Assembly (NCBI GenBank): GCA_965202655.1
Contig: CBDBBK010000001.1
Span: forward strand, 1,461,627-1,525,626
Length of the DNA stretch: 64,000 nt
From: Vicinamibacterales bacterium
Lineage (GTDB): Bacteria; Acidobacteriota; Vicinamibacteria; Vicinamibacterales; UBA8438
Direction of reading: 5' to 3'
Part shown: one piece after another, positions 1 through 64,000 of the stretch
Layout of the letters: every line of letters begins with the position of its first letter
Position numbering within the stretch: the stretch's first letter is position 1
The notes under the pieces: generated by a model
What the model was told of the DNA's origin: nothing
The model's database searches: none
Seen by the model: only the letters and a program-made list of their open reading frames with translations
Position numbers and translations under genes: made by a program

Positions 1-1427
1 CGGACGATCATCGAGACGGCGGCGTTCTTGCCCGTGACGTAGAGCAGCCCGGTGCGCGGGCTGAATGCGGGCGAGCCGAAGCTGGATCCGCCGTGGGCGA
101 CGATCAGGTGCTCCTCGATGGAGTACGGCGTGTACATCTGCCGCGACCGCGACTGCTGCTCCGGATCGTCGAGATGCACGTACGTCGCACAGAACGGCGT
201 CATCGGCACGCCGCGCGCGTTGTGCGGAATCGGCTGGGTCGGATAGACCACCTCGCCCGGCACGTTCGTCTCGGTCGGCACCCGTGTCTCCACCATCGGG
301 TTGATGGGCTCGCCGGTCTCGCGGTTCCAGAGATAGAGGAGGCAGTTCTTGCCGGCTGACCCGACTCCCCGGACCGTCTCGCCGTCGCGCGTGACGTCGA
401 AGAGCACCGGCCCGGTGACGTGGTCCCAATCCCACAGGTCGTGATGAATCGCCTGGTAGTACCAGCGAAGCGCCCCCGTCTCCAGATCGAGAGCGACGGT
501 GGCGTTGGTGAACAGGTTTGCGCCGGGGCGCGCCGATCCGTCGTAGTCGGGTGACGGGTTGCCGGTGTTGAAGTAGATGAGCCCGAGGTCAAGGTCGATG
601 GCGGGCTGCGTCCAGACCCCGCCGCCGGCCCGCTGGCCGTCGCCCCACGTGTCCCGCGCGATCTCCCAGCCGTCGTCCTGCGGCCGCTGCGGAATCGTGT
701 TGAAGACCCACTTGATGGCCCCGGTCGCGGCGTCGGTCGCAATCACCAGGCCACCCGGGATGTGCCCCTCCGATAGCGCGGCCCCGACGTAGAGCGTGCC
801 GTCGTGGTACGCCGGCGCGGCCGTGATCCGATAGCCGAGCTCGTGCGGATCCAGAGTCGGCGGATAGACGTCCGGATACTTGGCCTGCAACGCCAGGCCG
901 ACGACCGGGAGAACGCCGCCGTCGCCGTACGACTCCACGAGCTCGCCGGTCTTCGCGTCCGCCGCGACGAGGTTCGGGCCGTTGTACGAGTAGATCTTGC
1001 CCTCCGCGTACGTCGGCCCCCGGACGCGGTTGGTACGTGCCTCGTTCAGCTCCAGGCTCCACACCTCGCCCCCGGTGACGGCATTGATGGCGATCACACG
1101 CGGGCCTGCATGCAGGTACATCAGGCCGTCGATCACCAGCGGCGTCACCTGGGCGACATCGATCCCCGCCGCCACGTCGTACGACCAGCGTTCGGACAAC
1201 CGGCCGATCGTTTCCGTGTTGATCTCGTCGAGTTCCGAATAGCGGCTGTTGTCGAGGTCGAGGTTATGGCTCGTCCAGTTGGTCTGGCCGCCCGCGGTGA
1301 TGTTCGGCAGCGCGCCCTGCCGGGTGGTCCGTCCCTGTTGCGCCGCCGCCGGCGAGCCGGCGACCACGGCAACCGCCGTCAGAACGACCATGAGCCCTCG
1401 GGTCCGCACGCTGCTGGATGAAGTCAT
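1..1427 (-). CDS. PQQ-dependent dehydrogenase (quinoprotein), 3' end cut by window edge
   Basis: Absent from the ORF track because it runs off the left edge. My minus-strand translation from ATG 1427 gives MTSSSSVRTRGLMVVLTAVAVVAGSPAAAQQ (signal peptide), then VTPLVIDGLMYLH, GGVWTQPAIDLDLGLIYFNTGNPSPDY and ALDLETGALRWYYQAIHHDLWDWD. These are typical quinoprotein propeller motifs. Confidence 0.8.
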   Translation of the reverse strand, partial: MTSSSSVRTRGLMVVLTAVAVVAGSPAAAQQGRTTRQGALPNITAGGQTNWTSHNLDLDNSRYSELDEINTETIGRLSERWSYDVAAGIDVAQVTPLVIDGLMYLHAGPRVIAINAVTGGEVWSLELNEARTNRVRGPTYAEGKIYSYNGPNLVAADAKTGELVESYGDGGVLPVVGLALQAKYPDVYPPTLDPHELGYRITAAPAYHDGTLYVGAALSEGHIPGGLVIATDAATGAIKWVFNTIPQRPQDDGWEIARDTWGDGQRAGGGVWTQPAIDLDLGLIYFNTGNPSPDYDGSARPGANLFTNATVALDLETGALRWYYQAIHHDLWDWDHVTGPVLFDVTRDGETVRGVGSAGKNCLLYLWNRETGEPINPMVETRVPTETNVPGEVVYPTQPIPHNARGVPMTPFCATYVHLDDPEQQSRSRQMYTPYSIEEHLIVAHGGSSFGSPAFSPRTGLLYVTGKNAAVSMIV

Positions 1428-1472
1428 CTGTCGCTCCTTGCGCCAAACATAGTCGGCAACGAATGCGGTCAC

Positions 1473-2321
1473 CTACGGCGCCACCGTCACCGTGACGTCG
1501 GCATAGGAATAGAGGTAGCCGTCGTCCGCCATCCCCCGGAGGACGTACGTGCCCGGCTCGGTGAACGTGGCGGTCGTTACGATGCGGCCGTCCGGCGGCA
1601 GCTCCGGCGGGGTCCAGCCGGGCGTGTGATCCTCCATCGGCGGGGTCCACGGATCGAACGTGACGTCGGCCGGACCGCGGTAGTGGATCCAGGCAAGGCG
1701 CAGGCCGAGGGCGTTCCTGCGGCCGGGCGGCCGGCTGTTGCGGGCGGGACGCATTTCTGGGACACCGTCGTCGGCGACCACGGCGGCCAGGGTGAGCGGT
1801 TCGCCAACGCGGGCGGTCCGCTCCAGCCCCTCCTCGATGCTGATCGTCGGCGCGGCGTTGGCCATCTCCGGCGCGCCGCCGCCGGCGCGGTTCATGGCGA
1901 TGACCTGATCGTCGATGATCTGCTCCGGGACCAGCCAGCCGACGGCGCGGTCGGTCTGGCCGTGGGCGGTAACCGTCCAGACCAGCTCCCTGTCGCCCCA
2001 GTCGGCCGGGACGCGGACGCGGAAGATGACCCGCTGGCGGCGCGGGTAGAAGTAGGTAGGCTGCCCCCGGTCGGGAGCTCCCGGTTCGAAGTAGTTGTCG
2101 GGACCGACGGGGATGTTCAGGTGCTCCTCGTAGTTCCGGTTGAGGTAGCCGAACACCATGTTGAAGCTGCCGTCGGGATTCTGCTCCCACCCCTCGAAGA
2201 CCGGCTGCAGGTTCTGGCCGCTGTGATAAGTCTGCGCGCCGGCGGGTGACGCCCACACCAGCAGCGACACGGCGGCGACGGCAACGGAGAGCCGGACGGC
2301 GACGGGCGCGGCGGCGCGCAT
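1473..2321 (-). CDS. secreted protein of unknown function, translationally coupled to the upstream cytochrome c / monooxygenase-like gene
   Basis: In-frame ATG at 2321 inside the 573-aa track ORF gives MRAAAPVAVRLSVAVAAVSLLVWASPAGAQ (signal peptide). The stop of the upstream gene and this ATG share one base (TGATG at 2319-2323). The upstream part of the 573-aa ORF is Arg/Gly-rich junk overlapping the real gene 2321-3598. Confidence 0.7.
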   Translation of the reverse strand: MRAAAPVAVRLSVAVAAVSLLVWASPAGAQTYHSGQNLQPVFEGWEQNPDGSFNMVFGYLNRNYEEHLNIPVGPDNYFEPGAPDRGQPTYFYPRRQRVIFRVRVPADWGDRELVWTVTAHGQTDRAVGWLVPEQIIDDQVIAMNRAGGGAPEMANAAPTISIEEGLERTARVGEPLTLAAVVADDGVPEMRPARNSRPPGRRNALGLRLAWIHYRGPADVTFDPWTPPMEDHTPGWTPPELPPDGRIVTTATFTEPGTYVLRGMADDGYLYSYADVTVTVAP

Positions 2322-3598
2322 CAGTTGTTGTTCGTCTGGCGCGCCCGCTCCTCCAGCCGCCGATCGAACTCGTCCTCCGACATGTGGAAGAAGCTCATCC
2401 AGGCGAAGCTCATGTCGTCGATGGAGCGGTTGCCGAAGCCGACCCAGTTCTTCGGGTCGGGGTTGTAGCGGTTGCTCGCCGTGTTGTTGTGCCAGCCGAT
2501 GACGTGGAGGATGGTCCCGGCCGGCAGCAGCGGCGCCTCGTGGTCCGCGTAGTTGTAGACGATGTGCCAGCCGAAGTTGTGTTTCGTGCAGCTCAGCGTG
2601 TCGATCCTGCCGTCCGGGTGGATCGCCTCGACGCACATCCGGTCGCCGCGGATGTGCATGTGCGGCTGGAATCCCGTCACCTGCGTCGGCTCGGGCAGCA
2701 CGTAGTAGCCGTCGCTCCGGGCGTTGGTCTCTCCGGCGCGGATGTCGAGCGTATCGAAACTGTCGCCGACGTGGCGCGAGATGAGGACCTCGTCCGGCAC
2801 GTAGCCGGGCGGATAGAACTGGAAGCCGACCCGGGTCCGGTCGCGAATCTCCTCTCCGACCGAGCTGTAGTGCATGTTGAAGCGGATCTGGGTTCCCGCC
2901 TTGATCAGGCGGCCCGTCCCGTCGGGAAAGATGTCGCCGTTCTTCCCCATCGCGTACTCGTTGAGGAAGCCGCCTCCCTCCTCGCCGTCCTCCTCCTCCC
3001 AGGTCATGGACGTGGCGACGTGATGCACCACCGGATAGGCGCCGGGCGACGGCTTGGTCTCGACCGCCTTGATGTAGCGGTCCTCGGTCAGCCGCGAGTC
3101 GGCCCAGATGTCGAGCCAGCGGTCCGCGTCGACCGCGCCGACGACCACTTCGTCCGGCAACTCGACGATCCACTCGGGCGGGCCGATCCGCCACTCGTCG
3201 AGGTCGGCCAGCTCGATGGGCGGCGGCGCGTCGGCCGGGTTGCCGCGCGGCGCGCCGGCCTCCACCCAGCGGCCAATGGTGGCGATCTCCTCGTCGGAGA
3301 GCGACGGATCCTCCTTGAAGGCGCGAACGCCGACGTTCCGTTCGATGAACCAGGGCGGCATCTCGCGCTGTGCCGTCTTGTCACGGATGGCGCGCGCCCA
3401 TGGGCGCACCTCCTCGTAGGTGAGGAGCGACATCGGCGCGACCGATCCCGGCCGGTGACACTGCTGGCAGGTGCGCTGCAGGATCGGCAGCACGTCCTTC
3501 GTGAAGGTGGTCTCGGCCGGCGGCTGGGCCCCCTCGGTGGGGGCGACGGCGGCCACGAATAGCGCCAGGACGCCGATCGTGCAACGGGTGGAGTTCAT
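2321..3598 (-). CDS. exported fusion protein: N-terminal PSCyt1-like c-type cytochrome module + PHM/DBH-like (copper type II ascorbate-dependent monooxygenase-like) domain
   Basis: Signal peptide, then DVLPILQRTCQQCHRPG (CxxCH at aa 44-48). Then the ordered motifs VVHHV (aa 192-193), NMHY (243), QPHMHIRG (313/315) and SIDDMSFAW (396), plus NPDPKNWVGFG. GGGAGG Shine-Dalgarno upstream of ATG 3598. Confidence 0.6.
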   Translation of the reverse strand: MNSTRCTIGVLALFVAAVAPTEGAQPPAETTFTKDVLPILQRTCQQCHRPGSVAPMSLLTYEEVRPWARAIRDKTAQREMPPWFIERNVGVRAFKEDPSLSDEEIATIGRWVEAGAPRGNPADAPPPIELADLDEWRIGPPEWIVELPDEVVVGAVDADRWLDIWADSRLTEDRYIKAVETKPSPGAYPVVHHVATSMTWEEEDGEEGGGFLNEYAMGKNGDIFPDGTGRLIKAGTQIRFNMHYSSVGEEIRDRTRVGFQFYPPGYVPDEVLISRHVGDSFDTLDIRAGETNARSDGYYVLPEPTQVTGFQPHMHIRGDRMCVEAIHPDGRIDTLSCTKHNFGWHIVYNYADHEAPLLPAGTILHVIGWHNNTASNRYNPDPKNWVGFGNRSIDDMSFAWMSFFHMSEDEFDRRLEERARQTNNN

Positions 3599-3635
3599 CG
3601 TTCAGCCTCCCTCGGAGCGCCGATCTGTTTCACGC

Positions 3636-4547
3636 CTACCGGCTCTCGGACACCTCATCGTAGAACAGTTGAAGCGCCACGTCGCTCAGCGGCCAGTCGA
3701 GGTCGTCCGTCTGGATGCGGCCCGGCACATCGTCGCGGCTGACACCCGCCTCGACCGCCTCGCGCATTCTGTCCTGCAGGGTCTGCATCCGGTCGCGGAA
3801 GATCTGCACCTCGTCCTTGCCCATTATCGGTCCGTGGCCCGGAATGACGGTGTCGAAATCCAGCTCGAGCACGCCGTCGAGGGTCGCCGTCCACGCGAGC
3901 CCGCTGCCGCCGTTACCGAAGTCCATGAAGGGCGCGAGCGTGCTGCCGTCGGAGCGCTGCCCCCAGATGAACAGGTCGCCGGTGTGGACGGTGCGCAGGT
4001 CCGGAAAGTAGATCACGGCGTCGCCGTTCGTGTGGCCACGACCGAAGTGGTGCGCCTGCACCTCGACGCCCCCGATGAAGATGGACGTCTCGTCGCTGAA
4101 GACGACGCGCGGGGCGCCCGGCTGATTGTTCCGGACCATGTTGCCGCGCGCGTTCCTGTGCGAGATCACCTCGCTCACGGCCATGAAGTCAGCGTTGCTG
4201 CCGGCATGGTCGCCGTGGTGGTGCGTATCGAGCACGTACCGGATCGGCAGGGAAGTCATCTTCCGTACTTCGGTGGTGATCATCTCGTAGCTATAGGGGA
4301 ACTTGTTGTCCACGAGGATGACGCCGTCGTTGGTGACCCGCACCGCGACGTTGCCGCCCGTAACGCCGCCGTCGAGACCCGGGATGACGTACAGGCCGTT
4401 CTTCCCCGGCACGGGCCGGATTGCGGTCAGCTCGGCCAGCCGCTCGGGCGTGACCTCCTGCTGGGCGGCCGGGCGTTCCGCGGCCACTACGGACAGGACC
4501 GCGAGCCCCCCCACGACCGTCGCCGCCGCCAGTCTCGGTTTCCGCAT
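3636..4547 (-). CDS. MBL-fold metallo-hydrolase, secreted
   Basis: DTHHHGDHAG (HxHxDH motif) and GHGP. Internal ATG 4547 (MRKPRLAAATVVGGLAVLSVVAA signal peptide) is preceded by GGAG. The longer 372-aa ORF start would overlap ybdK. Confidence 0.8.
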   Translation of the reverse strand: MRKPRLAAATVVGGLAVLSVVAAERPAAQQEVTPERLAELTAIRPVPGKNGLYVIPGLDGGVTGGNVAVRVTNDGVILVDNKFPYSYEMITTEVRKMTSLPIRYVLDTHHHGDHAGSNADFMAVSEVISHRNARGNMVRNNQPGAPRVVFSDETSIFIGGVEVQAHHFGRGHTNGDAVIYFPDLRTVHTGDLFIWGQRSDGSTLAPFMDFGNGGSGLAWTATLDGVLELDFDTVIPGHGPIMGKDEVQIFRDRMQTLQDRMREAVEAGVSRDDVPGRIQTDDLDWPLSDVALQLFYDEVSESR

Positions 4548-4579
4548 CACCGTTCTCCTCGCAACCGCCCCATTATGCG

Positions 4580-5740
4580 TCAACCGTCGTCGATTCCGAC
4601 CCTGGTTTCCTCGATCACGAGGTCGACGACGGACCGGAGCGCCTCCTCGTCGGAATCTCCCTCCAGGCGGCGCAACCGGTAGTGGTCGAGTTGCCGGTCC
4701 GCGCCCGAGCCATCCCGAATGATCATCAGCGCATGACGCACTTCGTCCTCGCAACCGAGGGCGCGCGCATCATTCGCCAGCTCGGCAACGAATTCCTCGG
4801 CATAGTCGGCAATGTCGATCCGGCCGGCGCGGGTAGGATGGCCGAGGAACGCTAGAACACCGTAACGCTGCGCGAGCCAGCGGTTCTCGGCAATGATCTC
4901 CGTCGGCGGTTCGGGCGGCAACGCCCCGGCCCGCACCTGCCGCAACAGGCACCGGACGAGGGATGCGTAGAGCGCGGCGATGCTGATGGCATCCTCGAGG
5001 CGCGGACAGATGTCGCAGATGCGGACTTCGATGGTCGGGAAGTTGGGCGACGGGCGGATATCCCACCACAGCTCGCTGCCGTCGCTGATGAACTGCGCGC
5101 GCCGGTAGTCGTCGACCAGGCGGTCGTAATCGGACACCGATCGAAGCGGACCCGGCAGGCTGGTGCGCGGCAGGGCGCCCATCATGTTCAGCCGATACGA
5201 CTTGAACCCGGTAGTGCGGCCCGAACTGAAGGGGGAGGATCCCGAGAGCGCGTGCAGCAGCGGCAGGTGGCGCCGGACGGCGGTCATGATGCGGATGCGT
5301 TCGTCGCCGTTGCCGAAACCCGCGTGGACGTGCATGCCGCCCACCAGCATCCGCCGGACGCTTTCCTGAAAAGTGACCGCGAACCGCTCGTAGCGTTCCT
5401 TCGGCGTCGGCATCTGCGCTTGCCATGCCGCGAAGGGATGGGTCGACGACCCCAGCACCGCCGCTCCGTGCGCGGCGGCCGCCTCCACGACGAGCCGGCG
5501 AGTCTCCCGGAGCGCCTTGCGCGCCTCCTGCACCGACGCGCAGACGCGCGTGTTGGTTTCGATCTGTGAGCGGAGGAACTCGTGGACCACCTTGTGCGGT
5601 CCCCGGTTCCGTTGGCACGCCTCGAAGATGGCGGGATCCGGATCGGCCAGCAGGTCGCGGGTTTCGGGATCTACGAGAAAGAACTCTTCCTCGATGCCGA
5701 GCGTAATGGTCAGATCTTCAGCGACGCCGGCCGTGGTCAC
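4580..5740 (-). CDS. ybdK: carboxylate-amine ligase, YbdK / glutamate-cysteine ligase family 2
   Basis: N-terminus ITLGIEEEFFLVDPETRDL and overall GCS2-like pattern (HVHAGF..., PTIEVRICD). Confidence 0.75.
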   Translation of the reverse strand: MTTAGVAEDLTITLGIEEEFFLVDPETRDLLADPDPAIFEACQRNRGPHKVVHEFLRSQIETNTRVCASVQEARKALRETRRLVVEAAAAHGAAVLGSSTHPFAAWQAQMPTPKERYERFAVTFQESVRRMLVGGMHVHAGFGNGDERIRIMTAVRRHLPLLHALSGSSPFSSGRTTGFKSYRLNMMGALPRTSLPGPLRSVSDYDRLVDDYRRAQFISDGSELWWDIRPSPNFPTIEVRICDICPRLEDAISIAALYASLVRCLLRQVRAGALPPEPPTEIIAENRWLAQRYGVLAFLGHPTRAGRIDIADYAEEFVAELANDARALGCEDEVRHALMIIRDGSGADRQLDHYRLRRLEGDSDEEALRSVVDLVIEETRVGIDDG

Positions 5741-5800
5741 GTCCGGGAACTCCCTGCGGAAAACCGTGCTGCTGTCGTGCCCGCGCGGCGGCGCGCCGGT

Positions 5801-6274
5801 CTAGTCGCCGGCCGGCCGGAGCTCTACGGCAGAGGCAAGGAAGCTCACCTCTGTCGCGGTGCCGTCCGGATTGCGGGTAAGGGCGACTCCTTCTTCGATC
5901 AGGTGGTCGGCCTGACGCTTCGAAAAGACGTTGGTCTCGAACACTCCCTCGATCCGCGCCGCGTGGCCGTCCGAGTCCGTGGGGACGAAGAAGGCGTAGT
6001 CCTTGAAGGTGACACGCAGGCCGCGTGCGGCGCCGTCCTGCACCAGTTCCATCCAGCACCCCTTGACCTGGCACACCCGGCGAACCGACCCCTCCAGGAT
6101 GACGCTGGTGTCCATGTACGCGTGGATGGTGCTGAGCGCGTCAACCAGGTCGACCACCGGTGACTTGCCGATGGCGTCTCCCCGCTTGATCACGTCTTCC
6201 TGCGCTCCCGCCATGCCGGCGAAACCAACGGCGACAAGCGCGAATACGACAAAGGCGCAACTGAACTGGCGCAT
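5801..6274 (-). CDS. DUF4920 domain protein, secreted
   Basis: VCQVKGCWMELVQDG...VTFKDYAFFVPTDSDGH...IEGVF. Start chosen at ATG 6274 (MRQFSCAFVVFALVAVGFAGMAGA signal peptide). Confidence 0.6.
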   Translation of the reverse strand: MRQFSCAFVVFALVAVGFAGMAGAQEDVIKRGDAIGKSPVVDLVDALSTIHAYMDTSVILEGSVRRVCQVKGCWMELVQDGAARGLRVTFKDYAFFVPTDSDGHAARIEGVFETNVFSKRQADHLIEEGVALTRNPDGTATEVSFLASAVELRPAGD

Positions 6275-6487
6275 CACGAACCCCCTGCCTCGAACCGTGG
6301 CGAGCATCATACCACCCCTCCCGGACCGTCGGGCCCGCCGCGGGATAGACGTTCGCGCGCGTCGCTACTGACGGCCGCGATGCGTGGCAGTATGCTGCAA
6401 GGATGCTGCGACGTCCGATCGCGTTCGTCGTGTTCCTGGTGGGCTAGGCGCACGCCAGGGGGCCGTTCATGGTCGTCGCCGAGTTCA

Positions 6488-7522
6488 TCACCTGACGTTT
6501 GCGAACGGCACGGCCGGCTCCCGAACGCCGGGGTGTCCGCCGTCGATCCGCTGCTGGGAGACCAGCGAGGCGGCTTTGAGGGCGAGCGGCTCGTTGGCGC
6601 GCGCGCCGGTGAGCAGGTTCACCATCCCGTAGTTGCCTTCGTGGCACGCGTACTCGTAGATCGGGTCCTGGTTCTCCCGCCAGCGGAAGGGAATCGCCAC
6701 CGTGTAGGGGCGGGTGTAAGTGAACGGATCCTCCACCGTGAACGAGTAGTCGATCGTCTCGGCGTCGACGCGCGTGAAACGCTCCACGATGCGCAGCGTG
6801 TCGCCGGGGCCGCGGTGCCCCGTCTGCAGGATGTGCGACGGCTGGTAGTCGCCTCCGTCCAGACGGTCGTGGAAGTGGATGGTCTCCACCACCAGGGTGT
6901 TCCCCTCCCAGCGGCCGCGTGAATCGCCGAGCCACTGGCGGATACCGCCGGACGAGTGCGGGCGGCCGTCGATCGGGATGATCCGCGTCTCGTGGATCAT
7001 CTCGATCTGAATGGCGACGTGAGTGGGCGTCTGGAAGATCTGGTAGTTGTTGTTATAGAGGTTGGGAATCATCTGGACCGGCATCGTCCGGGAAATGCAC
7101 CGCTCCCAACTGTTGCGGTCGAGCCAGGAATCGCCTTCGCCCCGCCCCTCGCGCGCCTTCTCGCGAGCCACGAGCCGCGCGATCGCTTCCGGCGTCATCG
7201 AGATCCGTCCGTCCGGGGGATCGATGATCAGGGAGGGCTGCTCCAGCCGCCCGCCCGTCTCCGGCCAGGCCGCTCCGGTGCCGCGGGTCGCGGCAATGAC
7301 CGGCGCGCGGGCGTCGCGGTCACGCTGCACCTCCGCCTCGGTCATCTGCTCCAGCGGAGTCGTCGTCGAGTTGTTCCAGATCCCCTGCAGGTCGGGATCG
7401 CCCCACGGCGTGCGCGGGGTTCCTTCGCCGCCGCTCTGCGCCGCCACCAGGGACACGCCCAGCAGCGCGGCCGCGCAAACCGCCCCGATCGTGCTCATCC
7501 TGCGAACCGTCAGCCTCATCAT
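6488..7522 (-). CDS. secreted protein of unknown function (paralog 1 of a tandem pair)
   Basis: Signal peptide, then TPRTPWGDPDLQGIWN, IIDPPDGRI, YNNNYQIFQTP, GIRQWLGDSRGRWEGNTLVV and YEYACHEGNYGMVNLL. All of these are shared with 7805-8821. Confidence 0.7.
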   Translation of the reverse strand: MMRLTVRRMSTIGAVCAAALLGVSLVAAQSGGEGTPRTPWGDPDLQGIWNNSTTTPLEQMTEAEVQRDRDARAPVIAATRGTGAAWPETGGRLEQPSLIIDPPDGRISMTPEAIARLVAREKAREGRGEGDSWLDRNSWERCISRTMPVQMIPNLYNNNYQIFQTPTHVAIQIEMIHETRIIPIDGRPHSSGGIRQWLGDSRGRWEGNTLVVETIHFHDRLDGGDYQPSHILQTGHRGPGDTLRIVERFTRVDAETIDYSFTVEDPFTYTRPYTVAIPFRWRENQDPIYEYACHEGNYGMVNLLTGARANEPLALKAASLVSQQRIDGGHPGVREPAVPFANVR

Positions 7523-7596
7523 CCGACACTCCCCTGCGCGTATTCGCCGACCGTGGGAACCAGTCGGCGTCCGCTTCGTATTCTAAGGAAGAAACC

Positions 7597-7797
7597 GTGA
7601 CCAAGTTCCTCCTCTGGTGCATCCTGTTCGTTCTGTGCTGGCCGCTGGCCCTGCTGGCGCTGCTGCTCTATCCGATCGTCTGGCTCGTGCTGCTGCCGTT
7701 CCGGCTTCTTGGCATTGCCGTGAGCGGCGCGCTGAGCTTCGTTGCGGCGGTCATCCTGCTGCCCGCCCGCGTACTCGGCGGGCGACGGTTCGCGTAG
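7597..7797 (+). CDS. small hydrophobic membrane protein (2 predicted TM helices)
   Basis: GTG start preceded by AAGGAAG. High GC3. Sequence FLLWCILFVLCWPLALLALLLYPIVWLVLLPFRLLGIAVSGALSFVAAVILLP. Confidence 0.55.
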   Translation: MTKFLLWCILFVLCWPLALLALLLYPIVWLVLLPFRLLGIAVSGALSFVAAVILLPARVLGGRRFA

Positions 7798-7804
7798 GCG
7801 CCGC

Positions 7805-8821
7805 CTACTGCTGCTCCGCCGCTTCCCGTTCTTCGGCCCGGGCGCCGAGCAGCAGATTCTCCATCCCGTAGTTGCCCTCGTGGCAGGCATATTCGTAGAG
7901 CGGCAGGTCGCTCCGGTTCATCGGGAGCCGCCCGCTGAACGAGCGCGTGAAGCTGGCCGGATCGTTGACGGTGAACTCGTAGAGCAGCGTGTCGCCGTCC
8001 ACCCGCGTGAACCGCTCCTCCAGGTGCAGTCCGCCCGCCGATCCCCGCGCCAGGCCGGTCAGGGCGAAGCTGGCCGTCCGGTCGGTGAAGTTGCGGGTGT
8101 CGACGACCAGCGTGTCGCCGTCCCACCGGCCGCGCGAGCTGCCCATCCACTGGCGGATTCCGTCGGCAATCACGGGGCGGCCATCGAGCGGCACCACGCG
8201 CACGTCGTGGTTCATTTCGATCAGCAGCACGACGGCGTCCGGCGTCTGGAAGATCTGCACGTTGTTGTTGTAGCCCCCGGGCAACAGCGGCGGGCCGGTG
8301 CTGAATCCGAGGAGGCAGCGCTCCGCCAGACCTCGCTCTTCGGGACCGGCGGTGCCGTAGCCGCCGACGCGTATTCGCACCGGCTGGCCGTCCCCGGCCA
8401 GCCGCGCCTCTTCGCGCGCTTCGGCCTCGGGCGTAAGGGGCGGTATCCGGCCGTCCGGCGGATCGACGATCAACGACGACTGTGTCAGCGCCGTCGCCCG
8501 CGCGCGATCCGTCCAGACGGCCTGGCTGTAGGCGCCCGGATCCCCGGGCGGCGCGGCCAGATCCCGTGCCAGGGCGGCCTCGTTGGCCTCCTGCGCCACC
8601 GCCGCGGCCTCCTCGTCGGTCAGTGTCGGCCGGTCGGCCAACTCATCCGGGCGCTCGAGCGGCGTGAACGTCCAGTAGTCCCACACGCCGCCGAGGTCGG
8701 GATCGCCCCACGGCGTGCGCGGCGCGTCCGACGACTGCGCCACGGCGACGGCCGGAAGCAGCAGCGCCAGCGCCACAACCAGCGACGGCCTGACCAATGA
8801 CCGGGTCATGCGTCTGCGCAT
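7805..8821 (-). CDS. secreted protein of unknown function (paralog 2 of a tandem pair)
   Basis: APRTPWGDPDLGGVWDYW, IVDPPDGRI, YNNNVQIFQTP, GIRQWMGSSRGRWDGDTLVV and YEYACHEGNYGMENLL. Confidence 0.7.
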   Translation of the reverse strand: MRRRMTRSLVRPSLVVALALLLPAVAVAQSSDAPRTPWGDPDLGGVWDYWTFTPLERPDELADRPTLTDEEAAAVAQEANEAALARDLAAPPGDPGAYSQAVWTDRARATALTQSSLIVDPPDGRIPPLTPEAEAREEARLAGDGQPVRIRVGGYGTAGPEERGLAERCLLGFSTGPPLLPGGYNNNVQIFQTPDAVVLLIEMNHDVRVVPLDGRPVIADGIRQWMGSSRGRWDGDTLVVDTRNFTDRTASFALTGLARGSAGGLHLEERFTRVDGDTLLYEFTVNDPASFTRSFSGRLPMNRSDLPLYEYACHEGNYGMENLLLGARAEEREAAEQQ

Positions 8822-8901
8822 CGGTCTCCTCCTCTGAATCCGCTCACTGCGACATCGCGGAACCTGCGGGTCGGCAAAGCCATCACAGCCTTCGGGGCAT
8901 C

Positions 8902-8921
8902 ATACCTGAATTAGGTATACT
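8902..8921 (+). promoter_or_regulatory. inverted repeat ATACCT-GAATT-AGGTAT overlapping a TATACT -10-like hexamer, candidate higBA operator/promoter
   Basis: Read directly: arms at 8902-8907 and 8913-8918; TATACT at 8916-8921, 12 nt upstream of the higB GTG (8934). AT-rich in a GC-rich context. Confidence 0.35.
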
Positions 8922-8933
8922 GCTGGGCAGGCG

Positions 8934-9224
8934 GTGGCGATTCAGGGGTTCGCCAGTCGGGCGATCGAACGCTTCTACATCGATGGCGTGGCGCCGCGCG
9001 GGGTCGGCTGGGCACCGGTTGCCCGAATCGCCTTCCGGAAGCTCGACATGCTGGACTACGCAGGCACATTGAATGACCTGAGGTCACCTCCTGGTAATCG
9101 AATGGAACGATTGAAGGGCCGACTGGCTGGTCTGCACAGTATCCGGATCAACGACCAGTGGCGGGTGGTCTTCCGCTGGACGGCCGCAGGACCCACCGAC
9201 GTCGATATTCTTGACTACCACTGA
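8934..9224 (+). CDS. higB: type II toxin HigB (RelE/ParE superfamily, plasmid maintenance system killer type)
   Basis: ...RMERLKGRLAGLHSIRINDQWRVVFRWTAAGPTDVDILDYH. Toxin-first order with the downstream HTH antitoxin. Confidence 0.8.
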   Translation: MAIQGFASRAIERFYIDGVAPRGVGWAPVARIAFRKLDMLDYAGTLNDLRSPPGNRMERLKGRLAGLHSIRINDQWRVVFRWTAAGPTDVDILDYH

Positions 9225-9243
9225 ATCGTGAACGGAGGACTTC

Positions 9244-9543
9244 ATGACAGTCCAACGCCGGCTTCGTGAACCGACCAGCCCCGGAGAGATCCTCCGCGAC
9301 GAGTTTCTTCTGCCGCTCGGCATGACGCAGAAGCAACTTGCCGACCATCTCGGCTGCGACGTGAAGGTAGTTAACCGTATCGTGAACGGACGCACGTCCG
9401 TGAGCGCGGCAATGGCGCTGAAGCTCGGCGCGACCTTCCGAACGACACCCGAGTTCTGGTTGAACGCCCAGAAAGCAGTCGACCTCCATCGCGTCTCCCG
9501 TGATGGGCTGGAGTTGCCAAAACCGATCCTGCGTGCGAGCTGA
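9244..9543 (+). CDS. higA: type II antitoxin HigA (XRE-family HTH)
   Basis: PGEILRDEFLLPLGMTQKQLADHLGCDVKVVNRIVNGRTSVSAAMALKLGATFRTTPEFWLNAQ. Confidence 0.8.
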   Translation: MTVQRRLREPTSPGEILRDEFLLPLGMTQKQLADHLGCDVKVVNRIVNGRTSVSAAMALKLGATFRTTPEFWLNAQKAVDLHRVSRDGLELPKPILRAS

Positions 9544-9572
9544 GACATGCGGAAGTTCCGCACCGGCCGGGC

Positions 9573-12500
9573 TCACGGCAAGCCGCACCCGCGCCCCTTG
9601 TAGAGGCCGACGTTGTCGATCTGCACGTCCACGTCGCTCTGCGCCAGGGTGAAAGTGATCCTCGCGTTGAAGTCCGCTTCCGGACTGATGAATCGGTGCC
9701 GGAACGGGTGGAAGTCGCGCGTCAGGCTGGCTCCCGTGCCCCGGGTCGAGCCCCCGACGGACGGATCGATGGCGGTGCCCATCAGGCTGCGGTACTCCGT
9801 CGCACCGGTATCGACGTTGACCTGAATGTAGCGGAAGTCGTCAGCTCGGGCAGAGTAGCAAAGCGTATACTCCGCCCCTTCCTCGATGACGACATTGTGA
9901 GAGAGCTGCACACGCCACGGCCGGTCGACCGTGGGTGCGTCGATGGTGAAATCGGCCTCTCCGTTCCAGGTAACGGACGCGTTCGTGAGGTTCACCCGCC
10001 AGGAGCCCTGCGCGTCGAACCTGCCGCCGCTGGTGATGAGGTTCTCTGACTCGGCCCGCGGCGCCGCGTCGACCACGTGGAATGGCAGGTCGTTGCTGAA
10101 CAGGCCCTCGGGATTCTGCACCTGCAGCATGTGCAGTCCCGTCTCCGCCGGCAGCCGACCGAGTTCGACGATCACGGTGTCGTCCTCGCACGCCGGCAGG
10201 ACGCCTGCCTCGCAGGCGACCGAACCGGCGACGCGCCGTCCGTTGACGAGCACGTAGGCGCCCGGCTGAATGTACTCGCCCCGCAACCGCATCGGTCCGG
10301 CGGCGTGCAGCTCGGGAAACTCCGCGGGGCGCCCGCCGTTGAACCTCGGCATGACGGGCAGTTCGTGCGGGTACAGGGTGGGCTGCGGATGATCGTAGTC
10401 CGCCAGGCGACCGAGGCGTCCCGTGATGGTCAGCAGCAGCTCGCCCGCCGCGGCCAGCGCCGTCAACTCGCCGCGGGTGTAGGTGGCGCCATCGCCAAGC
10501 CGGCTGCGATAGGCGCCGCCCCCGAACTGCAGCGCCAGCGAAGTGCCGGCACCCGTGTCACGGAGCCGCAGGCCCTCCGCCTGCAGGACGATCCCGCCCT
10601 CCGAGGCCGACTGCTCCAGGGCGTCCAGCAGGTTCCGGGTGGCATCGAGGTTGGCCGTCTCCGGGTTCAGGGTCACCTGCCGTCCGAGCGCGCCGGAAAA
10701 GCCGACGCTTCCCTCCACGATCATCTGGAACATGTTGTTGTTGCTGATGAAAGAACTCCGCTCCGGGAAGCCCCGCGTATCGCCACCCACGAGGTCGGCA
10801 AAGAAGAAGCGATTCTGGGGGGACGTCTTCCACCGGTCGTTGGCGCCCCGCCACGACGGTACGTCCATGCCGCTGCCGCCCATGTTGGTCATCGTCCAGA
10901 AGGGCAGGCGGTGGCAGTTGGCGCACTGCTGTTCGGAGTGGAACAGGCGGACGCCTTCCATCGCCGTCGCCGACATCGTGTTGGTATAGGGCCGCTCTGG
11001 CGACGGCGGATAGGGCACGCTGAGCAGATACCTCGCCATGGCGGCCCGCTCGACCGCCGAGAGCCGTCCGGGCTTGCCCTCGTCGTTGGTCTCGCAGTCG
11101 GACTGGTCGCACATGGTGGTGCGCAGGGCGGTTTCCATGACGTGGAGCGTGCAGCTCTCCGGGACCTCCGGATCGCAGTTCGGCTCGACCGTGTTGTTGA
11201 TGCTGGAGGTGTTGATGCCGCCGAACGGGTCACCGAGGGTGCCGTCCCAGTGATACGGGGCGCTGCCGCGCAACCCGCGAATGTCCTGCACCAGGCGCGG
11301 CTGAATCTGATCGCAACCGACGTCGCACAACGGCGTATCCAGCACCCATATCAACTGATCGGTGTGCCCGTCCGGGTGGCAGCTCGCGCAGGCGAACGTC
11401 CCGGTGCTGGACGCCTCCGCGGTGTTGAAGGCGATCCGGCCCCGCTTCAGGTCGGGATCCGTCGGGTCATGCAGGGCGATGGTGACTTCCGGCCGCGGCG
11501 AGGCGCGATTCCGAAGATCGACCAGGGACACGCTGTTGTCCAGCGCGTTCAGCACCCATGCCCGGGCCGGCGCGCCGGCCGCGGTCGTCTCCAGAGCGAC
11601 GCCGCGCGGGCCTGAACCGACATCGGCCCGGCCCAGCACGGCTCCGGTCCCGGCATCCACCGTGAAGATCCGGCCGGATGCCGACGCCGTGACCACGAGG
11701 GTTGCGTCGTCGTCGCTGACGGCGATGGCGAAGGGCGTGGCCAGCGCCGCGCCGCGCGCCGGATGGGCGGGCGGCACCGGTTCGAGTTCGAACAACGTCG
11801 GTTCACCGCAACCGCCGTCACAGGGAACGCGGGTGATCCGGTTCAGGTACGGCCGGTTCTCCAGCTCGGCAAGGCCGTGGCCCTCGGTGCCCGCCTTGCC
11901 GTTCCTGTCGTTGCGGGCTTCGGTCTGGGCAATGAAAACCCGGCCTTGCGAATCGGCGGCGATCCCGTAGAGCAGGGTGCCCAGCGTGTCCACCACCTCG
12001 ACCAGACGGTCCGTCTCGGTGTCGAACACGAAGAGGTCACGATCCGGTATCCGGGGATGCCGAACCACATCCGCGACGTAGTTCAGGGACAGGGACTGCG
12101 CGTTGCTCGGTTCCGCCTCGGTCACGTGCTCGCGGGCGTCGAACGTGCAGAGCTCGCCGTCGATGTACCGCGGCCAGCAGCCCGAGAGTTGCGTCTGGTT
12201 GTTCGACTCGAACGGCACGACATAGAGCCGGTCGCCACTGACGGTCAGCGCCCGCGGATCCTGCGCGGTCAACTCGATCAGGTACGTCAGGCTGCGCGAC
12301 GGGACGTCGATGACCGCTACCTTGTTCGACGAGGACAGCGCGACGTACGCCTTGTCGTTGCTCGCGAACGCGATGCCGACCGGCTCGTCGAACCGGGTCC
12401 GGCCGGTGCTGTCATGCCGCTGGATGGTGGCCAGCACCTGGTGTCGCGTCGGGCTGGCCGGATCGGTATCGATCACGCTGACGGAATCGGAAACGTGGTT

Positions 12501-14210
12501 GGAAACCCACACCTCCCGTCCGTCGGGACGCACTGCGATCCCTACCGGATCAATGCCGACCGGGATGCGCGCAACGAGGGAACGCGTCGCCGTATCGATC
12601 ACGTCGACGGTGTCGGAGGGCGTGTTGACGGTGTAGAGGAGGGAGGCATCCGGAAGCAGGGCAATCGGATTCGAGTACGGGCTCTCGTAGTTGATGTAGC
12701 CCACTCCCGATACCTCCGGGTCGAAGCCCGTCTCCGTGGCCGCAGCAACACCCGTCGCGGTCGTGGCGGCGCCCACGCCCACCCGGATCTCGCTCGGCGG
12801 CGTTCCTGCTCCGCCCCGACTGCCGTCAGGATCGTCGAAAGCGACCGCATCGTTGCCAGCTCCAGCGGCGCGGCGTTCGTCCGCTCCAGGGTCCTCCTGC
12901 TCGCGCAGAGGCGGCAGACCGACGGCGTGCAGCGCCTGCTCGACGGCCCGCTGGACCACGGAACCGGCCTCCAGATCGTGCGCCGACTGCCGGATGGCTT
13001 CCGCCGCGAGCGGAAACGACGTCGCCGGGGGCATCAGCGCTTCCAGCGCGCGAAGGAAGATCGCCTCGATCCGGTCGCGATTCGCGAGGCCCGCTCCCTC
13101 CACCACCAGTCCCGTCGTGAGGTTCGTCCCGCCCTCGACGGCAAGGCGAAACGCGTGGCTCAGGATCGTCGCGTTCCATCGTCCCGCCCCATCGCAGCAA
13201 TCCCCCGGCGTGCCGGCGTACTGTCCGTCCAGAAACGCGACACCCGAGTAACGCCAGCGCGCGCCATCGGCAACGAGCACGAACTCCCGGCGTGAGGCGT
13301 AGGTGTCCGGACGTCCGTGGGCCGCCCACTGATGATCTGCCGGGACGAGACGAGAGGCGGGCCGGTTCCGGGCGACAGGCGTCGAGCCAATGTCGGCGTA
13401 GGCCTGACCCACCGCATCCCCCTGAGACGACGCCAGCACGAAGCGGCCGTCCTCGCACCAGGCGGGCATCGACTGCCAGGTCCCCTCCGCAGGGACCGGG
13501 AACGTCGCGTTGTCGCAGGTGTGGGTCTGGCCGTACTCGTCCGTGAACTGCCGCGGTCCGAGCCGCGCGCCAGCCGCGAAGTCCGTGACCGCCGCGTGCA
13601 CTCGCGCCGCAGCGGAGCCGGCGCCGTTGCCTCCCGCGGGATCCTGAGCGTCCTCGACGTGCACGATGCGGCCATTCACCGCGCCGGCGAAGAACCCGCG
13701 TCCGTCGCTCGCCACGATGCGGTACGTCAGGGCGTACGTGCCGTCCGGCAGCGGCAGAATGAGAAGCTGCACCGGTCGGTCCGGCGCCAGCGTCGCGCCG
13801 GTGGCGCGTGCGACCCGCGCCGCAACCTCGGCGCCGGTCAGCAGCGAGCCCGGCTCCGGGTTGATGCCCCGGTGAATCGAGCCGAGCATCGAAACCGTCA
13901 CGCCGCGATCGAGCTGCCGCACGATGCCGCCGCCATGCACCGGCAACCCGCCGACATGCTGGACGAGGCGCTCGTGCGTGCGGCCGTCCAGAACGGGGTC
14001 CGGGCGGTGCGACGCGACGCGCAGTTCGCCGGTGCGCGTCATGCGGTCGATCACCGCATCCCAGTGTCCCAGCTCGTCGGCGGTCGACGCGTAGCCTGCC
14101 GATACCTGCACGACGCCCGACGGGGGTTGGGTAGCGGTATTCCGGCCGGTGGCGAGGATTGCCACCCCCGCGATGGTCGACGCAACGACGAGACGCGGAA
14201 CTCGACCCAC
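9573..14210 (-). CDS. 1545-aa exported mosaic protein: M4-protease-like N-terminal region (no HExxH), YVTN-type beta-propeller, di-heme cytochrome c peroxidase/MauG-like domain, IPT-like domain, C-terminal CBM4_9-like domain
   Basis: - aa 60-190: FTP/PepSY-like.
- aa 345-415: ILSHAFRLAVEGG...IEAIFLRALEALMP, resembling the thermolysin C-terminal domain, but I find no HExxH in aa 1-450.
- aa 505-900: repeats such as LYTVNTPSDTVDVIDTATRSLVARIPVGIDPVGIAVRPDGREVWVSN.
- CASCH at aa 941-945 (nt 11376-11390) and GVRLFHSEQQCANCH at aa 1096-1100 (nt 10911-10925).
- aa 1390-1545: WNGEADFTIDAP...WRVQLSH...YTLCYSARAD. Confidence 0.75.
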   Translation of the reverse strand: MGRVPRLVVASTIAGVAILATGRNTATQPPSGVVQVSAGYASTADELGHWDAVIDRMTRTGELRVASHRPDPVLDGRTHERLVQHVGGLPVHGGGIVRQLDRGVTVSMLGSIHRGINPEPGSLLTGAEVAARVARATGATLAPDRPVQLLILPLPDGTYALTYRIVASDGRGFFAGAVNGRIVHVEDAQDPAGGNGAGSAAARVHAAVTDFAAGARLGPRQFTDEYGQTHTCDNATFPVPAEGTWQSMPAWCEDGRFVLASSQGDAVGQAYADIGSTPVARNRPASRLVPADHQWAAHGRPDTYASRREFVLVADGARWRYSGVAFLDGQYAGTPGDCCDGAGRWNATILSHAFRLAVEGGTNLTTGLVVEGAGLANRDRIEAIFLRALEALMPPATSFPLAAEAIRQSAHDLEAGSVVQRAVEQALHAVGLPPLREQEDPGADERRAAGAGNDAVAFDDPDGSRGGAGTPPSEIRVGVGAATTATGVAAATETGFDPEVSGVGYINYESPYSNPIALLPDASLLYTVNTPSDTVDVIDTATRSLVARIPVGIDPVGIAVRPDGREVWVSNHVSDSVSVIDTDPASPTRHQVLATIQRHDSTGRTRFDEPVGIAFASNDKAYVALSSSNKVAVIDVPSRSLTYLIELTAQDPRALTVSGDRLYVVPFESNNQTQLSGCWPRYIDGELCTFDAREHVTEAEPSNAQSLSLNYVADVVRHPRIPDRDLFVFDTETDRLVEVVDTLGTLLYGIAADSQGRVFIAQTEARNDRNGKAGTEGHGLAELENRPYLNRITRVPCDGGCGEPTLFELEPVPPAHPARGAALATPFAIAVSDDDATLVVTASASGRIFTVDAGTGAVLGRADVGSGPRGVALETTAAGAPARAWVLNALDNSVSLVDLRNRASPRPEVTIALHDPTDPDLKRGRIAFNTAEASSTGTFACASCHPDGHTDQLIWVLDTPLCDVGCDQIQPRLVQDIRGLRGSAPYHWDGTLGDPFGGINTSSINNTVEPNCDPEVPESCTLHVMETALRTTMCDQSDCETNDEGKPGRLSAVERAAMARYLLSVPYPPSPERPYTNTMSATAMEGVRLFHSEQQCANCHRLPFWTMTNMGGSGMDVPSWRGANDRWKTSPQNRFFFADLVGGDTRGFPERSSFISNNNMFQMIVEGSVGFSGALGRQVTLNPETANLDATRNLLDALEQSASEGGIVLQAEGLRLRDTGAGTSLALQFGGGAYRSRLGDGATYTRGELTALAAAGELLLTITGRLGRLADYDHPQPTLYPHELPVMPRFNGGRPAEFPELHAAGPMRLRGEYIQPGAYVLVNGRRVAGSVACEAGVLPACEDDTVIVELGRLPAETGLHMLQVQNPEGLFSNDLPFHVVDAAPRAESENLITSGGRFDAQGSWRVNLTNASVTWNGEADFTIDAPTVDRPWRVQLSHNVVIEEGAEYTLCYSARADDFRYIQVNVDTGATEYRSLMGTAIDPSVGGSTRGTGASLTRDFHPFRHRFISPEADFNARITFTLAQSDVDVQIDNVGLYKGRGCGLP

Positions 14211-14274
14211 GGATCACTCCTGGTGCCGGCGGGGCAATCGGTCCTCCGGGCCGACCGTTCCGCGAGTATATCGC

Positions 14275-15417
14275 TCAGGGACCCGCTTCGATCAGCTCCA
14301 GCGCCAGGCCGTCGAGATCCTCGATCAGCACGGCGCGCGTATCGCCGAACGCGTAGGGACCCTCGAGGATCGGCACCCCCCGGGACTCCAGGTGAGCAAG
14401 CACCGCATCGAGGTCCGGGTAGGCGATCCCCACACGGTCGACGACCTGGCCGCGGGACCGCGTCAACGGCACGTCCAGGTCCGGACCGCAGCGGCCGTCG
14501 CGACACTGACGCGTATACCAGGCCCAACCCGCGTTCTCGAGGCGGACGCTCGCTATCGGACGCCGGAGCTGCCCCATCGGCAGGAACGACGCGTAGCTGA
14601 CATCACCGATCGGGACGTCGCACGGGTCGTACAGCGGGCGCGGGGTCAGTTCGCCCGTGTCGGGGTTGCGTTGCGGCGGCAGGGTCATGCCCAGCGTCTC
14701 GACGTACCAGTTCGCGGCGCAGAGCGGCTGTTCGTGCCAGAAATGCGTATGGCCATAGAAGAGATCCTCGGTCTCCGCATTACCGTTGAACTCGACGAGA
14801 ATCCCGTCCGGATCGACCAGATAGCCGAAGTCCTGCCCGCTCCCCCGGTCGCGCGTCGGGTTCAGGCCCTCGCGTGCGCGCCGCTCCTCCATTTCCGCCA
14901 CCGTCAGCAGTTGATCCCCGAACGGCGCGAGGCCCGAGTGCGGGACGCCGACCGTATCGTCCGGCCCGGTGAAGACCGGCAGGAAACCGAAGCGTTCCCC
15001 GTCCGGGTCGAGCGCCGTCAACCGCTCGTACAGCGCCAGACCGTCCGTGCTCGGCCCGGTCGTCCAGAACGGACTCTGCGGAATCGATTGCCGCCGTTCC
15101 GGATCGAACGCCCCGGGCGCCTGCTCGTCCACCTGCGTATACAGCAGATAGATCCCGTCGGCCGCGAACGCCGGCATTCCCGCGAAAGTCGTCCGCTCGC
15201 CCGCCGGCCAGAACGTCGACCACCAGTCGAGGGCGCGTTCCGGATCGACCGAGTTGACATGGATATGGTGAAAGCTCGGCTGCGGTAGCGTCGCGGGAAC
15301 TGGCGAGCGCGTCTCCGACGGCGTCTGACCCGCCGCATCGCCCCCAGTACCCGTCGGCGCGCCGGCGCATCCCGCGGCGACGATGACGCCAAGCAGGGCG
15401 GCGAACTTCGCCTTCAC
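14275..15417 (-). CDS. VOC (glyoxalase/bleomycin-resistance/dioxygenase) family lipoprotein
   Basis: Lipobox LLGVIVAAGC. FHHIHVNSVDPERALDWW, GYLVDPDGILVEF and VDRVGIAYPDLDAVLAHLESRGVPILEGP...VLIEDLDGLALELIE. The GTG start overlaps the upstream stop (GTGA at 15414-15417). Confidence 0.65.
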   Translation of the reverse strand: MKAKFAALLGVIVAAGCAGAPTGTGGDAAGQTPSETRSPVPATLPQPSFHHIHVNSVDPERALDWWSTFWPAGERTTFAGMPAFAADGIYLLYTQVDEQAPGAFDPERRQSIPQSPFWTTGPSTDGLALYERLTALDPDGERFGFLPVFTGPDDTVGVPHSGLAPFGDQLLTVAEMEERRAREGLNPTRDRGSGQDFGYLVDPDGILVEFNGNAETEDLFYGHTHFWHEQPLCAANWYVETLGMTLPPQRNPDTGELTPRPLYDPCDVPIGDVSYASFLPMGQLRRPIASVRLENAGWAWYTRQCRDGRCGPDLDVPLTRSRGQVVDRVGIAYPDLDAVLAHLESRGVPILEGPYAFGDTRAVLIEDLDGLALELIEAGP

Positions 15418-16514
15418 TCGCCGATGATGGCGACGCCCCAGGGTCGCTCGCCGGCCGGGATGGTGCCGACGACCTGATTGGTCTCCGTGTCGACGACGCT
15501 GACGTCGTTGGACGGGCCGTTCGCGGTGTAGAGATAGCGGCCGTCGGGGGTGATGCCGATGCCCCAGGGTCGCTCGCCCACTTCGACGGTCGACAAGGGC
15601 TGCCAGGTGGCGGCGTCGATGGTGACGACGGTGCGCCCGCGGCCGGTGGTGACGTAGACGCGGGTGCCGTCGGGAGAGACGACGACACCCATCGGGCGGA
15701 CCAGATCACCCAGATCGGAAAGGTCGATGGTGTGGAGCACCTCGTGTGCCGCCGTGTCCACCACATGGACGGTGCCGCTGTTCTCGGCCGTTACATAGGC
15801 CCGGTTGCTGTCCGGGGAGAACGCGCTGGCCCGCGGGCGGGCGCCCACCTCGAACTGCGCGACCGCTTCGTTCGTCGCCGTGTCGATGGCGGTCACCTGA
15901 TTGTCCTCTTCCGAGGTGACATAGACGACGCTGCCGTCGGGGCTGATGCGGACGCCCTCGGGCTCGCCGCCGACCGGAATCTCGGCCAGGATCTCGCCGG
16001 TCGCGATGTCGACGACGCTCGCTATCCCGGCGTCCTCGTTGGCCACATACAGCCGGGCGCCGTCATTGCTCACCGCCATCTGCTCCGGGTCGGTGCCGGC
16101 GCGGACCATGTTCACCACCTCGCCGGCCACGATGTCGACAACCCCGATGCCGTCGGCGGATCGGTCGGGGGGTGGGAGCGTGCTCTCGTCGGTGCCGGGC
16201 GGCGATGGGGGCGAGCCGCTCAGCGCGACAAACAGTTGGGTGCGGTCGGGCGACACCTTGATGCCGCGGGGCCGCTTGCCCAGTGGGATGGTGTTCACCA
16301 CCTCGTTCGTCCCACCGTTGATGACGGTCAGGTCACCGGCGTACTCGTTCGTGACATAGACGACGTACGGCGGTGCGGATGGCGCCTCGTCCATCGCCGC
16401 CGCGTCCTCGGCCGGGGCCTCGCCGCCGCCGCCGCACGCAATCGCGAACACCGCTACGAGCGCCGCCGCAGCGCCCATCCAACCGCGTGGCTCAACTGTA
16501 GTTGTCATCTTCAT
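15414..16514 (-). CDS. YVTN-family beta-propeller repeat lipoprotein
   Basis: Lipobox VFAIAC. Repeats include YVTNEYAGDLTVINGGTNEVVNTIPLGKRPRGIKVSPDRTQLFVA and LYVANEDAGIASVVDIATGEILAEIPVGGEPEGVRISPDGSVVYVT. Confidence 0.8.
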   Translation of the reverse strand: MKMTTTVEPRGWMGAAAALVAVFAIACGGGGEAPAEDAAAMDEAPSAPPYVVYVTNEYAGDLTVINGGTNEVVNTIPLGKRPRGIKVSPDRTQLFVALSGSPPSPPGTDESTLPPPDRSADGIGVVDIVAGEVVNMVRAGTDPEQMAVSNDGARLYVANEDAGIASVVDIATGEILAEIPVGGEPEGVRISPDGSVVYVTSEEDNQVTAIDTATNEAVAQFEVGARPRASAFSPDSNRAYVTAENSGTVHVVDTAAHEVLHTIDLSDLGDLVRPMGVVVSPDGTRVYVTTGRGRTVVTIDAATWQPLSTVEVGERPWGIGITPDGRYLYTANGPSNDVSVVDTETNQVVGTIPAGERPWGVAIIGE

Positions 16515-16587
16515 GGCTCCACCACAATCCGTCCCATCGCCCAGGGATGGCCCTTGCGGCGACAGGCGAGTGTTCTGGCGCGATCAC

Positions 16588-16628
16588 CAGAAAGACGAAG
16601 GGGACAGGCGCTAGTGGCGCCTGCCCCC
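16588..16628 (-). terminator. rho-independent terminator candidate downstream of the 746-aa gene
   Basis: Hairpin at 16600-16627 (GGGG-A-CAGGCGC / loop TAGTG / GCGCCTG-CCCC; 11 bp with a 1-nt bulge). On the minus strand it is followed by CTTCGTCTTTCTGG. Confidence 0.45.
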
Positions 16629-16659
16629 TCCGAACCGTTACGAACGAACCCGGCGCGCC

Positions 16660-18900
16660 CTATCTGGCGAGCGGGTCGGGCCGAAGCTGGAAGTGCACCA
16701 TCTTGCTCTTGGTGCCCTTGCCGCCTTCGGTGTGCCAGATGTAGTTGGAGCCGTAGTTGGCCCAGAGGCCGCGGCCCTTCCACCCGGCGTTCGGGTCGTC
16801 GATCCGGCCGTCGAGACCGCGGGAGTAGAACGCCATCGGGTACGGCACCCGCAGGATGGTCCACTCGCCGGTCTCCGGGTCGAGCGCCAACAGCGAATCG
16901 GACGACGATCCGTTCGCAATCGGCACGTTCTCCCCGAGGCCCAGGGTGTTGTACTGGTCGACCCAACTGTAGTAGTGGAAGTCGGCGCTACCCGGCGTGT
17001 CGACCCCTTCCATCTGCGGGCCCGGCACGGTGTAGAGCGTCCAACCCTCGGCGCACTGCTGCCCGGTCGCATCCGGACCGTTCATCGTCGTGCACTTCGT
17101 GCGGTCGAAGCTGGCCATCTGGCTGCTGCCGGAAAGCGCCGTCCAGATGACGCCGTTCCGGTCGACGTCGATCCCGCGCGGCGCGAAGCCGGTCTGGCTC
17201 GCGTCGACGTTCGGGTTCTCGACGGAGGGCGGCTCGTAGACCTCCGCGATGCAGGTCTCCGGCGGATTGTCGCCCCGGTCGAGGCGGACCAGCCGGCCCG
17301 GGAACGGCCCGGTGCGGGTGATCCAGATCGAATCGTCCGACGGGTGCGCGATGATGCCGTAACCGAAGCCGACGATCCGCGTGTCGAGGCTCGGGTCGAT
17401 CTCGACCTCGCCCCGGCGGTTCGGCTCGTTCCACGGCTTGGTGATCTTGCCGTCGCCGTTGGTGTCGATGACGGTCGGGCACCAGCCCTGCGAGAACTGC
17501 TCGTCACCCGTCTCGTCGTACAGCTTCGTGTCGATCCAGCCGATGGAGTTGCTGTCGCCGCTGAACCAGAGGGTGTCGTTCTCATCCTCGCCGAACTGCA
17601 GGTGGTGAGTCCCGAAGCAGGTGTCCACGAGGACGAAGTTCTCCGTCTCCGGGTCGTAGTACGACGCCTGCCGGCCGCTCTGGTTCAGCGGGAAGTACTC
17701 GGCGTACTTGTTGTCCGACCCTTCCCGGCACCAGTCGGGATTCGGGCGGGCGCGAACGGTCGACGTCATCCAGACGCGGCCGTCCTGGTCCATCATCGGG
17801 TTGTGCGGGTCGGACGAGTTCTCGTTGCCGTCCGGGCCGCCCCGGCCCCAGAGGAGCTGATCGCCCCAGTAGTACGACGGCTGGAGCTGCTCCTGCGGGA
17901 AGCGCGACGGGACCGAGTTCGGATCCGCCGGCCGCACCGGAATCGGCAGCTCGACGGCGGAGTTCTCGACCGGGTCGACGATCGTCAGGCTGCCGTGGCC
18001 CGCCGATACGCCGTAGACCGGCCCGCCGCCGTTGACGGTCGGGTTCCGCTTGTCGGTCGTGATCTCGTCGTGGATGAAGGAGCTGTCCGTCCCCCAGTCC
18101 CAGAGCGTGACCACGAGGTTCTGCTCCATGCCGTCCGGACGCGGCGGCCGCGGCGGCGTCTCGCCGGCGGCGATCCGGTCCGTCCAGTCCGCGAACATCT
18201 CGAGCGCGCGACCGCGGCCCATGCGGCTCATCGCCGCGCTCATCGCGGTGCCGCGCTGTCCCGTCTGCACCCGGTGATCCCAGGCGGCGACGGTCGAGTC
18301 GAAGTCGTCGACGTGCTGCACGACGCGGGTCGCCGTGTTGCCGAGCTGGTGACAGAGCTGGCAGCCCTGCTTCATCACGTCGAGCCAGTGCTGCTGCGTC
18401 CGCATGTTCTCGGCGATACCGTTCCCGTCCGGCCCGGTGCCCGGGAACTCGCTCGCCGGCGGCGGCTTGATGAGCGAGTACCAGTAGTTACCCGGGTAGT
18501 ACTGCGCCGCCGCCTGCTCGTTCGGCGCGATGACCGCTTCGAGCGTGACGTCGTCGCTGGAGGGTGACAGCTTCACCTTCTCCGAGTCGACCAGCCCGTA
18601 GCCGCGGACCCAGACGTCGTAGGTGGCGTCCGGCAACTGCGGCAGGACGAAGCGGCCGTCATCGGCGGTGACGACGATCTTGGCGAACCTCGTCTCCAGT
18701 TCTTCCGTCTCGGCGATGACCCAGACGCCTCCTTCCGGGCCGTTGCTGCTCTCGACGACACCGCTGATGTAGCCCTCGGCCATCTGCGCGGTCTCCTCGG
18801 CGGACGGCATCGCCCCGAAAAGGGCAATGGCGCCAACGAGGGCCACGCTGACGGCTCCGAGCCGCAGCGAGCGCCATGGCGTGTATGTGCGCGCGTTCAT
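16660..18900 (-). CDS. exported protein: carboxypeptidase-regulatory-like domain + single c-type heme site + large beta-propeller-like region
   Basis: Start moved to ATG 18900 (AGGAGG 6 nt upstream; MNARTYTPWRSLRLGAVSVALVGAIALFGA). YISGVVESSNGPEGGVWVIAE...DGRFVLPQLPDATYDVWVRGYG. CQLCHQLGN. Repeated segments such as GFAPRGIDVDRNGVIWTALSGS. Confidence 0.65.
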   Translation of the reverse strand: MNARTYTPWRSLRLGAVSVALVGAIALFGAMPSAEETAQMAEGYISGVVESSNGPEGGVWVIAETEELETRFAKIVVTADDGRFVLPQLPDATYDVWVRGYGLVDSEKVKLSPSSDDVTLEAVIAPNEQAAAQYYPGNYWYSLIKPPPASEFPGTGPDGNGIAENMRTQQHWLDVMKQGCQLCHQLGNTATRVVQHVDDFDSTVAAWDHRVQTGQRGTAMSAAMSRMGRGRALEMFADWTDRIAAGETPPRPPRPDGMEQNLVVTLWDWGTDSSFIHDEITTDKRNPTVNGGGPVYGVSAGHGSLTIVDPVENSAVELPIPVRPADPNSVPSRFPQEQLQPSYYWGDQLLWGRGGPDGNENSSDPHNPMMDQDGRVWMTSTVRARPNPDWCREGSDNKYAEYFPLNQSGRQASYYDPETENFVLVDTCFGTHHLQFGEDENDTLWFSGDSNSIGWIDTKLYDETGDEQFSQGWCPTVIDTNGDGKITKPWNEPNRRGEVEIDPSLDTRIVGFGYGIIAHPSDDSIWITRTGPFPGRLVRLDRGDNPPETCIAEVYEPPSVENPNVDASQTGFAPRGIDVDRNGVIWTALSGSSQMASFDRTKCTTMNGPDATGQQCAEGWTLYTVPGPQMEGVDTPGSADFHYYSWVDQYNTLGLGENVPIANGSSSDSLLALDPETGEWTILRVPYPMAFYSRGLDGRIDDPNAGWKGRGLWANYGSNYIWHTEGGKGTKSKMVHFQLRPDPLAR

Positions 18901-19062
18901 GTGTCTCCTCCTGAGTCCCCGTCCGTCCCGTAGCGTGTCGTTCGGTCTCTCGTAGCGTCTTCGTAAAAGCGTATTCGGCAAGGCGCGATTATGGATCGGT
19001 TTCGGTCGATTGTCCCGTCCTGTTTATTCCTCCGTGATCGCCCCGGTGATCTTCCCGGCCGC

Positions 19063-20541
19063 CTACTGCTCCTGCTGCTCCGCCAGCGCCAGCCGTTCAG
19101 CCGGGGAAAGATCCTCCGGCCGCCGGGTTCCGGCGGCGGGGTCGGCGCCCAGGTCGAGCAGCAGCTCCACCAGCGCCGGATGCCGGTTGAACGTGTTGGG
19201 ATAGAAAACACCCTGGGCAACAGAGAGGGCCGACCAGCCCTTCTCGTTCACGGCGTCGATGTTCGCCCCTTTCTCCACCAGGAAGCGGACGATGTTGTCC
19301 GCGCCGCGGTGGATCGCGCCGTGAAGCGCCGCGTCGCCGTTCACGTCGACGGCGTTCACGTCGTTCCCCAGCTCCCAGGCCAGCTCGACGGCCGCAAGGG
19401 CTTCCTCGTTGGTGCCGGGGTTCTCGCCGATCTTCCAGATGCCCACGCCGGCCGCCGCCATCAGCGGCGTCGCACCCTCCTCGGTGGTGATGGACGGGTC
19501 GGCGCCGAGGTCGACCAGCAACTGCATCATCTCGATGTCGGCCACCTTCGCCGCCTGCAGGAACGCCGTCGAGCCAATCCGGTTCAGCACGTTGCGGTTG
19601 CCGTCGCGCGGCTCCTGCGTCTGGCGCGCGTCCAGATCGGCTCCCGCCGCGGCGAGCGCGCGCACCATGTCAAAGGCGTCGAGATCGCCCAGCGGCACCG
19701 GAAACGGAGGATTCCGGCCCAGGTTCGGACGGCGGGTCCAGACCACCTGATGGAGGGCGGTCCAGCCGTTCCCGGCCGCGTTCGGATCGGCGCCCTCGTC
19801 GAGCAGCGCCTCGGCGAAGTCGTACTGCGCGTTGTAGACGGCGAGCACGAGGGCGCTCATGCCCCGCTCGGGCAGAACGTCGTCGACGTCTGCGCCGGCG
19901 CGCACGAGCGGGGCAAGCACATCCACATGGCCTTCGCGCGCCGCGAAGAGCACCGGTGTGAAGCCCCGTGCGGAGCGGGCAGTCGGGTCCGCGCCCGCGT
20001 CGAGCAGCCGTTCGACCGACGCGACCTGGTTCTGCGCCGCCGCCCACATCAACGCGGTCTGGCCGCGCCACTCCTCGACCGCATCGACCCCGGCGCCATG
20101 CGCCAGCAGGGCGTCGATGGCCTCGCCGTTCCCGGTCCGCGCCGCGGTCATCAGCGGCGTCTCCCCTTCCGGGTTGGCGCGGTTCGGGTCGGCCCCCGCT
20201 TCGAGCAGGCGGGTGATCATCGGGGTGCTCCCGTTGAGCGAGGCGAGCGCGAGCGGCGTGACGCCGTAGCGGTTCGTCGCGTCGACCGCCGAACCGGCAT
20301 CGAGCAGCAGTTGTGCGATGGCGAGATGGTCGTGGTGAGCCGCCCAGTGAAGCGCGGTCGTTCCGTCCGCCTCCGCCGCGCCGGCCACAACGCCGTCCGC
20401 CAGCAGACTCCGCACCGCCTCCGCGTCACCCGCCTTGACCGCGTCGACGAGCGGCGCATCGACCGCGCGCGCCGCAACGGCGGCGGGCGCCGAAGCCAGC
20501 GCGAGAGCGAGAACGACGAGGGCGGCGGCCGCGTTGCGCAT
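19063..20541 (-). CDS. exported ankyrin-repeat protein (triad copy A)
   Basis: Signal peptide MRNAAAALVVLALALASAPAAVA. More than 10 ANK-like repeats (DGTTALHWAAHHDHLAIAQLLLDAGSAVDATNRYGVTPLALA...). The start shares one base with the DUF1552 stop. Confidence 0.85.
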   Translation of the reverse strand: MRNAAAALVVLALALASAPAAVAARAVDAPLVDAVKAGDAEAVRSLLADGVVAGAAEADGTTALHWAAHHDHLAIAQLLLDAGSAVDATNRYGVTPLALASLNGSTPMITRLLEAGADPNRANPEGETPLMTAARTGNGEAIDALLAHGAGVDAVEEWRGQTALMWAAAQNQVASVERLLDAGADPTARSARGFTPVLFAAREGHVDVLAPLVRAGADVDDVLPERGMSALVLAVYNAQYDFAEALLDEGADPNAAGNGWTALHQVVWTRRPNLGRNPPFPVPLGDLDAFDMVRALAAAGADLDARQTQEPRDGNRNVLNRIGSTAFLQAAKVADIEMMQLLVDLGADPSITTEEGATPLMAAAGVGIWKIGENPGTNEEALAAVELAWELGNDVNAVDVNGDAALHGAIHRGADNIVRFLVEKGANIDAVNEKGWSALSVAQGVFYPNTFNRHPALVELLLDLGADPAAGTRRPEDLSPAERLALAEQQEQ

Positions 20542-21896
20542 CAGACGCTCGCGAGCGTTTCCATCGGCAGGCGGCCAGTGCTGTCGCCCAGGTCGTCCAC
20601 GGGGACTCCCGCCTTGTCGAGCATGCTGACGAGCAGGTTGGTCATCGGGGTCTCGCCCTCGTACTTCAGGTGGCGGCCGCCCTTGAGGGTGCCGGCGCCG
20701 CCTCCCGCGAGGATCAGCGGCAGGTCCAGGTGCGAGTGCTGGTCGCCGTCGCTGATGCCGCCGCCGTAGAGGATCATCGACTGATCGAGCAGTGTGCCGT
20801 CACCGTCCGGCGTCGCCGCCAGCTTCTCGAGGAAGCCGGCGAGCAGGCCCACCTGGTAGGTGTTGATCATGGCGTATTTCTCGAGCCGCTCGGCGTCCAT
20901 CTGGTGATGCGACATCGCGTGATGCGGATCGGGCACGCCGATCTCCGGGAAGCTCTGGGCGGTCTGCTCCCGGCCGATCAGGAAGGTGAAGACCCGCGTG
21001 ATGTCGGCCTGGAAGGCCAGTGCCTGCAGGTCGAACATCAGCCTCGCGTGTTCGTCGAACGACTCCGGAATGCCGACCGGCCGCTCGAGGACTTCCGGCA
21101 GGGCGGCGTCCGACTGCGCTTCGGCGCGCGAGATGCGGCGTTCGATTTCCCGCACCGCCTCCAGGTACTGGGTGACGCGGGACCGATCCGCGGCGCCGAG
21201 GCTGCGGTCGAGCCGCACCATGTCCTCCCGCACCGCGTCGAGGATGCTCCGGTCGTCCTGAAGCCGGGCGACGCGCTGCTCCTCCGTGCCTCCCTCTCCG
21301 AACAGCCGTTCGAAGACGACGCGCGGATTGTGCTCCATCGGGAGCGGCGTCGTGGGCGTCCGCCACGAGAACGTATTGGTATAGACGCAGGAATAGCCGT
21401 TGTCGCAGTTCCCCACGACGTAGCTGTTCTCGAGAGCCAGCTCGAGCGACGGCAGCGGCGTGTCCTGGCCCAGCGTGGCGGCGGCGATCTGGTCCGCCGT
21501 CGTGCCCGCGCGGACGTCCGCGCCCTCGGTCCGCTTCGGGTGGACGCCGTTCAGCCAGACCGCGCTCGCCCGCGAGTGCTCGCCGTTCCCGTCACCCCAC
21601 GCCTCCGCCTGCCGGTGATCCAGACCCGTCGGGATGACGACCTGATCGCGGACGTTGGCGAGCGGCTGGAGGCTGCGCGACAACTCGAGCGCGCCGCCGT
21701 CGCCCGGCGGCGTCCACTCCGCCATGTTGGCGCCGTTCGGGATGTAGATGAAGCCGAGGCGCGGCGATCGCTTCGCGGCCGTGCGCGCCAGCGCGGTGCC
21801 GGCCGGCACCATCGCGTCGAGCAGCGGCAGCGCCAGCGTCGCGCCTACCCCGCGCAGGAAGGTCCGGCGGGGCAAGGACATCTTCTTGATGATCAT
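20541..21896 (-). CDS. DUF1552 domain protein with twin-arginine signal (triad copy A)
   Basis: MIIKKMSLPRRTFLRGVGATLALPLLDAM. GDGNGEHSRASAVWLNGVHP. ITRVFTFLIGRE. ATGA overlap with the upstream gene. Confidence 0.8.
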   Translation of the reverse strand: MIIKKMSLPRRTFLRGVGATLALPLLDAMVPAGTALARTAAKRSPRLGFIYIPNGANMAEWTPPGDGGALELSRSLQPLANVRDQVVIPTGLDHRQAEAWGDGNGEHSRASAVWLNGVHPKRTEGADVRAGTTADQIAAATLGQDTPLPSLELALENSYVVGNCDNGYSCVYTNTFSWRTPTTPLPMEHNPRVVFERLFGEGGTEEQRVARLQDDRSILDAVREDMVRLDRSLGAADRSRVTQYLEAVREIERRISRAEAQSDAALPEVLERPVGIPESFDEHARLMFDLQALAFQADITRVFTFLIGREQTAQSFPEIGVPDPHHAMSHHQMDAERLEKYAMINTYQVGLLAGFLEKLAATPDGDGTLLDQSMILYGGGISDGDQHSHLDLPLILAGGGAGTLKGGRHLKYEGETPMTNLLVSMLDKAGVPVDDLGDSTGRLPMETLASV

Positions 21897-24298
21897 GACG
21901 GCGTTCTCCTCATCTGGAACGGCGCGCTCCGAACGATCCCCTTGATGAGCGTCGACAGCCGGTAGTCGTCAGCCGCAGCTTCCCGGACAATCGCCCGCAC
22001 GGTGGGGGCGTCATAGTACTCCACTCCACGCCCGAGGGCGTAGGTCAGCAGCTTCTCGGTAACGGTCGTGACGAAGCGGTCGGGGTGGCGCAGCAGCGCC
22101 TCCTTCAACTCGCCCGGCCCGTCGAACGCGGAGCCGTCGGGCAGTTCTCCGGAGGCGTCGATCCTCTGCTTCGTTTCGCTCCGGTCGCGCCAGCGCCCGA
22201 CGGCGTCGAAGTTCTCCAGCGACAGGCCGACCGGATCCATCAGGCGATGACAGCTTGCGCAGACCGGGTTGGCGCGGTGCTGGGCCATCGCCTCGCGCAT
22301 CGAGAGGGCCTCTCCCCCCTCCGCCGTCTCCAGTTCCGGCACGTTCGGCGGCGGCGGCGGTGGTGGGGTTCCGAGGATGTTCTCGAGCACCCACTTGCCG
22401 CGGTTCACCGGGGAAGTGCGGTTGGCGTACGAGGTGACGGTCAGGATGCTGCCGTGACCGAGCAGGCCGCCGCGCGCCGGCTCGTCGAGCACGACGCGGC
22501 GGAAGTGGCTGCCCCGGACTCCCGGTATGCCGTAGTGCCGGGCGAGCCGCTCGTTGACGAACGTGTAGTCGGCCGCGAGCAGGTCGAGGATGCTCCGGTT
22601 CTCGCGCAGCACGCTGTCGAAGAGCAGCTCGGTCTCACGGCGGAACGCCTGGCGGAGCCTCTCGCCGAAATCGGGGAAAACGTCCTCGTCCGGCTGCACG
22701 GCGGCGGCGTTCCGCAGCGTCAGCCACTGACCCGCGAAGTTGCTCGTGAGGGCGTCCGAACGCGGATCGGCGAGCATCCGCGCCACCTGCGCGTCGAATG
22801 TCGCTTCATTACCCAGCTCTCTCCGCTCGGCGAGGTCGAGAAGCTCGTCGTCCGGGATGCTGCTCCAGAGGAAGAACGACAGGCGCGACGCCAGCTCGAG
22901 GTCGCTGATGCGGTAGTTGGCGTCCGCCGCCGCGCCCTCCGGGTCCCGCTCGACGCGGAAGAGGAACTCCGGGCTGACCAGCAGCCGGCGGATCGCCATC
23001 TCGATGCCGGTGTCGAAGCTGCCGCCGTCGCGGCCGCGCTCGTAGAAGTCGACCAGACGGTCCACGTCCTCACCGTCGACCGGCCGGCGGAACGCGCGCC
23101 GCGCGAGGGTCGAGAGGATGTCCCGCGCGCACGCGACCTCCTCGTCGGCCGTCGCTCCGGTGGTGGGCCGGCACGTCAGGATCCGCGCGCGGCTCGGCGT
23201 CTCGTCGACCGGGCGCGCACCGCTCGATTCGTACGGCCCGGCGATCGTCACGCTCTCCACGTAGGGCTGATAGCGCGAATCCCCGCCGGATCCCTCGCCG
23301 GTGAACGGCCGGAGGTAGAGCTTGCGGATCCCTTCCGGCTCGGCCGATGTCTTGCGAAGGAACGCGACTCCCACTTCGTGCGGTCCCGCGGTGACCGGGA
23401 CGCGAACCTCCAGCGTTTCGATCTCCGGCACGTAGAGGCCGCGCGGATCGTTCTCGTCGGGCGACTTGCCGACGGTCAGCAACTCGATCCGTTCACCGTC
23501 GATCGTGATTTCGAGGTCGTGCGGCTCGATGCGCAACGGCCCGTCCGGCAGCACCTCGATGACGTACTCGGCGTCTTCCGGGAAGTTGTACTCGACCACC
23601 AGGCCGCCCCGCGTGCCGAACGGGAGGCCTTCCATCCGGACGTCCTGCCCGAGGTCGGACGCGACGCGGAAGGTCTCGGCGGTAGGTGACGGCACGGGCG
23701 ACGCCACCGCGAGGCGGCTCACCTTGCGCGCCGCCGAGAGGTACCGATCCATGAGCGTCGGCGAGACGCCAAGCACGCCGGCGATGTTGTCGAAGCCGTA
23801 GCTCGTGTCGTCCGCCGGCAGCAGATCGTCGACGTTCACGTCGAGGGCCAGCAGGTCGCGGACGGCGTTGCGGTACTCGGTGCGGCTGAGCCGATGGAAC
23901 GTCTCGGTCCGCCCCGGGTTCGGATCGGCGGCGGCCGCAGCGTCGAGTTCGCCTTCCAGCCAGGCGCGAAACGCGTTGTAGGTGGCGTCGTCCGGACGCG
24001 GCCGGGGACGGGGCGGCATGGCGCCCGCACGCAGTTTCCGGACCACCTTTTCCCACTGCGCGGGATGCGCCGCCACGTCCGCCGCGTCGACCGTCTCGAG
24101 CGAGAAGCCACCGGTCTCCAGGCGGTCGTTGTGGCAGGTGACGCAGTAACGGTTGAGCAGCGCCTGCTGATCGAACTCGACCGGGGCGCCGGACGCGCCC
24201 GAGGCCTGGGGGGACGGCGTGGCCGGCGCAGCCACCGTCAGGACGACGGCGACACCAACTGCCGCCGCCACGAATGCGAGTCGCGCGCTTCTCGGCAT
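21893..24298 (-). CDS. DUF1587/DUF1592/DUF1595/DUF1588/DUF1585 multidomain protein with N-terminal c-type heme site (triad copy A)
   Basis: Start set at ATG 24298 (MPRSARLAFVAAAVGVAVVLTVAA). YCVTCHNDRL, FHRLSRTEYRNAVRDLLALDV, LASRLSFFLWSSIPDDELL, NFAGQWL and VCASCHRLMDPVGLSLENFDAVGRWR. Confidence 0.8.
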   Translation of the reverse strand: MPRSARLAFVAAAVGVAVVLTVAAPATPSPQASGASGAPVEFDQQALLNRYCVTCHNDRLETGGFSLETVDAADVAAHPAQWEKVVRKLRAGAMPPRPRPRPDDATYNAFRAWLEGELDAAAAADPNPGRTETFHRLSRTEYRNAVRDLLALDVNVDDLLPADDTSYGFDNIAGVLGVSPTLMDRYLSAARKVSRLAVASPVPSPTAETFRVASDLGQDVRMEGLPFGTRGGLVVEYNFPEDAEYVIEVLPDGPLRIEPHDLEITIDGERIELLTVGKSPDENDPRGLYVPEIETLEVRVPVTAGPHEVGVAFLRKTSAEPEGIRKLYLRPFTGEGSGGDSRYQPYVESVTIAGPYESSGARPVDETPSRARILTCRPTTGATADEEVACARDILSTLARRAFRRPVDGEDVDRLVDFYERGRDGGSFDTGIEMAIRRLLVSPEFLFRVERDPEGAAADANYRISDLELASRLSFFLWSSIPDDELLDLAERRELGNEATFDAQVARMLADPRSDALTSNFAGQWLTLRNAAAVQPDEDVFPDFGERLRQAFRRETELLFDSVLRENRSILDLLAADYTFVNERLARHYGIPGVRGSHFRRVVLDEPARGGLLGHGSILTVTSYANRTSPVNRGKWVLENILGTPPPPPPPNVPELETAEGGEALSMREAMAQHRANPVCASCHRLMDPVGLSLENFDAVGRWRDRSETKQRIDASGELPDGSAFDGPGELKEALLRHPDRFVTTVTEKLLTYALGRGVEYYDAPTVRAIVREAAADDYRLSTLIKGIVRSAPFQMRRTPS

Positions 24299-24441
24299 CT
24301 GAGGCCCCGGACGAGGGGCGCGCGGCGACGCGCAAACCTCGCCCACCCAGGAAAATCGACCCATTCTGAATCGAAGCACGGAGGTGTGTCAATCGGTGTC
24401 CGAGTGCGGTAGCATGGCCCGGAATCGAGGTTTCAGGAGGG

Positions 24442-25425
24442 ATGTCCATGGCTCCGACCAGACGACGGTTCCTGACGACGATGGGCGCGGCGGCGGCCGG
24501 TGCGGGCGTGGCGCGGAGTGCGAAAGCGGCCGAGGCGCTGCAGTCCGACCCCCGGATGCCCAGCCAGGCGGAGATGGAAGCGATCTATGCGGATCGCCGC
24601 AACTGGGGGCGCTGGGGCGCTGACGATCAGAAGGGCGCCGTCAACCTGGTGACGGCGGAGAAGAGCGCCGCGGCGGCCCGCCTGGTCCGGAACGGACGGC
24701 GCGTCTCGATGAGCCGCGTCTTCGAGCCGGAACAGCACTTCATCCGGAAGAGCCCGCGCCCGAGCGGCGCCGGCGCCTGCGTGGACTATCTCGGCTTCAT
24801 CTATCACGGCCAGACCGTCACCCACATCGACGCCCTCTGCCACATGTGGGACGTCGACGGGATGTGGGGCGGGCGCGACCCGGGCGAGGGCGTGACGACG
24901 CAGGGGGCGCAGTGGGGCGCCATCGACGCCTGGAAGGACGGCATCGTGACGAAGGGCGTCCTGCTCGACGTGCCGCGCCACCGGGGCGAACCGTACGTCG
25001 AACCCGGCAGCCCGGTGCATGGCTGGGAGCTGGAGGAGATTGTCGAGTCGGAGGGGGTGAACGTCGAGCCGGGCGATGCCCTGCTCGTCTACAGCGGCAA
25101 GGACGCGTTCGTCCGGGCCGGCGGGGAGTACGCGGGAGGCGACCGTCCCGGGCTGAGCGCGACGTGTGCGAAGTTCATCCGCGACCATGACGTCGCCCTG
25201 CTCGGCTGGGACATGATGGACGCGCGGCCCGACCCCTTCAACCTGGCGTTCCCGGTGCATGGCGTGCTGTTCAACTTCGGCGTCGCCCTGCTCGACAACG
25301 CGCTGCTCGAGCCGCTCGCCGGCGCGTGCGCCGAGGAGGGCCGCTACGAGTTCATGTTCATGGGCCTGCCGCTCAACGTCGCGCGCGGCACCGGCAGTCC
25401 CACGAACCCGATCGCGATGTTCTAG
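24442..25425 (+). CDS. putative cyclase family protein (kynurenine formamidase-like) with Tat signal
   Basis: MSMAPTRRRFLTTMGAAAAGAGVARSAKA; GQTVTHIDALCHM. AGGAGG spacing favours the second ATG at 24448 as the true start. Confidence 0.6.
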   Translation: MSMAPTRRRFLTTMGAAAAGAGVARSAKAAEALQSDPRMPSQAEMEAIYADRRNWGRWGADDQKGAVNLVTAEKSAAAARLVRNGRRVSMSRVFEPEQHFIRKSPRPSGAGACVDYLGFIYHGQTVTHIDALCHMWDVDGMWGGRDPGEGVTTQGAQWGAIDAWKDGIVTKGVLLDVPRHRGEPYVEPGSPVHGWELEEIVESEGVNVEPGDALLVYSGKDAFVRAGGEYAGGDRPGLSATCAKFIRDHDVALLGWDMMDARPDPFNLAFPVHGVLFNFGVALLDNALLEPLAGACAEEGRYEFMFMGLPLNVARGTGSPTNPIAMF

Positions 25426-25471
25426 CGCGCCCTGGCGGGCGCGTCCGGCGCAAGCTCCTGGGAGGAAACCG

Positions 25472-27076
25472 ATGAAGCGCATGTTTACCGCCACCCTGAT
25501 CGCCATTGTCGCCGCCGGCATTGGCGCCGGGATCGACGCCGGCGCGCGCGGGACGGCCGTCGCGGCCGCTGCGCCGGCCGCCACCGGCGCCGCTGCCCTG
25601 ACCGCGGCGCAGTCCGCCGCCTGCGCGGACCTGATGTCGCTCTCGCTGGCGAACACGGAGATCACCGGCGCGGAGGTGGTCGCGGCGGGCGCGTTCACAC
25701 CGCCGGGCGGCGGCGGCCGCGGCGCGCAGATGTACGCCGCGCTGCCGGCCTTCTGCCGCGTCCTCGCGACGCTGACGCCGTCGTCCGATTCCGACATCAA
25801 GGTGGAGCTCTGGCTCCCGGCCGACGTGGACGACTGGAACGGCAAGTACCAGGCGGTCGGGAACGGCGCGTTCACCGGCTCCATCCGCCACAACTCGCTG
25901 GCCCAGGCGCTCGCGCGCGGTTACGCGGGCAGCTCGACCGACACCGGCCACGAAGGGAACACGGCCAGCTTCGGTCTCGGCCACCCGGAGAAGGTGATCG
26001 ACTTCGGCTGGCGCGCCGTGCACGAGATGACCGTCGTCTCCAAGGCGGCGATCGAGGCCTATTACGACGAGGCGGCCCGCTACTCGTACTGGGTCGGCTG
26101 CTCGGCCGGCGGCCGCCAGGCGATGAAGGCGGCCCAGCGCTTCCCGGACGACTTCGACGGCATCATCGCCGGCGCGCCCGGCAACGCCTGGACCGATCGC
26201 GCCGCCGCCTCGCTGAGGGTGGCGAAGCCGCTGGAAGCGGACCCGGCGATGCAGTTGCCGGAAGCGACGCGCGAACTCGTCCACAAAGCGGTGCTGGAGG
26301 CGTGCGACGCCGGCGACGGCGTGACCGACGGCGTGGTGGGCGATCCGGAGCGGTGCGATTTCGATCCCTCGGCGCTGGCCTGCCAGGGTTCGGACAGCGA
26401 AGGATGCCTGACGCCGCCGCAGTTGAACGCGGTCCGGATGATCTACGCGTCGCCCGAGAACCCGGCGACCGGGCGGCCGATCACCGGTCTGCTGCCCGGC
26501 AGCGAGCTGGGCTGGACCGACCTGGGCTGGACCAACTCGGCCCGCGCGACCGGCCTGGAGCAGTTCCGCTACCTGACGTTCGCCGACCCCGAGTGGACCA
26601 TCGACCAGTTCAACTTCGAGACCGACATCGTCCGCGCCGAAGAGGTGGACAACGACACCCTCAACGCGCTCGACCCGAACCTGCGGCCGTTCTTCGACCG
26701 GGGCGGTAAGCTGATCGCCTACCACGGCTGGAGCGATCCGCAGATCTCGCCGGCGAACGCGACGCAGTACTACAGCCGCGTCCTCGACACTCTCGGCGGG
26801 CGCGACGCCGTCCACGACAACTACCGCCTGTTCATGGCCCCCGGCATGGGCCACTGCGCCGGCGGCAACGGGCCGAGCCGCTTCGACATGCTCACGGCGC
26901 TGGAAGCCTGGGTGGAAGAGGGCAGCGCCCCCAACTCCGTCCTCGCGGAGCGCCAGCGGGACGGCCGGGTCGATCGCACCCGCCCGCTGTGCCCCTATCC
27001 GGAGCAGGCGGTCTACGACGGCAGCGGCAGCACGGACGACGCCGCCAACTTCAGTTGCCGGATGCCGTCGGAGTAG
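25472..27076 (+). CDS. tannase / feruloyl esterase family alpha/beta hydrolase, secreted
   Basis: ATG 25472 preceded by GGAGG. KVELWLPADVDDWNGKYQAVGNGAFTG. WVGCSAGGRQAMKAAQRFPDDFDGIIAGAP (GCSxGG). MAPGMGHCAGG. Confidence 0.8.
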   Translation: MKRMFTATLIAIVAAGIGAGIDAGARGTAVAAAAPAATGAAALTAAQSAACADLMSLSLANTEITGAEVVAAGAFTPPGGGGRGAQMYAALPAFCRVLATLTPSSDSDIKVELWLPADVDDWNGKYQAVGNGAFTGSIRHNSLAQALARGYAGSSTDTGHEGNTASFGLGHPEKVIDFGWRAVHEMTVVSKAAIEAYYDEAARYSYWVGCSAGGRQAMKAAQRFPDDFDGIIAGAPGNAWTDRAAASLRVAKPLEADPAMQLPEATRELVHKAVLEACDAGDGVTDGVVGDPERCDFDPSALACQGSDSEGCLTPPQLNAVRMIYASPENPATGRPITGLLPGSELGWTDLGWTNSARATGLEQFRYLTFADPEWTIDQFNFETDIVRAEEVDNDTLNALDPNLRPFFDRGGKLIAYHGWSDPQISPANATQYYSRVLDTLGGRDAVHDNYRLFMAPGMGHCAGGNGPSRFDMLTALEAWVEEGSAPNSVLAERQRDGRVDRTRPLCPYPEQAVYDGSGSTDDAANFSCRMPSE

Positions 27077-27092
27077 TCGGCACACGTCAACG

Positions 27093-27128
27093 GGATCAGC
27101 GCAACTCACTGATCCTGTTGATGTTGTT
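27093..27128 (+). terminator. rho-independent terminator candidate after the esterase gene
   Basis: GGATCAG (27093-27099) / CTGATCC (27109-27115), a 7-bp stem with a 9-nt loop, followed by TGTTGATGTTGTT. Confidence 0.4.
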
Positions 27129-27139
27129 CGGCTAATCTA

Positions 27140-27167
27140 AACTAGAGAAAGTCGACTTTCTCTAGTT
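27140..27167. repeat. 28-nt perfect AT-rich palindrome AACTAGAGAAAGTCGACTTTCTCTAGTT
   Basis: Read directly from the sequence. It is fully self-complementary and lies in the 214-bp intergenic region. Confidence 0.9.
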
Positions 27168-27252
27168 GATTTCCCGCTGCCGGCTGGGTACGCCGATAGC
27201 TGATGGCGACAGTCTGGAGAACGACGGCGATGAGCGGCCGTAGCGCGAGGGC

Positions 27253-28539
<1,287 letters not shown>

Positions 28540-28543
<4 letters not shown>

Positions 28544-28929
28544 AACTGCTGCTCGACACCTGCACGTTCCTGTGGCTGGCCACCGACGATCCGCGATTGC
28601 CGCTACGCGCACGCACAGAGTGCCGTTCGCCCCGCAACTTCGTTTACCTGAGCGCACTCTCCGCGCTGGAAATCGCCATCAAGCATCGGCTGGGGAAGTT
28701 GGAGCTTCCGGATCCTCCGGAACGGTTCATCAGCCGCGCGCGTGAACGGTTGCGGATCGAGCCGTTGCCGTTCGACGAGCAGGACGCGGCGCACGACGCG
28801 CTCCTGCCAGACCATCACGGCGACCCGTTCGACCGCTGCCTGGTCTCGCAGGCGATCCTGCGCGGAATGACGATCGTGACGCCCGACGCGGACATCGCCA
28901 GGTATCCAGCGCCCGTCCTCTGGCTGTAG
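28540..28929 (+). CDS. vapC: PIN-domain toxin, VapC family
   Basis: (V/M)KLLLDTCTFLWLATDDPRL...YLSALSALEIAIKHRLGKLELP...LPDHHGDPFDRCLVSQAILRGMTIVTPD. GTG 28540 is preferred because of its family-typical N-terminus and the stop overlap; ATG 28522 is the alternative. Confidence 0.8.
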
Positions 28930-28942
28930 CGAAGTCTACCGA

Positions 28943-30457
28943 TCAGCGGCCGTCGCGCGACTCGACCACGTCCGGATCGCCGAGCGTCCAGTCGATCGTG
29001 TTGTCGGCGCCGACGGCAGTGGTGGGATCGGCGCCCAGCTCGAGGAGAAGCGCCTCCATCTCGGGCCAGCGCTTGCCGGTGTTGGAATAGAACACGCCCT
29101 TCGCGATGCGGAACGGCGTCCAGCCTTTTTCGTTGGTCGCCTCGATGTCCGCCCCCTGGTCCAGCAGGAACCGGACGAGCGGCTCGGACCCGCGGATGAT
29201 GGCGCCGTGCAGCGCCGTGTCGCCGTTGTCGTCCACGGTGGCGATGTCACCGCCCAGCTCCAGGGCGTACTCGACCGCCTCCAGCGCCTCCTCGTTGGTG
29301 CCGGGGCTCTCGCCGACGGCCCAGATGCCGACGCCGGCCGCGACCATCAGCGGCGTGGTGCCGTCCTCGTTCGGAATCAGCGGGTCGGCGCCCAGTTCGA
29401 CGAGAAGACGCATCATCTCGACGTCGGCCCCCTTGGCGGCCAGCAGGAACGGCGTGGACCCGATCCGGTTCAGGACGTTGCGGTAGCGGTTGTTCGGCTC
29501 CTTCGTCATCCGGGCGTTCAGGTCGGCGCCCTGCTCGACGAGCTTCCGGACGAACTCCAGATCCGTCATCGTGCCGGTGACGATGGGTGGCGGGTTGTTG
29601 AAACCGAGATTGGGGCGGCGCGTCCACTTGATCTCGTGGAGCGCCGTCCAGCCGTTGTCGTCGGCATTGGGATCGGCGCCCGCATCGAGCAGCACGGCGC
29701 CCAGCTCGTAGTGGCCGTTCTTCGTCGCCAGGACGAGAGCGCTGGTGCCGTCGAGCAAGGTCTCGTCCGGGTTCGCGCCGGCATCGAGCAGCAGCCGCGC
29801 CATCTCGATGTAGCCCGCGCGCACGGCAAACAGCAGCGGACTGAAGCCGAGGCTTCCGGCGGAACGCTCGTGAACGTCGGCGCCAGCGTCAATCAGCGTC
29901 TTCGCCGCTTCCAGGCGGTTCTCCGTGGACGCCCACATCAGTGCGGTCTGGCCCCGCCATGACTCGGCCCGGTTCGGGTCGGCGCCCGCGTCTAGGAGCA
30001 GTTGCACGGCGTCAGCCCGGCCGCTGCGGGCAACCGTCATCAGCAGGGTCTCGCCCTCCGGGGTCGCCCAGTCCGGATCGGCCCCCGCGTCGAGCAGCAG
30101 CGTGAGGAAAGCGACGCTGGCGTTTTCGGCGGCCAGCGCGATCGGCGTCACGTCGAACCCCGTCGCGGTGTCGACCTGCGCGCCCGCCCCGATCAGCGTG
30201 CGTCCGATCTCGACCGCGTCGTCGAACGCGGCCCAGTGGAGCGCGGTCGAGCCATCGGCGTCGGCCGCGCTGACGTCGACACCGTCTGCAATCAGCGCGC
30301 GCACCTGCTCCAGATTGCCCGCCCGCACCGCCTCGACGAGGGGCAGATCGGCCGGCGCCGCCACCGCGACTCCAACGCCGGCGGTGAACCCGGCCGCCAT
30401 CCCGATCACGGCGAGCGCCGCGGTTGCCCTGCGCCGCAAGTTCCCGTTTGACCGCAT
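28943..30457 (-). CDS. exported ankyrin-repeat protein (triad copy B)
   Basis: Signal peptide, then ANK repeats. It is collinear with 19063-20541 (e.g. WTALHEIKWTRRPNLGFNNPPP vs WTALHQVVWTRRPNLGRNPPFP; NVLNRIGSTPFLLAAKGADVEMMRLLVELGADP vs NVLNRIGSTAFLQAAKVADIEMMQLLVDLGADP). Confidence 0.85.
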   Translation of the reverse strand: MRSNGNLRRRATAALAVIGMAAGFTAGVGVAVAAPADLPLVEAVRAGNLEQVRALIADGVDVSAADADGSTALHWAAFDDAVEIGRTLIGAGAQVDTATGFDVTPIALAAENASVAFLTLLLDAGADPDWATPEGETLLMTVARSGRADAVQLLLDAGADPNRAESWRGQTALMWASTENRLEAAKTLIDAGADVHERSAGSLGFSPLLFAVRAGYIEMARLLLDAGANPDETLLDGTSALVLATKNGHYELGAVLLDAGADPNADDNGWTALHEIKWTRRPNLGFNNPPPIVTGTMTDLEFVRKLVEQGADLNARMTKEPNNRYRNVLNRIGSTPFLLAAKGADVEMMRLLVELGADPLIPNEDGTTPLMVAAGVGIWAVGESPGTNEEALEAVEYALELGGDIATVDDNGDTALHGAIIRGSEPLVRFLLDQGADIEATNEKGWTPFRIAKGVFYSNTGKRWPEMEALLLELGADPTTAVGADNTIDWTLGDPDVVESRDGR

Positions 30458-30492
30458 AGCTACTCAGAACCGAGTCCGGCGCGCCCTCGTTT

Positions 30493-31845
30493 CTAGACGT
30501 CGGTGAGCGCCGTCAGACGCCCGGTGCTGTCGCCCAACTGCTCCTCCGGCAGGCCCGCCTTGCCCAGCATGCTGATGAGCAGGTTGGTCATCGGCGTGTC
30601 CTTCGGATACTCGAGGTGGCGTCCGCCGCGCATGCCGGCCGCCTTGCCGCCCACCGTCAGGACCGGCAGGTCGTAGTGCAGGTGGTCGTTGCTGTCGCCC
30701 AGCCCGGCGCCGTAGAGAACCATCGAGTTGTCGAGCAGCGAACCCTCGCCATCGGGCGCCGCCTCGAGGCTCCCCAGGAAGTGCGTGAACAACTCGACGT
30801 GGTGCCGGTTGATCGTCGACAGCTTCGCCAGCTTCTCCGGATCGTTGCGGTGGTGCGACAGGCCGTGGTGCGGATCCGGCACGCCGATCTGCGGATAGGT
30901 CCGGCCACCCAGCTCGCGGCCCACCATGAAGGTGAACACGCGCGTGATGTCCGCCTGGTAGGCGAGCGAGATCAGGTCGAACATCAACCTGACGTGTTCC
31001 TCGTACGAGTCGGGAATGCCGGCGGGACGCTCCAGTTCGTCGGGCAGCGCCGTGTCGGCTCCCTGCGCCTCCGACAACTGGATGCGGCGCTCCACGGCGC
31101 GCACGGCGTCGAGATACTGATCCAGGCGGTGGCGATCGTTGTTGCCGAGGCTCCGCTCGAGATGCGTCAGGTCGTCGGTCACCGAATCGAGGATGCTCCG
31201 GTCGGTGCGCAACTCGGCGAGCCGCTCCTCCCGCGTTCCGCCGTCGCCGAAGAGCCGCTCGAAGACGACGCGCGGGTTGTTCTCCATCGGCAGGGGCGTC
31301 GTCGCCGTGCGCCACGCCACCGTGTTCATGTAGACGCACGAGTAGCCGTTCTCGCAGTTGCCCACGAGGAAGTCGAGGTCGATCGCCAGCTCCAGCGACG
31401 GCAGCGGCGTGTCGCGTCCGATCTCGGCCGCCGCCACCTGGTCCGCCGTGATCCCGGCGCGCACGTCGGCCCCTTCCGTCTGCTTCGGATGGACGCCGTT
31501 CAGCCAGACGGAACTCGCCCGGGAATGTTCGCCGTTACCGTCGCCGAGCGGTTCCGCCTGCCCATGGGCGAGCCGACTGTAGACGATCGTCTGATCGTGG
31601 AACGACGCGAGCGGGCTGAGCGACGGCGAGAGCGTCAGCTCGGTCCCGTTGCTCTCCGGCGTCCAGGTCTGCATCACCGCGCCGTTCGGCAGGTAGATGA
31701 AACCGAGTCGCTTGACGGGCGCCGCCGCGGTCTTCGAGAGCGCGGTCAGGGCCGGCGACATCGCGTCGAGCAGCGGCAGCGCAACTGCGGTCCCGACGCC
31801 GCGGAGGAACGTCCGGCGCGGCAGTGCGAGCTTGGTGATGATCAT
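30493..31845 (-). CDS. DUF1552 domain protein with twin-arginine signal (triad copy B)
   Basis: MIITKLALPRRTFLRGVGTAVALPLLDAM. GDGNGEHSRASSVWLNGVHP. ITRVFTFMVGRE. By eye roughly two thirds identical to copy A. Confidence 0.8.
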   Translation of the reverse strand: MIITKLALPRRTFLRGVGTAVALPLLDAMSPALTALSKTAAAPVKRLGFIYLPNGAVMQTWTPESNGTELTLSPSLSPLASFHDQTIVYSRLAHGQAEPLGDGNGEHSRASSVWLNGVHPKQTEGADVRAGITADQVAAAEIGRDTPLPSLELAIDLDFLVGNCENGYSCVYMNTVAWRTATTPLPMENNPRVVFERLFGDGGTREERLAELRTDRSILDSVTDDLTHLERSLGNNDRHRLDQYLDAVRAVERRIQLSEAQGADTALPDELERPAGIPDSYEEHVRLMFDLISLAYQADITRVFTFMVGRELGGRTYPQIGVPDPHHGLSHHRNDPEKLAKLSTINRHHVELFTHFLGSLEAAPDGEGSLLDNSMVLYGAGLGDSNDHLHYDLPVLTVGGKAAGMRGGRHLEYPKDTPMTNLLISMLGKAGLPEEQLGDSTGRLTALTDV

Positions 31846-34250
31846 GATGCGGATCTCCTCATCTGGAAGGGCGTGCTCCGGACGATGCCCAGAATGATCG
31901 ACGAGAACGTCGTGCCGTCACGCGCGGCGTCGCGGGTGATGGCGCGGATGGCGGGTGCGTCGTAGTGCTCGACGCCGCGGCCGAGCGCGTAGGTCATCAG
32001 CTTCTCGGCCAGCGTGGTGACCAGGAGGTCGGGCCGCAGCAGCAGCGCGTCGCGCAGGCCGGCAGCGCCCTCGAACTCGGTGCCGTCGGGTAGCATGCCG
32101 GACGCATCGATCGGCAGGTTCGCCTCGTTGCGGGTCCGGTGCCTGCCGACCGCGTCGAACTCTTCGAGCGCGAAGCCCGGCGGATCCATCAGGCGGTGGC
32201 AGCTTGCGCAGACCGGGCTGGCGCGATGCTGTTCCATCGCTTCGCGCATCGACAGCGCGTGTCCCTCATCGGTCGTCTCCTCGAGGGACGGCACGTCCGG
32301 CGGCGGAAGGGGCGGCGGCGTGCCCAGCAGGTTCTCGAGCACCCACTTGCCGCGCAGCACGGGCGAGGTCCGCGTCGGATAGGCGGTCGCCGCAAGGATG
32401 CTGCCGTGCCCCAGCAGGCCGCGCCGTGTCGCATCGGGCAACGTCACGCGCCGGAAGTGGCTGCCGGACACACCCGGAATGCCGTAGTGGCGGGCAAGCC
32501 GCTCGTTGACGAACGTATAGTCCGCGGTCAGCAACTCCAGGATGTTCCGATCCTCACGAACGATGCTCTCGAAGAAAAGCTCCGTCTCCCGCCGCATCGC
32601 CTGGCGGAGGGCCTCGCCGAACTCCGGGTACCGGTTCTCGTCGGGCACCAGGGCCGGGACATTGCGCAGGTACAGCCACTGCCCCGCGAAGTTCTCGACC
32701 AGCGCGCGCGACCGCCGGTCGCCGAGCATCCGGTGGACCTGGGCCTCCAGCACGCCCGGATCGCTCAGCCGTCCGTCTATCGCCAGTTCGAGAAGTTCGT
32801 CGTCCGGAACGCTGCTCCAGAGGAAGAACGAGAGTCGTGAGGCGAGTTCCAGATCGCTCAGCCGGTAGTTCTCGTCCGGGCCGACGCCCTCCGGATCGCG
32901 GACGACGCGGAACAGGAACTCCGGGCTGACCAGCAGGCGGCGGAGCGCCAGTTCGATACCGCGTTCGAAGTTGCCGTCCGCCGCGCCGTCGTCATAGAAG
33001 CCGAGCAGGACGTCCAGATCGCGATCGCTCACCGGGCGCCGGTAACCGCGCCGCGCCAGCGTCGAGAGAATCTCGCGGGCACAGGCTCGCGCCTCGTCCG
33101 CGCCGGCGCCACCCGCCGGCCGGCAGGTGAAAATGCGCGCACGGCTCGGCGTGTCCACGGCGGGCGGGGCGCCGCTGCCTTCGAACGGCCCGGTGATCAC
33201 GACGCTCTCGAGGTACGGCTGATAACGCGTGTCGCCTCCCGTAGTGTTGGTGTAGGGCCGGAGGTACGGCTGCCGGAGCGTCTCCGGATAGGCCGACGTC
33301 TTCTTCCGGAACGTGACGCGCAGGGTCCGCGGCCCGGCGCGCACCGGCAGGCGAATCACCCAGTCCTCATCGATGCGGCCCTGGGCGAGCCGCCACTCGC
33401 GATACTCGTCGCTCCGCCGATCCTCGGGAGGTGTTTCGCCTCCGACGGTGAAGGTCTCGAGGTGCTCGCCGTCCAGGCTGACGTGCAGCTCGTGCGCTTC
33501 CGGAAACGTCTGGATGTTGTCCGCCGTATCGCGGCTCAGCCGGACGCGGATGGTGTACTCGGCATCGGCCGGAAAGACGAACGGAACGGCCATGCCCCCA
33601 CGCGTGCCGAAGGGAAGGCCGTCGACCCGGTCATCCTGCGAATAGTCGGCCGCGAGCCGGTAGGTCAGCGCGGTCGCGGTCAGGTCCGGGTTGCCCACCG
33701 CGAGGCGGCTGACCTTCTTCGCCGCAGACAGATAGCGTTCAAGCAAGGTCGGCGAGACGCCCAGGACGCCCGCGATATTGTCGAAGCCGTAGCTGCCGTC
33801 GTCGGCCGGAAGCAGCTCGGCGACATCGACGTCGAGCGCGAGCAGGTCCCGGACGACGTTGCGGTATTCGGCGCGGTTCAGCCGATGGAACGTCTCGGTC
33901 CGGCCCGGGTTCGGGTCGAAAGCGGCCGACGCGTCGAGTTCCGATTCCAGCCACCCGATGAAGCTCGCGTAGGTCGCCTCGTCGGGCCGCGGGCGTGGCG
34001 CCGGCGGCATGGCGCCCGCGCGCAGCTTGCGCGCCACCTTCTCCCACAGCGCGGGATCCGCCGCGACGTCGGCCACGTCAGCCGTGTCGAGTTGCAGCTC
34101 GGCAGTCCGAAGCCGCTCGTTGTGGCAGGTGACGCAGTAGCGGTCAAGCAGCGCCCGGTGGTCGAGTTCCTGAGCTTCGGCCGGAACGGCGGCCGCCAGC
34201 GCGAGCGCCGCAACCGAGACTCGCAGAATTCCCCCGGCCAGTCGCATCAT
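31842..34250 (-). CDS. DUF1587/DUF1592/DUF1595/DUF1588/DUF1585 multidomain protein with c-type heme site (triad copy B)
   Basis: True start at the in-frame ATGATG at 34250 (MMRLAGGILRVSVAALALAAAVPAEA). YCVTCHNERL, FHRLNRAEYRNVVRDLLALDV, LASRLSFFLWSSVPDDELL, NFAGQWL and VCASCHRLMDPPGFALEEFDAVGRHR. The first 314 codons of the 1116-aa track ORF are junk overlapping the MFS gene. Confidence 0.8.
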   Translation of the reverse strand: MMRLAGGILRVSVAALALAAAVPAEAQELDHRALLDRYCVTCHNERLRTAELQLDTADVADVAADPALWEKVARKLRAGAMPPAPRPRPDEATYASFIGWLESELDASAAFDPNPGRTETFHRLNRAEYRNVVRDLLALDVDVAELLPADDGSYGFDNIAGVLGVSPTLLERYLSAAKKVSRLAVGNPDLTATALTYRLAADYSQDDRVDGLPFGTRGGMAVPFVFPADAEYTIRVRLSRDTADNIQTFPEAHELHVSLDGEHLETFTVGGETPPEDRRSDEYREWRLAQGRIDEDWVIRLPVRAGPRTLRVTFRKKTSAYPETLRQPYLRPYTNTTGGDTRYQPYLESVVITGPFEGSGAPPAVDTPSRARIFTCRPAGGAGADEARACAREILSTLARRGYRRPVSDRDLDVLLGFYDDGAADGNFERGIELALRRLLVSPEFLFRVVRDPEGVGPDENYRLSDLELASRLSFFLWSSVPDDELLELAIDGRLSDPGVLEAQVHRMLGDRRSRALVENFAGQWLYLRNVPALVPDENRYPEFGEALRQAMRRETELFFESIVREDRNILELLTADYTFVNERLARHYGIPGVSGSHFRRVTLPDATRRGLLGHGSILAATAYPTRTSPVLRGKWVLENLLGTPPPLPPPDVPSLEETTDEGHALSMREAMEQHRASPVCASCHRLMDPPGFALEEFDAVGRHRTRNEANLPIDASGMLPDGTEFEGAAGLRDALLLRPDLLVTTLAEKLMTYALGRGVEHYDAPAIRAITRDAARDGTTFSSIILGIVRSTPFQMRRSAS

Positions 34251-34294
34251 CCGGGCCCCCCGGCCCGCGTTCCTGGGCCTAACGCCAGCGCTGC

Positions 34295-35878
34295 TCAGGT
34301 CTCGCGATTCTCCCCGATCCGGGGTGATCCTGCAACCTCCGACGGTGCTGGCCGCGAGGCCCCGACCGTCTCGCGCAGCGGGATCTCCTCCAGAAGGAAA
34401 CCGAAGACGACACAGAGAATGGTCAGCGGTACGGCATACAGGAAGATCGTCTGAATCGAAGCCTCGAGGGCGCCGGCCACGCCCGTCGCCACCTCGGGCG
34501 CGAGCGCCCGGATCGCGGACGGGCTCTGGAGCAACCGGGTCACTTCGCCTCCCACCTCCGCGACGGCCTCGGCGGGGAGGCGGGCCGGCAGTTCGGTCGC
34601 AAGCCGGACGTTCAGAACCGAGCCGAAGGCCGCAACGCCGAACGAGCCGCCCATCAGGCGAAAGAACTGGGTCGATGACGTGGCGACGCCCAGGTCGCTG
34701 TGGTCCACCCCGTTCTGCACCGCGAGCAGCGACGTCTGCAGGATCATGCCGAAACCGAGACCCGAGAGGAGCATCGTCCCCGAAATGACGCCGAGCGACG
34801 TACCGCCCTCCATCGCGCTCAGCAACACCATGCCGGCTACGGTGCAGATGCCGCCCGCGATCGGATAGACGCGATAGCGGCCCGTTGCCGTGATGAGGCG
34901 TCCCGAGCCGGCCGATCCGGCCACGATGCCGGCGGTGAGCGGTAGCAGGAGCAGGCCGGAGTTGGTGGCCGAGACCCCGGTCACCACCTGGAGAAAGAGC
35001 GGCAGGAACACGACCGCCCCGAAGAACGCGCCGCCCGTCACCAGGCCCAGGCCCGCGCAGACGGAGAAGATGCGGACCCGGAACAGCCGCAGCGGCAGCA
35101 GCGGCTCCTCCGCCGCGGCCTCCCAGCGGACGAACGCCACGAGCAGGGCCGCGCCGGCCGCGCCGGATGCCAGGAACGGAACCGTGCGCCACGCCGCCAG
35201 TCCTCCCCGCTCAATCTGGAGGAGCGCGAGCAGAACCAGACTGACGCCGGTCATCAGCAGCACGGCGCCGCCGATATCCAGCTTCGCGGGGCGGTGCACG
35301 GGGGGCAGCTTCAGCATCACGGCGATCACCGCGAGCACGGCGGCGCCGATCGGCAGGTTGACCAGGAAGACCCAGCGCCACGAGACGGTGTCCACGATGA
35401 AACCGCCCACGAGAGGGCCGACGACGCTCGCAACCGCCCAGACAGCGCCCATGTAGCCGATGTAGCGCCCACGCTGCCGGGCGGGAACGATGTCGCCGAT
35501 GATGGCGAATGCCGAGGTCGCCAGGCCGCCCGCACCGATCCCCTGCACGCCACGCGCAAGCACGAGTTCGAACATCCCGGGCGCCAGACCCGCCATCAGC
35601 GACCCGAGCAGGAAGATCGCGACGGCGGCCTGATAGATGATCCGCCGGCCGTACATGTCGCCCAGCTTCCCGAAGAGGGGGGGCGTGACGGTACCGGAAA
35701 GCAGGTACGCGGTAACAACCCAGGAGTAGTAATCGAGGCCGCCCAGCTCGCCGACGATGGTGGGCAGTGCGGTCGCCACGATCATCTGATCGAGCGCCGA
35801 CAGGAACATCCCGGCCATCAGGCCGAGATAGATGACGAGAATCTGCCGGTGGGTGAAGAGGGCCGGATCCGCGCTCAT
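34295..35878 (-). CDS. MFS transporter, DHA2 (EmrB/QacA-like, 14-TMS) family
   Basis: LSALDQMIVATALPTIVGELGG, GKLGDMYGRRIIY and RGVQGIGAGGL; hydrophobic throughout. Confidence 0.8.
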   Translation of the reverse strand: MSADPALFTHRQILVIYLGLMAGMFLSALDQMIVATALPTIVGELGGLDYYSWVVTAYLLSGTVTPPLFGKLGDMYGRRIIYQAAVAIFLLGSLMAGLAPGMFELVLARGVQGIGAGGLATSAFAIIGDIVPARQRGRYIGYMGAVWAVASVVGPLVGGFIVDTVSWRWVFLVNLPIGAAVLAVIAVMLKLPPVHRPAKLDIGGAVLLMTGVSLVLLALLQIERGGLAAWRTVPFLASGAAGAALLVAFVRWEAAAEEPLLPLRLFRVRIFSVCAGLGLVTGGAFFGAVVFLPLFLQVVTGVSATNSGLLLLPLTAGIVAGSAGSGRLITATGRYRVYPIAGGICTVAGMVLLSAMEGGTSLGVISGTMLLSGLGFGMILQTSLLAVQNGVDHSDLGVATSSTQFFRLMGGSFGVAAFGSVLNVRLATELPARLPAEAVAEVGGEVTRLLQSPSAIRALAPEVATGVAGALEASIQTIFLYAVPLTILCVVFGFLLEEIPLRETVGASRPAPSEVAGSPRIGENRET

Positions 35879-35902
35879 GCGCTACGGATCGTAGCCCCCT
35901 CC

Positions 35903-35939
35903 CCACAAAACGGCGCGCCCGCCGGGGTGCGGCGCGCCG
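35903..35939 (-). terminator. rho-independent terminator candidate after the DUF2911 gene
   Basis: CGGCGCGCC (35911-35919) pairs with GGCGCGCCG (35931-35939), a 9-bp GC stem. On the minus strand it is followed by TTTTGTGGGG. Confidence 0.5.
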
Positions 35940-35955
35940 CAGCAACCTTCAGCGG

Positions 35956-36588
35956 CTAGTTGGCGAGTTGAATCGGCACGGTAGCCAACTGGTTGTCCCA
36001 GAGGACATACATCGCGCCGCCCTGCTGCGTCATGTCGACGAAACCGACCTGCAACTGGTCCATCGAGTACTCGACCGTCTCCACCGACATCGTCGTGCGC
36101 ATGACGTCCTTGCTGTCGTCGTAACCGTAGGCGCCCCACAGCGCGTTGGGGTTGTCCTCGCGAAACTGCTGCTTGACGCCCCAGGTAGTGAAAATGAGCG
36201 TCCACGCGGTCGGGTTCGCCAGGTCGGCGAACATCGTGTACTCGCCCGCCGCGAGACGCTGCCCGCCGATCAGCAGGTCCACCTCGGTCGTGAAGGTGGT
36301 CGTCTGGTCGGCCCCAACCCGCCAGAGCGGAGCGCCGGCGTAGATCCCCTGGCCGTACTCGGCGCCCTCACCGAAGATGCCCTGCCGGCCGCGGAGAATC
36401 GGGCGACCATAATGGATGTCGATCCAGCTCCCGCCTTCGTAGCGCCCCTCGTCGTTGTAGGAGCCTCCGAGCTGCGTGGCCGTATGCCCCCGCGTACTGG
36501 CCGGCCGGTTCTGCGCCTCTACGAGGCTTGTCATCATCCCTGCCGCCACGACGATCGCGACGACGCCGAAAATCTTCACTGCCCGCAT
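35956..36588 (-). CDS. DUF2911 domain protein, secreted
   Basis: Signal peptide; PLWRVGADQTTTFTTEVDLLIGGQRLAAGEYTMFADLANPTAWTLIFT. GGAGGG Shine-Dalgarno upstream. Confidence 0.6.
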   Translation of the reverse strand: MRAVKIFGVVAIVVAAGMMTSLVEAQNRPASTRGHTATQLGGSYNDEGRYEGGSWIDIHYGRPILRGRQGIFGEGAEYGQGIYAGAPLWRVGADQTTTFTTEVDLLIGGQRLAAGEYTMFADLANPTAWTLIFTTWGVKQQFREDNPNALWGAYGYDDSKDVMRTTMSVETVEYSMDQLQVGFVDMTQQGGAMYVLWDNQLATVPIQLAN

Positions 36589-36712
36589 GCTCTTTTCCCT
36601 CCGAGAGTTGGACCGATGCCCGTGTTCTCAGTTGCCGAAGTACGAGTACTGCCGACGGTCAGCCTCCGAATCGAACCTGGCTGCCGAACGCGTCAGTCTG
36701 GATCGAACGTGA

Positions 36713-38353
<1,641 letters not shown>

Positions 38354-38379
38354 CACGAAAATCTTACCGTTTCGCGGTG

Positions 38380-47341: not shown

Positions 47342-48403
47342 ATGCCGGCAGGACGCGTCGAGGCTGGCGGCGAACGCTCACTTTCCCCGTTTCCCGAGGG
47401 TTGGTACTTCGTTGCCAGCCGCGAATCCATCCTGAAAGCCAAGCTGATGCAAAGGACCTGGATGGGTGAAGAAGTCGTCGCCTGGTGCGACGACGCGGGC
47501 CGCATCGGCGTGGCCGTCGCGGTCTGTCCGCACTTGGGATCCAACCTCGGGCCGGCCAGCGGCGGCCGGGTGCGTGACGGCTGTCTCGTCTGTCCGTTTC
47601 ACGGCTTCGAGTTCGACGTCAGCGGCCAATGTGTCGCCACCCCTTTTGCGGAGCCCCCGAGGACCGCGAGACTGAGAACATTCCCGACGCGGGAGGTCCT
47701 CGGCATGGTCTTCGCCTGGTGGGGGATCGGCGGACGGTCACCACAATGGCATCTTCCCGAAGATCCGCCCACCGGCGACGACTGGTCGGACCTGGGATTC
47801 CGAACCCTGCGGTTTGCCGGGCACCCGCAGGAAACCACCGAGAACAGCGTGGACCTGGCACACCTGCGGTACGTGCACGGCTACGGCAACGTGGACCGGG
47901 TCGAACCGGTATCGGTGGAGGGCCCCCGTCTCAGGAGTCGCTTCGACTTCCGGCGCACCCGAACCATCGCCGGGTTCATCGAAACCGTATTCGACGTGTC
48001 CGCCACCGCCTGCATACTTGGGATGGGCTACTCGCTCGTGCAGATTCGCGAGCACACCATTGGAATGGACGCCCGTATGTGGGTGCTGGCAACACCCGTC
48101 GACGGCACCCGCATCGACATGGTGCTGGTCAGCCAGATACGGAAGATCCGTAGACCGAAACGGCCGATCGTCGGCCTGCGGTTCCTTCCGGTGAGCCTGA
48201 GAACCAAGCTCATGAACCAGATCATCCTGTCCACGCAGAAGAAGGACGTTCTGCAGGATGTGGTGATCTGGGAGCGGAAGCGGTATCGGCCCGTCCCGGC
48301 GCTGTGTCGTTCCGACGGCGAGATCGGCCTGTACCGACGTTATTGCAGACAGTTCTATCCAGACCCGCGGGATTCCGGTCAGGCCGAAGCCGCCACGGTG
48401 TAG
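47342..48403 (+). CDS. Rieske [2Fe-2S] non-heme iron oxygenase, alpha-subunit-only type (KshA/PaO-like)
   Basis: CPHLGSNL...CLVCPFHG (CxH...CxxH). ETTENSVDLAHLRYVH (E-x3-D-x2-H-x4-H mononuclear iron motif). Start ambiguous: ATG 47342 or GTG 47312. Confidence 0.8.
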   Translation: MPAGRVEAGGERSLSPFPEGWYFVASRESILKAKLMQRTWMGEEVVAWCDDAGRIGVAVAVCPHLGSNLGPASGGRVRDGCLVCPFHGFEFDVSGQCVATPFAEPPRTARLRTFPTREVLGMVFAWWGIGGRSPQWHLPEDPPTGDDWSDLGFRTLRFAGHPQETTENSVDLAHLRYVHGYGNVDRVEPVSVEGPRLRSRFDFRRTRTIAGFIETVFDVSATACILGMGYSLVQIREHTIGMDARMWVLATPVDGTRIDMVLVSQIRKIRRPKRPIVGLRFLPVSLRTKLMNQIILSTQKKDVLQDVVIWERKRYRPVPALCRSDGEIGLYRRYCRQFYPDPRDSGQAEAATV

Positions 48404-48516
48404 GGAGCGTGCACTATCAGGCCCCCCCACCGCTTGACGCGTCGCCGACCATTAGAATACATAGTGCCCCGGCAAGTCCTCCACCGCGAGCCGTCCGACC
48501 CTAGAATGGTGAATCA

Positions 48517-50538
48517 ATGACCGTTGCCGTGCAGTCTCCGATACGCCTTGCCGAAGAGCTGATTCTCCTAATGCTCGACGAGCAGAGCGGCTATTTGGAA
48601 ATGGTGCCGGGCTGGGATTTCTCCTGCGTCATGGCCGGGGCCGTACTCGCCGATCTGGCGCTGGAGGATCGCATCGACACCGACTTGAACACCCTGTATG
48701 TGGTGGATCCAAGCCCGACCGGAGACGACCTGCTCGACCCCGCGCTCAAGGAGATCGCCGAATCCCAGGAGAAGTCGGACGCTCAGTACTGGATTGAGCG
48801 GAACACGAACCGATCCAATGAAGTCGTCGCCGCCACGCTCGACAGGCTGGTGGAGAGGAAGATCCTCGACTACCAGAGCGGTGGTTTCTGGGGACTCTCG
48901 CGCTCCGTTTCACGTACGGGAACCTACCCGACCTCCGACGTTCAGGTCCGTCGCGAAGCCAAGCAGAGAATCCTGAACGTCATCCTGAACGACGTCATTC
49001 CCGACCCGCGCGACGCCATCCTCATCGCCCTGATGCACACGTGCGGCGGCTTCAAGCTGGTGCTTGAGCAGGAAGACTACGACGAGAAACTCGAACGGAT
49101 CGAGATGCTCGCCAGGCTCGATCTGATAGGGCGGACGGTTGCCGACGCGGTGAAGGACAGCACCGCCAAACCGAAATCCCGGCGTGCCGTGCAGACCAAG
49201 CCCATCCCCAGGCTTGGATACCTCGACATACTGCGGCAACCCGGCTTTCGCACCGGCAACATCGCGAAGGGACTGTACGGCATCTTCCAAGAGCATGGGC
49301 CGGTCGTCCGGATGCCCTTCAAGATGCGCAAGGCGCCGGTAATCGCCCTGTTGGGCGCCGAGACCAACCAGTGGCTCAACCGGCACGGGCGTTTCTTCGT
49401 TCGCTCCAAGGACTATATCCAGGATCTCGAGCGCGCCTTCGGCGCCACCCGAACGCTGCCCGGCCTGGACGGCTCCGAACACTACAAGATGCGCAAGTCG
49501 CTGCAGAGCGCCTATTCCCGCGCCGCGCTTGCGGATCGCCTGCCTGAGCTGATCCATCACTGCCGAGCCTCGCTGAAGCAATGGAACGAGGGCGACGTCT
49601 TCGTCGCATCTCCTAGTTTCAAGAAGCACATCAGCCGTCAGATTTCCCATCTGATGATCGGCGTGGACTGCCGGGATTACGTCGATGAACTGCTCGAATA
49701 TGAACACCGCGCGCTCATAACGCAGGTGACCGGCGTCCTGCCGCAGTTCATGCTCAAAACGCCCAGGATGAGGCGCTACCGGAAGCGGATCCGTGAACTT
49801 CAGGACGCGATAACCTCGTCGCACACGCCCGCCCAGCGGAAGGGAAAGCCGCCGGATCTGGCCGATGCAATCCTCGAACTCCACAAGAACGACCCCCTGT
49901 TCCTGCCGGAGACCGACATTACCTTTCCGTTTGTCGCGTCAATGGTCGCCAGCATCTATCTCGGCAGCGGAGTCGCTTTCGCGGTCTATTCCATGGCCCG
50001 GCGCCCGGAACTTTACGAGCAGGTCCATCGAGAGGCGGAAGCGCTCTTCGGCGGCGGACGTAAACCGGAGGCCGAAGAGTTCAATCTGGACAACATCGAC
50101 GTCACCCACCGCCTCTGCCTGGAGTCGGGGCGCCTGTACCCGGTCATTCCCTGGCAGTTGAGAACGGTCATGAACGAATGCGTCGTGAGTGGTTTCCAAA
50201 TACCGCCGAAGACTCACCTGCTGGTTTGCCAAACCGCGACCCACTATAACGAGAATCACTTCAGGGACCCGCTCGAATTCGACATAGACCGCTATCTGCC
50301 GGACCGTGCGGAACATACAGCCCCCGGCGCCTATGCTCCCTGGGGCCTGGGGACGCACACCTGCCTGGGAAACCGGTGGGTGGAGCTTCAGATGGCGGTC
50401 AACGTCCTGCTCATCGCTTACCACCTGAAGCTGGAAGTGACCCCGGCGGACTACAGGATGCGAATGAACCCGTTCCCGACCGCTTCCCCCGACAAGCGGT
50501 TGAAGTTCCGGGTCGCGGAAGTCACGAATCCGATCTGA
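48517..50538 (+). CDS. fusion protein: N-terminal GPP34/GOLPH3-like domain (~aa 1-215) + cytochrome P450 domain
   Basis: - N-terminus: LAEELILLMLDEQSGYLEMVPGWDFSCVMAGAVLADLALEDRIDTD...DDLLDPALKEI...VAATLDRLVERKIL.
- C-terminus: CLESGRLYP (ExxR), FRDPLEFDIDRY and YAPWGLGTHTCLGNRW (Cys ligand loop). Confidence 0.75.
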   Translation: MTVAVQSPIRLAEELILLMLDEQSGYLEMVPGWDFSCVMAGAVLADLALEDRIDTDLNTLYVVDPSPTGDDLLDPALKEIAESQEKSDAQYWIERNTNRSNEVVAATLDRLVERKILDYQSGGFWGLSRSVSRTGTYPTSDVQVRREAKQRILNVILNDVIPDPRDAILIALMHTCGGFKLVLEQEDYDEKLERIEMLARLDLIGRTVADAVKDSTAKPKSRRAVQTKPIPRLGYLDILRQPGFRTGNIAKGLYGIFQEHGPVVRMPFKMRKAPVIALLGAETNQWLNRHGRFFVRSKDYIQDLERAFGATRTLPGLDGSEHYKMRKSLQSAYSRAALADRLPELIHHCRASLKQWNEGDVFVASPSFKKHISRQISHLMIGVDCRDYVDELLEYEHRALITQVTGVLPQFMLKTPRMRRYRKRIRELQDAITSSHTPAQRKGKPPDLADAILELHKNDPLFLPETDITFPFVASMVASIYLGSGVAFAVYSMARRPELYEQVHREAEALFGGGRKPEAEEFNLDNIDVTHRLCLESGRLYPVIPWQLRTVMNECVVSGFQIPPKTHLLVCQTATHYNENHFRDPLEFDIDRYLPDRAEHTAPGAYAPWGLGTHTCLGNRWVELQMAVNVLLIAYHLKLEVTPADYRMRMNPFPTASPDKRLKFRVAEVTNPI

Positions 50539-50550
50539 GGTCTCCCGCCG

Positions 50551-51927
50551 TTACGCCTTCCTGAAGCGCCACCCATACATCGTCCGCCCGTAGAAGTTGA
50601 ACCACTTCCTGGCTTCGGAATCCCGGAACGGGTAGTCCGCGCCGATTTGCCTGGCCGTGACGAGGCCGGTCACGAAGCAGGTCTCCTGGCTGTTGACCAG
50701 CGTGTGGGCGCCGCAGTGCCACGTGCGCCGCCTGCCCTGAATGAAGCGGAAGAGCTGGACCAGCAACGTCACGTGACGCACGTCGTGCACGATGTGCTGA
50801 AACCACCACCGCTTGACGATCTTGTCTTCGTCGATACGGCTGATCGGATTGTAGGTCACCAGGCACGGCTTGTCCGATCCGTGCGCCCAGGGCTGCTGGT
50901 TGTGCATGATGTACGTGAGTTCGTAGTTGTCCGGTCTCACGCCGTACTGCTCGATGTGGTTACTCCGGGTGGCGAGCGGCTCGACCTCGTTGTCCGGGAG
51001 CACCGAGGCGTCCGAATGGACCACCGTATGGTTGTGCAGTTCGCTCTCGTAACGTACCGAGGATAGAAGCCAGCTCTCCAGCAGGGTCGGCTGGTCCAGG
51101 AGCATCAGCGTCTGATTCGCGTTGCACGCGAAGACGACTTCGTCAAACGTCTCCGTCGCTCCGTTCTCGTCCTCCACGACTACCTCGGCGGAGCGCCGGT
51201 ACACCTTTCGCACCGGGCGATCGAGATAGATCTTGTCCCGAAAGCCAGCCGACATTTCTTCGTAAATGCGCCGCGTGCCCCGGTCCCAGGTCCGCATCGG
51301 GGTGGCGGTTTCGATGTCGAAGAACTCCAGGTACCGCGCAAACAGGGACGCGGGCATGTCGAAGACGTTGGTGGCCATCAGGAAATTGACGAACATGGGT
51401 TTCAGGATCTTGTATCTGAAATCACCCGAGAACCTGCCCATATTGAGAACGGCGCCCATGCTGACGTAATTGAACGGGTTGAGGGCGTTCAGCAGCCTGG
51501 ACCTGGACCGGTTGAGACGGCCGAACCACTTCAGGCGTCTCAGCAGCTTCTGGAATCTCCGGATTTCCGGCTGTAATTGCCTCCTGATGTCGGAGTCGAA
51601 GTCGTGAGCATAGATACCGCCGCGGTACTTCACGCTGTAGTTGAACCTGGTATCGACGAGTTCGATACCGTGCTGCTCCAGGAACAGCAGAATGTGGTGG
51701 TATACGGAGGGAATGCACGCGGTGACGGAAATATCGAACGGAATCGTCGTTCCGTCGTCCTGCGGCATGTCGGCCGTCACCGCGTTGCCGCCGAGCCGGG
51801 AATGCCCTTCGAACAATCGAAAATCGAATCGATCGGGATGATGATGGAGCGCCCAGGCCGTCCCGAGCCCCGAGACTCCGCCACCAACGATCGCAACCCT
51901 TCTAGGCAGCGCCGCACCTCGCTTCAA
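50551..51927 (-). CDS. NAD(P)/FAD-binding oxidoreductase (amine-oxidase-like, COG2907-type)
   Basis: RVAIVGGGVSGLGTAWAL...RLFEGHSRLGGNA (Rossmann GxGxxG + hxhxE..xxGG). Convergent with the P450 gene, with a 12-nt gap. Confidence 0.7.
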   Translation of the reverse strand: MKRGAALPRRVAIVGGGVSGLGTAWALHHHPDRFDFRLFEGHSRLGGNAVTADMPQDDGTTIPFDISVTACIPSVYHHILLFLEQHGIELVDTRFNYSVKYRGGIYAHDFDSDIRRQLQPEIRRFQKLLRRLKWFGRLNRSRSRLLNALNPFNYVSMGAVLNMGRFSGDFRYKILKPMFVNFLMATNVFDMPASLFARYLEFFDIETATPMRTWDRGTRRIYEEMSAGFRDKIYLDRPVRKVYRRSAEVVVEDENGATETFDEVVFACNANQTLMLLDQPTLLESWLLSSVRYESELHNHTVVHSDASVLPDNEVEPLATRSNHIEQYGVRPDNYELTYIMHNQQPWAHGSDKPCLVTYNPISRIDEDKIVKRWWFQHIVHDVRHVTLLVQLFRFIQGRRRTWHCGAHTLVNSQETCFVTGLVTARQIGADYPFRDSEARKWFNFYGRTMYGWRFRKA

Positions 51928-51969
51928 ATGCGCGATCCTGCACGCGCGGAGACTTCGTCGGGGGTCTGG

Positions 51970-54900
51970 TCACACGGCCACTGCCGCGAAGCTACGTGAA
52001 TTGGCACGCAAGTGGACGGCCATCAGCGCCGGCACCAGCAACATCAGTATCCCGGTCGAAATCATGATGCCGACGCCGAGCGCCGCAGCGAACGGGACCA
52101 GGAACTGCGCCTGTATCGACCGTTCGAGAATGAGCGGCGTGAACCCGAGGAAGGTGGTCAACGAGGTTAGCAGGATGGGACGGAAGCGCCCCTTGGCGCC
52201 CTCGACGATAGCCCGCTTCGGAGTGGCGCCCTCCCTGAGCCGTTGGTCGATGAAGTCAAGCATGACCAGCGAGTCGTTGACGACGACACCGCTGAGCCCG
52301 AAGAAGCCCAGGAACGAGGCGGCGCTCATGGGGATGCCGAGCACGAAGTGGCCGAGGACGACGCCGATGAGGCCGAACGGAATGATCGACATCACGATGA
52401 ACGGCTTGCCATAGGACCTCAGGGGAATGGCCAACAGCGCGAAGATTGCCAACATGGCGAGTGCGAAGCCTCGGTACAGAGCATCCAGTGACTGGAGTTG
52501 CTGCTGCTGTTCGCCACCGAAAGAGAAGGTCAACTCGGGATTATCGACGGTGAGTTGCGCAAGGACCGTCTCTTCGAGAATCGCATTCGCTTCCCCGCTC
52601 GAGATGGCGGTCTCGTCCACGTCCGCCGTCACCGTGACGACGCGCTGACCGTCCTCGCGCCGGACCAGCGGCGGCGAGGTTCCCATCTTCATCGATGCCG
52701 CCTGGCTGATGGGTACGTCGCCTCCCGAACGGGTGTGGATCAGGTAGCCCTCGACATCCGTGATCGCATCGCGCTCGTCGTCAGGCAGTCGCGCGTAGAC
52801 CCGGACTTCTTCCCGGCCGCGTTGCAGCCTCAGGGTCTCCACACCGAAAAATGCGGCCCGCACCTGCCGTGCCAGTTCCTCGACCGTCAGGCCGAGCGTT
52901 CGCGCCTCCGGCCGCAACTCCAACTGAATCTCGCCGATACCCGGCGCATGATCGGACCGGACATCGAACACGCCCGCGACGCCGCGCAGGCCGTCGACCA
53001 CCGAGTCCGCGATTGATGCCACTCGCTCCGGGTCCGGATGCGACAGAACTACATGGACAGGACTGCCGAGATTGATGACTTCTCCGCTGAAGGCAATCCC
53101 CCGAACGTAGGGCAAGACTCCGACTTCCTCCCGCCAGGCCTGCATCACGGCGATGGTGGACATGTCCCTCTGTTGGGAACTCAGCAGCTTGAATTCGATG
53201 GTGGCGATATTCGCTTCCGGGTTCATCGTGGGGGTCGGGTCAAGCCCTCCTCCCTCCACGCGGGCTCTCTGGCCGACGGTTACCGTCACGCCCGACAGCA
53301 ACGAAGGGGCGCCCGGCGGTCTTTCCTGGTCCAGGCCCTCCAGAACTCGCCGACCCGCACCCTCCAGTTCCATCGCCACCTCGTAGGTCCGCTCGGCGGG
53401 TGTTCCGTCCGGCATCTCGAGGGTGGCAGTGACGAAGTCGCCCTCCACGACGGGGGCGAAAGACGTCTGCACTATTCCTGCAGGTACCAGGGAAAGGCTG
53501 ACGACGAACAGGCCGACGATCCCCGCCATCACGATGACGGGATGATCCGTCGAGAAGCGCAGGCCTCGATGCAGGGGGCCGTTCACGAATCCCTCCAGCC
53601 CCCGATCCACGTAGTGCCGGATGGCTGCGAAGAACCGATCCACCATGCTGGTCGGCACCCAATCCGGCCCAGGGATATGGGACAGGTGGTTCGGCAGTAT
53701 CAGGAGCGCTTCGATGAGGGAGATCAGAAGCATGCCGATGAGGATCACCGGCAGCGCGCCCCACACTTCTCCGATGCCGCCGGGAATGAAGAGCAGGGGC
53801 GTGAACGCAGCCACCGAAGTCAAGACCGCGAATGTCAACGGATTCTTGATCCGTCGTGCGCCCCGGATCGCCGCGACGACCCCCGACACACCCCGCTTGC
53901 GTTCGTAGTGGACGTGTTCGCCGACGACAATGGCGTCGTCGACGATGATGCCAACAGCCAGGACGAAGGCGAATAGCGAAATGGTGTTGATGGCGAGGTC
54001 GAACACCAGCATGACGGCCAGCGTTCCGACGCCGGACACGAGCAGGCCGAGGACAACCCACAACGCAAGCCGTATCTCAAGGAACAGAGCCAGGGAGATA
54101 AACACCAGGAGAAGTCCGAGAACCCCGTTCTTGGCGAGGATGTCGGCCCGCTCCGAGTAGGTCTGCGAGTCGTCGTTCCAGATAGTGATCCCGACGTCAT
54201 CGGGCAACGAGGGAATGATGACGTTCGCCGTATGTTCGTGTACGGCCTCGGCAACATCCATCACCTGCTCGCCGTCGGCCAGGAAGACCTCAACGAAAAC
54301 CGCCGGGTGACCCTCGTGCCGGACGATCAGGTCAGAGTCCTGAAAGGCGTCACGTACTTCGGCAATGTCCCCGAGGCGCACGACCGTGCCGTCGTTCCGT
54401 GCGAGGACTACGATCTCCTCGAAGTCGAGCTGATCGTAGCTCTGGCCGATGGTACGAACGCGCACCTGGGCGCCTTCCGTATCGATACTGCCGGCCGAAA
54501 GGTCGAGGGAACTGCGGCGGACCGCACTCGCGATGTCGTCGAGCGTTATCCCCAGGGCGCGCAGACGGACGAGCGGCACTTCGATTGAGATCTCGTAGTT
54601 TCTCGTCCCGGTCGTCTCGACATGGGAGACATCCGGCAGCGCACTCAGACTGTCCTCGAACTGGTGGGCCAACTCCTTGAGCGATCGCTCGGGGATATCG
54701 CCATACACGACCAGACGGATCATGCTGGTGCGGTTGTCCATCTCCCTGAACTGGGGACGCTCGGCCGCACCGGGAAACGACTGGATGCGAGCGACCGAGG
54801 ACTGGACCTCGTCCATGGCCTCGCTGATATCGGTGCCGGTCTTCAGTTCGACCCTCACGGATGCCAGCCCCGGGGCCGCCAGGGATTTGACCGCGCTGAC

Positions 54901-55167
54901 ATCCTGCAGCGCCTCGACCTGCTCCTCGATCTTGACGATGATCGACTCCTCCACCTCCTCGGGCGTGGCGCCGGGATAGACCATCGACACTTCGATGGTA
55001 TTGAACGGAACCGTTGGCCACGCTTGCCGTTCGAGCGCGCCCAGTGCTACCAGGCCGGCCGCCAGGATGCCGAACATCAACAGATTGGCGGCGACGCGGT
55101 TGCTCGCCATGTAGGCGATGGGTCCGCCCGGCTCTCCGTGTTGGGCGTCGGTCTGACTCGGGCTCAC
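51970..55167 (-). CDS. RND efflux transporter permease (AcrB/AcrD/AcrF family)
   Basis: 1065 aa with a 12-TM pattern. IAYMASNRVAANLLMFGILAAGL, IVDDAIVVGE and VVNDSLVMLDF. The GTG start overlaps the MFP stop (GTGA). Confidence 0.9.
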   Translation of the reverse strand: MSPSQTDAQHGEPGGPIAYMASNRVAANLLMFGILAAGLVALGALERQAWPTVPFNTIEVSMVYPGATPEEVEESIIVKIEEQVEALQDVSAVKSLAAPGLASVRVELKTGTDISEAMDEVQSSVARIQSFPGAAERPQFREMDNRTSMIRLVVYGDIPERSLKELAHQFEDSLSALPDVSHVETTGTRNYEISIEVPLVRLRALGITLDDIASAVRRSSLDLSAGSIDTEGAQVRVRTIGQSYDQLDFEEIVVLARNDGTVVRLGDIAEVRDAFQDSDLIVRHEGHPAVFVEVFLADGEQVMDVAEAVHEHTANVIIPSLPDDVGITIWNDDSQTYSERADILAKNGVLGLLLVFISLALFLEIRLALWVVLGLLVSGVGTLAVMLVFDLAINTISLFAFVLAVGIIVDDAIVVGEHVHYERKRGVSGVVAAIRGARRIKNPLTFAVLTSVAAFTPLLFIPGGIGEVWGALPVILIGMLLISLIEALLILPNHLSHIPGPDWVPTSMVDRFFAAIRHYVDRGLEGFVNGPLHRGLRFSTDHPVIVMAGIVGLFVVSLSLVPAGIVQTSFAPVVEGDFVTATLEMPDGTPAERTYEVAMELEGAGRRVLEGLDQERPPGAPSLLSGVTVTVGQRARVEGGGLDPTPTMNPEANIATIEFKLLSSQQRDMSTIAVMQAWREEVGVLPYVRGIAFSGEVINLGSPVHVVLSHPDPERVASIADSVVDGLRGVAGVFDVRSDHAPGIGEIQLELRPEARTLGLTVEELARQVRAAFFGVETLRLQRGREEVRVYARLPDDERDAITDVEGYLIHTRSGGDVPISQAASMKMGTSPPLVRREDGQRVVTVTADVDETAISSGEANAILEETVLAQLTVDNPELTFSFGGEQQQQLQSLDALYRGFALAMLAIFALLAIPLRSYGKPFIVMSIIPFGLIGVVLGHFVLGIPMSAASFLGFFGLSGVVVNDSLVMLDFIDQRLREGATPKRAIVEGAKGRFRPILLTSLTTFLGFTPLILERSIQAQFLVPFAAALGVGIMISTGILMLLVPALMAVHLRANSRSFAAVAV

Positions 55168-56387
55168 GGCGCGCCTCCGGGATCCATACGAACCGGCATA
55201 CCCTCGGTTGCCACCTGGATTCCACCGACGACGACTGCCTGGCCCGCATCGAGCTCGCCGGTCAGGAACACCTCGTCATCCGACCGCTGCAGGACGTCCA
55301 CCGGAACAATGTGCACCAGGTCGTTGCGCACCGCCCAGACTTCGTTTCCCGGCCTGAGAGCCGCCCGACGCACCCTGAAGTACTCGTCCGGAGCGATTCC
55401 GTCGATTTCAACTTCCACGAACTTGCCGACGAGCAGCGGCGGACCGGCGTGGCCCCCGGTTTCGACGCCAGCGGCCGCACTTATCGATGAACCTCCCGCG
55501 AACGGTTCCGGGACGCGCACGATCACGTCGATCGTGCGCGTCAGCTCGTCGAGGGCCGTCTCGGCCCGGTCCACGTAGCCTGCCCACGTGTAGTGCGCGT
55601 CGCCGTACTCGGCGGTCACACGTACCGGCACCTGACGGTCGGCACTGCCGGCTTCGAGCTCCCACAGGCCCGGGATGAGTGCCGCGCCGGCGTCAGACAA
55701 CGGAACCACCACCTCCACCGCGTCGGCAGCATAGAGGCGTCCCACACCCTGGCCGGCCGTCACGAACTGGCCCACGTCCAGCGATTCCTCGAGGACGACG
55801 CCCGTAAAGGGCGCATGGACTTCGGTCCGTGACAAGGCCAGCTCGGCCTCCGCCAGCACCGCGCGGTTTCTGGCCAGCACCGCCTCGGCGGCTTCCATCT
55901 GCGGTTCCCACAGCGCCAGGGGACTGGTCTCGGCGACGGACGCGCCCTCTTCCCGCAGACTTCTGAAGCGTTCGTACTGGGACCGCGCGACCCGGGCTTC
56001 TTCCGTTACCCGCAGTACCTCAACCTCCTGGACGGCCACGCTCGCCCGCGCCTGCTCTACCGCGTTGCTGTAGTCAGCGTCATCGATGCGAAAGAGCAAC
56101 TGGCCCTCGTCCACCCGCCCCCCGCTTTGGAAGGTCGGGTCGACCCACACGACCCGGCCGGTGATCTCGGCCGCTACGTCCACTTCGGCGCGCGGGCGAA
56201 CCGTGCCCGCTCCGTAGACGGGAATGGAACCGGCGCCGGCAACCACAGGCGCCGTGGTCGCGAACGGAATGCGCGACGGGACCTCCTGGCGGGCAGGCTC
56301 GGGCCTGCCGGAAACCAGAACCCAGGCCACACCCGCGGACCCCGCGAGGATGGCGACGACCACGGCGGCGCTGACTAGTCTGTTCAT
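55164..56387 (-). CDS. RND efflux periplasmic adaptor (membrane fusion protein)
   Basis: Start ATG 56387 (MNRLVSAAVVVAILAGSAGVAWVL). GRVVWVDPTFQSGGRVDEGQLLFRIDDADY. Coiled-coil hairpin region. APFTGVVLEESLDVGQFV. Confidence 0.85.
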   Translation of the reverse strand: MNRLVSAAVVVAILAGSAGVAWVLVSGRPEPARQEVPSRIPFATTAPVVAGAGSIPVYGAGTVRPRAEVDVAAEITGRVVWVDPTFQSGGRVDEGQLLFRIDDADYSNAVEQARASVAVQEVEVLRVTEEARVARSQYERFRSLREEGASVAETSPLALWEPQMEAAEAVLARNRAVLAEAELALSRTEVHAPFTGVVLEESLDVGQFVTAGQGVGRLYAADAVEVVVPLSDAGAALIPGLWELEAGSADRQVPVRVTAEYGDAHYTWAGYVDRAETALDELTRTIDVIVRVPEPFAGGSSISAAAGVETGGHAGPPLLVGKFVEVEIDGIAPDEYFRVRRAALRPGNEVWAVRNDLVHIVPVDVLQRSDDEVFLTGELDAGQAVVVGGIQVATEGMPVRMDPGGAP

Positions 56388-56395
56388 CGGTTGCG

Positions 56396-57967
56396 TCAAT
56401 CCCTGGCTTGTTGTTCGGCCAGTCCGTCGGCATGATCGGAATGCGCCGTCGCGTCCGGGGCATCCGGCACTACCGGGGCAACCCAGGCGCCGCCCAAGGC
56501 GCGGTGCACCGCAAGACGCGCCAGTGCGAGATCGCGTTGGACGCCGATGAGCGCGAACTCGACGTTCAGGACGGCGCGCAACGCGTCGAGGAAATCCGCG
56601 TAGCCGCCGATGCCGGCCGCGTAGCGCTCCGACCGGAGATCCAGGGTTGCCTGGGCCTCCTCCTGCCGCGACACCAGAAACGCGTGACGCCGGCCCTCGC
56701 TCTCGAGCCCGGCCAGGGCCGCTTCGACCTCGTTGACGGCCGTGACCACCGTACGCCCATAGGCAGCCGCCAGCTCGTTGAATCGCGCCTCCGCGAGAGC
56801 CACCCGGGTCTCGCGCTGGCCGCCGTCGAAGACCGGCTCCAGCAGGTTGGCCGCGAGATTGGTGAACCATTGGTTCACGTTGAACCAGTCGCCGATCCGC
56901 GCACTCTGGAGCCCGATCGAGCCTCTGAGCGAGAGCGTGGGCATGAGCTCTGCGACGCGGGCCTGGACGGCGAAGCCGGCCGCATCCAGGCGATGGCCGG
57001 CAGCCTGCACATCCGGCCGCTGAAGCAGCAGGTCGGCCGGGATACCGGTCGGCACCGGGTCCGGCGGCGGCGCCGGTGAGACCGTATCGGGCAGTATCGC
57101 TTCCAGGTCTTCCCGGTAGCCGCCCAGGAGCGTCGCGAGGCGTCCTTCGGCGGCAGCGAGCCGGTGCTCCAGTTGCGGCAGGCCCGCCTGCGTCTCGCGC
57201 AACTCCTGACGCACGCGGTACAGATCCAGGGAGTCGGCCAGTCCGCGAGCGTAACGGGTCGCGGCCACTTCCTCGCGCTCCAGCAGGACGTCCACCGTCT
57301 CCTGCACGAGGGCCATCCGCTGGCGGAGGTCGACAATCTCGAAGTACGCCGCGACCGTCTCCGAGAGTATCCCGATGCGGACGGCCTGCAGGTCCGATTC
57401 CGAGGCTAGGTAGTCGGCGCCGGCCGCCAGACGGCTGCTGCGAACGCGGCCCCAGAAGTCGAACTCGTAGGCGACGTCCGCGCTCAACGCGTAGTTGGTG
57501 AGCCCCAGCCGGTCGGGCAGCGCGAAGTCATCGCCCACGGCGCCGAGCAACTCCTCCAGGCCGAGTTCCTGCACCTGCGCGCCGATGCCGGCGTTGGTCG
57601 GCGACCGGAAGTCGTCGACGCCGGCCCGCGCCCCGATGACCGGGAAGATCGCGGCCTTGGCCAACAGGGCCGTCTCCCTGGCCTGTTCGACCCGGGCAAC
57701 CGCCTCCGCCATGTCGAAGTTGGAGGCGAGGGCCCTGTCGACGACCTCATCGAGCACCGGATCGCCGAACGCGCGCCACCATTCCAGCGGCTCGTACGCG
57801 CCCGCGACGGCGCCCTCGGCGAATTGACCGGGGACTTCCGGCGGATCGGATTCGAGTTCCGGCAATTCCGGTCGCGCGCCCAGCGCACACGCGGCGCACG
57901 CGCAACTCGCGAGGACGGCCAATGGCCGAACACAGTCGCCAAGACGGCGCAACCAGGGAGCGGACAT
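56396..57967 (-). CDS. efflux outer-membrane factor lipoprotein (NodT/TolC family)
   Basis: Lipobox LAVLASC. PEWWRAFGDPVLDEVV-like region. Two repeated TolC-type halves (YLASESDLQAVRI..., ARFNELAAAYGRTVVTAVNEVE). Confidence 0.8.
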   Translation of the reverse strand: MSAPWLRRLGDCVRPLAVLASCACAACALGARPELPELESDPPEVPGQFAEGAVAGAYEPLEWWRAFGDPVLDEVVDRALASNFDMAEAVARVEQARETALLAKAAIFPVIGARAGVDDFRSPTNAGIGAQVQELGLEELLGAVGDDFALPDRLGLTNYALSADVAYEFDFWGRVRSSRLAAGADYLASESDLQAVRIGILSETVAAYFEIVDLRQRMALVQETVDVLLEREEVAATRYARGLADSLDLYRVRQELRETQAGLPQLEHRLAAAEGRLATLLGGYREDLEAILPDTVSPAPPPDPVPTGIPADLLLQRPDVQAAGHRLDAAGFAVQARVAELMPTLSLRGSIGLQSARIGDWFNVNQWFTNLAANLLEPVFDGGQRETRVALAEARFNELAAAYGRTVVTAVNEVEAALAGLESEGRRHAFLVSRQEEAQATLDLRSERYAAGIGGYADFLDALRAVLNVEFALIGVQRDLALARLAVHRALGGAWVAPVVPDAPDATAHSDHADGLAEQQARD

Positions 57968-58109
57968 GAGCTACAACCCGGGACTCACGGCCAGTATATC
58001 GGCCAGATCCAGGATCGCCGATACTGCGTTCCGGATGGCGTGGGCCGACTGGCTGCGCCGGCAAAGAGCGAGTCGGTAGTCCCCGGCAGACTCCTGCGCC
58101 AGACCCCGT

Positions 58110-59879
58110 TCACTCCGGCAGCGCGAACACCCAGACGACGCCGCTGCCCTGCGGCAACGTGAGGTCGGTCAGCCGGGCGTAGGACGTCGTCTGACCGATG
58201 CGGCCGCCCGCGCCGACGGCAAGGTACTGGCGGCCGTCGATCTCGAAGGTGACGGGCGCGCCGGAGATGTCGCCGTTGAGGCGCGTCTCCCAGAGCAGGT
58301 CGCCGCTGTCGGCGTCGAGCGCGAAGAAGCGGCGGTCCGCCGTGCCGCCGAAGACGATGCCGCCGGCGGTGGCGAGCGCCGAGGCGGTCATCGGGGCGCC
58401 GCTCTCCGGGCGGTACTCCCACGCGCGCTGGCCGGAAACCGGATTGAACGCGACGAACTCCCCGATGTAGTCGTAGCCGGGAACCATCTTCACCCGGCTG
58501 CCCATACCCCGATAGATGCGCCCCGGCTGGTACTCCTCCGAGACGAACGTCACGTCCATGCAACTGTTGTTGATACCGGAGTAGTAAAGGCCGGTCTCCG
58601 GGCTGAAGCTGGGGGAGTTCAGGTTGCGCGCCCCATGGAAGTGGGGACACACCTCGAAGATCCGATCCGAATCGACGTCGTCCAGCGTCGGTATCTGCTC
58701 CGGATTGAAGATGGGGCTGCCGGTGTCGGTCCAGCCGGTGATGATGTTGTCGTAGCCGGTCCGGAACGCGTTGATGAAACGGCCGGTCTCGCGGTCGAGC
58801 ACGACGCCCCAGCCGATCTTGCTCGTCTCGATCAGCGCCTTCCGCTCGACCCCGTCGATGACCAGATCGACCAGCATGCTCTCGTGGGTCGCATCCAGAT
58901 CCCAGTTGTCCGACGGAACGACCTGGAAGTACCACTCGATCTCGCCGGTGTCGAGGTCGAGGGCGAGAATGCAGTTCGTGTAGAGCGCATCGCCCGGGCC
59001 GCGCAGGGTGGACGCCCACGGCGTGGGCTGCCCCGTGCCGAGATAGATCAGGCCGAGTTCGGGGTCGTAGCTGATGGTGTTCCAGGTCAAGCCGCCCAGC
59101 GGCGGGATCTCGCGCTCGGTCCAGGTCTCGTAACCCGGCTCCCCGGGCGCCGGCACGGTGTAGGTGGTCCAGATGTGCTCGCCCGTCTCGGCATCGTGCG
59201 CCACTACGACGCCGCGCCCGCTCCGGTCGCCGCCGGCGAAGCCGAGCACGACCTTCCCGTCGGCGATCAGGGCCGGGTGGCTGTGCCCCAGGCCGGTGCT
59301 GTAGTCGCCGGTGCTCACCTCCCAGCGCTGTTCCCCGGTCAGGGCGTCCAGCGCAACCAGCGCGGCGTCGGCCGTTCCCCAGTAGATAGTGTCGCCGTAG
59401 ACCGAGACGCCGCGATGCCGGCCGAGCGCCTGCGATTTCTCGATGTCTTCCGGGTAGCTCCGCGTATGCATCCAGGCGACGTCGCCGGAGACCGCGTCGA
59501 AGGCGATCACGCGGCCGCTTCCCTCGGCGACGTACATCAGTCCGTTGGCGACAATCGGTGTCGGCACCCAGCGGCTGTTGTCGCGCACCGACCACGCCCA
59601 GACCATGCGCAGGTCGCCGACGTTGCCGCGATTGATCTGATCGAGCGGACTGAAGCCGGTCACGTCATAGGTCCGCCGGTAGTTCATCCAGTCGCCGTCT
59701 TCCGGGTTGAGCAGCCGCTCCTCGGTGATCGGCTCCCAGTCCCGCTCCTGCGACTGCCCCCGCGCGGCCTCCGCCTGGATCACGAGCACGCCGAGCAGGC
59801 ATGCCAGCACGCACCGTCCGCGTCCACCGTCTCGCATCGTCTGTCTCCTCGTTTCCGATAGCCCCGGCCGGAACATCAT
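58110..59879 (-). CDS. PQQ-dependent dehydrogenase (methanol/ethanol family quinoprotein)
   Basis: DGDWMNYRRTYDVTGFSPLDQIN, TPIVANGLMYV, GGLTWNTISYDPELGLIYLGTG, ALDLDTGEIEWYFQVVPSDNWDLD and GGIVFGGTADRRFFALDADSGDLLWE. The start could be ATG 59837. Confidence 0.85.
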   Translation of the reverse strand: MMFRPGLSETRRQTMRDGGRGRCVLACLLGVLVIQAEAARGQSQERDWEPITEERLLNPEDGDWMNYRRTYDVTGFSPLDQINRGNVGDLRMVWAWSVRDNSRWVPTPIVANGLMYVAEGSGRVIAFDAVSGDVAWMHTRSYPEDIEKSQALGRHRGVSVYGDTIYWGTADAALVALDALTGEQRWEVSTGDYSTGLGHSHPALIADGKVVLGFAGGDRSGRGVVVAHDAETGEHIWTTYTVPAPGEPGYETWTEREIPPLGGLTWNTISYDPELGLIYLGTGQPTPWASTLRGPGDALYTNCILALDLDTGEIEWYFQVVPSDNWDLDATHESMLVDLVIDGVERKALIETSKIGWGVVLDRETGRFINAFRTGYDNIITGWTDTGSPIFNPEQIPTLDDVDSDRIFEVCPHFHGARNLNSPSFSPETGLYYSGINNSCMDVTFVSEEYQPGRIYRGMGSRVKMVPGYDYIGEFVAFNPVSGQRAWEYRPESGAPMTASALATAGGIVFGGTADRRFFALDADSGDLLWETRLNGDISGAPVTFEIDGRQYLAVGAGGRIGQTTSYARLTDLTLPQGSGVVWVFALPE

Positions 59880-59882
59880 GCC

Positions 59883-61961
59883 TCAGGGCAGCCTGAGCGC
59901 CGCGAGCGATCCCGGCAGATCCGGCCCCGCCACCTGGACGACGATGTACTGCCGGCCCTCGTGCTGATAGCCCATCATTCCGTACTGGCCCGAGGCGGGC
60001 AGGTCCACCGTGCCGAGCCGCTCTCCGGTCCGCTTGTCGAGCGCGTGCAGGCGGGGCGCGCCGGCCCGGCCCTCGGCCGTGATCAGCAGCGTCCCGGTGA
60101 CCATCGTGACCGCGTGCGACGTCTGCCCGGTGTTCGGCAGGTCCACGCCCTGCAGGGCCGGGTGATTGCGGATGCGCTCCGGCGTGTCGCCGTTGGGCGT
60201 CTCCCAGAGATGCTCGCCGGTGTTCATGTCGATGGCGACGATGCGGCTGTAGGGCGGCTTGAAGATGGGCAGCCCCTGCGGCCCGCGGAAGTCGCCGCGG
60301 TTGACGACCGCGAAGTCGGCGATCGTCCGGCCGGTCGTCTTGATGTCTGCCGGCGCGTCGATCAACTCCCCCGGCACGATGTTCTCGGAGCGGCAGCCGC
60401 GCTGCGTCGAGACGTAGAGGATGCCGGTCTCGGGATCCGCCGACGTCGGCCCGAAGATGTTCGACGCCCCGCTCGGGCAACTGACGAACGACCGCAGTCC
60501 CGACGGATGGCCCCGCTGGATCGGCGGATTGAAGATGGGGCCGAGCCGGTAGTTCCGGATGATCTCGAGCGCCTCGGCCCGCAGCTCCGGCGTGAAGTCG
60601 ATGAGGTCGTCCTCGGTGAGGCCCTGCATCTCGTACGGCGCCGGCCGGGTCGGCATCGGCTGCGTCGGCGAGAGCCGCTCCCCCGGAACCTCGGACTGGG
60701 GCACCGGCCGCTCCTCGATCGGCCAGATCGGCTCGCCGGTTACCCGGTCGAACGTGAATGCCCAGCCCTGTTTGGTGGTCTGCACGACGATCTGCCGCGG
60801 CCGGCCGTCCACGGTGACGTCGAGGGCGACCGGCGCGGTCGGATTGTCGAAGTTCCAGATGTCGTGGTGCACCGTCTGGAAGTGCCACGCCCGCTCGCCG
60901 GTCTCGACGTCGAGGGCGATGACGCTCGTCCCGAACAGCCCGTCACCGGGACGGAAGCCGCCGTAGAAGTCAATGGTGGGCGGATTGGTCGGGACGTAGA
61001 CGAGCCCCTGTTCCGGGTCGGCGGAAATGGGCGCCCACGACGAAACGTCGCCCGTCCACTCCCACGCGTCGTTCTCCCACGTCTCGTGGCCGAATTCGCC
61101 GGGGCGCGGGATGACGTGGAACTTCCACTTGTGCTCGCCGGTCCGCGCGTCATAGCCGAGGATGTCGCCCGGCACGTTCTCGACGCGGGTCTGGTTGTAG
61201 CCCTGCTCCGCCGAGTTGCCGACGACCACGACCCCGTTGACGACGATGGGAGGCGACGAGCTGGTGATGTACCCGAGCTCGCGCGGGATGCCGAAGTCGG
61301 GATCGTAGGCCCCGTCCCAGCTCTCCCAGGGTCCCCAGTCGGCGATCAGGTCAGGCAGCATGTCGACCACGCCGGTCTGCGGGAACCCGGGAAGCGGCAC
61401 CGGGCTGCCCCAGCCCTCAAGCGGGCGGCCCGTCTTCGCGTCGAGCGCGTGGAGGAAGAAGGCGGGGCTGATGATGTAGAGGATCCCGCGGCCGTCCACC
61501 TCGGCGTAGGCCACGCCCTTGCCGTAGCCGTTGCGCATTCCGCGGTCGAACCGGGTGGTGTGCGGCTCGCGGTAGGTCCAGAGCGTCTCGCCGCTCGCCG
61601 GATCGATCGCCACCACGTTGCGCCGCTCGCCGGCGACGGTGTAGAGCACGCCATCGACGTAGATCGGCGTCGAGCGCGATGTCCCGAGCGTGCCCGGGCC
61701 GTAGTTGTCGCCCCGCCAGACCCACGCCACCTCCAGATCCTCGAAGTTGTCGGCGGTGATCTGATCGAGGCCGGAGTACCGCGTGTGCGCGGCGTCGCCG
61801 CCGATGTAGCGCCACTCACCGGCGGACGCGTCGTCCCCCTGGGCGCCGGCCGCGGCCGACATCAGCAGCACGCCGGCGGCTGCCCCCGCCGCAACCGCCG
61901 CCGCGACGGCAGCCTTGGCGAACACGCCGAAAGGACTCCTTGCGCTTGCGACCCGTTTCAT
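59883..61961 (-). CDS. PQQ-dependent dehydrogenase (soluble glucose/quinate-type quinoprotein), secreted
   Basis: Start ATG 61961 (MKRVASARSPFGVFAKAAVAAAVAAGAAAGVLLMSAAAGA) overlapping the cytochrome c stop (ATGA). GEWRYIGGDAAHTRYSGLDQIT, TPIYVDGVLYTV, ALDVETGERAWHFQTVHHDIWNFD and GTLLITAEGRAGAPRLHALDKRTGERL. Confidence 0.85.
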   Translation of the reverse strand: MKRVASARSPFGVFAKAAVAAAVAAGAAAGVLLMSAAAGAQGDDASAGEWRYIGGDAAHTRYSGLDQITADNFEDLEVAWVWRGDNYGPGTLGTSRSTPIYVDGVLYTVAGERRNVVAIDPASGETLWTYREPHTTRFDRGMRNGYGKGVAYAEVDGRGILYIISPAFFLHALDAKTGRPLEGWGSPVPLPGFPQTGVVDMLPDLIADWGPWESWDGAYDPDFGIPRELGYITSSSPPIVVNGVVVVGNSAEQGYNQTRVENVPGDILGYDARTGEHKWKFHVIPRPGEFGHETWENDAWEWTGDVSSWAPISADPEQGLVYVPTNPPTIDFYGGFRPGDGLFGTSVIALDVETGERAWHFQTVHHDIWNFDNPTAPVALDVTVDGRPRQIVVQTTKQGWAFTFDRVTGEPIWPIEERPVPQSEVPGERLSPTQPMPTRPAPYEMQGLTEDDLIDFTPELRAEALEIIRNYRLGPIFNPPIQRGHPSGLRSFVSCPSGASNIFGPTSADPETGILYVSTQRGCRSENIVPGELIDAPADIKTTGRTIADFAVVNRGDFRGPQGLPIFKPPYSRIVAIDMNTGEHLWETPNGDTPERIRNHPALQGVDLPNTGQTSHAVTMVTGTLLITAEGRAGAPRLHALDKRTGERLGTVDLPASGQYGMMGYQHEGRQYIVVQVAGPDLPGSLAALRLP

Positions 61962-62425
61962 GGCGCCTCCACGATCTCCATCCCCTGCAGCTCCTGCAGA
62001 CTGGCTGGCAGTTCCGCCTCCCCGGCCGGATAGCCGTTCAGTTGCAGGAGGTAGGCCACCACCGACGCGTACTCCGCCGGGCGGAGGCTTCCCGGATCCC
62101 CTTCCGGCATCAGGGTCGCGATGGTATCGAACAGGTCTCCGGCGGTCTGGCCGACCCAGGTCAGGCGGAACCGGCCGCCCGAGAACTCCCCGGTGTCGTG
62201 ACAGGCCGCGCAGACCTGCCGGAACGTCTGCTCGCCGCGCGACGCCTGGGCGTCGCTGAACACGCCGTCCGCCACCGAGCCATGCGACTGCCGGCCCGCC
62301 GCGCCAGGCGACGCGGCTCCGGTCGGGCACCCTTCCGGTTCGGCCGCGAGCGCCGGCGCCTGTCCCGCACAAACGATGCCGAGGACCAACGCGGCCCAGA
62401 CGGCCGGGACACGAGGTTTCACCAC
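61958..62425 (-). CDS. mono-heme c-type cytochrome, secreted
   Basis: Signal peptide; GEQTFRQVCAACHD (CxxCH); TIATLMPEG (distal Met region). Confidence 0.8.
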   Translation of the reverse strand: MVKPRVPAVWAALVLGIVCAGQAPALAAEPEGCPTGAASPGAAGRQSHGSVADGVFSDAQASRGEQTFRQVCAACHDTGEFSGGRFRLTWVGQTAGDLFDTIATLMPEGDPGSLRPAEYASVVAYLLQLNGYPAGEAELPASLQELQGMEIVEAP

Positions 62426-62431
62426 GGGATC

Positions 62432-63463
62432 CTATCGCGCCGGGAAGCGGCCTATCCGGTTCCCTTCCGCCACCTGGCCGACCCAGATCTCGTCGCCGAC
62501 CTGGATCGCGGCGGTGCCGAGGATGAGCAGGTCGTTCGACGGATAGTTGACTACTTCTTCCGCCGTGTTGTCATCGAGGTTGATCCGGGCGACGCGTGAC
62601 GACACCCCGTCGCATTGGCCCTGTCGGATGCACAGGCCGATGGCCTCGCGGGTCGGTCCGATGTGGCCGGCCGCAAGCAGCGTGTTGCCCGGGCCCCACC
62701 GGACGTTGTCGATGTGGAAGTCGACGGGAATCGGGTGCTTCTCCGGCGGCGTGCGGTTGCGCGAAAGGCGGATCAGCGCCTGATCGCCGTAGCCGCCGAC
62801 GTAGTACCACTCTCCGTCGCGCGACAGCTCGATGCCGTTCGGCCCAATCTCCTCGCTGCCCGGAACGCGCGTCCAGCCGTCGCCCGACTGCCACTCCCAC
62901 ATGTCGAGCGTCCTCGGACTGGTCGCAGTGAAGCCGCCGTCGGGAAGCGCGACGACGGAGTTGAGCCCGATCCCCTCGGGCGCAACCGCGCAGCCGACCC
63001 AGGTGAGCACCGGCTGCGATCCGGTTGCGTCCAGCTCGAAGACCTCGATTGACTCGCGCGCGCCATGGCCGACAACCAACAGCGTGTGGCGGCCGCCGCT
63101 GCCCGGACGCAGGTTCAGCCCGTGCGGCCGGATATTGGAGGTTACCGGGCCGGGGCAGTCGCCGTACATCGACTGGTCGTGCCGCGCCCCGGCCGTGGCC
63201 GGGAAGATGGTGACGACGCCGTTGTCGCGGATGTCGATCGCCTGAATCGGCCCGTTGTCCACCATGTTGGGGACGATGACCCAGGGGGAATCGGGCACCT
63301 GCGCGAAATCCTCCGGGCTGACCGGGCCGCAGACGAACTGCACGTCGCCGTCGGGAGCGCAGTCCTGGGCCGCGGCAGGCGGCGCGGCGCCGAACAGCAG
63401 GATGAAGGCGCACGCGGCGCCGAGAAGGGTCGGTCTGGTCATGATGTGCCTCGCTTGTCTCAT
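62432..63463 (-). CDS. secreted six-bladed beta-propeller protein, SMP-30/gluconolactonase/paraoxonase-like (putative lactonase)
   Basis: Signal peptide. Segments such as GPNGIELSRDGEWYYVGGYGDQALIRL, HGLNLRPGSGGRHTLLVVGH and ILGTAAIQVGDEIWVG. ATG 63463 overlaps the upstream stop (ATGA); ATG 63442 is the alternative. Family assignment is by eye only. Confidence 0.45.
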   Translation of the reverse strand: MRQARHIMTRPTLLGAACAFILLFGAAPPAAAQDCAPDGDVQFVCGPVSPEDFAQVPDSPWVIVPNMVDNGPIQAIDIRDNGVVTIFPATAGARHDQSMYGDCPGPVTSNIRPHGLNLRPGSGGRHTLLVVGHGARESIEVFELDATGSQPVLTWVGCAVAPEGIGLNSVVALPDGGFTATSPRTLDMWEWQSGDGWTRVPGSEEIGPNGIELSRDGEWYYVGGYGDQALIRLSRNRTPPEKHPIPVDFHIDNVRWGPGNTLLAAGHIGPTREAIGLCIRQGQCDGVSSRVARINLDDNTAEEVVNYPSNDLLILGTAAIQVGDEIWVGQVAEGNRIGRFPAR

Positions 63464-64000
63464 TCCGGCAATGCAAACACGAAGAGGTTGGGGACGAAGC
63501 TGGGTCGCAGCTCCGGAGTCAGATCCAGGAAGCGGCCGGTGCCGGTGCTGACCGCCACGTACTGCCGTCCGTTCACCGCGTAGCTGATCGGGAAACCGGA
63601 GACGGGCGAGCCGAGATTGACCTCCCAGAGAATGTCACCGGTCTCGTCATCGAAGGCCCGGAAACGCCCGTTCACGTCGCCGCCGAAGACCAGTCCGCCG
63701 CCGGTCGTCACGAGCGACATCGTCGCGGCGCGCTGCTGGTAGTTCCAGACCACCTCGCCGGTTTCCGCCGAGATTGCCTGCACGCTGCCCACATCGTCGT
63801 AGCCGGGCGCGAGCTGGGATTTCCAGGCAATGGCGTACAACCGGTTCGTCCGCTGGTCCGGATCCTCCGCCATCATCTGCGCGCAGACGTTCCGGAGCGG
63901 CATGTACATCAGGTTGGTCAGCGGCGAATAGGCGCCCGCCTCCCAGTCCTTGCCGCCGCTCGCATGCGGGCAGGCGAGCACCTGCTGGCCGCTCGCGGTA
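63460..64000 (-). CDS. PQQ-dependent dehydrogenase, C-terminal part (5' end beyond window)
   Basis: GGKDWEAGAYSPLTNLMYMP, AISAETGEVVWNY, GGGLVFGGDVNGRFRAFDDETGDILWEVNLGSPVSGFPISYAVNGRQYVAV. The frame stays open to the window edge. Confidence 0.8.
   Translation of the reverse strand, partial: TASGQQVLACPHASGGKDWEAGAYSPLTNLMYMPLRNVCAQMMAEDPDQRTNRLYAIAWKSQLAPGYDDVGSVQAISAETGEVVWNYQQRAATMSLVTTGGGLVFGGDVNGRFRAFDDETGDILWEVNLGSPVSGFPISYAVNGRQYVAVSTGTGRFLDLTPELRPSFVPNLFVFALPE

Follow-up and report, generated by a model that had tools for sequence, protein, structure and literature searches.

The 1545-aa protein encoded on the minus strand of the window, as we call the whole 64,000-nt stretch of DNA that was analysed, appears to be a two-haem redox enzyme that is exported, probably tethered to the surface or to glycans, and preceded in the chain by a dead N-terminal protease module; judging from the sequence, we give this reading a probability of about 0.45. 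The core of the protein belongs to a large unnamed and uncharacterised family, and the window protein represents no new biology by itself. The initial annotation described an exported mosaic, of which the propeller, the two-haem domain and the CBM4-fold module were borne out by profile searches and an AlphaFold model, and the motifs quoted in it (CASCH at aa 941, CANCH at aa 1096, and the N-terminal ILSHAFRLAVEGG and IFLRALEAL) are all found. The features of the gene and of the two genes preceding it are as follows.

9573..14210 (-): whole gene, 1545 codons and stop, GTG start (open frame and orthologues)
14109..14210 (-), aa 1-34: basic N-terminus and hydrophobic stretch LVVASTIAGVAILA (read from the translation)
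13641..14108 (-), aa 35-190: M4 propeptide-like region, FTP motif at aa 62-111 and PepSY-like part (Pfam, Foldseek)
13596..13640 (-), aa 191-205: deletion scar, junction near aa 199/200, nt 13613/13614 (alignment with sister proteins)
12906..13595 (-), aa 206-435: M4 catalytic-domain remnant, family-specific Cys-containing insert and C-terminal helical lobe
12711..12905 (-), aa 436-500: low-complexity linker rich in Ala, Gly and Asp (poor conservation, pLDDT < 35)
11511..12710 (-), aa 501-900: YVTN-type beta-propeller (TIGR02276, 1l0q)
10641..11510 (-), aa 901-1190: two-haem domain (profile against PDB, invariant residues)
11376-11390 (-), aa 941-945: haem motif CASCH
11241-11252 (-): invariant H987-W988-D-G
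10911-10925 (-), aa 1096-1100: haem motif CANCH
10386..10640 (-), aa 1191-1275: small alpha/beta domain within the conserved core (AF2 secondary structure)
10056..10385 (-), aa 1276-1385: all-beta Ig-like sandwich (AF2 strands)
9576..10055 (-), aa 1386-1545: CBM4-fold beta-sandwich, the variable C-terminal module of the family (Foldseek, profile)
14275-15417 (-): gene of a VOC/glyoxalase-like protein
15414-16514 (-): gene of a YVTN propeller protein (267.5 bits to TIGR03866, cut-off 287.3)
16596-16632: terminator-like hairpin directly upstream of the YVTN gene

The open reading frame is a real gene and no assembly chimera, since the same architecture is present in orthologues from independent assemblies (P0002-P0004, with 96, 84 and 81% identity); the deleted form of the N-terminal module is thus seen in four independent assemblies. 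The source genome, of 4.16 Mb and 94.6% complete, is in three contigs. Residues 1-34 are predicted to be a Sec signal or a signal anchor, and no lipobox Cys was seen in this stretch of the translation. Export is needed for the attachment of c-type haem.

The N-terminal M4 module

The proposed resemblance of the N-terminal region to an M4 propeptide followed by an M4 C-terminal domain is supported by profiles and by structure. The Pfam FTP model matches aa 62-111 with 23.3 bits (cut-off 21), Peptidase_M4_C matches aa 345-431 with 22.9 bits, slightly below its cut-off of 24.4, and a profile built of 12 full-length relatives aligns with the thermolysin precursor 5a3y over positions 77-448 (E 1.5e-17). 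In the structural model of aa 1-480 (12 sequences, pLDDT 47), which is usable for the propeptide and the C-lobe only, Foldseek pairs the propeptide with that of vibriolysin MCP-02 (3nqy_A, E 4.6e-5, TM 0.57) and the C-lobe with the C-terminal helical lobe of the thermolysin family (36% identity over 94 residues, rmsd 1.8 A).

A motif scan of all 1545 aa found neither HExxH, in agreement with the initial annotation, nor HxxEH as a zinc motif that could have been overlooked. HExxH is missing because the catalytic N-lobe, about 130-160 residues, has been deleted. In the alignment, sister proteins of 1689-1728 aa, which retain HELxH, hold about 130-160 additional residues at the junction, including the segment VAHELMHGV. 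In one of them (P0005), HELMH lies at aa 311 within a Pfam Peptidase_M4 match at aa 228-318, another (P0007) aligns to HELTH of bacillolysin, and in four (P0005, P0007, P0009, and P0011), HExxH, the Glu ligand and the His are all retained. The loss of protease function goes further than the initial annotation could tell, with two substitutions in the part that remains: Gln269 (nt 13404-13406) takes the place of the third zinc ligand, Glu (GDAVGQAYADI vs. GGxVNEAYSDI or GEAFADI in the sisters), and Arg344 (nt 13179-13181) that of the catalytic His, His231 of thermolysin (GAGRWNA in the window protein; GGDHWNS in P0007, which aligns to the catalytic-His segment GGVHTNS of bacillolysin). The correspondence of the GxxNEAxSD-type motif of the sisters to the Glu166 site of thermolysin is our reading, mapped by eye outside the tool alignments.

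According to the phylogenetic tree, N-lobe deletions of the same kind occurred twice independently. The dN/dS value is 0.45 for the propeptide region (in comparison with L001) and 0.31 for the M4 remnant, as against 0.80 for the linker, 0.10 for the propeller, and 0.165 for the two-haem domain. The remnant still evolves under constraint (0.31-0.45 vs. 0.10-0.17 for the core), and these values fit slow decay as well as a retained role. A protease module that was lost twice in like manner, with the propeptide and the C-lobe kept, offers a clean case of a pseudoenzyme born by deletion.

The conserved core and its exchangeable modules

The propeller, the haem domain and the two domains that follow form a unit under strong selection (dN/dS 0.10-0.17). 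The beta-propeller of about 400 aa noted earlier is of the YVTN type: TIGR02276 repeats are recognised in four stretches with 79.5 bits (cut-off 27.85), and the region matches 1l0q (E 2.2e-39) and the beta subunit of hydrazine synthase (E 1.6e-14). Polar motifs N571-H572-x-S574-D575, F667-E668-S669, P722-D723-R724-D725, and N785-R786 are found in it family-wide.

In the two-haem domain, C941, C944, H945, R972, H987, W988, C1096, C1099, H1100, R1121, and D1125 are invariant or near-invariant in the family. Its assignment as a CCP/MauG-like domain stands as far as the two CxxCH sites and the Trp between the haems are concerned, but the Pfam model CCP_MauG (PF03150) scores 14.7 bits with the whole protein and 20.3 bits with the isolated domain, below the cut-off of 25.6, and among solved structures the gamma subunit of hydrazine synthase is nearer (E 8.9e-10) than CCPs (E 3e-4). 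The same Pfam model recognises 18 relatives in a diverse set of 40 (E <= 1e-3), some of them above the cut-off. Trp988 aligns with the Trp position of CCP/MauG, which is the His144 position of hydrazine synthase gamma, the first being equated with Trp988 by way of the second. When the alignment was read by eye, the CCP distal Gln/Glu context was not recognisable after the conserved Trp, and peroxide chemistry is therefore a guess; the term peroxidase of the initial annotation was an assumption, given that hydrazine synthase gamma is the closer relative. Met1163, the likely sixth ligand of the electron-transfer haem, is replaced by Leu or Phe in some members, and the haem pockets are modelled by AF2 with pLDDT of 40-60.

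The AlphaFold model of aa 900-1545 has an overall pLDDT of 80.7. The small alpha/beta domain, with no Pfam match, is modelled with pLDDT > 90 and is spanned by the homology to a paralog from the same genome. The next segment of about 100 aa, in which an IPT-like domain had been proposed, is all-beta in the AF2 model (strands at pLDDT of about 90-96) and probably an Ig-like sandwich, but no IPT/TIG or other Pfam family matches aa 1285-1390 at E <= 5; in a fold search with the aa 900-1545 model, the matches listed were filled by CBM structures. The C-terminal module is modelled with pLDDT > 90 and has the CBM4 fold (1gui: E 1.5e-9, TM 0.72, 21% identity; 1cx1: TM 0.75), with a profile match to 1gui at E 0.0057. 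The earlier label CBM4_9-like is upheld by this fold and by five relatives (P0081, P0083, P0107, P0117, and P0124) that exceed the CBM_4_9 (PF02018) cut-off, but not by Pfam for the window protein, of which aa 1385-1545 give no match to this family at E <= 5. The predicted CBM4 fold is in itself no proof of sugar binding.

A family search gave more than 1429 matches. The core family, with the core taken as aa ~490-1380, comprises 112 clusters at 50% identity (E <= 1e-30) and at least 584 loci in species-representative genomes, and its hosts include Vicinamibacterales, Pseudomonadales, Lysobacterales, Planctomycetota, Verrucomicrobiota, and Armatimonadota. The terminal modules exchanged around the core are CBM4_9, PQQ sugar dehydrogenase, sulfatase, ankyrin, and lectin (B_lectin). 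In the paralog from the same genome, which consists of the propeller, the two haems and a complete PQQ glucose/sorbosone dehydrogenase (GSDH, E 5e-71), the GSDH takes the place of the CBM4 module; fusions of the core with a PQQ dehydrogenase are found also in P0118 and in two of 40 diverse members. The initial remark that no characterised example was known is fair for the fusion as a whole, but the propeller and two-haem core is that of a large family and not unique.

Possible functions and genomic setting

If the window protein is a tethered redox enzyme, the C-terminal haem (CANCH) would be reduced by a soluble donor in the periplasm or outside the cell, and Trp988, which is invariant, would relay the electrons to the N-terminal haem (CASCH). 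The latter may be the catalytic site, because no conserved distal ligand is visible for it, and a small oxidant, most likely H2O2, would be reduced there; alternatively, H2O2 could drive the oxidation of a substrate bound to the propeller at its conserved polar face. Through the CBM4 module, with the Ig-like sandwich as a spacer, this chemistry would be placed on or beside a polysaccharide, and the M4 remnant, cleaving no peptides, could act as a folding, spacer or binding module under weaker constraint. Oxidative chemistry aimed at a polymer, as initially suggested, is plausible, and the accessory modules of relatives that relate to glycans (CBM4_9, sulfatase, PQQ sugar dehydrogenase and B_lectin) lend it some indirect support. 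The joining of one core to sugar-binding, PQQ sugar dehydrogenase, sulfatase or protease modules restricts the candidate substrates to glycans outside the cell. The core might even be a new class of extracytoplasmic haem enzyme acting on glycans, retargeted by swaps of CBM4, sulfatase, PQQ sugar dehydrogenase and lectin modules, with the twice-decapitated M4 module retained to chaperone the rest of the chain or to clamp a substrate, but this broader proposal is improbable. Within it, peroxide-driven modification or cleavage of (sulfated) polysaccharides, parallel to the action of LPMOs or of the two-haem rubber oxygenase RoxA, would be one possibility.

The YVTN and VOC genes overlap by 4 nt and are separated by a 64-nt gap from the gene of the 1545-aa protein, with which, being co-directional and directly upstream (14275..16514), they probably form one transcription unit. 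Their order is the same in L001 and L002, and they are absent beside P0008. In a survey of partners, in which ORFs of at least 120 aa from 80 genome loci (35 independent locus groups) were clustered, no family occurred in more than six of the 35 groups, and the commonest neighbours were generic (luciferase-like monooxygenase, aminotransferase, ABC ATPase, SDR, TonB receptor, and PhyH); no conserved neighbour therefore hints at the substrate or the electron donor. Two candidate partners were rejected. A PQQ dehydrogenase is encoded near or adjacent to the core gene in the window and in L001, L003, L004, L087, and L088, yet in only three of the 35 groups. With about 75 such genes in the genome, an estimated ~36% of positions lie within 10 kb of one, and this adjacency is no more than chance would give. 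The 773-aa neighbour (16660-18981), considered as a hydrazine synthase alpha-like partner, had no match in PDB or NCBIfam, and a search of the 94.6%-complete genome found no HZS_alpha homologue.

A link to DUF1552/DUF1592/ankyrin triads was also considered, since each of the two family members encoded in the genome is situated 4-6 kb away from a DUF1552 gene. With about 24 DUF1552 genes in the genome, this double proximity is a coincidence of about 1 in 100, calculated post hoc, and the link was seen only in loci of the Vicinamibacterales type; we regard it as a lead and not as a finding.

Among other explanations, the one that survives best, although we find it rather unlikely, is that the core is a built-in cytochrome that takes electrons from PQQ-dependent sugar or alcohol dehydrogenases, in a manner resembling the cytochrome domains found in quinohaemoproteins and in fungal pyranose and cellobiose dehydrogenases, with the CBM anchoring it to the polysaccharide being oxidised. 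The GSDH fusions of the paralog, of P0118 and of two of 40 diverse members speak for it, as do the ~75 PQQ dehydrogenase genes and the upstream YVTN gene, which falls just under the cut-off of TIGR03866 ("PQQ-dependent catabolism-associated beta-propeller"); moreover, a preprint of 2026 makes the case that electrons pass from six-bladed PQQ enzymes to cytochromes adjacent to or fused with them. However, the adjacency of PQQ dehydrogenase genes does not exceed chance, sulfatase and CBM fusions require no electron sink, and a plain carrier needs neither a 400-aa propeller evolving at dN/dS 0.10 nor a Trp of the CCP type between its haems.

It is quite improbable that the protein is a MauG/MbnH-like modifier, whose high-valent haems, formed with H2O2 or O2, would oxidise a protein partner (either the propeller of the same chain or the YVTN/VOC proteins encoded next to it), yielding a cofactor or a cross-link. 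The inter-haem Trp is kept as in MauG, MbnH-type models and the di-haem enzyme 6e1c are weakly matched, in methylamine and quinohaemoprotein amine dehydrogenases (also weakly matched) such chemistry goes together with seven-bladed propellers, and the YVTN and VOC genes appear to be co-transcribed with that of the 1545-aa protein. Nevertheless, these partners are kept in the closest clade only, none is conserved over the 35 locus groups, the Tyr ligand of MauG was not found, and the matches to such families are far below cut-offs.

[quoted passage not shown] The NCBIfam hydrazine synthase models score 52.6 against a cut-off of 1250 (beta-gamma fusion), 71.8 against 560 (beta), and 24.6 against 625 (gamma), Trp takes the place of gamma-His144, the search of the 94.6%-complete genome found no HZS_alpha, and the accessory modules indicate glycans, not nitrogen. 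Two further ideas, protease activity of the N-terminal module at some overlooked metal site and an assembly or annotation artefact as the source of the ORF, can practically be dismissed despite some purifying selection on the remnant (dN/dS 0.31-0.45), as both zinc motifs are absent throughout, the zinc-binding helix is physically missing, the equivalents of Glu166 and His231 are substituted, and the deleted form occurs in four independent assemblies; there is also a second lineage with a deletion of its own, and the genome itself is in three contigs.

The tethered two-haem redox enzyme proposed here has its significance mainly through its family, which is large, strongly conserved and uncharacterised, occurs in marine and soil heterotrophs, and stands between CCP/MauG and hydrazine synthase gamma. 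The window protein merits biochemical study, and together with its relatives, in which the same core is combined with different modules, it represents a natural experiment. Major concepts are left unchanged unless the chemistry of the core proves new.

Relation to known systems

With M4 prepropeptidases of the thermolysin family (5a3y, 3nqy) the window protein shares the FTP/PepSY-type propeptide and the C-terminal helical lobe. It differs from them in the lack of the N-lobe with HExxH, in Gln269 and Arg344 at the positions of Glu166 and His231, and in an insert of about 50 aa, with conserved Cys residues, that separates the lost zinc helix from the Glu motif. While M4 prepropeptidases usually carry PPC/PKD tails, here the module precedes a redox protein of about 1050 aa.

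Di-haem CCPs and MauG/MbnH/BthA (PF03150) have in common with it two CxxCH motifs about 155 residues apart, a Trp between the haems, the N-terminal helix context GR.aFnda..S..g..sCasCH, and a periplasmic or exported location. The two-haem domain of the window protein differs in scoring below the Pfam cut-off, in a sequence after the Trp that is unlike the CCP distal pocket, in a Met ligand that is not universal, and in its fusion to a propeller and glycan-related modules.

[quoted passage not shown] Distant fused beta-gamma homologues from non-anammox bacteria have been reported (Hagglund et al. 2025, Genome Biol Evol, PMC12758564), and according to that account they carry Trp at the gamma-His144 position, as the window protein does. 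The window protein is very distant from these fused homologues and lacks the extra c554-type haem modules attributed to them; compared with the homologues as described there, it adds the alpha/beta, Ig-like and CBM4 tail and the M4 remnant.

Finally, cellobiose dehydrogenase and Coprinopsis pyranose dehydrogenase (AA8-AA12-CBM1) provide an analogy in the way of working, as secreted combinations of a haem domain, a sugar dehydrogenase and a CBM. Their haem domains are not homologous to those of the window protein (b-type AA8 vs. c-type two-haem) and their CBM is of another family, and, unlike in the fungal enzymes, the PQQ domain and the CBM are here alternatives at one position in two paralogs.

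Integrity of the gene and origin of its N-terminal module

The gene at window positions 9573-14210 (minus strand) runs from a GTG start through 1545 codons without interruption, and its G+C content (~0.69) is like that of the flanking DNA. All strings quoted in the initial annotation, namely CASCH (aa 941), CANCH (aa 1096), ILSHAFRLAVEGG and IFLRALEAL, are present in the translation. Orthologues of equal length and part order occur in independent assemblies (P0002, P0003 and P0004, with 96%, 84% and 81% identity; P0004 is represented by an acidobacterial MAG at NCBI as well as by ENA and Logan contigs), and the genome that contains the window (G000, with the window at C1:1461627-1525626) is assembled in three contigs. 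The origin of this frame as an assembly chimera, proposed as a check at the outset, is therefore very unlikely.

The proposed M4 propeptide and M4 C-terminal helical domain are supported by several searches. The FTP propeptide motif scores 23.3 bits (Pfam cut-off, 21), the C-terminal domain 22.9 bits (slightly under the cut-off of 24.4), and aa 330-432 match thermolysin chains (E ~9e-4), while positions 77-448 of a profile built from twelve full-length relatives match the thermolysin precursor 5a3y (E 1.5e-17). The AlphaFold model of aa 1-480, built from 12 sequences, is of low overall quality (pLDDT 47), but its better-modelled parts still match the propeptide of vibriolysin (3nqy_A, E 4.6e-5), and its C-lobe matches that of thermolysin over 94 columns with 36% identity (rmsd 1.8 A).

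Neither HExxH, the absence of which had been noticed before, nor HxxEH was found in a motif scan of all 1545 residues. Six relatives of 1364-1728 aa (P0005, P0006, P0007, P0009, P0011, P0012) have ~130-160 additional residues at a junction near aa 199/200, and VAHEL(M/T)HG lies in this segment; the motif is absent from the window protein because the segment has been deleted. The segment of P0007 aligns position by position with HELTH, the zinc helix in bacillolysin and neutral protease, and both Pfam M4 domains score on P0005. Additionally, Gln269 stands where sister proteins have the Glu of a GxxNEAxSD-type motif (GEAFADI/NEAYSDI), which we read as thermolysin Glu166, and Arg344 replaces the His aligned with thermolysin His231 (GGEHWNS in the sisters). 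As judged from these alignments, all three protease determinants are gone through deletion and substitution, in agreement with the loss of protease function suggested initially. Relative P0012 (1364 aa) retains HExxH and misses ~340 residues, from the last part of the M4 module through the linker to the middle of the propeller; as this gap is known from a single contig, it may reflect mis-assembly or another type of deletion.

In a maximum-likelihood tree of the C-terminal 1040 residues, which is independent of the M4 trait, the M4-bearing proteins form a single clade (SH-aLRT 95). Within it, P0001-P0004, which make up the window clade, have the HExxH-bearing P0005/P0006 as their sister group (support 100), and the N-lobe is lost in parallel in a second lineage, P0008 and P0010, placed elsewhere in that clade. 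Since the two HExxH-less lineages stand apart on the tree, the N-lobe must have been deleted twice, with slightly different borders. The core-only P0017 (999 aa; locus L007) also nests in the M4-bearing clade, beside P0008, and represents either total loss of the module or a truncated gene call.

Rough dN/dS values, each from one pair, are 0.45 for the propeptide part, 0.31 for the M4 remnant, 0.80 for the linker and 0.10-0.17 for the core domains (window vs. relative locus L001), and 0.23-0.29 for the M4 module of the HExxH-bearing pair L087/L088. The remnant is still under some constraint, and the core is under strong constraint.

M4-like modules are found in 124 of 201 sampled genomes from the order of G000, mostly as stand-alone frames of ~550-750 aa whose match to the query is split in two, the pattern expected of intact M4 enzymes. 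A fused module with the deletion and a contiguous match occurs only in G000 and one other of these genomes. A stand-alone frame of 658 aa in G000 (C3:732123-733886, minus strand), with a two-piece match to propeptide and C-lobe, is presumably an intact protease, the kind of gene ancestral to the fused module.

A widespread core with exchangeable modules

Behind the M4 remnant, the window protein comprises a propeller, a two-haem domain, an alpha/beta domain, an Ig-like domain and a CBM4-fold module. More than 1400 proteins, mostly of 1050-1150 aa, match this part (aa ~490-1545), which makes up roughly two thirds of the chain. An exhaustive search with aa 900-1545 gave 112 clusters (50% identity) at E <= 1e-30 and 292 at E <= 1e-10, and species-representative genomes contain at least 584 core-family loci, in Vicinamibacterales, Pseudomonadales (including Ca. 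Azotimanducaceae and Halioglobus), Lysobacterales, Planctomycetota, Verrucomicrobiota and Armatimonadota.

The propeller is of the YVTN type, as annotated (TIGR02276, 79.5 bits; 1l0q, E 2e-39; hydrazine synthase beta, E 1.6e-14), and its polar motifs are kept family-wide. The alignment of the haem domain shows invariance of both haem motifs, R972, H987-W988, R1121 and D1125, in keeping with a CCP/MauG-like domain, but the profile of 17 diverse members places hydrazine synthase gamma closer (5c2v_C, E 8.9e-10) than CCPs (E 3e-4 and weaker). No distal ligand of the first haem is apparent in the family alignment, and Met1163, the expected ligand of the second, is not universal. In six distant members (P0143, P0158, P0169, P0172, P0182, P0191) the second motif is CX4-7CH instead of CxxCH (e.g., CSRAGGVCH, CADNNAGCH, CGDVGPGGCH), a spacing atypical of c-type haem attachment sites.

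The AlphaFold model of aa 900-1545 (pLDDT 80.7, >90 in the tail) shows, behind the haem domain, a small alpha/beta domain, a ~100-aa all-beta domain and a beta-sandwich with matches among CBM4 structures (1gui, E 1.5e-9, TM 0.72; 1cx1, TM 0.75). The CBM4_9 assignment is thus upheld by structure and by relatives that pass the CBM_4_9 cut-off, but none of the three tail parts has a Pfam match on the window protein's own sequence.

The family has modular tails. Among 40 diverse members, Pfam matches include CCP_MauG (18), CBM_4_9 (4), sulfatase (3), GSDH (2), ankyrin (2) and B_lectin (1); sulfatase is found at either terminus of the core, and one member has ankyrin and sulfatase behind it. The second core-family protein of G000 (C1:665556-669533, equal to L089:3557-7534, minus strand) is 53% identical to the window protein up to aa 1378; beyond this, where the window protein has its CBM4 module, it carries a complete PQQ glucose/sorbosone dehydrogenase domain (GSDH, E 5e-71). 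The family thus has a constant unit, in which the propeller is followed by the two-haem, alpha/beta and Ig-like domains, and variable modules that are mostly glycan-related. The paralog gene divergently adjoins genes for an ankyrin-repeat protein and a DUF1592-type cytochrome.

Gene neighbourhood and possible function

In minus-strand order, the genes of the window leading to the target are:

Minus strand: DUF1592-type cytochrome
Minus strand: DUF1552 protein
Minus strand: ankyrin protein
Minus strand: 773-aa protein, with a terminator-like hairpin (16596-16632) after its gene
15414-16514, minus strand: 366-aa YVTN propeller protein
Minus strand: VOC-like protein, directly before the target gene
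9573-14210, minus strand: target gene

The 366-aa YVTN protein, the gene of which overlaps the VOC-like gene by 4 nt, scores 267.5 bits with TIGR03866 ('PQQ-dependent catabolism-associated beta-propeller protein'), under the cut-off of 287.3. The gene order is identical in L001/L002 and differs beside P0008 and P0007, and none of the neighbour families is shared by more than 6 of 35 independent groups (80 loci). Both core-family genes of G000 lie 4-6 kb from one of its ~24 DUF1552 (HXXSHH) genes (e.g., window 20541-21896, minus strand), which is no more than a lead.

Export of the window protein is suggested by the hydrophobic segment near its N-terminus and by its haems, which need to be attached in the periplasm. 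Its most likely function, at somewhat less than even confidence (about 45%), is that of a redox enzyme consuming peroxide or another small oxidant. One haem would serve for electron entry and the other for catalysis, with Trp988 linking both, and the CBM4-fold module may target the protein to a polysaccharide.

A built-in cytochrome serving PQQ-dependent sugar oxidation, which the GSDH domain of the paralog could indicate, is less likely. PQQ dehydrogenase genes often neighbour core genes in Vicinamibacterales loci, but we rejected this adjacency as a functional signal, since it is expected by chance in a 4.16-Mb genome with ~75 separate genes of this kind (106 PF01011 matches), an extraordinary expansion. 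Several of them lie in the window, one (3-1472, minus strand) being cut by its left end. Trp988 aligns with His144 of hydrazine synthase gamma, a position that is Trp in CCP, MauG and the non-anammox homologues published in PMC12758564. MauG-like oxidation of a protein is improbable, and nitrogen-oxide chemistry, in spite of the profile match to hydrazine synthase gamma, slightly more so; a genome search found no HZS_alpha homologue in G000.

Comparison with known systems

There is as yet no sign of new chemistry, and the interest of the protein is moderate; it lies in the core as a well-defined, widespread and unstudied enzyme family and in the M4 remnant as a neat pseudoenzyme, homologous to M4 peptidases yet deficient in all three catalytic features. 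The closest described systems, the fused beta-gamma hydrazine synthase homologues (distant; PMC12758564) and the CCP/MauG superfamily, share the plan of the haem domain with the window protein, which falls below the membership thresholds of both families.

Follow-up and report, generated by a model that had tools for sequence, protein, structure and literature searches.

The DUF1552 (HXXSHH) proteins form a large family without assigned function, comprising 18,949 clusters at 50% identity (E up to 0.001) and usually encoded next to a PSCyt3 cytochrome. PSCyt3 genes usually adjoin a family of unknown genes, and their function is not known (He et al. 2017, PMC5615132). In the 64-kb stretch of Vicinamibacterales DNA analyzed here (the window), this pair occurs beside a gene for an exported ankyrin-repeat protein, raising the question of whether the ankyrin gene is an incidental neighbor or belongs with the pair as a third member.

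As originally predicted, the three-gene unit is present twice in the same orientation (copy A, 19063-24298; copy B, 28943-34250), and the ORFs, translations, and Pfam matches of the two copies are collinear on the reverse strand, running in each from the PSCyt3/DUF1592 cytochrome through DUF1552 to the ankyrin protein (Table 1). No third copy or further ankyrin gene was found within the window. The start/stop overlaps claimed for copy A are present, with ATGA at 21893-21896 between the cytochrome and DUF1552 and TGATG at 20541 between DUF1552 and ankyrin; in copy B, the cytochrome stop and DUF1552 start overlap in an ATGA (31842-31845), whereas, unlike in copy A, a 35-nt gap separates the DUF1552 stop from the ankyrin start.

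Table 1. Coordinates of the triad genes, their motifs, and neighboring features in the window.
Feature	Position	Strand	Remarks
Copy A cytochrome, PSCyt3/PSD2-5 (DUF1587-1595-1592-1588-1585)	21893..24298	(-)	801 aa, counted from the ATG chosen in the original prediction
Copy A DUF1552/HXXSHH protein	20541..21896	(-)	451 aa
Copy A exported ankyrin-repeat protein	19063..20541	(-)	492 aa
Copy B cytochrome (PSCyt3/PSD2-5)	31842..34250	(-)	802 aa
Copy B DUF1552/HXXSHH protein	30493..31845	(-)	450 aa
Copy B exported ankyrin-repeat protein	28943..30457	(-)	504 aa
Copy A ankyrin signal-peptide-like N-terminus	20470-20541	(-)	
Copy A heme motifs	CVTCH 24131-24145, CASCH 22247-22261	(-)	motif scan
Copy B heme motifs	34122-34136 and 32196-32210	(-)	motif scan
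RRTFLRG twin-arginine motif, DUF1552	A 21849-21869; B 31798-31818	(-)	motif scan
HHAMSHH, copy A DUF1552	20904-20924	(-)	motif scan
773-aa protein downstream of copy A ankyrin	16660..18981	(-)	weak CarboxypepD_reg match
YncE-like beta-propeller protein	15414..16514	(-)	366 aa; homologue downstream in 22 loci
Promoter-like site before copy A cytochrome start	24363..24392	(-)	TTGACA, 18-nt spacer, CAGAAT; consensus match, count not above shuffles
Terminator-like hairpin after 773-aa gene	16596..16632	(-)	16-bp stem; consensus match only

The cytochrome carries the PSD3, PSD5, PSD4, PSCyt3, and PSD2 domains (DUF1587, 1595, 1592, 1588, and 1585) in this order, all above the Pfam gathering score; its N-terminal cytochrome c matches were weak: Cytochrome_CBB3 clears its cut-off in copy A but not in B, and PSCyt1 is marginal in both. 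Each protein has two CxxCH heme c motifs, CVTCH at the N-terminus and CASCH in the PSCyt3 region, and across 17 aligned sequences all six Cys/His residues (including C680, C683, and H684 of CASCH) are invariant, apart from C55 (the second Cys in CVTCH), which 90% or more of them retain. The copy A protein begins with a hydrophobic signal or anchor, and its orthologues are 76–99% identical. The PSCyt3/PSD protein is predicted to be a Sec-exported, possibly membrane-anchored two-heme cytochrome c that includes a small beta-sandwich region; its structure model was poor (pLDDT 47), and sequence searches linked neither it nor DUF1552 significantly to a solved structure.

The DUF1552 proteins match PF07586 over model positions 1–307 in both copies (E 2.2e-98 and 330.1 bits in A, 7.7e-100 and 334.9 bits in B, against a cut-off of 30). 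Both contain the conserved twin-arginine motif RRTFLRG, the R11 of which is invariant in 118 sequences from several phyla; on this motif-level evidence, the protein would be exported folded via the Tat pathway. The invariant residues D135, D237, H326, D371, and H387 would suit a metal site. The top Foldseek PDB matches of the low-confidence DUF1552 model (pLDDT 55) all belong to the alkaline-phosphatase superfamily (E 3.9e-5 to 0.1, TM-scores 0.33–0.39), namely sulfatases, phosphonate monoester hydrolase, LtaS, BcsG, iPGM, and alkaline phosphatase. Further, a diverse DUF1552 profile aligned collinearly over 120 columns with the DUF1501 protein of the window (score 33.0, hhalign probability 15%), and 0 of 60 shuffles reached this score. 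Together, these models weakly suggest that DUF1552 lies near DUF1501 and the sulfatase/alkaline-phosphatase fold, and the protein may be a metal-dependent enzyme distantly related to both, with a predicted fold and a putative metal site. DUF1552 lacks the formylglycine motif: the sole C/S-x-P-x-R match (S7-L-P-R-R) lies within the Tat signal and none in the mature domain, and the Pfam Sulfatase model did not hit it even with E relaxed to 10, so we rejected membership among type I (formylglycine) sulfatases.

The ankyrin proteins of the triads span 490–520 aa, with repeats detected over most of their length (Ank_2, E 1.3e-60 in A and 3.7e-61 in B; 5–8 matched stretches); the expected size of ~500 aa and export signal were confirmed for both copies (492 and 504 aa). 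A hydrophobic N-terminal segment immediately precedes the first repeat in 97 of 103 ankyrin homologues, and the protein would be exported separately, by Sec. All three proteins thus carry export signals, which makes an extracytoplasmic module, as in the earlier idea of a periplasmic one, plausible.

Whether the third gene is linked to the pair beyond the source genome was examined in two samples. A search of GTDB species genomes with the ankyrin protein returned 578 relatives (from Vicinamibacterales, Terriglobia, Bryobacteraceae, Gammaproteobacteria (Ca. Rariloculus), and Rhodospirillales), of which the best 80 loci were inspected: in 76, the ankyrin gene is immediately preceded on its own strand by DUF1552 and the cytochrome, and for two of the other four there is no upstream sequence to inspect. 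In ~35 of these loci, the cytochrome and DUF1552 matches overlap by one base. The second sample, 80 metagenome loci found by DUF1552 alone, was blind to ankyrin and is confined to relatives sharing 46% or more identity with the seed. Here, wherever 1.7 kb or more can be seen on each side of a pair (27 pairs, without exception), an ankyrin homologue lies no more than 700 bp away, be it downstream on the same strand (12), downstream convergent (2), upstream divergent (8), or upstream on the same strand (5), and each of the 31 pairs that showed no ankyrin gene runs into the end of its contig on one flank. The triad is also present in a cultured soil isolate, Novosphingobium sp. KACC 22771. The three-gene neighborhood is therefore conserved and survives changes of gene order. 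We did note one fused DUF1552-ankyrin ORF (L064), probably an assembly frameshift.

More distant DUF1552 genes appear without this neighbor. At 28–36% identity (Planctomyces, Chondrinema, Sphingobium), no ankyrin gene occurs within 7 kb, and at 37–41% none was seen in the visible flanks of three genes, of which only one (L175) has both sides visible. The ankyrin gene is thus a near-constant neighbor of one DUF1552/PSCyt3 clade (at least ~45% DUF1552 identity) in soil and marine bacteria, and the "extension" of the pair in the original prediction stands as a real third gene, albeit one that marks this whole clade and is not local. Both window copies share their Pfam architecture, adjacency, and gene overlap with the known DUF1552 and PSCyt3/DUF1592 pairs ("planctomycete-specific" domains), the ankyrin partner being what the window clade adds. 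The pair itself is already known, with its function uncharacterized, and no paper mentioning ankyrin together with the DUF1552/PSCyt3 families was found in the literature searched.

The two copies have diverged from one another. Protein identity between A and B is 65% for the cytochrome (505/776), 65% for DUF1552 (287/444), and 57% for ankyrin (268/472), and DNA near the DUF1552 starts is 73% identical over 300 nt, in line with the earlier by-eye estimates (about two thirds for DUF1552, lower for ankyrin, and three quarters for the DNA). Whole-gene DNA identity is 67–72% and drops to 45–50% in the flanking 140 nt outside the triads; with similarity ending where the triads end, the repeated unit is exactly three genes, far beyond chance. 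The identical gene order and orientation of copies only ~10 kb apart might also point to recent duplication of the segment or to misassembly, the second copy then having no separate function. However, besides the divergence itself, A and B each have their own orthologues (76–92% identity) in other genomes, the same tandem layout recurs in several other loci (L008, L034, L045/L050, L046), and both copies are intact and constrained, with dN/dS of 0.05–0.28 against orthologues across all six genes, all of which are under purifying selection. These observations refute that reading, to which we give next to no credence. From their sequences, the copies are old paralogues within Vicinamibacterales, and the predicted double occurrence holds but is better described as an old A/B paralogy, with three or four triads in other genomes.

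The A and B modules probably differ in substrates or partners. Downstream of the copy A ankyrin gene lies a 773-aa protein, by sequence probably an outer-membrane protein, whose homologue directly follows the ankyrin gene in 15 loci; elsewhere, ankyrin is followed by related CarboxypepD_reg plus OMP barrel proteins. This outer-membrane-type protein and the beta-propeller accompany A-type triads only, not B-type.

The triad is inherited as one unit. Across 63 triads, distance matrices correlate at r = 0.88 (DUF1552 and ankyrin), 0.91 (ankyrin and cytochrome), and 0.93 (DUF1552 and cytochrome), values not independent of the species phylogeny, against a maximum of 0.22 among 500 permutations. Ankyrin diverges more quickly than the other two proteins (mean distance 0.53 vs. 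0.43 and 0.45). In several loci (L044, L066, L074, L079), two cytochrome/DUF1552 pairs sit next to one ankyrin gene, and therefore a strict 1:1:1 complex is not required.

We propose that the triad may be an extracytoplasmic three-protein module in which ankyrin is a partner dedicated to binding the cytochrome and the enzyme, a reading that we hold to be evenly poised between right and wrong. The ankyrin protein would bind outside the cytoplasm and assemble, stabilize, or position the pair. The proposal builds on the export signals, purifying selection, conserved neighborhood, and unit inheritance seen above, and would further entail physical contact, electron transfer, and some substrate. Precedent comes from AnkB/KatB, Cj1386/KatA, and AnkB/CatB, where an exported ankyrin protein binds a heme enzyme and promotes it (PMC10294975). 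Of the refuting conditions named with the original prediction, those on linkage outside this genome and on selection or pseudogenisation were examined, and neither went against it. Its stronger form, in which ankyrin is the obligate third subunit of an unrecognized class of periplasmic complex formed by a c-type cytochrome and an alkaline-phosphatase-fold metalloenzyme, is tentative and rather less likely. A similar trio make-up is seen in periplasmic Sox thiosulfate oxidation, with the SoxAX cytochrome, the Tat-exported metal hydrolase SoxB, and the non-catalytic binding carrier SoxYZ, an analogy for how three such proteins might work together, with no sequence relationship expected. A parallel logic is found in the DUF1501 and PSCyt1/PSCyt2/PSD1 module, where a multi-domain cytochrome c, sometimes with carbohydrate-binding domains, is encoded beside a Tat-signal, enzyme-like protein (Kamneva et al. 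2012, PMC3542564). The triad differs in its Pfam families and was rejected as a member given the absence of PF07394, PF07583, or PF07587 matches; a DUF1501 and PSCyt2/PSD1-type pair also lies in the window (40623-45800), where it has no ankyrin neighbor.

Ankyrin could instead act only transiently, helping the cytochrome or DUF1552 to mature or handling a cofactor, for example by delivering heme or metal or shielding a folding intermediate after export. AnkB and Cj1386-type ankyrin proteins are small, much smaller than the 490–520 aa seen here. Since heme c has its own machinery for covalent attachment, a heme-trafficking role is less obvious. The analogy is to AnkB-KatB of Pseudomonas aeruginosa, Cj1386-KatA of Campylobacter jejuni, and AnkB-CatB of Xanthomonas, in which an exported ankyrin beside an extracytoplasmic heme enzyme is needed for full activity or heme loading of that enzyme (PMC10294975). 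The likeness considered is one of gene context, and those partners are catalases with non-covalent heme, whereas here they are a c-type cytochrome and DUF1552; with no catalase gene among the window ORFs scanned, we rejected membership in this catalase-associated class. A shared helper would nonetheless fit the loci with one ankyrin gene beside two pairs, as well as the faster evolution of ankyrin, and we rate a maturation factor as unlikely, though the nearest competitor to a stable partner. Ankyrin solenoids are general protein binders, and tight coupling with start/stop overlaps is typical of enzyme/inhibitor pairs too, such that ankyrin might regulate or inhibit DUF1552 as an immunity-like cap until substrate or partner is present. 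This is improbable given that the 160 clustered loci show no toxin or secretion-system context, the cytochrome is linked as tightly as the enzyme, and the divergent and upstream arrangements leave no fixed enzyme-then-inhibitor order. Least credible among the roles considered for ankyrin is that of a "eukaryote-like" host-interaction factor of symbionts (e.g., of sponges) whose adjacency to the pair lacks functional meaning. While the proteins show generic similarity to eukaryotic ankyrins and Legionella Ank effectors, and we suspect that some of the close relatives are host-associated, the family is also represented among peat, soil, open-ocean, and sediment MAGs (by isolate names) and in the soil Novosphingobium, and adjacency persists in every fully visible pair despite rearrangement. 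NCBIfam effector models scored far under their equivalog cut-off (best 111.6 bits vs. 600), and Legionella/Coxiella Dot/Icm effector membership was rejected.

For the family, a third partner kept despite rearranged gene order marks out a tractable sub-clade and predicts a testable protein–protein interaction, with Novosphingobium sp. KACC 22771 as a culturable carrier of the triad. Signal-peptide-bearing ankyrins in environmental and symbiont genomes need not be "eukaryote-like" host effectors. Given the weak link of DUF1552 with DUF1501 and with the sulfatase/alkaline-phosphatase fold, the two "planctomycete-type" cytochrome modules may vary one theme. If ankyrin does prove to be an obligate subunit, a common exported bacterial ankyrin family would have a housekeeping enzymatic role, not one in host interaction, and this would provide a first handle on PSCyt3/DUF1552 function.

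The window has a G+C content of ~68%, and its nearest relatives are metagenome-assembled genomes (MAGs) of Vicinamibacterales, phylum Acidobacteriota. Two triads, sets A and B, lie within it, each comprising genes for a PSCyt3/DUF1592-type cytochrome c, a DUF1552 protein, and an exported ankyrin-repeat protein (AnkA or AnkB); no additional triad copy was found in the 64-kb window, and an Rfam scan of the whole window returned no RNA family. The source annotations read only "ankyrin repeat domain-containing", "DUF1552 domain-containing" and "DUF1592 domain-containing". Pfam bore out the domain assignments of the original prediction: Ank_2 repeats in both ankyrin proteins (E ~1e-60), HXXSHH/DUF1552 over the entire model in both copies (E ~1e-98 to 1e-100), and, in the cytochromes, a weak cytochrome c match followed by PSD3, PSD5, PSD4, PSCyt3 and PSD2. 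Each cytochrome has two CxxCH motifs, both DUF1552 proteins contain RRTFLRG, and each ankyrin protein begins with a signal-peptide-like segment. The translational coupling described for copy A was found, with both the ATGA and TGATG overlaps; in copy B, ATGA joins the cytochrome and DUF1552 genes, and a 35-nt spacer precedes the ankyrin gene.

Genes of the two triads in the window
Gene	Set	Position	Strand	Basis
Cytochrome	A	21893-24298	-	ORF + Pfam
DUF1552	A	20541-21896	-	ORF + Pfam
Ankyrin	A	19063-20541	-	ORF + Pfam
Cytochrome	B	31842-34250	-	ORF + Pfam
DUF1552	B	30493-31845	-	ORF + Pfam
Ankyrin	B	28943-30457	-	ORF + Pfam

Between the copies, protein identity is 65% for DUF1552, close to the two thirds first estimated by eye, a lower 57% for the ankyrin protein, as had also been anticipated, and 65% for the cytochrome. 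DNA identity is 67–73% within the genes and 45–50% just beyond them; the repeat coincides with the triad. Orthologues at 76–92% identity exist elsewhere for A-type and B-type triads (relatives of each copy) alike, the tandem B-then-A layout is common to several genomes, and some genomes hold three or four triads. Triad-to-triad distances correlate from gene to gene at r 0.88–0.93 over 63 triads (best of 500 permutations, 0.22), which fits a triad duplicated and inherited as a unit, in a measure that is not independent of species phylogeny. The proposed check on selection revealed no relaxation in either copy: dN/dS against orthologues is 0.05–0.28 for all six genes, and decay is seen in neither copy. 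Paralogue values (0.33–0.43) were set aside in favor of these because synonymous sites were near saturation and skewed by GC3. A second copy arising as a recent-duplication artefact is contradicted by the data. Additional, more diverged triads occur in some Vicinamibacterales (loci L039, L043 and L046, upstream of the B-type triad, and L077): a "C-type" whose DUF1552 and ankyrin proteins are ~51% and ~41% identical to those of copy B, and another type (68% DUF1552, 54% ankyrin identity), hence up to four triads per genome.

The original prediction rested on this genome, and its proposed check on linkage outside it was clearly positive. Close homologues of the window ankyrin protein number in the thousands, with PF28177 as the Pfam family listed for some matches, and at four homologue loci (66–85% identity) the order cytochrome, DUF1552, ankyrin recurred every time within differing flanks. 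An ankyrin-seeded scan, with each GTDB species represented by a single genome, gave 578 relatives, and the loci of the best 80 were mostly from Vicinamibacterales, with others from Terriglobia, Bryobacteraceae, Gammaproteobacteria (Ca. Rariloculus and others) and Rhodospirillales. Same-strand DUF1552 and cytochrome genes lie directly upstream of the ankyrin gene in 76 of these best 80; the four exceptions comprise two without upstream sequence, one with a 3-kb insertion and one from Terriglobia with two divergent pairs. Because this search began from the ankyrin, a reciprocal scan of metagenomes, blind to it, was seeded with DUF1552 proteins apparently lacking an ankyrin neighbor. All 27 pairs of DUF1552 and cytochrome genes with both flanks visible (at least 1.7 kb each side) had a near full-length ankyrin homologue (34–55% identity) no more than 700 bp away, lying downstream on the same strand (12), downstream convergent (2), upstream divergent (8) or upstream on the same strand (5); in all 31 ankyrin-less pairs, a contig end cuts one side. 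Adjacency that persists through changes of order and orientation is strong evidence for functional coupling. At some loci, a single ankyrin gene sits beside two pairs. In a Vicinamibacterales MAG (locus L064, 6558–9359), one 933-a.a. ORF joins DUF1552 residues 1–390 to an ankyrin domain (482–927); we rejected a true gene fusion, given that the DUF1552 part stops at residue 390, and the ORF is probably an assembly frameshift.

With 18,949 clusters at 50% identity (E up to 0.001), the DUF1552 family is large, and the linkage has limits within it. A cultured Novosphingobium (sp. KACC 22771; chromid NZ_CP117882.1, ~943.4–948.5 kb) has the triad, with a DUF1552 at 46% identity and a 444-a.a. ankyrin protein bearing a signal peptide. 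No ankyrin gene lies within 7 kb of the Planctomyces, Chondrinema and Sphingobium pairs (28–36% identity), or in the visible flanks of three members at 37–41% identity, of which L175 alone is visible on both sides and two also lack the adjacent cytochrome gene. The ankyrin therefore marks a sub-clade, roughly the DUF1552 proteins that share 45% identity or more with that of the window, rather than the whole family. A distant Sphingobium herbicidovorans pair (pMSHV, locus L171, 8405–9516), without ankyrin, is followed by cytochrome c and cytochrome b genes, a layout that hints at a connection to a membrane electron-transfer chain.

Clustering of neighborhoods at 160 loci gave no near-universal fourth gene; recurrent neighbors encode periplasmic beta-propellers, PQQ dehydrogenases, outer-membrane barrels, metallo-beta-lactamase-fold proteins and small cytochromes c. 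Downstream of A-type triads come a 773-a.a. protein, probably of the outer membrane, and a YncE-like beta-propeller, and cyclase and tannase genes often lie divergently upstream; B-type triads have none of these neighbors. Farther downstream of the A-type cluster, the window holds a 1546-a.a. ORF (9573–14213, minus strand) with a thermolysin-type propeptide, M4 peptidase fragments and beta-propeller repeats. Both GCS2 (glutamate-cysteine ligase family 2) and the metallo-beta-lactamase fold are represented at 3636–5800 (minus strand); members of both families also lie downstream of the A-type triad at locus L001, but in the window they are farther from it, with this large peptidase-like gene in between. 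The interval separating the two copies contains genes for a cyclase-family protein and a tannase/feruloyl esterase, along with a small toxin-antitoxin pair. The last, at 27291–28929 (plus strand) between the tannase gene and AnkB, comprises two ORFs recognized by eye from their translations: a Phd/YefM-like antitoxin starting at 27291 and a PIN/VapC-like protein at 28444–28929. They look like a toxin-antitoxin insertion between the triads. The region 48000–54000, containing a flavin amine-oxidase-like gene (50551–51969), has a G+C of 0.60–0.635 against ~0.68 elsewhere and may be acquired DNA.

Searches of solved structures by sequence and profile gave no significant match for DUF1552 and nothing meaningful for the cytochrome. 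AlphaFold2 models of DUF1552 (low confidence; pLDDT 55, pTM 0.60) and the cytochrome (pLDDT 47) were poor because the homologues used were at least 65–76% identical. With the low-confidence DUF1552 model, all top Foldseek matches belonged to the alkaline-phosphatase superfamily (best E 3.9e-5, TM-scores 0.33–0.39), including sulfatases, phosphonate monoester hydrolase, LtaS, BcsG, iPGM and alkaline phosphatase. With low-diversity alignments, hhalign showed kinship with neither DUF1501 nor PSCyt2 except in the N-terminal cytochrome domain; a diverse DUF1552 profile built from fetched loci, the only one to match DUF1501, aligned collinearly and weakly with the window DUF1501 protein over 120 C-terminal columns (score 33.0, probability 15%; topped by 0 of 60 shuffles). 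Across phyla, D135, D237, E252, H326, D371 and H387 are among the invariant residues, and the mature domain lacks the sulfatase formylglycine motif. Together, these observations lead us tentatively to a sulfatase/alkaline-phosphatase-like fold in a protein that is not a sulfatase; the six residues would suit a metal site. The segment following the twin arginines (residues 10–31; window 21806–21869, minus strand; same in copy B) shows more conservation than is usual in a signal peptide and may be an uncleaved anchor or recognition element. L23 and P24 of its ALPLLDAM motif are invariant across phyla, the Asp in closer alignments only, and residues 13–41 form a single helix in the model. For the cytochrome, the sole structural clue is a set of weak matches to CBM6/35/36-like beta-sandwiches (E ~0.01), a hint rather than a finding, which agrees with the carbohydrate-binding modules reported in some PSCyt proteins (PMC5615132; PMC6004670).

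A hydrophobic N-terminal segment directly precedes the first repeat in 97 of 103 ankyrin family members. Sec is the probable export route of the ankyrin protein and Tat that of DUF1552, and any interaction would therefore occur outside the cytoplasm, which rules out a cytoplasmic Tat-signal chaperone. We propose, with about even confidence, that the products of the triad form an extracytoplasmic module of three proteins, with the ankyrin protein binding the cytochrome/DUF1552 pair as its dedicated partner. The strongest alternative casts the ankyrin protein as a transient helper, by analogy with the ankyrin proteins that assist KatB (a protein also named AnkB) and KatA (Cj1386; PMC10294975). 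An inhibitor is possible and unsupported, and a host effector is contradicted by the data.

DUF1552/PSCyt3 is already on record as an uncharacterised pair (PMC5615132), to which the window's sub-clade adds the ankyrin as third partner. A parallel "planctomycete-type" module, described with function unknown (PMC3542564), is represented in the window at 40623–45800 (plus strand) by a 1243-a.a. PSCyt1/PSCyt2/Laminin_G_3/PSD1 protein, a DUF1501 protein directly after it and an EamA transporter; unlike triads A and B, it has no ankyrin gene beside it. In the literature searched, no paper connects ankyrin with the DUF1552/PSCyt3 families, in keeping with the view of the module as undescribed. The triad is not a new kind of system; it gives a firm, testable entry point into a large uncharacterised family.

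Follow-up and report, generated by a model that had tools for sequence, protein, structure and literature searches.

A clade of GPP34–cytochrome P450 fusions in sponge symbionts: an I-helix without its acid–alcohol pair and a gene neighbourhood pointing to sterol tailoring and export

A bacterial gene that joins a GPP34 (GOLPH3-like) domain to a cytochrome P450 raises two questions: which reaction does such a P450 carry out, and what does the GPP34 domain contribute to it? The gene considered here lies in a 64,000-nucleotide stretch of DNA that was analysed as a whole (the window). It belongs to a family already on record: GPP34_L, described in 2025 in Microbiome (PMC11706023), comprises 656 GPP34+P450 proteins that form a monophyletic group in sponge symbionts. 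The same study reports expression in sponge, and proposes that the proteins bind host PI4P and interfere with phagosome maturation. The window gene encodes GPP34 and P450 in one polypeptide, its homologs come nearly all from metagenome-assembled genomes (MAGs) of sponge and coral symbionts, and it is a member of GPP34_L; its architecture is thus not new. A first-pass annotation of this DNA, which knew of no described GPP34–P450 architecture, was wrong on this point: the PF05719 plus PF00067 search that it proposed, now run, finds the combination in the precomputed Pfam architectures of every close homolog. An exact look-up of the 673-aa protein matched no record. The 2025 study contains no enzymology, no I-helix analysis and no neighbourhood analysis of GPP34_L, and the terms sterol, efflux and methyltransferase are absent from it. 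What is added here is a clade-specific I-helix loss, an apparently mobile cluster, adjacency to sterol operons and the absence of PI4P-pocket residues.

The fusion gene and its parts are as follows.

48517..50538, + strand: GPP34–P450 fusion gene, 673 aa (uninterrupted ORF, ATG start)
48547..49155, + strand: GPP34 (GOLPH3-like) domain, aa 11-213 (PF05719; hhalign to human GOLPH3)
49156..49200, + strand: basic interdomain linker, aa 214-228 (alignment, charge calculation, lowered pLDDT)
49201..50535, + strand: cytochrome P450 domain, aa 229-673, pI 9.1 (PF00067; Foldseek)
49921..49998, + strand: I-helix, aa 469-494, broken at Y481 (translation, template alignments, DSSP)
50362..50364, + strand: codon of the heme-thiolate ligand Cys616, inside WGLGTHTCLG (translation, alignments)

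Pfam bears out both domains named by the first-pass annotation. GPP34 is matched by PF05719 over aa 11-213 (E=3.4e-38; 132 bits versus a cutoff of 29.1), spanning profile positions 1-199 of 201, and the P450 by PF00067 over aa 229-645 (E=1.7e-32; 113 bits versus a cutoff of 22.8). The linker is strongly basic (pI ~11.7, computed for aa 214-232), and neither a signal peptide nor a TM segment was detected in the protein. An AlphaFold check, also suggested at first pass, yields a confident two-domain AF2 model (pLDDT 89.3, pTM 0.84); with 29 close homologs as input the GPP34 part remained at pLDDT <50, and it was modelled once divergent fusions were added. Could the gene be an artefact, either two separate genes merged wrongly in sequencing or assembly, or a pseudogene in decay? 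In Actinobacteriota, GPP34 genes that stand alone with a P450 gene close by do exist. This explanation is nevertheless already refuted, and its probability is close to nil: more than 120 clusters at 90% identity have the same two-domain architecture at lengths of 671-675 aa, and the fusion is encoded by 80 species-representative genomes, some of them closed chromosomes. Alignments of orthologs start at residue 1 and cross the linker without frameshift, the ORF has a coding-type GC3 of 0.79, and dN/dS values of 0.09-0.28, far below 1, indicate purifying selection on both domains. The common length of the orthologs and the uninterrupted frame dispose of a frameshift or missed stop, either of which would have spoken against the one-gene reading, and that reading stands.

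The P450 signatures listed at first pass (ExxR, FxxPxxFDxDR, WGLGTHTCLG) are intact: E536 and R539 of ExxR, R592 of the PERF motif (FDIDRY) and C616 of the Cys loop WGLGTHTCLG do not vary among 51 divergent fusions. In the I-helix, the segment VASIYLGSGV (aa 477-486, nt 49945-49974) contains neither an acid nor a Thr. Its register was set by three solved templates that agree with one another: ASIYLG aligns to AGHHTS of Methylococcus CYP51, AGQHTS of human CYP51 and AGHETT of the CYP102-type P450DA. Since the three templates agree and intermediates within the family read AGHYT, Y481 takes the place of the acid and L482 that of the Thr (nt 49957-49962). The first-pass claim that the acid–alcohol pair is missing therefore survives alignment to P450 structures, but its register, VASIYL on AGHETT, was off by one residue. 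DSSP applied to the AF2 model gives two helices, 469-480 and 482-494, with a break at Y481, a residue that practically every primary copy of the fusion retains. The acid–alcohol pair is missing from every member of the clade of the window gene; divergent fusions retain AGxDT, and intermediates have AGHYT. The loss is a derived trait of one clade inside the family and not a property of the fusion as such.

Several P450s, namely CYP74, CYP8A1/CYP5A1, CYP152, EryF and P450cin, are missing one or both members of the acid–alcohol pair with which O2 is activated; none of them is known to have a conserved Tyr in place of the acid. CYP74 has, in addition, a modified heme-binding loop. The heme loop of the fusion is of the canonical FxxGxHxCxG type, which argues against CYP74-like membership. 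In Foldseek, the structural neighbours (TM 0.80-0.84 to CYP184A1, CYP51, CYP120A1 and BM3) are lipid P450s throughout, and CYP51 is not separated from fatty-acid or retinoid P450s. The top PDB match of the clade profile is CYP51 (E=2e-24), yet at ~20% identity and lacking the AG(Q/H)HTS signature the fusion P450 is not a CYP51. NCBIfam holds no equivalog for the P450, nor for the neighbouring Rieske and FAD proteins described below.

The GPP34 domain aligns to human GOLPH3 at 96.7% probability (hhalign). The PI4P pocket of GOLPH3, defined by mutagenesis as W81, R90, R171 and R174 (human numbering), is poorly preserved. W81 alone of the four is retained, as the invariant W33; R90 is replaced by A40, R171 by N101 and R174 by V104, the alignment being less certain near R171/R174, and a 10-residue deletion relative to GOLPH3 adjoins the pocket. 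Charge is altered as well: the window domain is acidic (pI 4.43) whereas GOLPH3 residues 59-275 have a pI of 8.35, and across the family the median pI is 4.65, with values <5.5 in 47/51 members. PI4P-type lipid binding is not supported, with one pocket residue of four kept in an acidic domain; judged from residues and charge, GPP34 is best read here as something other than a GOLPH3-style PI4P binder. A role as a targeting or partner-binding module, suggested at first pass, is still viable. The first-pass observation is confirmed and its interpretation is right in part. The AF2 model predicts a β-hairpin at aa 117-127 (strands 117-120 and 124-127), on which F124 and W125 are invariant. An acidic GPP34 domain would not be expected to bind electrostatically to anionic bacterial membranes. 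Elsewhere in bacteria, fusions of GPP34 to Rieske oxygenases occur but are rare, and where GPP34 is a gene by itself it adjoins LpxB.

Which genes accompany the fusion was counted at 59 species-level loci, each of at least 18 kb. The neighbours in the window, with their occurrence at these loci, are the following.

47231..48403, + strand: KshA-type Rieske oxygenase (Pfam Rieske and KshA_C; 41/59 loci)
50551..51927, - strand: FAD amine-oxidase-like oxidoreductase, FAO (Pfam Amino_oxidase and NAD_binding_8; 19/59 loci)
51970..55167, - strand: RND (AcrB-type) inner-membrane efflux pump (ACR_tran, E=3e-155; 54/59 loci)
55164..56870, - strand: membrane-fusion (HlyD-type) adaptor, MFP (HlyD_3 and HlyD_D23; 54/59 loci)
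56396..57967, - strand: outer-membrane factor (TolC-like), OMF (OEP, E=3e-44; 42/59 loci)

The Rieske gene lies upstream of the fusion, co-oriented and 113 bp away. Its coordinates are those of the longest ORF, and its start is probably near 47342, since orthologs have ~357 aa. The Rieske 2Fe-2S motifs CxH/CxxH (CPH...CPFH) and the mononuclear-iron motif DxxHxxxxH (DLAHLRYVH) are present. The top PDB matches are KshA 4qdc and 2zyl (E ~1e-23), so that its nearest solved relatives are steroid 9-alpha-hydroxylases; assignment as an SdmA equivalog is ruled out (31 bits versus a cutoff of 600). The FAD oxidoreductase is convergent with the fusion, 12 bp past its stop codon, has LkcE as top PDB match (E=1e-22) and is ~84% identical across taxa. 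The ORF of the HlyD-type adaptor is probably too long at its 5′ end, as orthologs have ~405 aa. An EamA gene upstream of the Rieske gene was rejected as a conserved cluster member (0/59 loci). The window, which is acidobacterial, also encodes an ankyrin-repeat protein of a type typical of symbionts. No sterol methyltransferase (SMT) or core sterol gene occurs within the 64 kb of the window. GC and GC3 of the cluster genes are below those of the surrounding genome.

Across the 59 loci, this neighbourhood is conserved. At least one efflux component is present at all of them, the RND pump at a median gap of 144 bp from the fusion, and at least one of Rieske, SMT and FAO at 55/59; SMT is found at 33 loci and is absent nearby at the other 26. 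Gene order differs among three phyla, which speaks for a functional link and against inherited synteny, and independent contigs from sponge metagenomes repeat the pattern. Between phyla, neighbour proteins share 50-84% identity; together with the lowered GC and GC3, this fits a mobile island. The methyltransferase neighbour scores 62-74 bits for Sterol_MT_C (cutoff 21.7) and has the SMT signature regions GWGESLHFAP, VDVGCGIGGP and YAIESTCHAPDK; symbiont SMTs of this kind have been found active on sterols (PMC10070321). No ferredoxin or reductase that could serve as redox partner is encoded in the cluster or recurs across the loci. Two recurrent families from crude ORF calling (u7 and u8) were rejected as antisense ORFs of the outer-membrane-factor gene, and with them u7 as a DHCR24 homolog.

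At two loci, the link with sterols is direct. Locus L084 (Rhodothermales) encodes the fusion, an SdmB-like protein, an SdmA-like Rieske protein, ERG24, CYP51 (E=2.7e-100 to Methylococcus CYP51), an SE/OSC fusion and SMT. Locus L080 (Ca. Porisulfidus) has the sterol genes of L084 followed, co-directionally, by SMT, the GPP34–P450 fusion, OMF and MFP. A complete sterol operon lies within 10 kb of the fusion at only these 2 of the 80 loci, which belong to two phyla. In the divergent fusions with a canonical I-helix the sterol and efflux context is absent; the sterol/efflux reading can therefore not be extended to all GPP34_L proteins. One pattern-based metagenome scan did not place the fusion on JGIcombinedJ30088_10000835, a scaffold with experimentally validated SMTs; gene 10 of this scaffold, between its two SMTs, is unlisted.

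The gene neighbourhood, which was out of sight at first pass, gives the strongest lead to function: it suggests that sterols are tailored and exported, and not that the host phagosome is evaded. The protein would be a cytoplasmic two-domain enzyme with a heme-binding P450 domain, and one component of a module, horizontally mobile, that occurs in sponge-associated Acidobacteriota, Rhodothermales and Gammaproteobacteria. Alongside the fusion, this module has a Rieske oxygenase of the KshA type, often an SMT and the FAD oxidoreductase, and nearly always a tripartite RND pump. Its most likely function is to modify oxidatively a sterol that the bacterium makes or derives from the host, and the adjacent pump may handle the product or the substrate. 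We infer that GPP34 is an accessory module of a P450 acting on a membrane lipid; it may serve in docking, substrate hand-over or partner binding, for which the conserved aromatic hairpin and a charge complementary to that of the basic P450 domain are possible means. Taken as a whole, the reading of a P450 that tailors sterols and is coupled with an exporter, its GPP34 module not binding PI4P, has slightly better than even chances. The commonest partner, the efflux pump, is equally compatible with generic detoxification, and Rieske enzymes of the KshA_C type and E-class P450s also take non-steroid substrates.

Three rival readings were weighed. In the first, the locus is a defence island: toxic sponge lipophiles other than sterols are modified by the four enzymes (P450, Rieske oxygenase, methyltransferase, FAD oxidase) and expelled by the RND pump. 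In its favour, the efflux genes are the most constant neighbours (54/59 for RND and MFP) and lie next to the fusion; sponge terpenoids and brominated alkaloids are candidate toxins. The window locus itself is without a sterol gene, the cluster moves across phyla as resistance islands do, and at one locus (L004) a TetR regulator gene sits beside the OMF gene, ~3 kb from the fusion. Xenobiotic defence is still unlikely, given a methyltransferase partner with a sterol-specific C-terminal domain and SMT signature regions, a Rieske partner closest to steroid hydroxylases, and fusions inside or beside de novo sterol operons in two phyla. Less credit still goes to the published proposal (PMC11706023) of an effector that binds host PI4P, acts against phagosome maturation and lets the symbiont survive in sponge cells, with the P450 in some supporting role. 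Homology of GPP34 with GOLPH3 and Vps74, expression in sponge, near confinement of the family to sponge and coral symbiont MAGs and the ankyrin-repeat protein of the window are in its favour. It has to contend with the replacement of three of the four pocket residues and the deletion beside them, with acidity where GOLPH3 is basic, with a protein devoid of signal peptide and TM segment, with strong purifying selection on the P450 catalytic core, and with tight linkage to metabolic enzymes, a sterol operon and an efflux pump instead of secretion systems.

The third alternative concerns chemistry. A P450 that does not activate O2 could rearrange its substrate or use peroxide, in the manner of CYP74, CYP8A or CYP152, and would need no redox partner. 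The clade-wide absence of the acid–alcohol pair and of a recurrent ferredoxin or reductase agrees with this, and epidioxysterols are common sponge lipids; sterol hydroperoxides and 5,8-epidioxysterols are candidate substrates. Such chemistry is nonetheless unlikely. The heme loop is canonical, and EryF, P450cin and CYP51 with its His use O2 although the acid or the Thr is missing from them. Tyr481, invariant and placed at the kink of the helix, could be a substitute proton relay, and a linked redox partner is commonly missing for bacterial P450 genes.

Sponge microbiomes contain this family in abundance, spread by horizontal transfer, and its sole published hypothesis is PI4P-mediated phagosome evasion. 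The non-conserved pocket is a direct, testable challenge to that model (PMC11706023). Attention shifts to sterol metabolism: the fusion travels with SMTs, an efflux pump and a Rieske oxygenase of steroid type, and in two phyla it shares one operon-like block with a whole sterol pathway. The fusion thereby becomes a concrete candidate for missing bacterial steps of sterol tailoring and for a route of sterol export from symbiont to host; both matter to the debate over a bacterial contribution to the sterol biomarkers of sponges. For the study of P450 mechanism, a single clade that has exchanged the O2-activating pair for Tyr-Leu, through intermediates that can be traced, offers a clean natural experiment. 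It is tempting to go further and to propose that bacterial GPP34 is an ancient accessory module for membrane-lipid enzymes, and that the P450 of this clade, with its invariant I-helix tyrosine doing duty for the acid–alcohol pair, performs a non-canonical sterol transformation, the RND pump then exporting the product into the sponge; this is a long shot. If true, the unusual sterol inventories of sponges would be shaped by their symbionts, a point of importance for sterane biomarkers, and the lipid-membrane and glycosyltransferase role of GOLPH3 in eukaryotes would have a sterol-linked bacterial antecedent.

Among known systems, GPP34_L is the closest: the window gene has the identical two-domain architecture and the taxa are shared (Acidobacteriota, Proteobacteria, Bacteroidota and others), whereas the PI4P/phagosome model attached to the family is unsupported here by residue conservation or charge. 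Sponge-symbiont sterol clusters (Kelly 2022, PMC9531527; Brown 2023, PMC10070321) resemble the fusion loci in habitats, taxa and horizontal transfer. Their gene set, SMT, CYP51, ERG24, SE/OSC and SdmAB, is contiguous with the fusion in L080 and L084; most fusion loci differ in having SMT alone without the core pathway, and the GPP34–P450, the KshA-type Rieske oxygenase and the RND pump are not cluster members in either of these studies. CYP51 is the top profile match among solved structures (structural TM ~0.83), likewise has its I-helix acid replaced, by His, and shares the sterol-cluster context. True CYP51 genes (E=1e-100, AGQHTS) nevertheless occur at fusion loci alongside a fusion P450 that is distant from them, has lost the Thr too and has GPP34 as its partner, whereas Methylococcus CYP51 is fused to ferredoxin. 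CYP74, CYP8A1/CYP5A1, CYP152, EryF and P450cin show an I-helix loss like that of the fusion clade, but have only the P450 fold in common with it, no closer sequence relationship being detected. GOLPH3/Vps74, finally, are homologous to GPP34 in fold, with the W81 equivalent kept and a β-hairpin predicted in the fusion; the equivalents of R90, R171 and R174 and the basic charge are absent from the bacterial domain, which is joined to an enzyme presumably located in the bacterial cytoplasm, whereas GOLPH3/Vps74 is a PI4P-binding Golgi adaptor of glycosyltransferases.

The GPP34-P450 fusion stands in the window together with the following genes:

19063-20541, minus strand: ankyrin-repeat protein (492 aa, repeats nearly throughout, Ank_2 E=1e-60)
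20541-21896, minus strand: DUF1552 (HXXSHH) protein
40713-45800, plus strand: 1213-aa protein whose N-terminus carries CxxCH heme-binding motifs, then a DUF1501 protein
47231-48403, plus strand: KshA-type Rieske oxygenase, 113 bp upstream of the fusion
48517-50538, plus strand: GPP34-P450 fusion ORF (673 aa, uninterrupted, ATG start)
50551-51927, minus strand: FAD amine-oxidase-like protein, convergent with the fusion
51970-57967, minus strand: RND pump, membrane-fusion and outer-membrane components, convergent with the fusion
58110-62372, minus strand: a pair of neighbouring PQQ-dependent dehydrogenase genes (589 and 829 aa), just past the efflux genes

The fusion is genuine, because its Pfam architecture is common to >120 protein clusters (67-97% identity, 671-675 aa), it is encoded in 80 species-representative genomes, of which several are closed chromosomes, orthologs align from residue 1 on through the linker, and dN/dS ranges over 0.09-0.28 for the GPP34 domain and 0.14-0.19 for the P450 domain. 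Codon bias is of coding type (GC3 0.79). Pfam calls both domains far above curated cutoffs, GPP34 (PF05719) at aa 11-213 (E=3.4e-38) and p450 (PF00067) at aa 229-645 (E=1.7e-32), the latter with ExxR, FDIDRY and the Cys loop WGLGTHTCLG. The first-pass annotation had correctly read one unsplit gene with these domains and motifs; its view that the architecture was undescribed does not hold. The window gene belongs to the published ‘GPP34_L’ family (GPP34 + P450; 656 proteins, monophyletic, found in sponge symbionts only, in many phyla), reported with rare GPP34-Rieske and GPP34-PotA fusions (PMC11706023, Microbiome 2025), the only paper on the fusion that a literature search returned.

The I-helix acid-alcohol pair, noted as missing in the same annotation, is indeed absent, at a register one residue away from that proposed. 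HMMER alignments of the window protein and of a clade profile agree across three solved templates: ASIYLG, within residues 477-486 (VASIYLGSGV), pairs with AGHHTS of Methylococcus CYP51, AGQHTS of human CYP51 and AGHETT of the CYP102-type P450DA, which places Y481 at the acid position and L482 at the Thr position. A high-confidence AF2 model (pLDDT 89.3, pTM 0.84) interrupts the I-helix precisely at Y481, between helices 469-480 and 482-494, where canonical P450 I-helices have their kink. When representatives were searched exhaustively with the P450 domain, AG(L/M/I)DT proved to be retained in most relatives, among them many divergent GPP34-P450 fusions 640-690 aa long, AGHYT or AGHYL occurs in a few as an intermediate motif, and the window's clade has A(S/A)(I/L)Y(L/M), with Tyr in essentially every copy examined. 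Loss of the pair is thus derived and clade-specific, a property of one lineage and not of the fusion as such. CYP51 is nearest by profile (E=2e-24), yet the fusion P450 is itself not a CYP51; structure comparison places it among lipid-oxidising E-class P450s. It may either activate O2, with Tyr481 as substitute relay, or use peroxides. Several loci hold a second GPP34-P450 paralog at most 10 kb from the first (~40-45% identity), with AGHYL or AGHYV in the I-helix:

L073:7741-9741, minus strand
L064:8116-10158, minus strand
L079:923-2953, minus strand
L054:873-2846, minus strand

These intermediate motifs near the first copy suggest that the gene duplicated locally and that the pair was lost step by step.

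Neighbours were counted by tblastn with window-derived queries in 59 species-level loci, each of at least 18 kb. An RND pump (median gap 144 bp) and a membrane-fusion protein each lie near the fusion in 54 loci, an outer-membrane factor in 42, a Rieske protein in 41, a ~350-aa methyltransferase in 33 and an FAD oxidase in 19. The association is kept across phyla despite varying gene order, with 50-84% cross-phylum identity among the neighbour proteins, and recurs in independent sponge metagenome contigs. The closest solved relatives of the Rieske neighbour are steroid 9-alpha-hydroxylases, and it is not an SdmA equivalog. The methyltransferase, with Sterol_MT_C scores of 62-74 bits (cutoff 21.7) and all three signature regions, is by its sequence a sterol methyltransferase (SMT); symbiont SMTs of the same kind methylate sterols in vitro (PMC10070321). 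A PQQ protein also lies near the fusion in one other locus (L003) and is not recurrent in the cluster. The CxxCH/DUF1501 and DUF1552 genes are unrelated to it; such families are frequent in Acidobacteriota, Planctomycetota and Verrucomicrobiota. Where divergent fusions have a canonical I-helix, their contexts are unrelated (acyl-CoA ligases, CoA-transferases, FMO-like genes, transposases). One such locus, L086 (P0141), carries a divergent GPP34-P450 with AGLDT, two acyl-CoA ligases and CoA-transferase subunits; two Tn5-like transposase genes of identical length (530-2869 and 12673-15012, 779 aa each) flank this whole set, and it looks like a composite transposon with a different GPP34-P450 pathway.

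The closest relatives of a housekeeping fumarase in the window are Acidobacteriota proteins, and ankyrin-repeat proteins are a eukaryotic-like class typical of sponge symbionts. Fusion orthologs, nearly all from sponge or coral metagenome MAGs, occur at 56-85% identity in Acidobacteriota, Rhodothermales, Gammaproteobacteria, Latescibacterota and others. Together with the lower GC of the ~47-58 kb block (0.61-0.65, against ~0.68-0.70 in most other parts of the window) and its GC3 below that of flanking genes, these identities across phyla indicate horizontal transfer. The fusion of L006 (CAZHTD010000039.1), labelled ‘uncultured Bifidobacteriaceae bacterium’, shares 85% identity with the acidobacterial window gene and is nearly identical in coding sequence to that of another locus (L001); the L006 bin is probably taxonomically mis-assigned.

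A complete bacterial sterol pathway adjoins the fusion in two loci of different phyla. In L084 (Rhodothermales), the order is fusion, SdmB-like 3-beta-HSD/epimerase, SdmA-like Rieske (VanA_C type), ERG24, CYP51 (E=2.7e-100 to Methylococcus CYP51), fused squalene epoxidase/oxidosqualene cyclase and SMT. In L080 (Ca. Porisulfidus), the same sterol genes recur in that order, and behind them come SMT, fusion, outer-membrane factor and membrane-fusion protein, with a single strand shared throughout. The fusion stands at opposite operon ends, so the two arrangements have independent origins. The core pathway lies within 10 kb of the fusion in only these 2 of 80 loci, and the 64-kb window holds no sterol genes. 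By analogy with L080, two SMT-adjoining genes without assigned sterol function, in published sterol clusters of Supplementary Data 1 of Brown 2023 (PMC10070321), one on the experimentally validated SMT scaffold JGIcombinedJ30088_10000835 and the other T. swinhoei MAG gene 2690455921, could be candidate GPP34-P450s. For fusions with Tyr at the acid position, oxidative sterol tailoring is somewhat favoured; it would proceed inside a mobile module of fusion, steroid-type Rieske oxygenase, SMT, FAD oxidoreductase and efflux pump. At least one pump component is present in 59 of 59 loci, and at least one of Rieske, methyltransferase and FAD oxidase in 55 of 59. Generic detoxification with efflux is an unlikely rival reading.

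The published proposal, that GPP34 binds host PI4P and phagosome maturation is thereby evaded, comes from a paper in which sterol, efflux, methyltransferase and signal peptide all go unmentioned (PMC11706023). Human GOLPH3 aligns by profile with the fusion domain (96.7% probability) and its W81 is kept as invariant W33, but R90, R171 and R174 are replaced by A40, N101 and V104, and 10 residues are deleted beside the pocket. The domain is acidic (pI 4.4; family median 4.65, 47/51 below 5.5), whereas GOLPH3 residues 59-275 are basic (8.35); the linker has pI 11.7 and the P450 domain 9.1 (family median 9.15). No signal peptide or TM segment was found in the fusion protein. The replaced pocket residues, acidic pI and lack of such segments argue against both GOLPH3-style PI4P binding and a secreted-effector role, and the effector model is improbable. 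In the fusion model a GOLPH3-like beta-hairpin is predicted, in which F124 and W125 are invariant, and the model's high pTM suggests fixed packing of the two domains. These results are compatible with GPP34 as an accessory to the P450; the domain may contact the membrane through its hairpin, hand over substrate, or dock to a partner or within the protein through charge complementarity.

Standalone GPP34 genes (33-35% identity to the fused domain) also occur in two metagenome contigs, probably of one lineage, immediately ahead of a co-directional LpxB gene (lipid-A disaccharide synthase), and a DUF2382 gene comes next in both:

L105:9947-10690, plus strand: standalone GPP34
L108:6616-7332, plus strand: standalone GPP34

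A bacterial GPP34 adjoining LpxB, a peripheral-membrane glycosyltransferase, is reminiscent of GOLPH3/Vps74, which bind Golgi glycosyltransferases.
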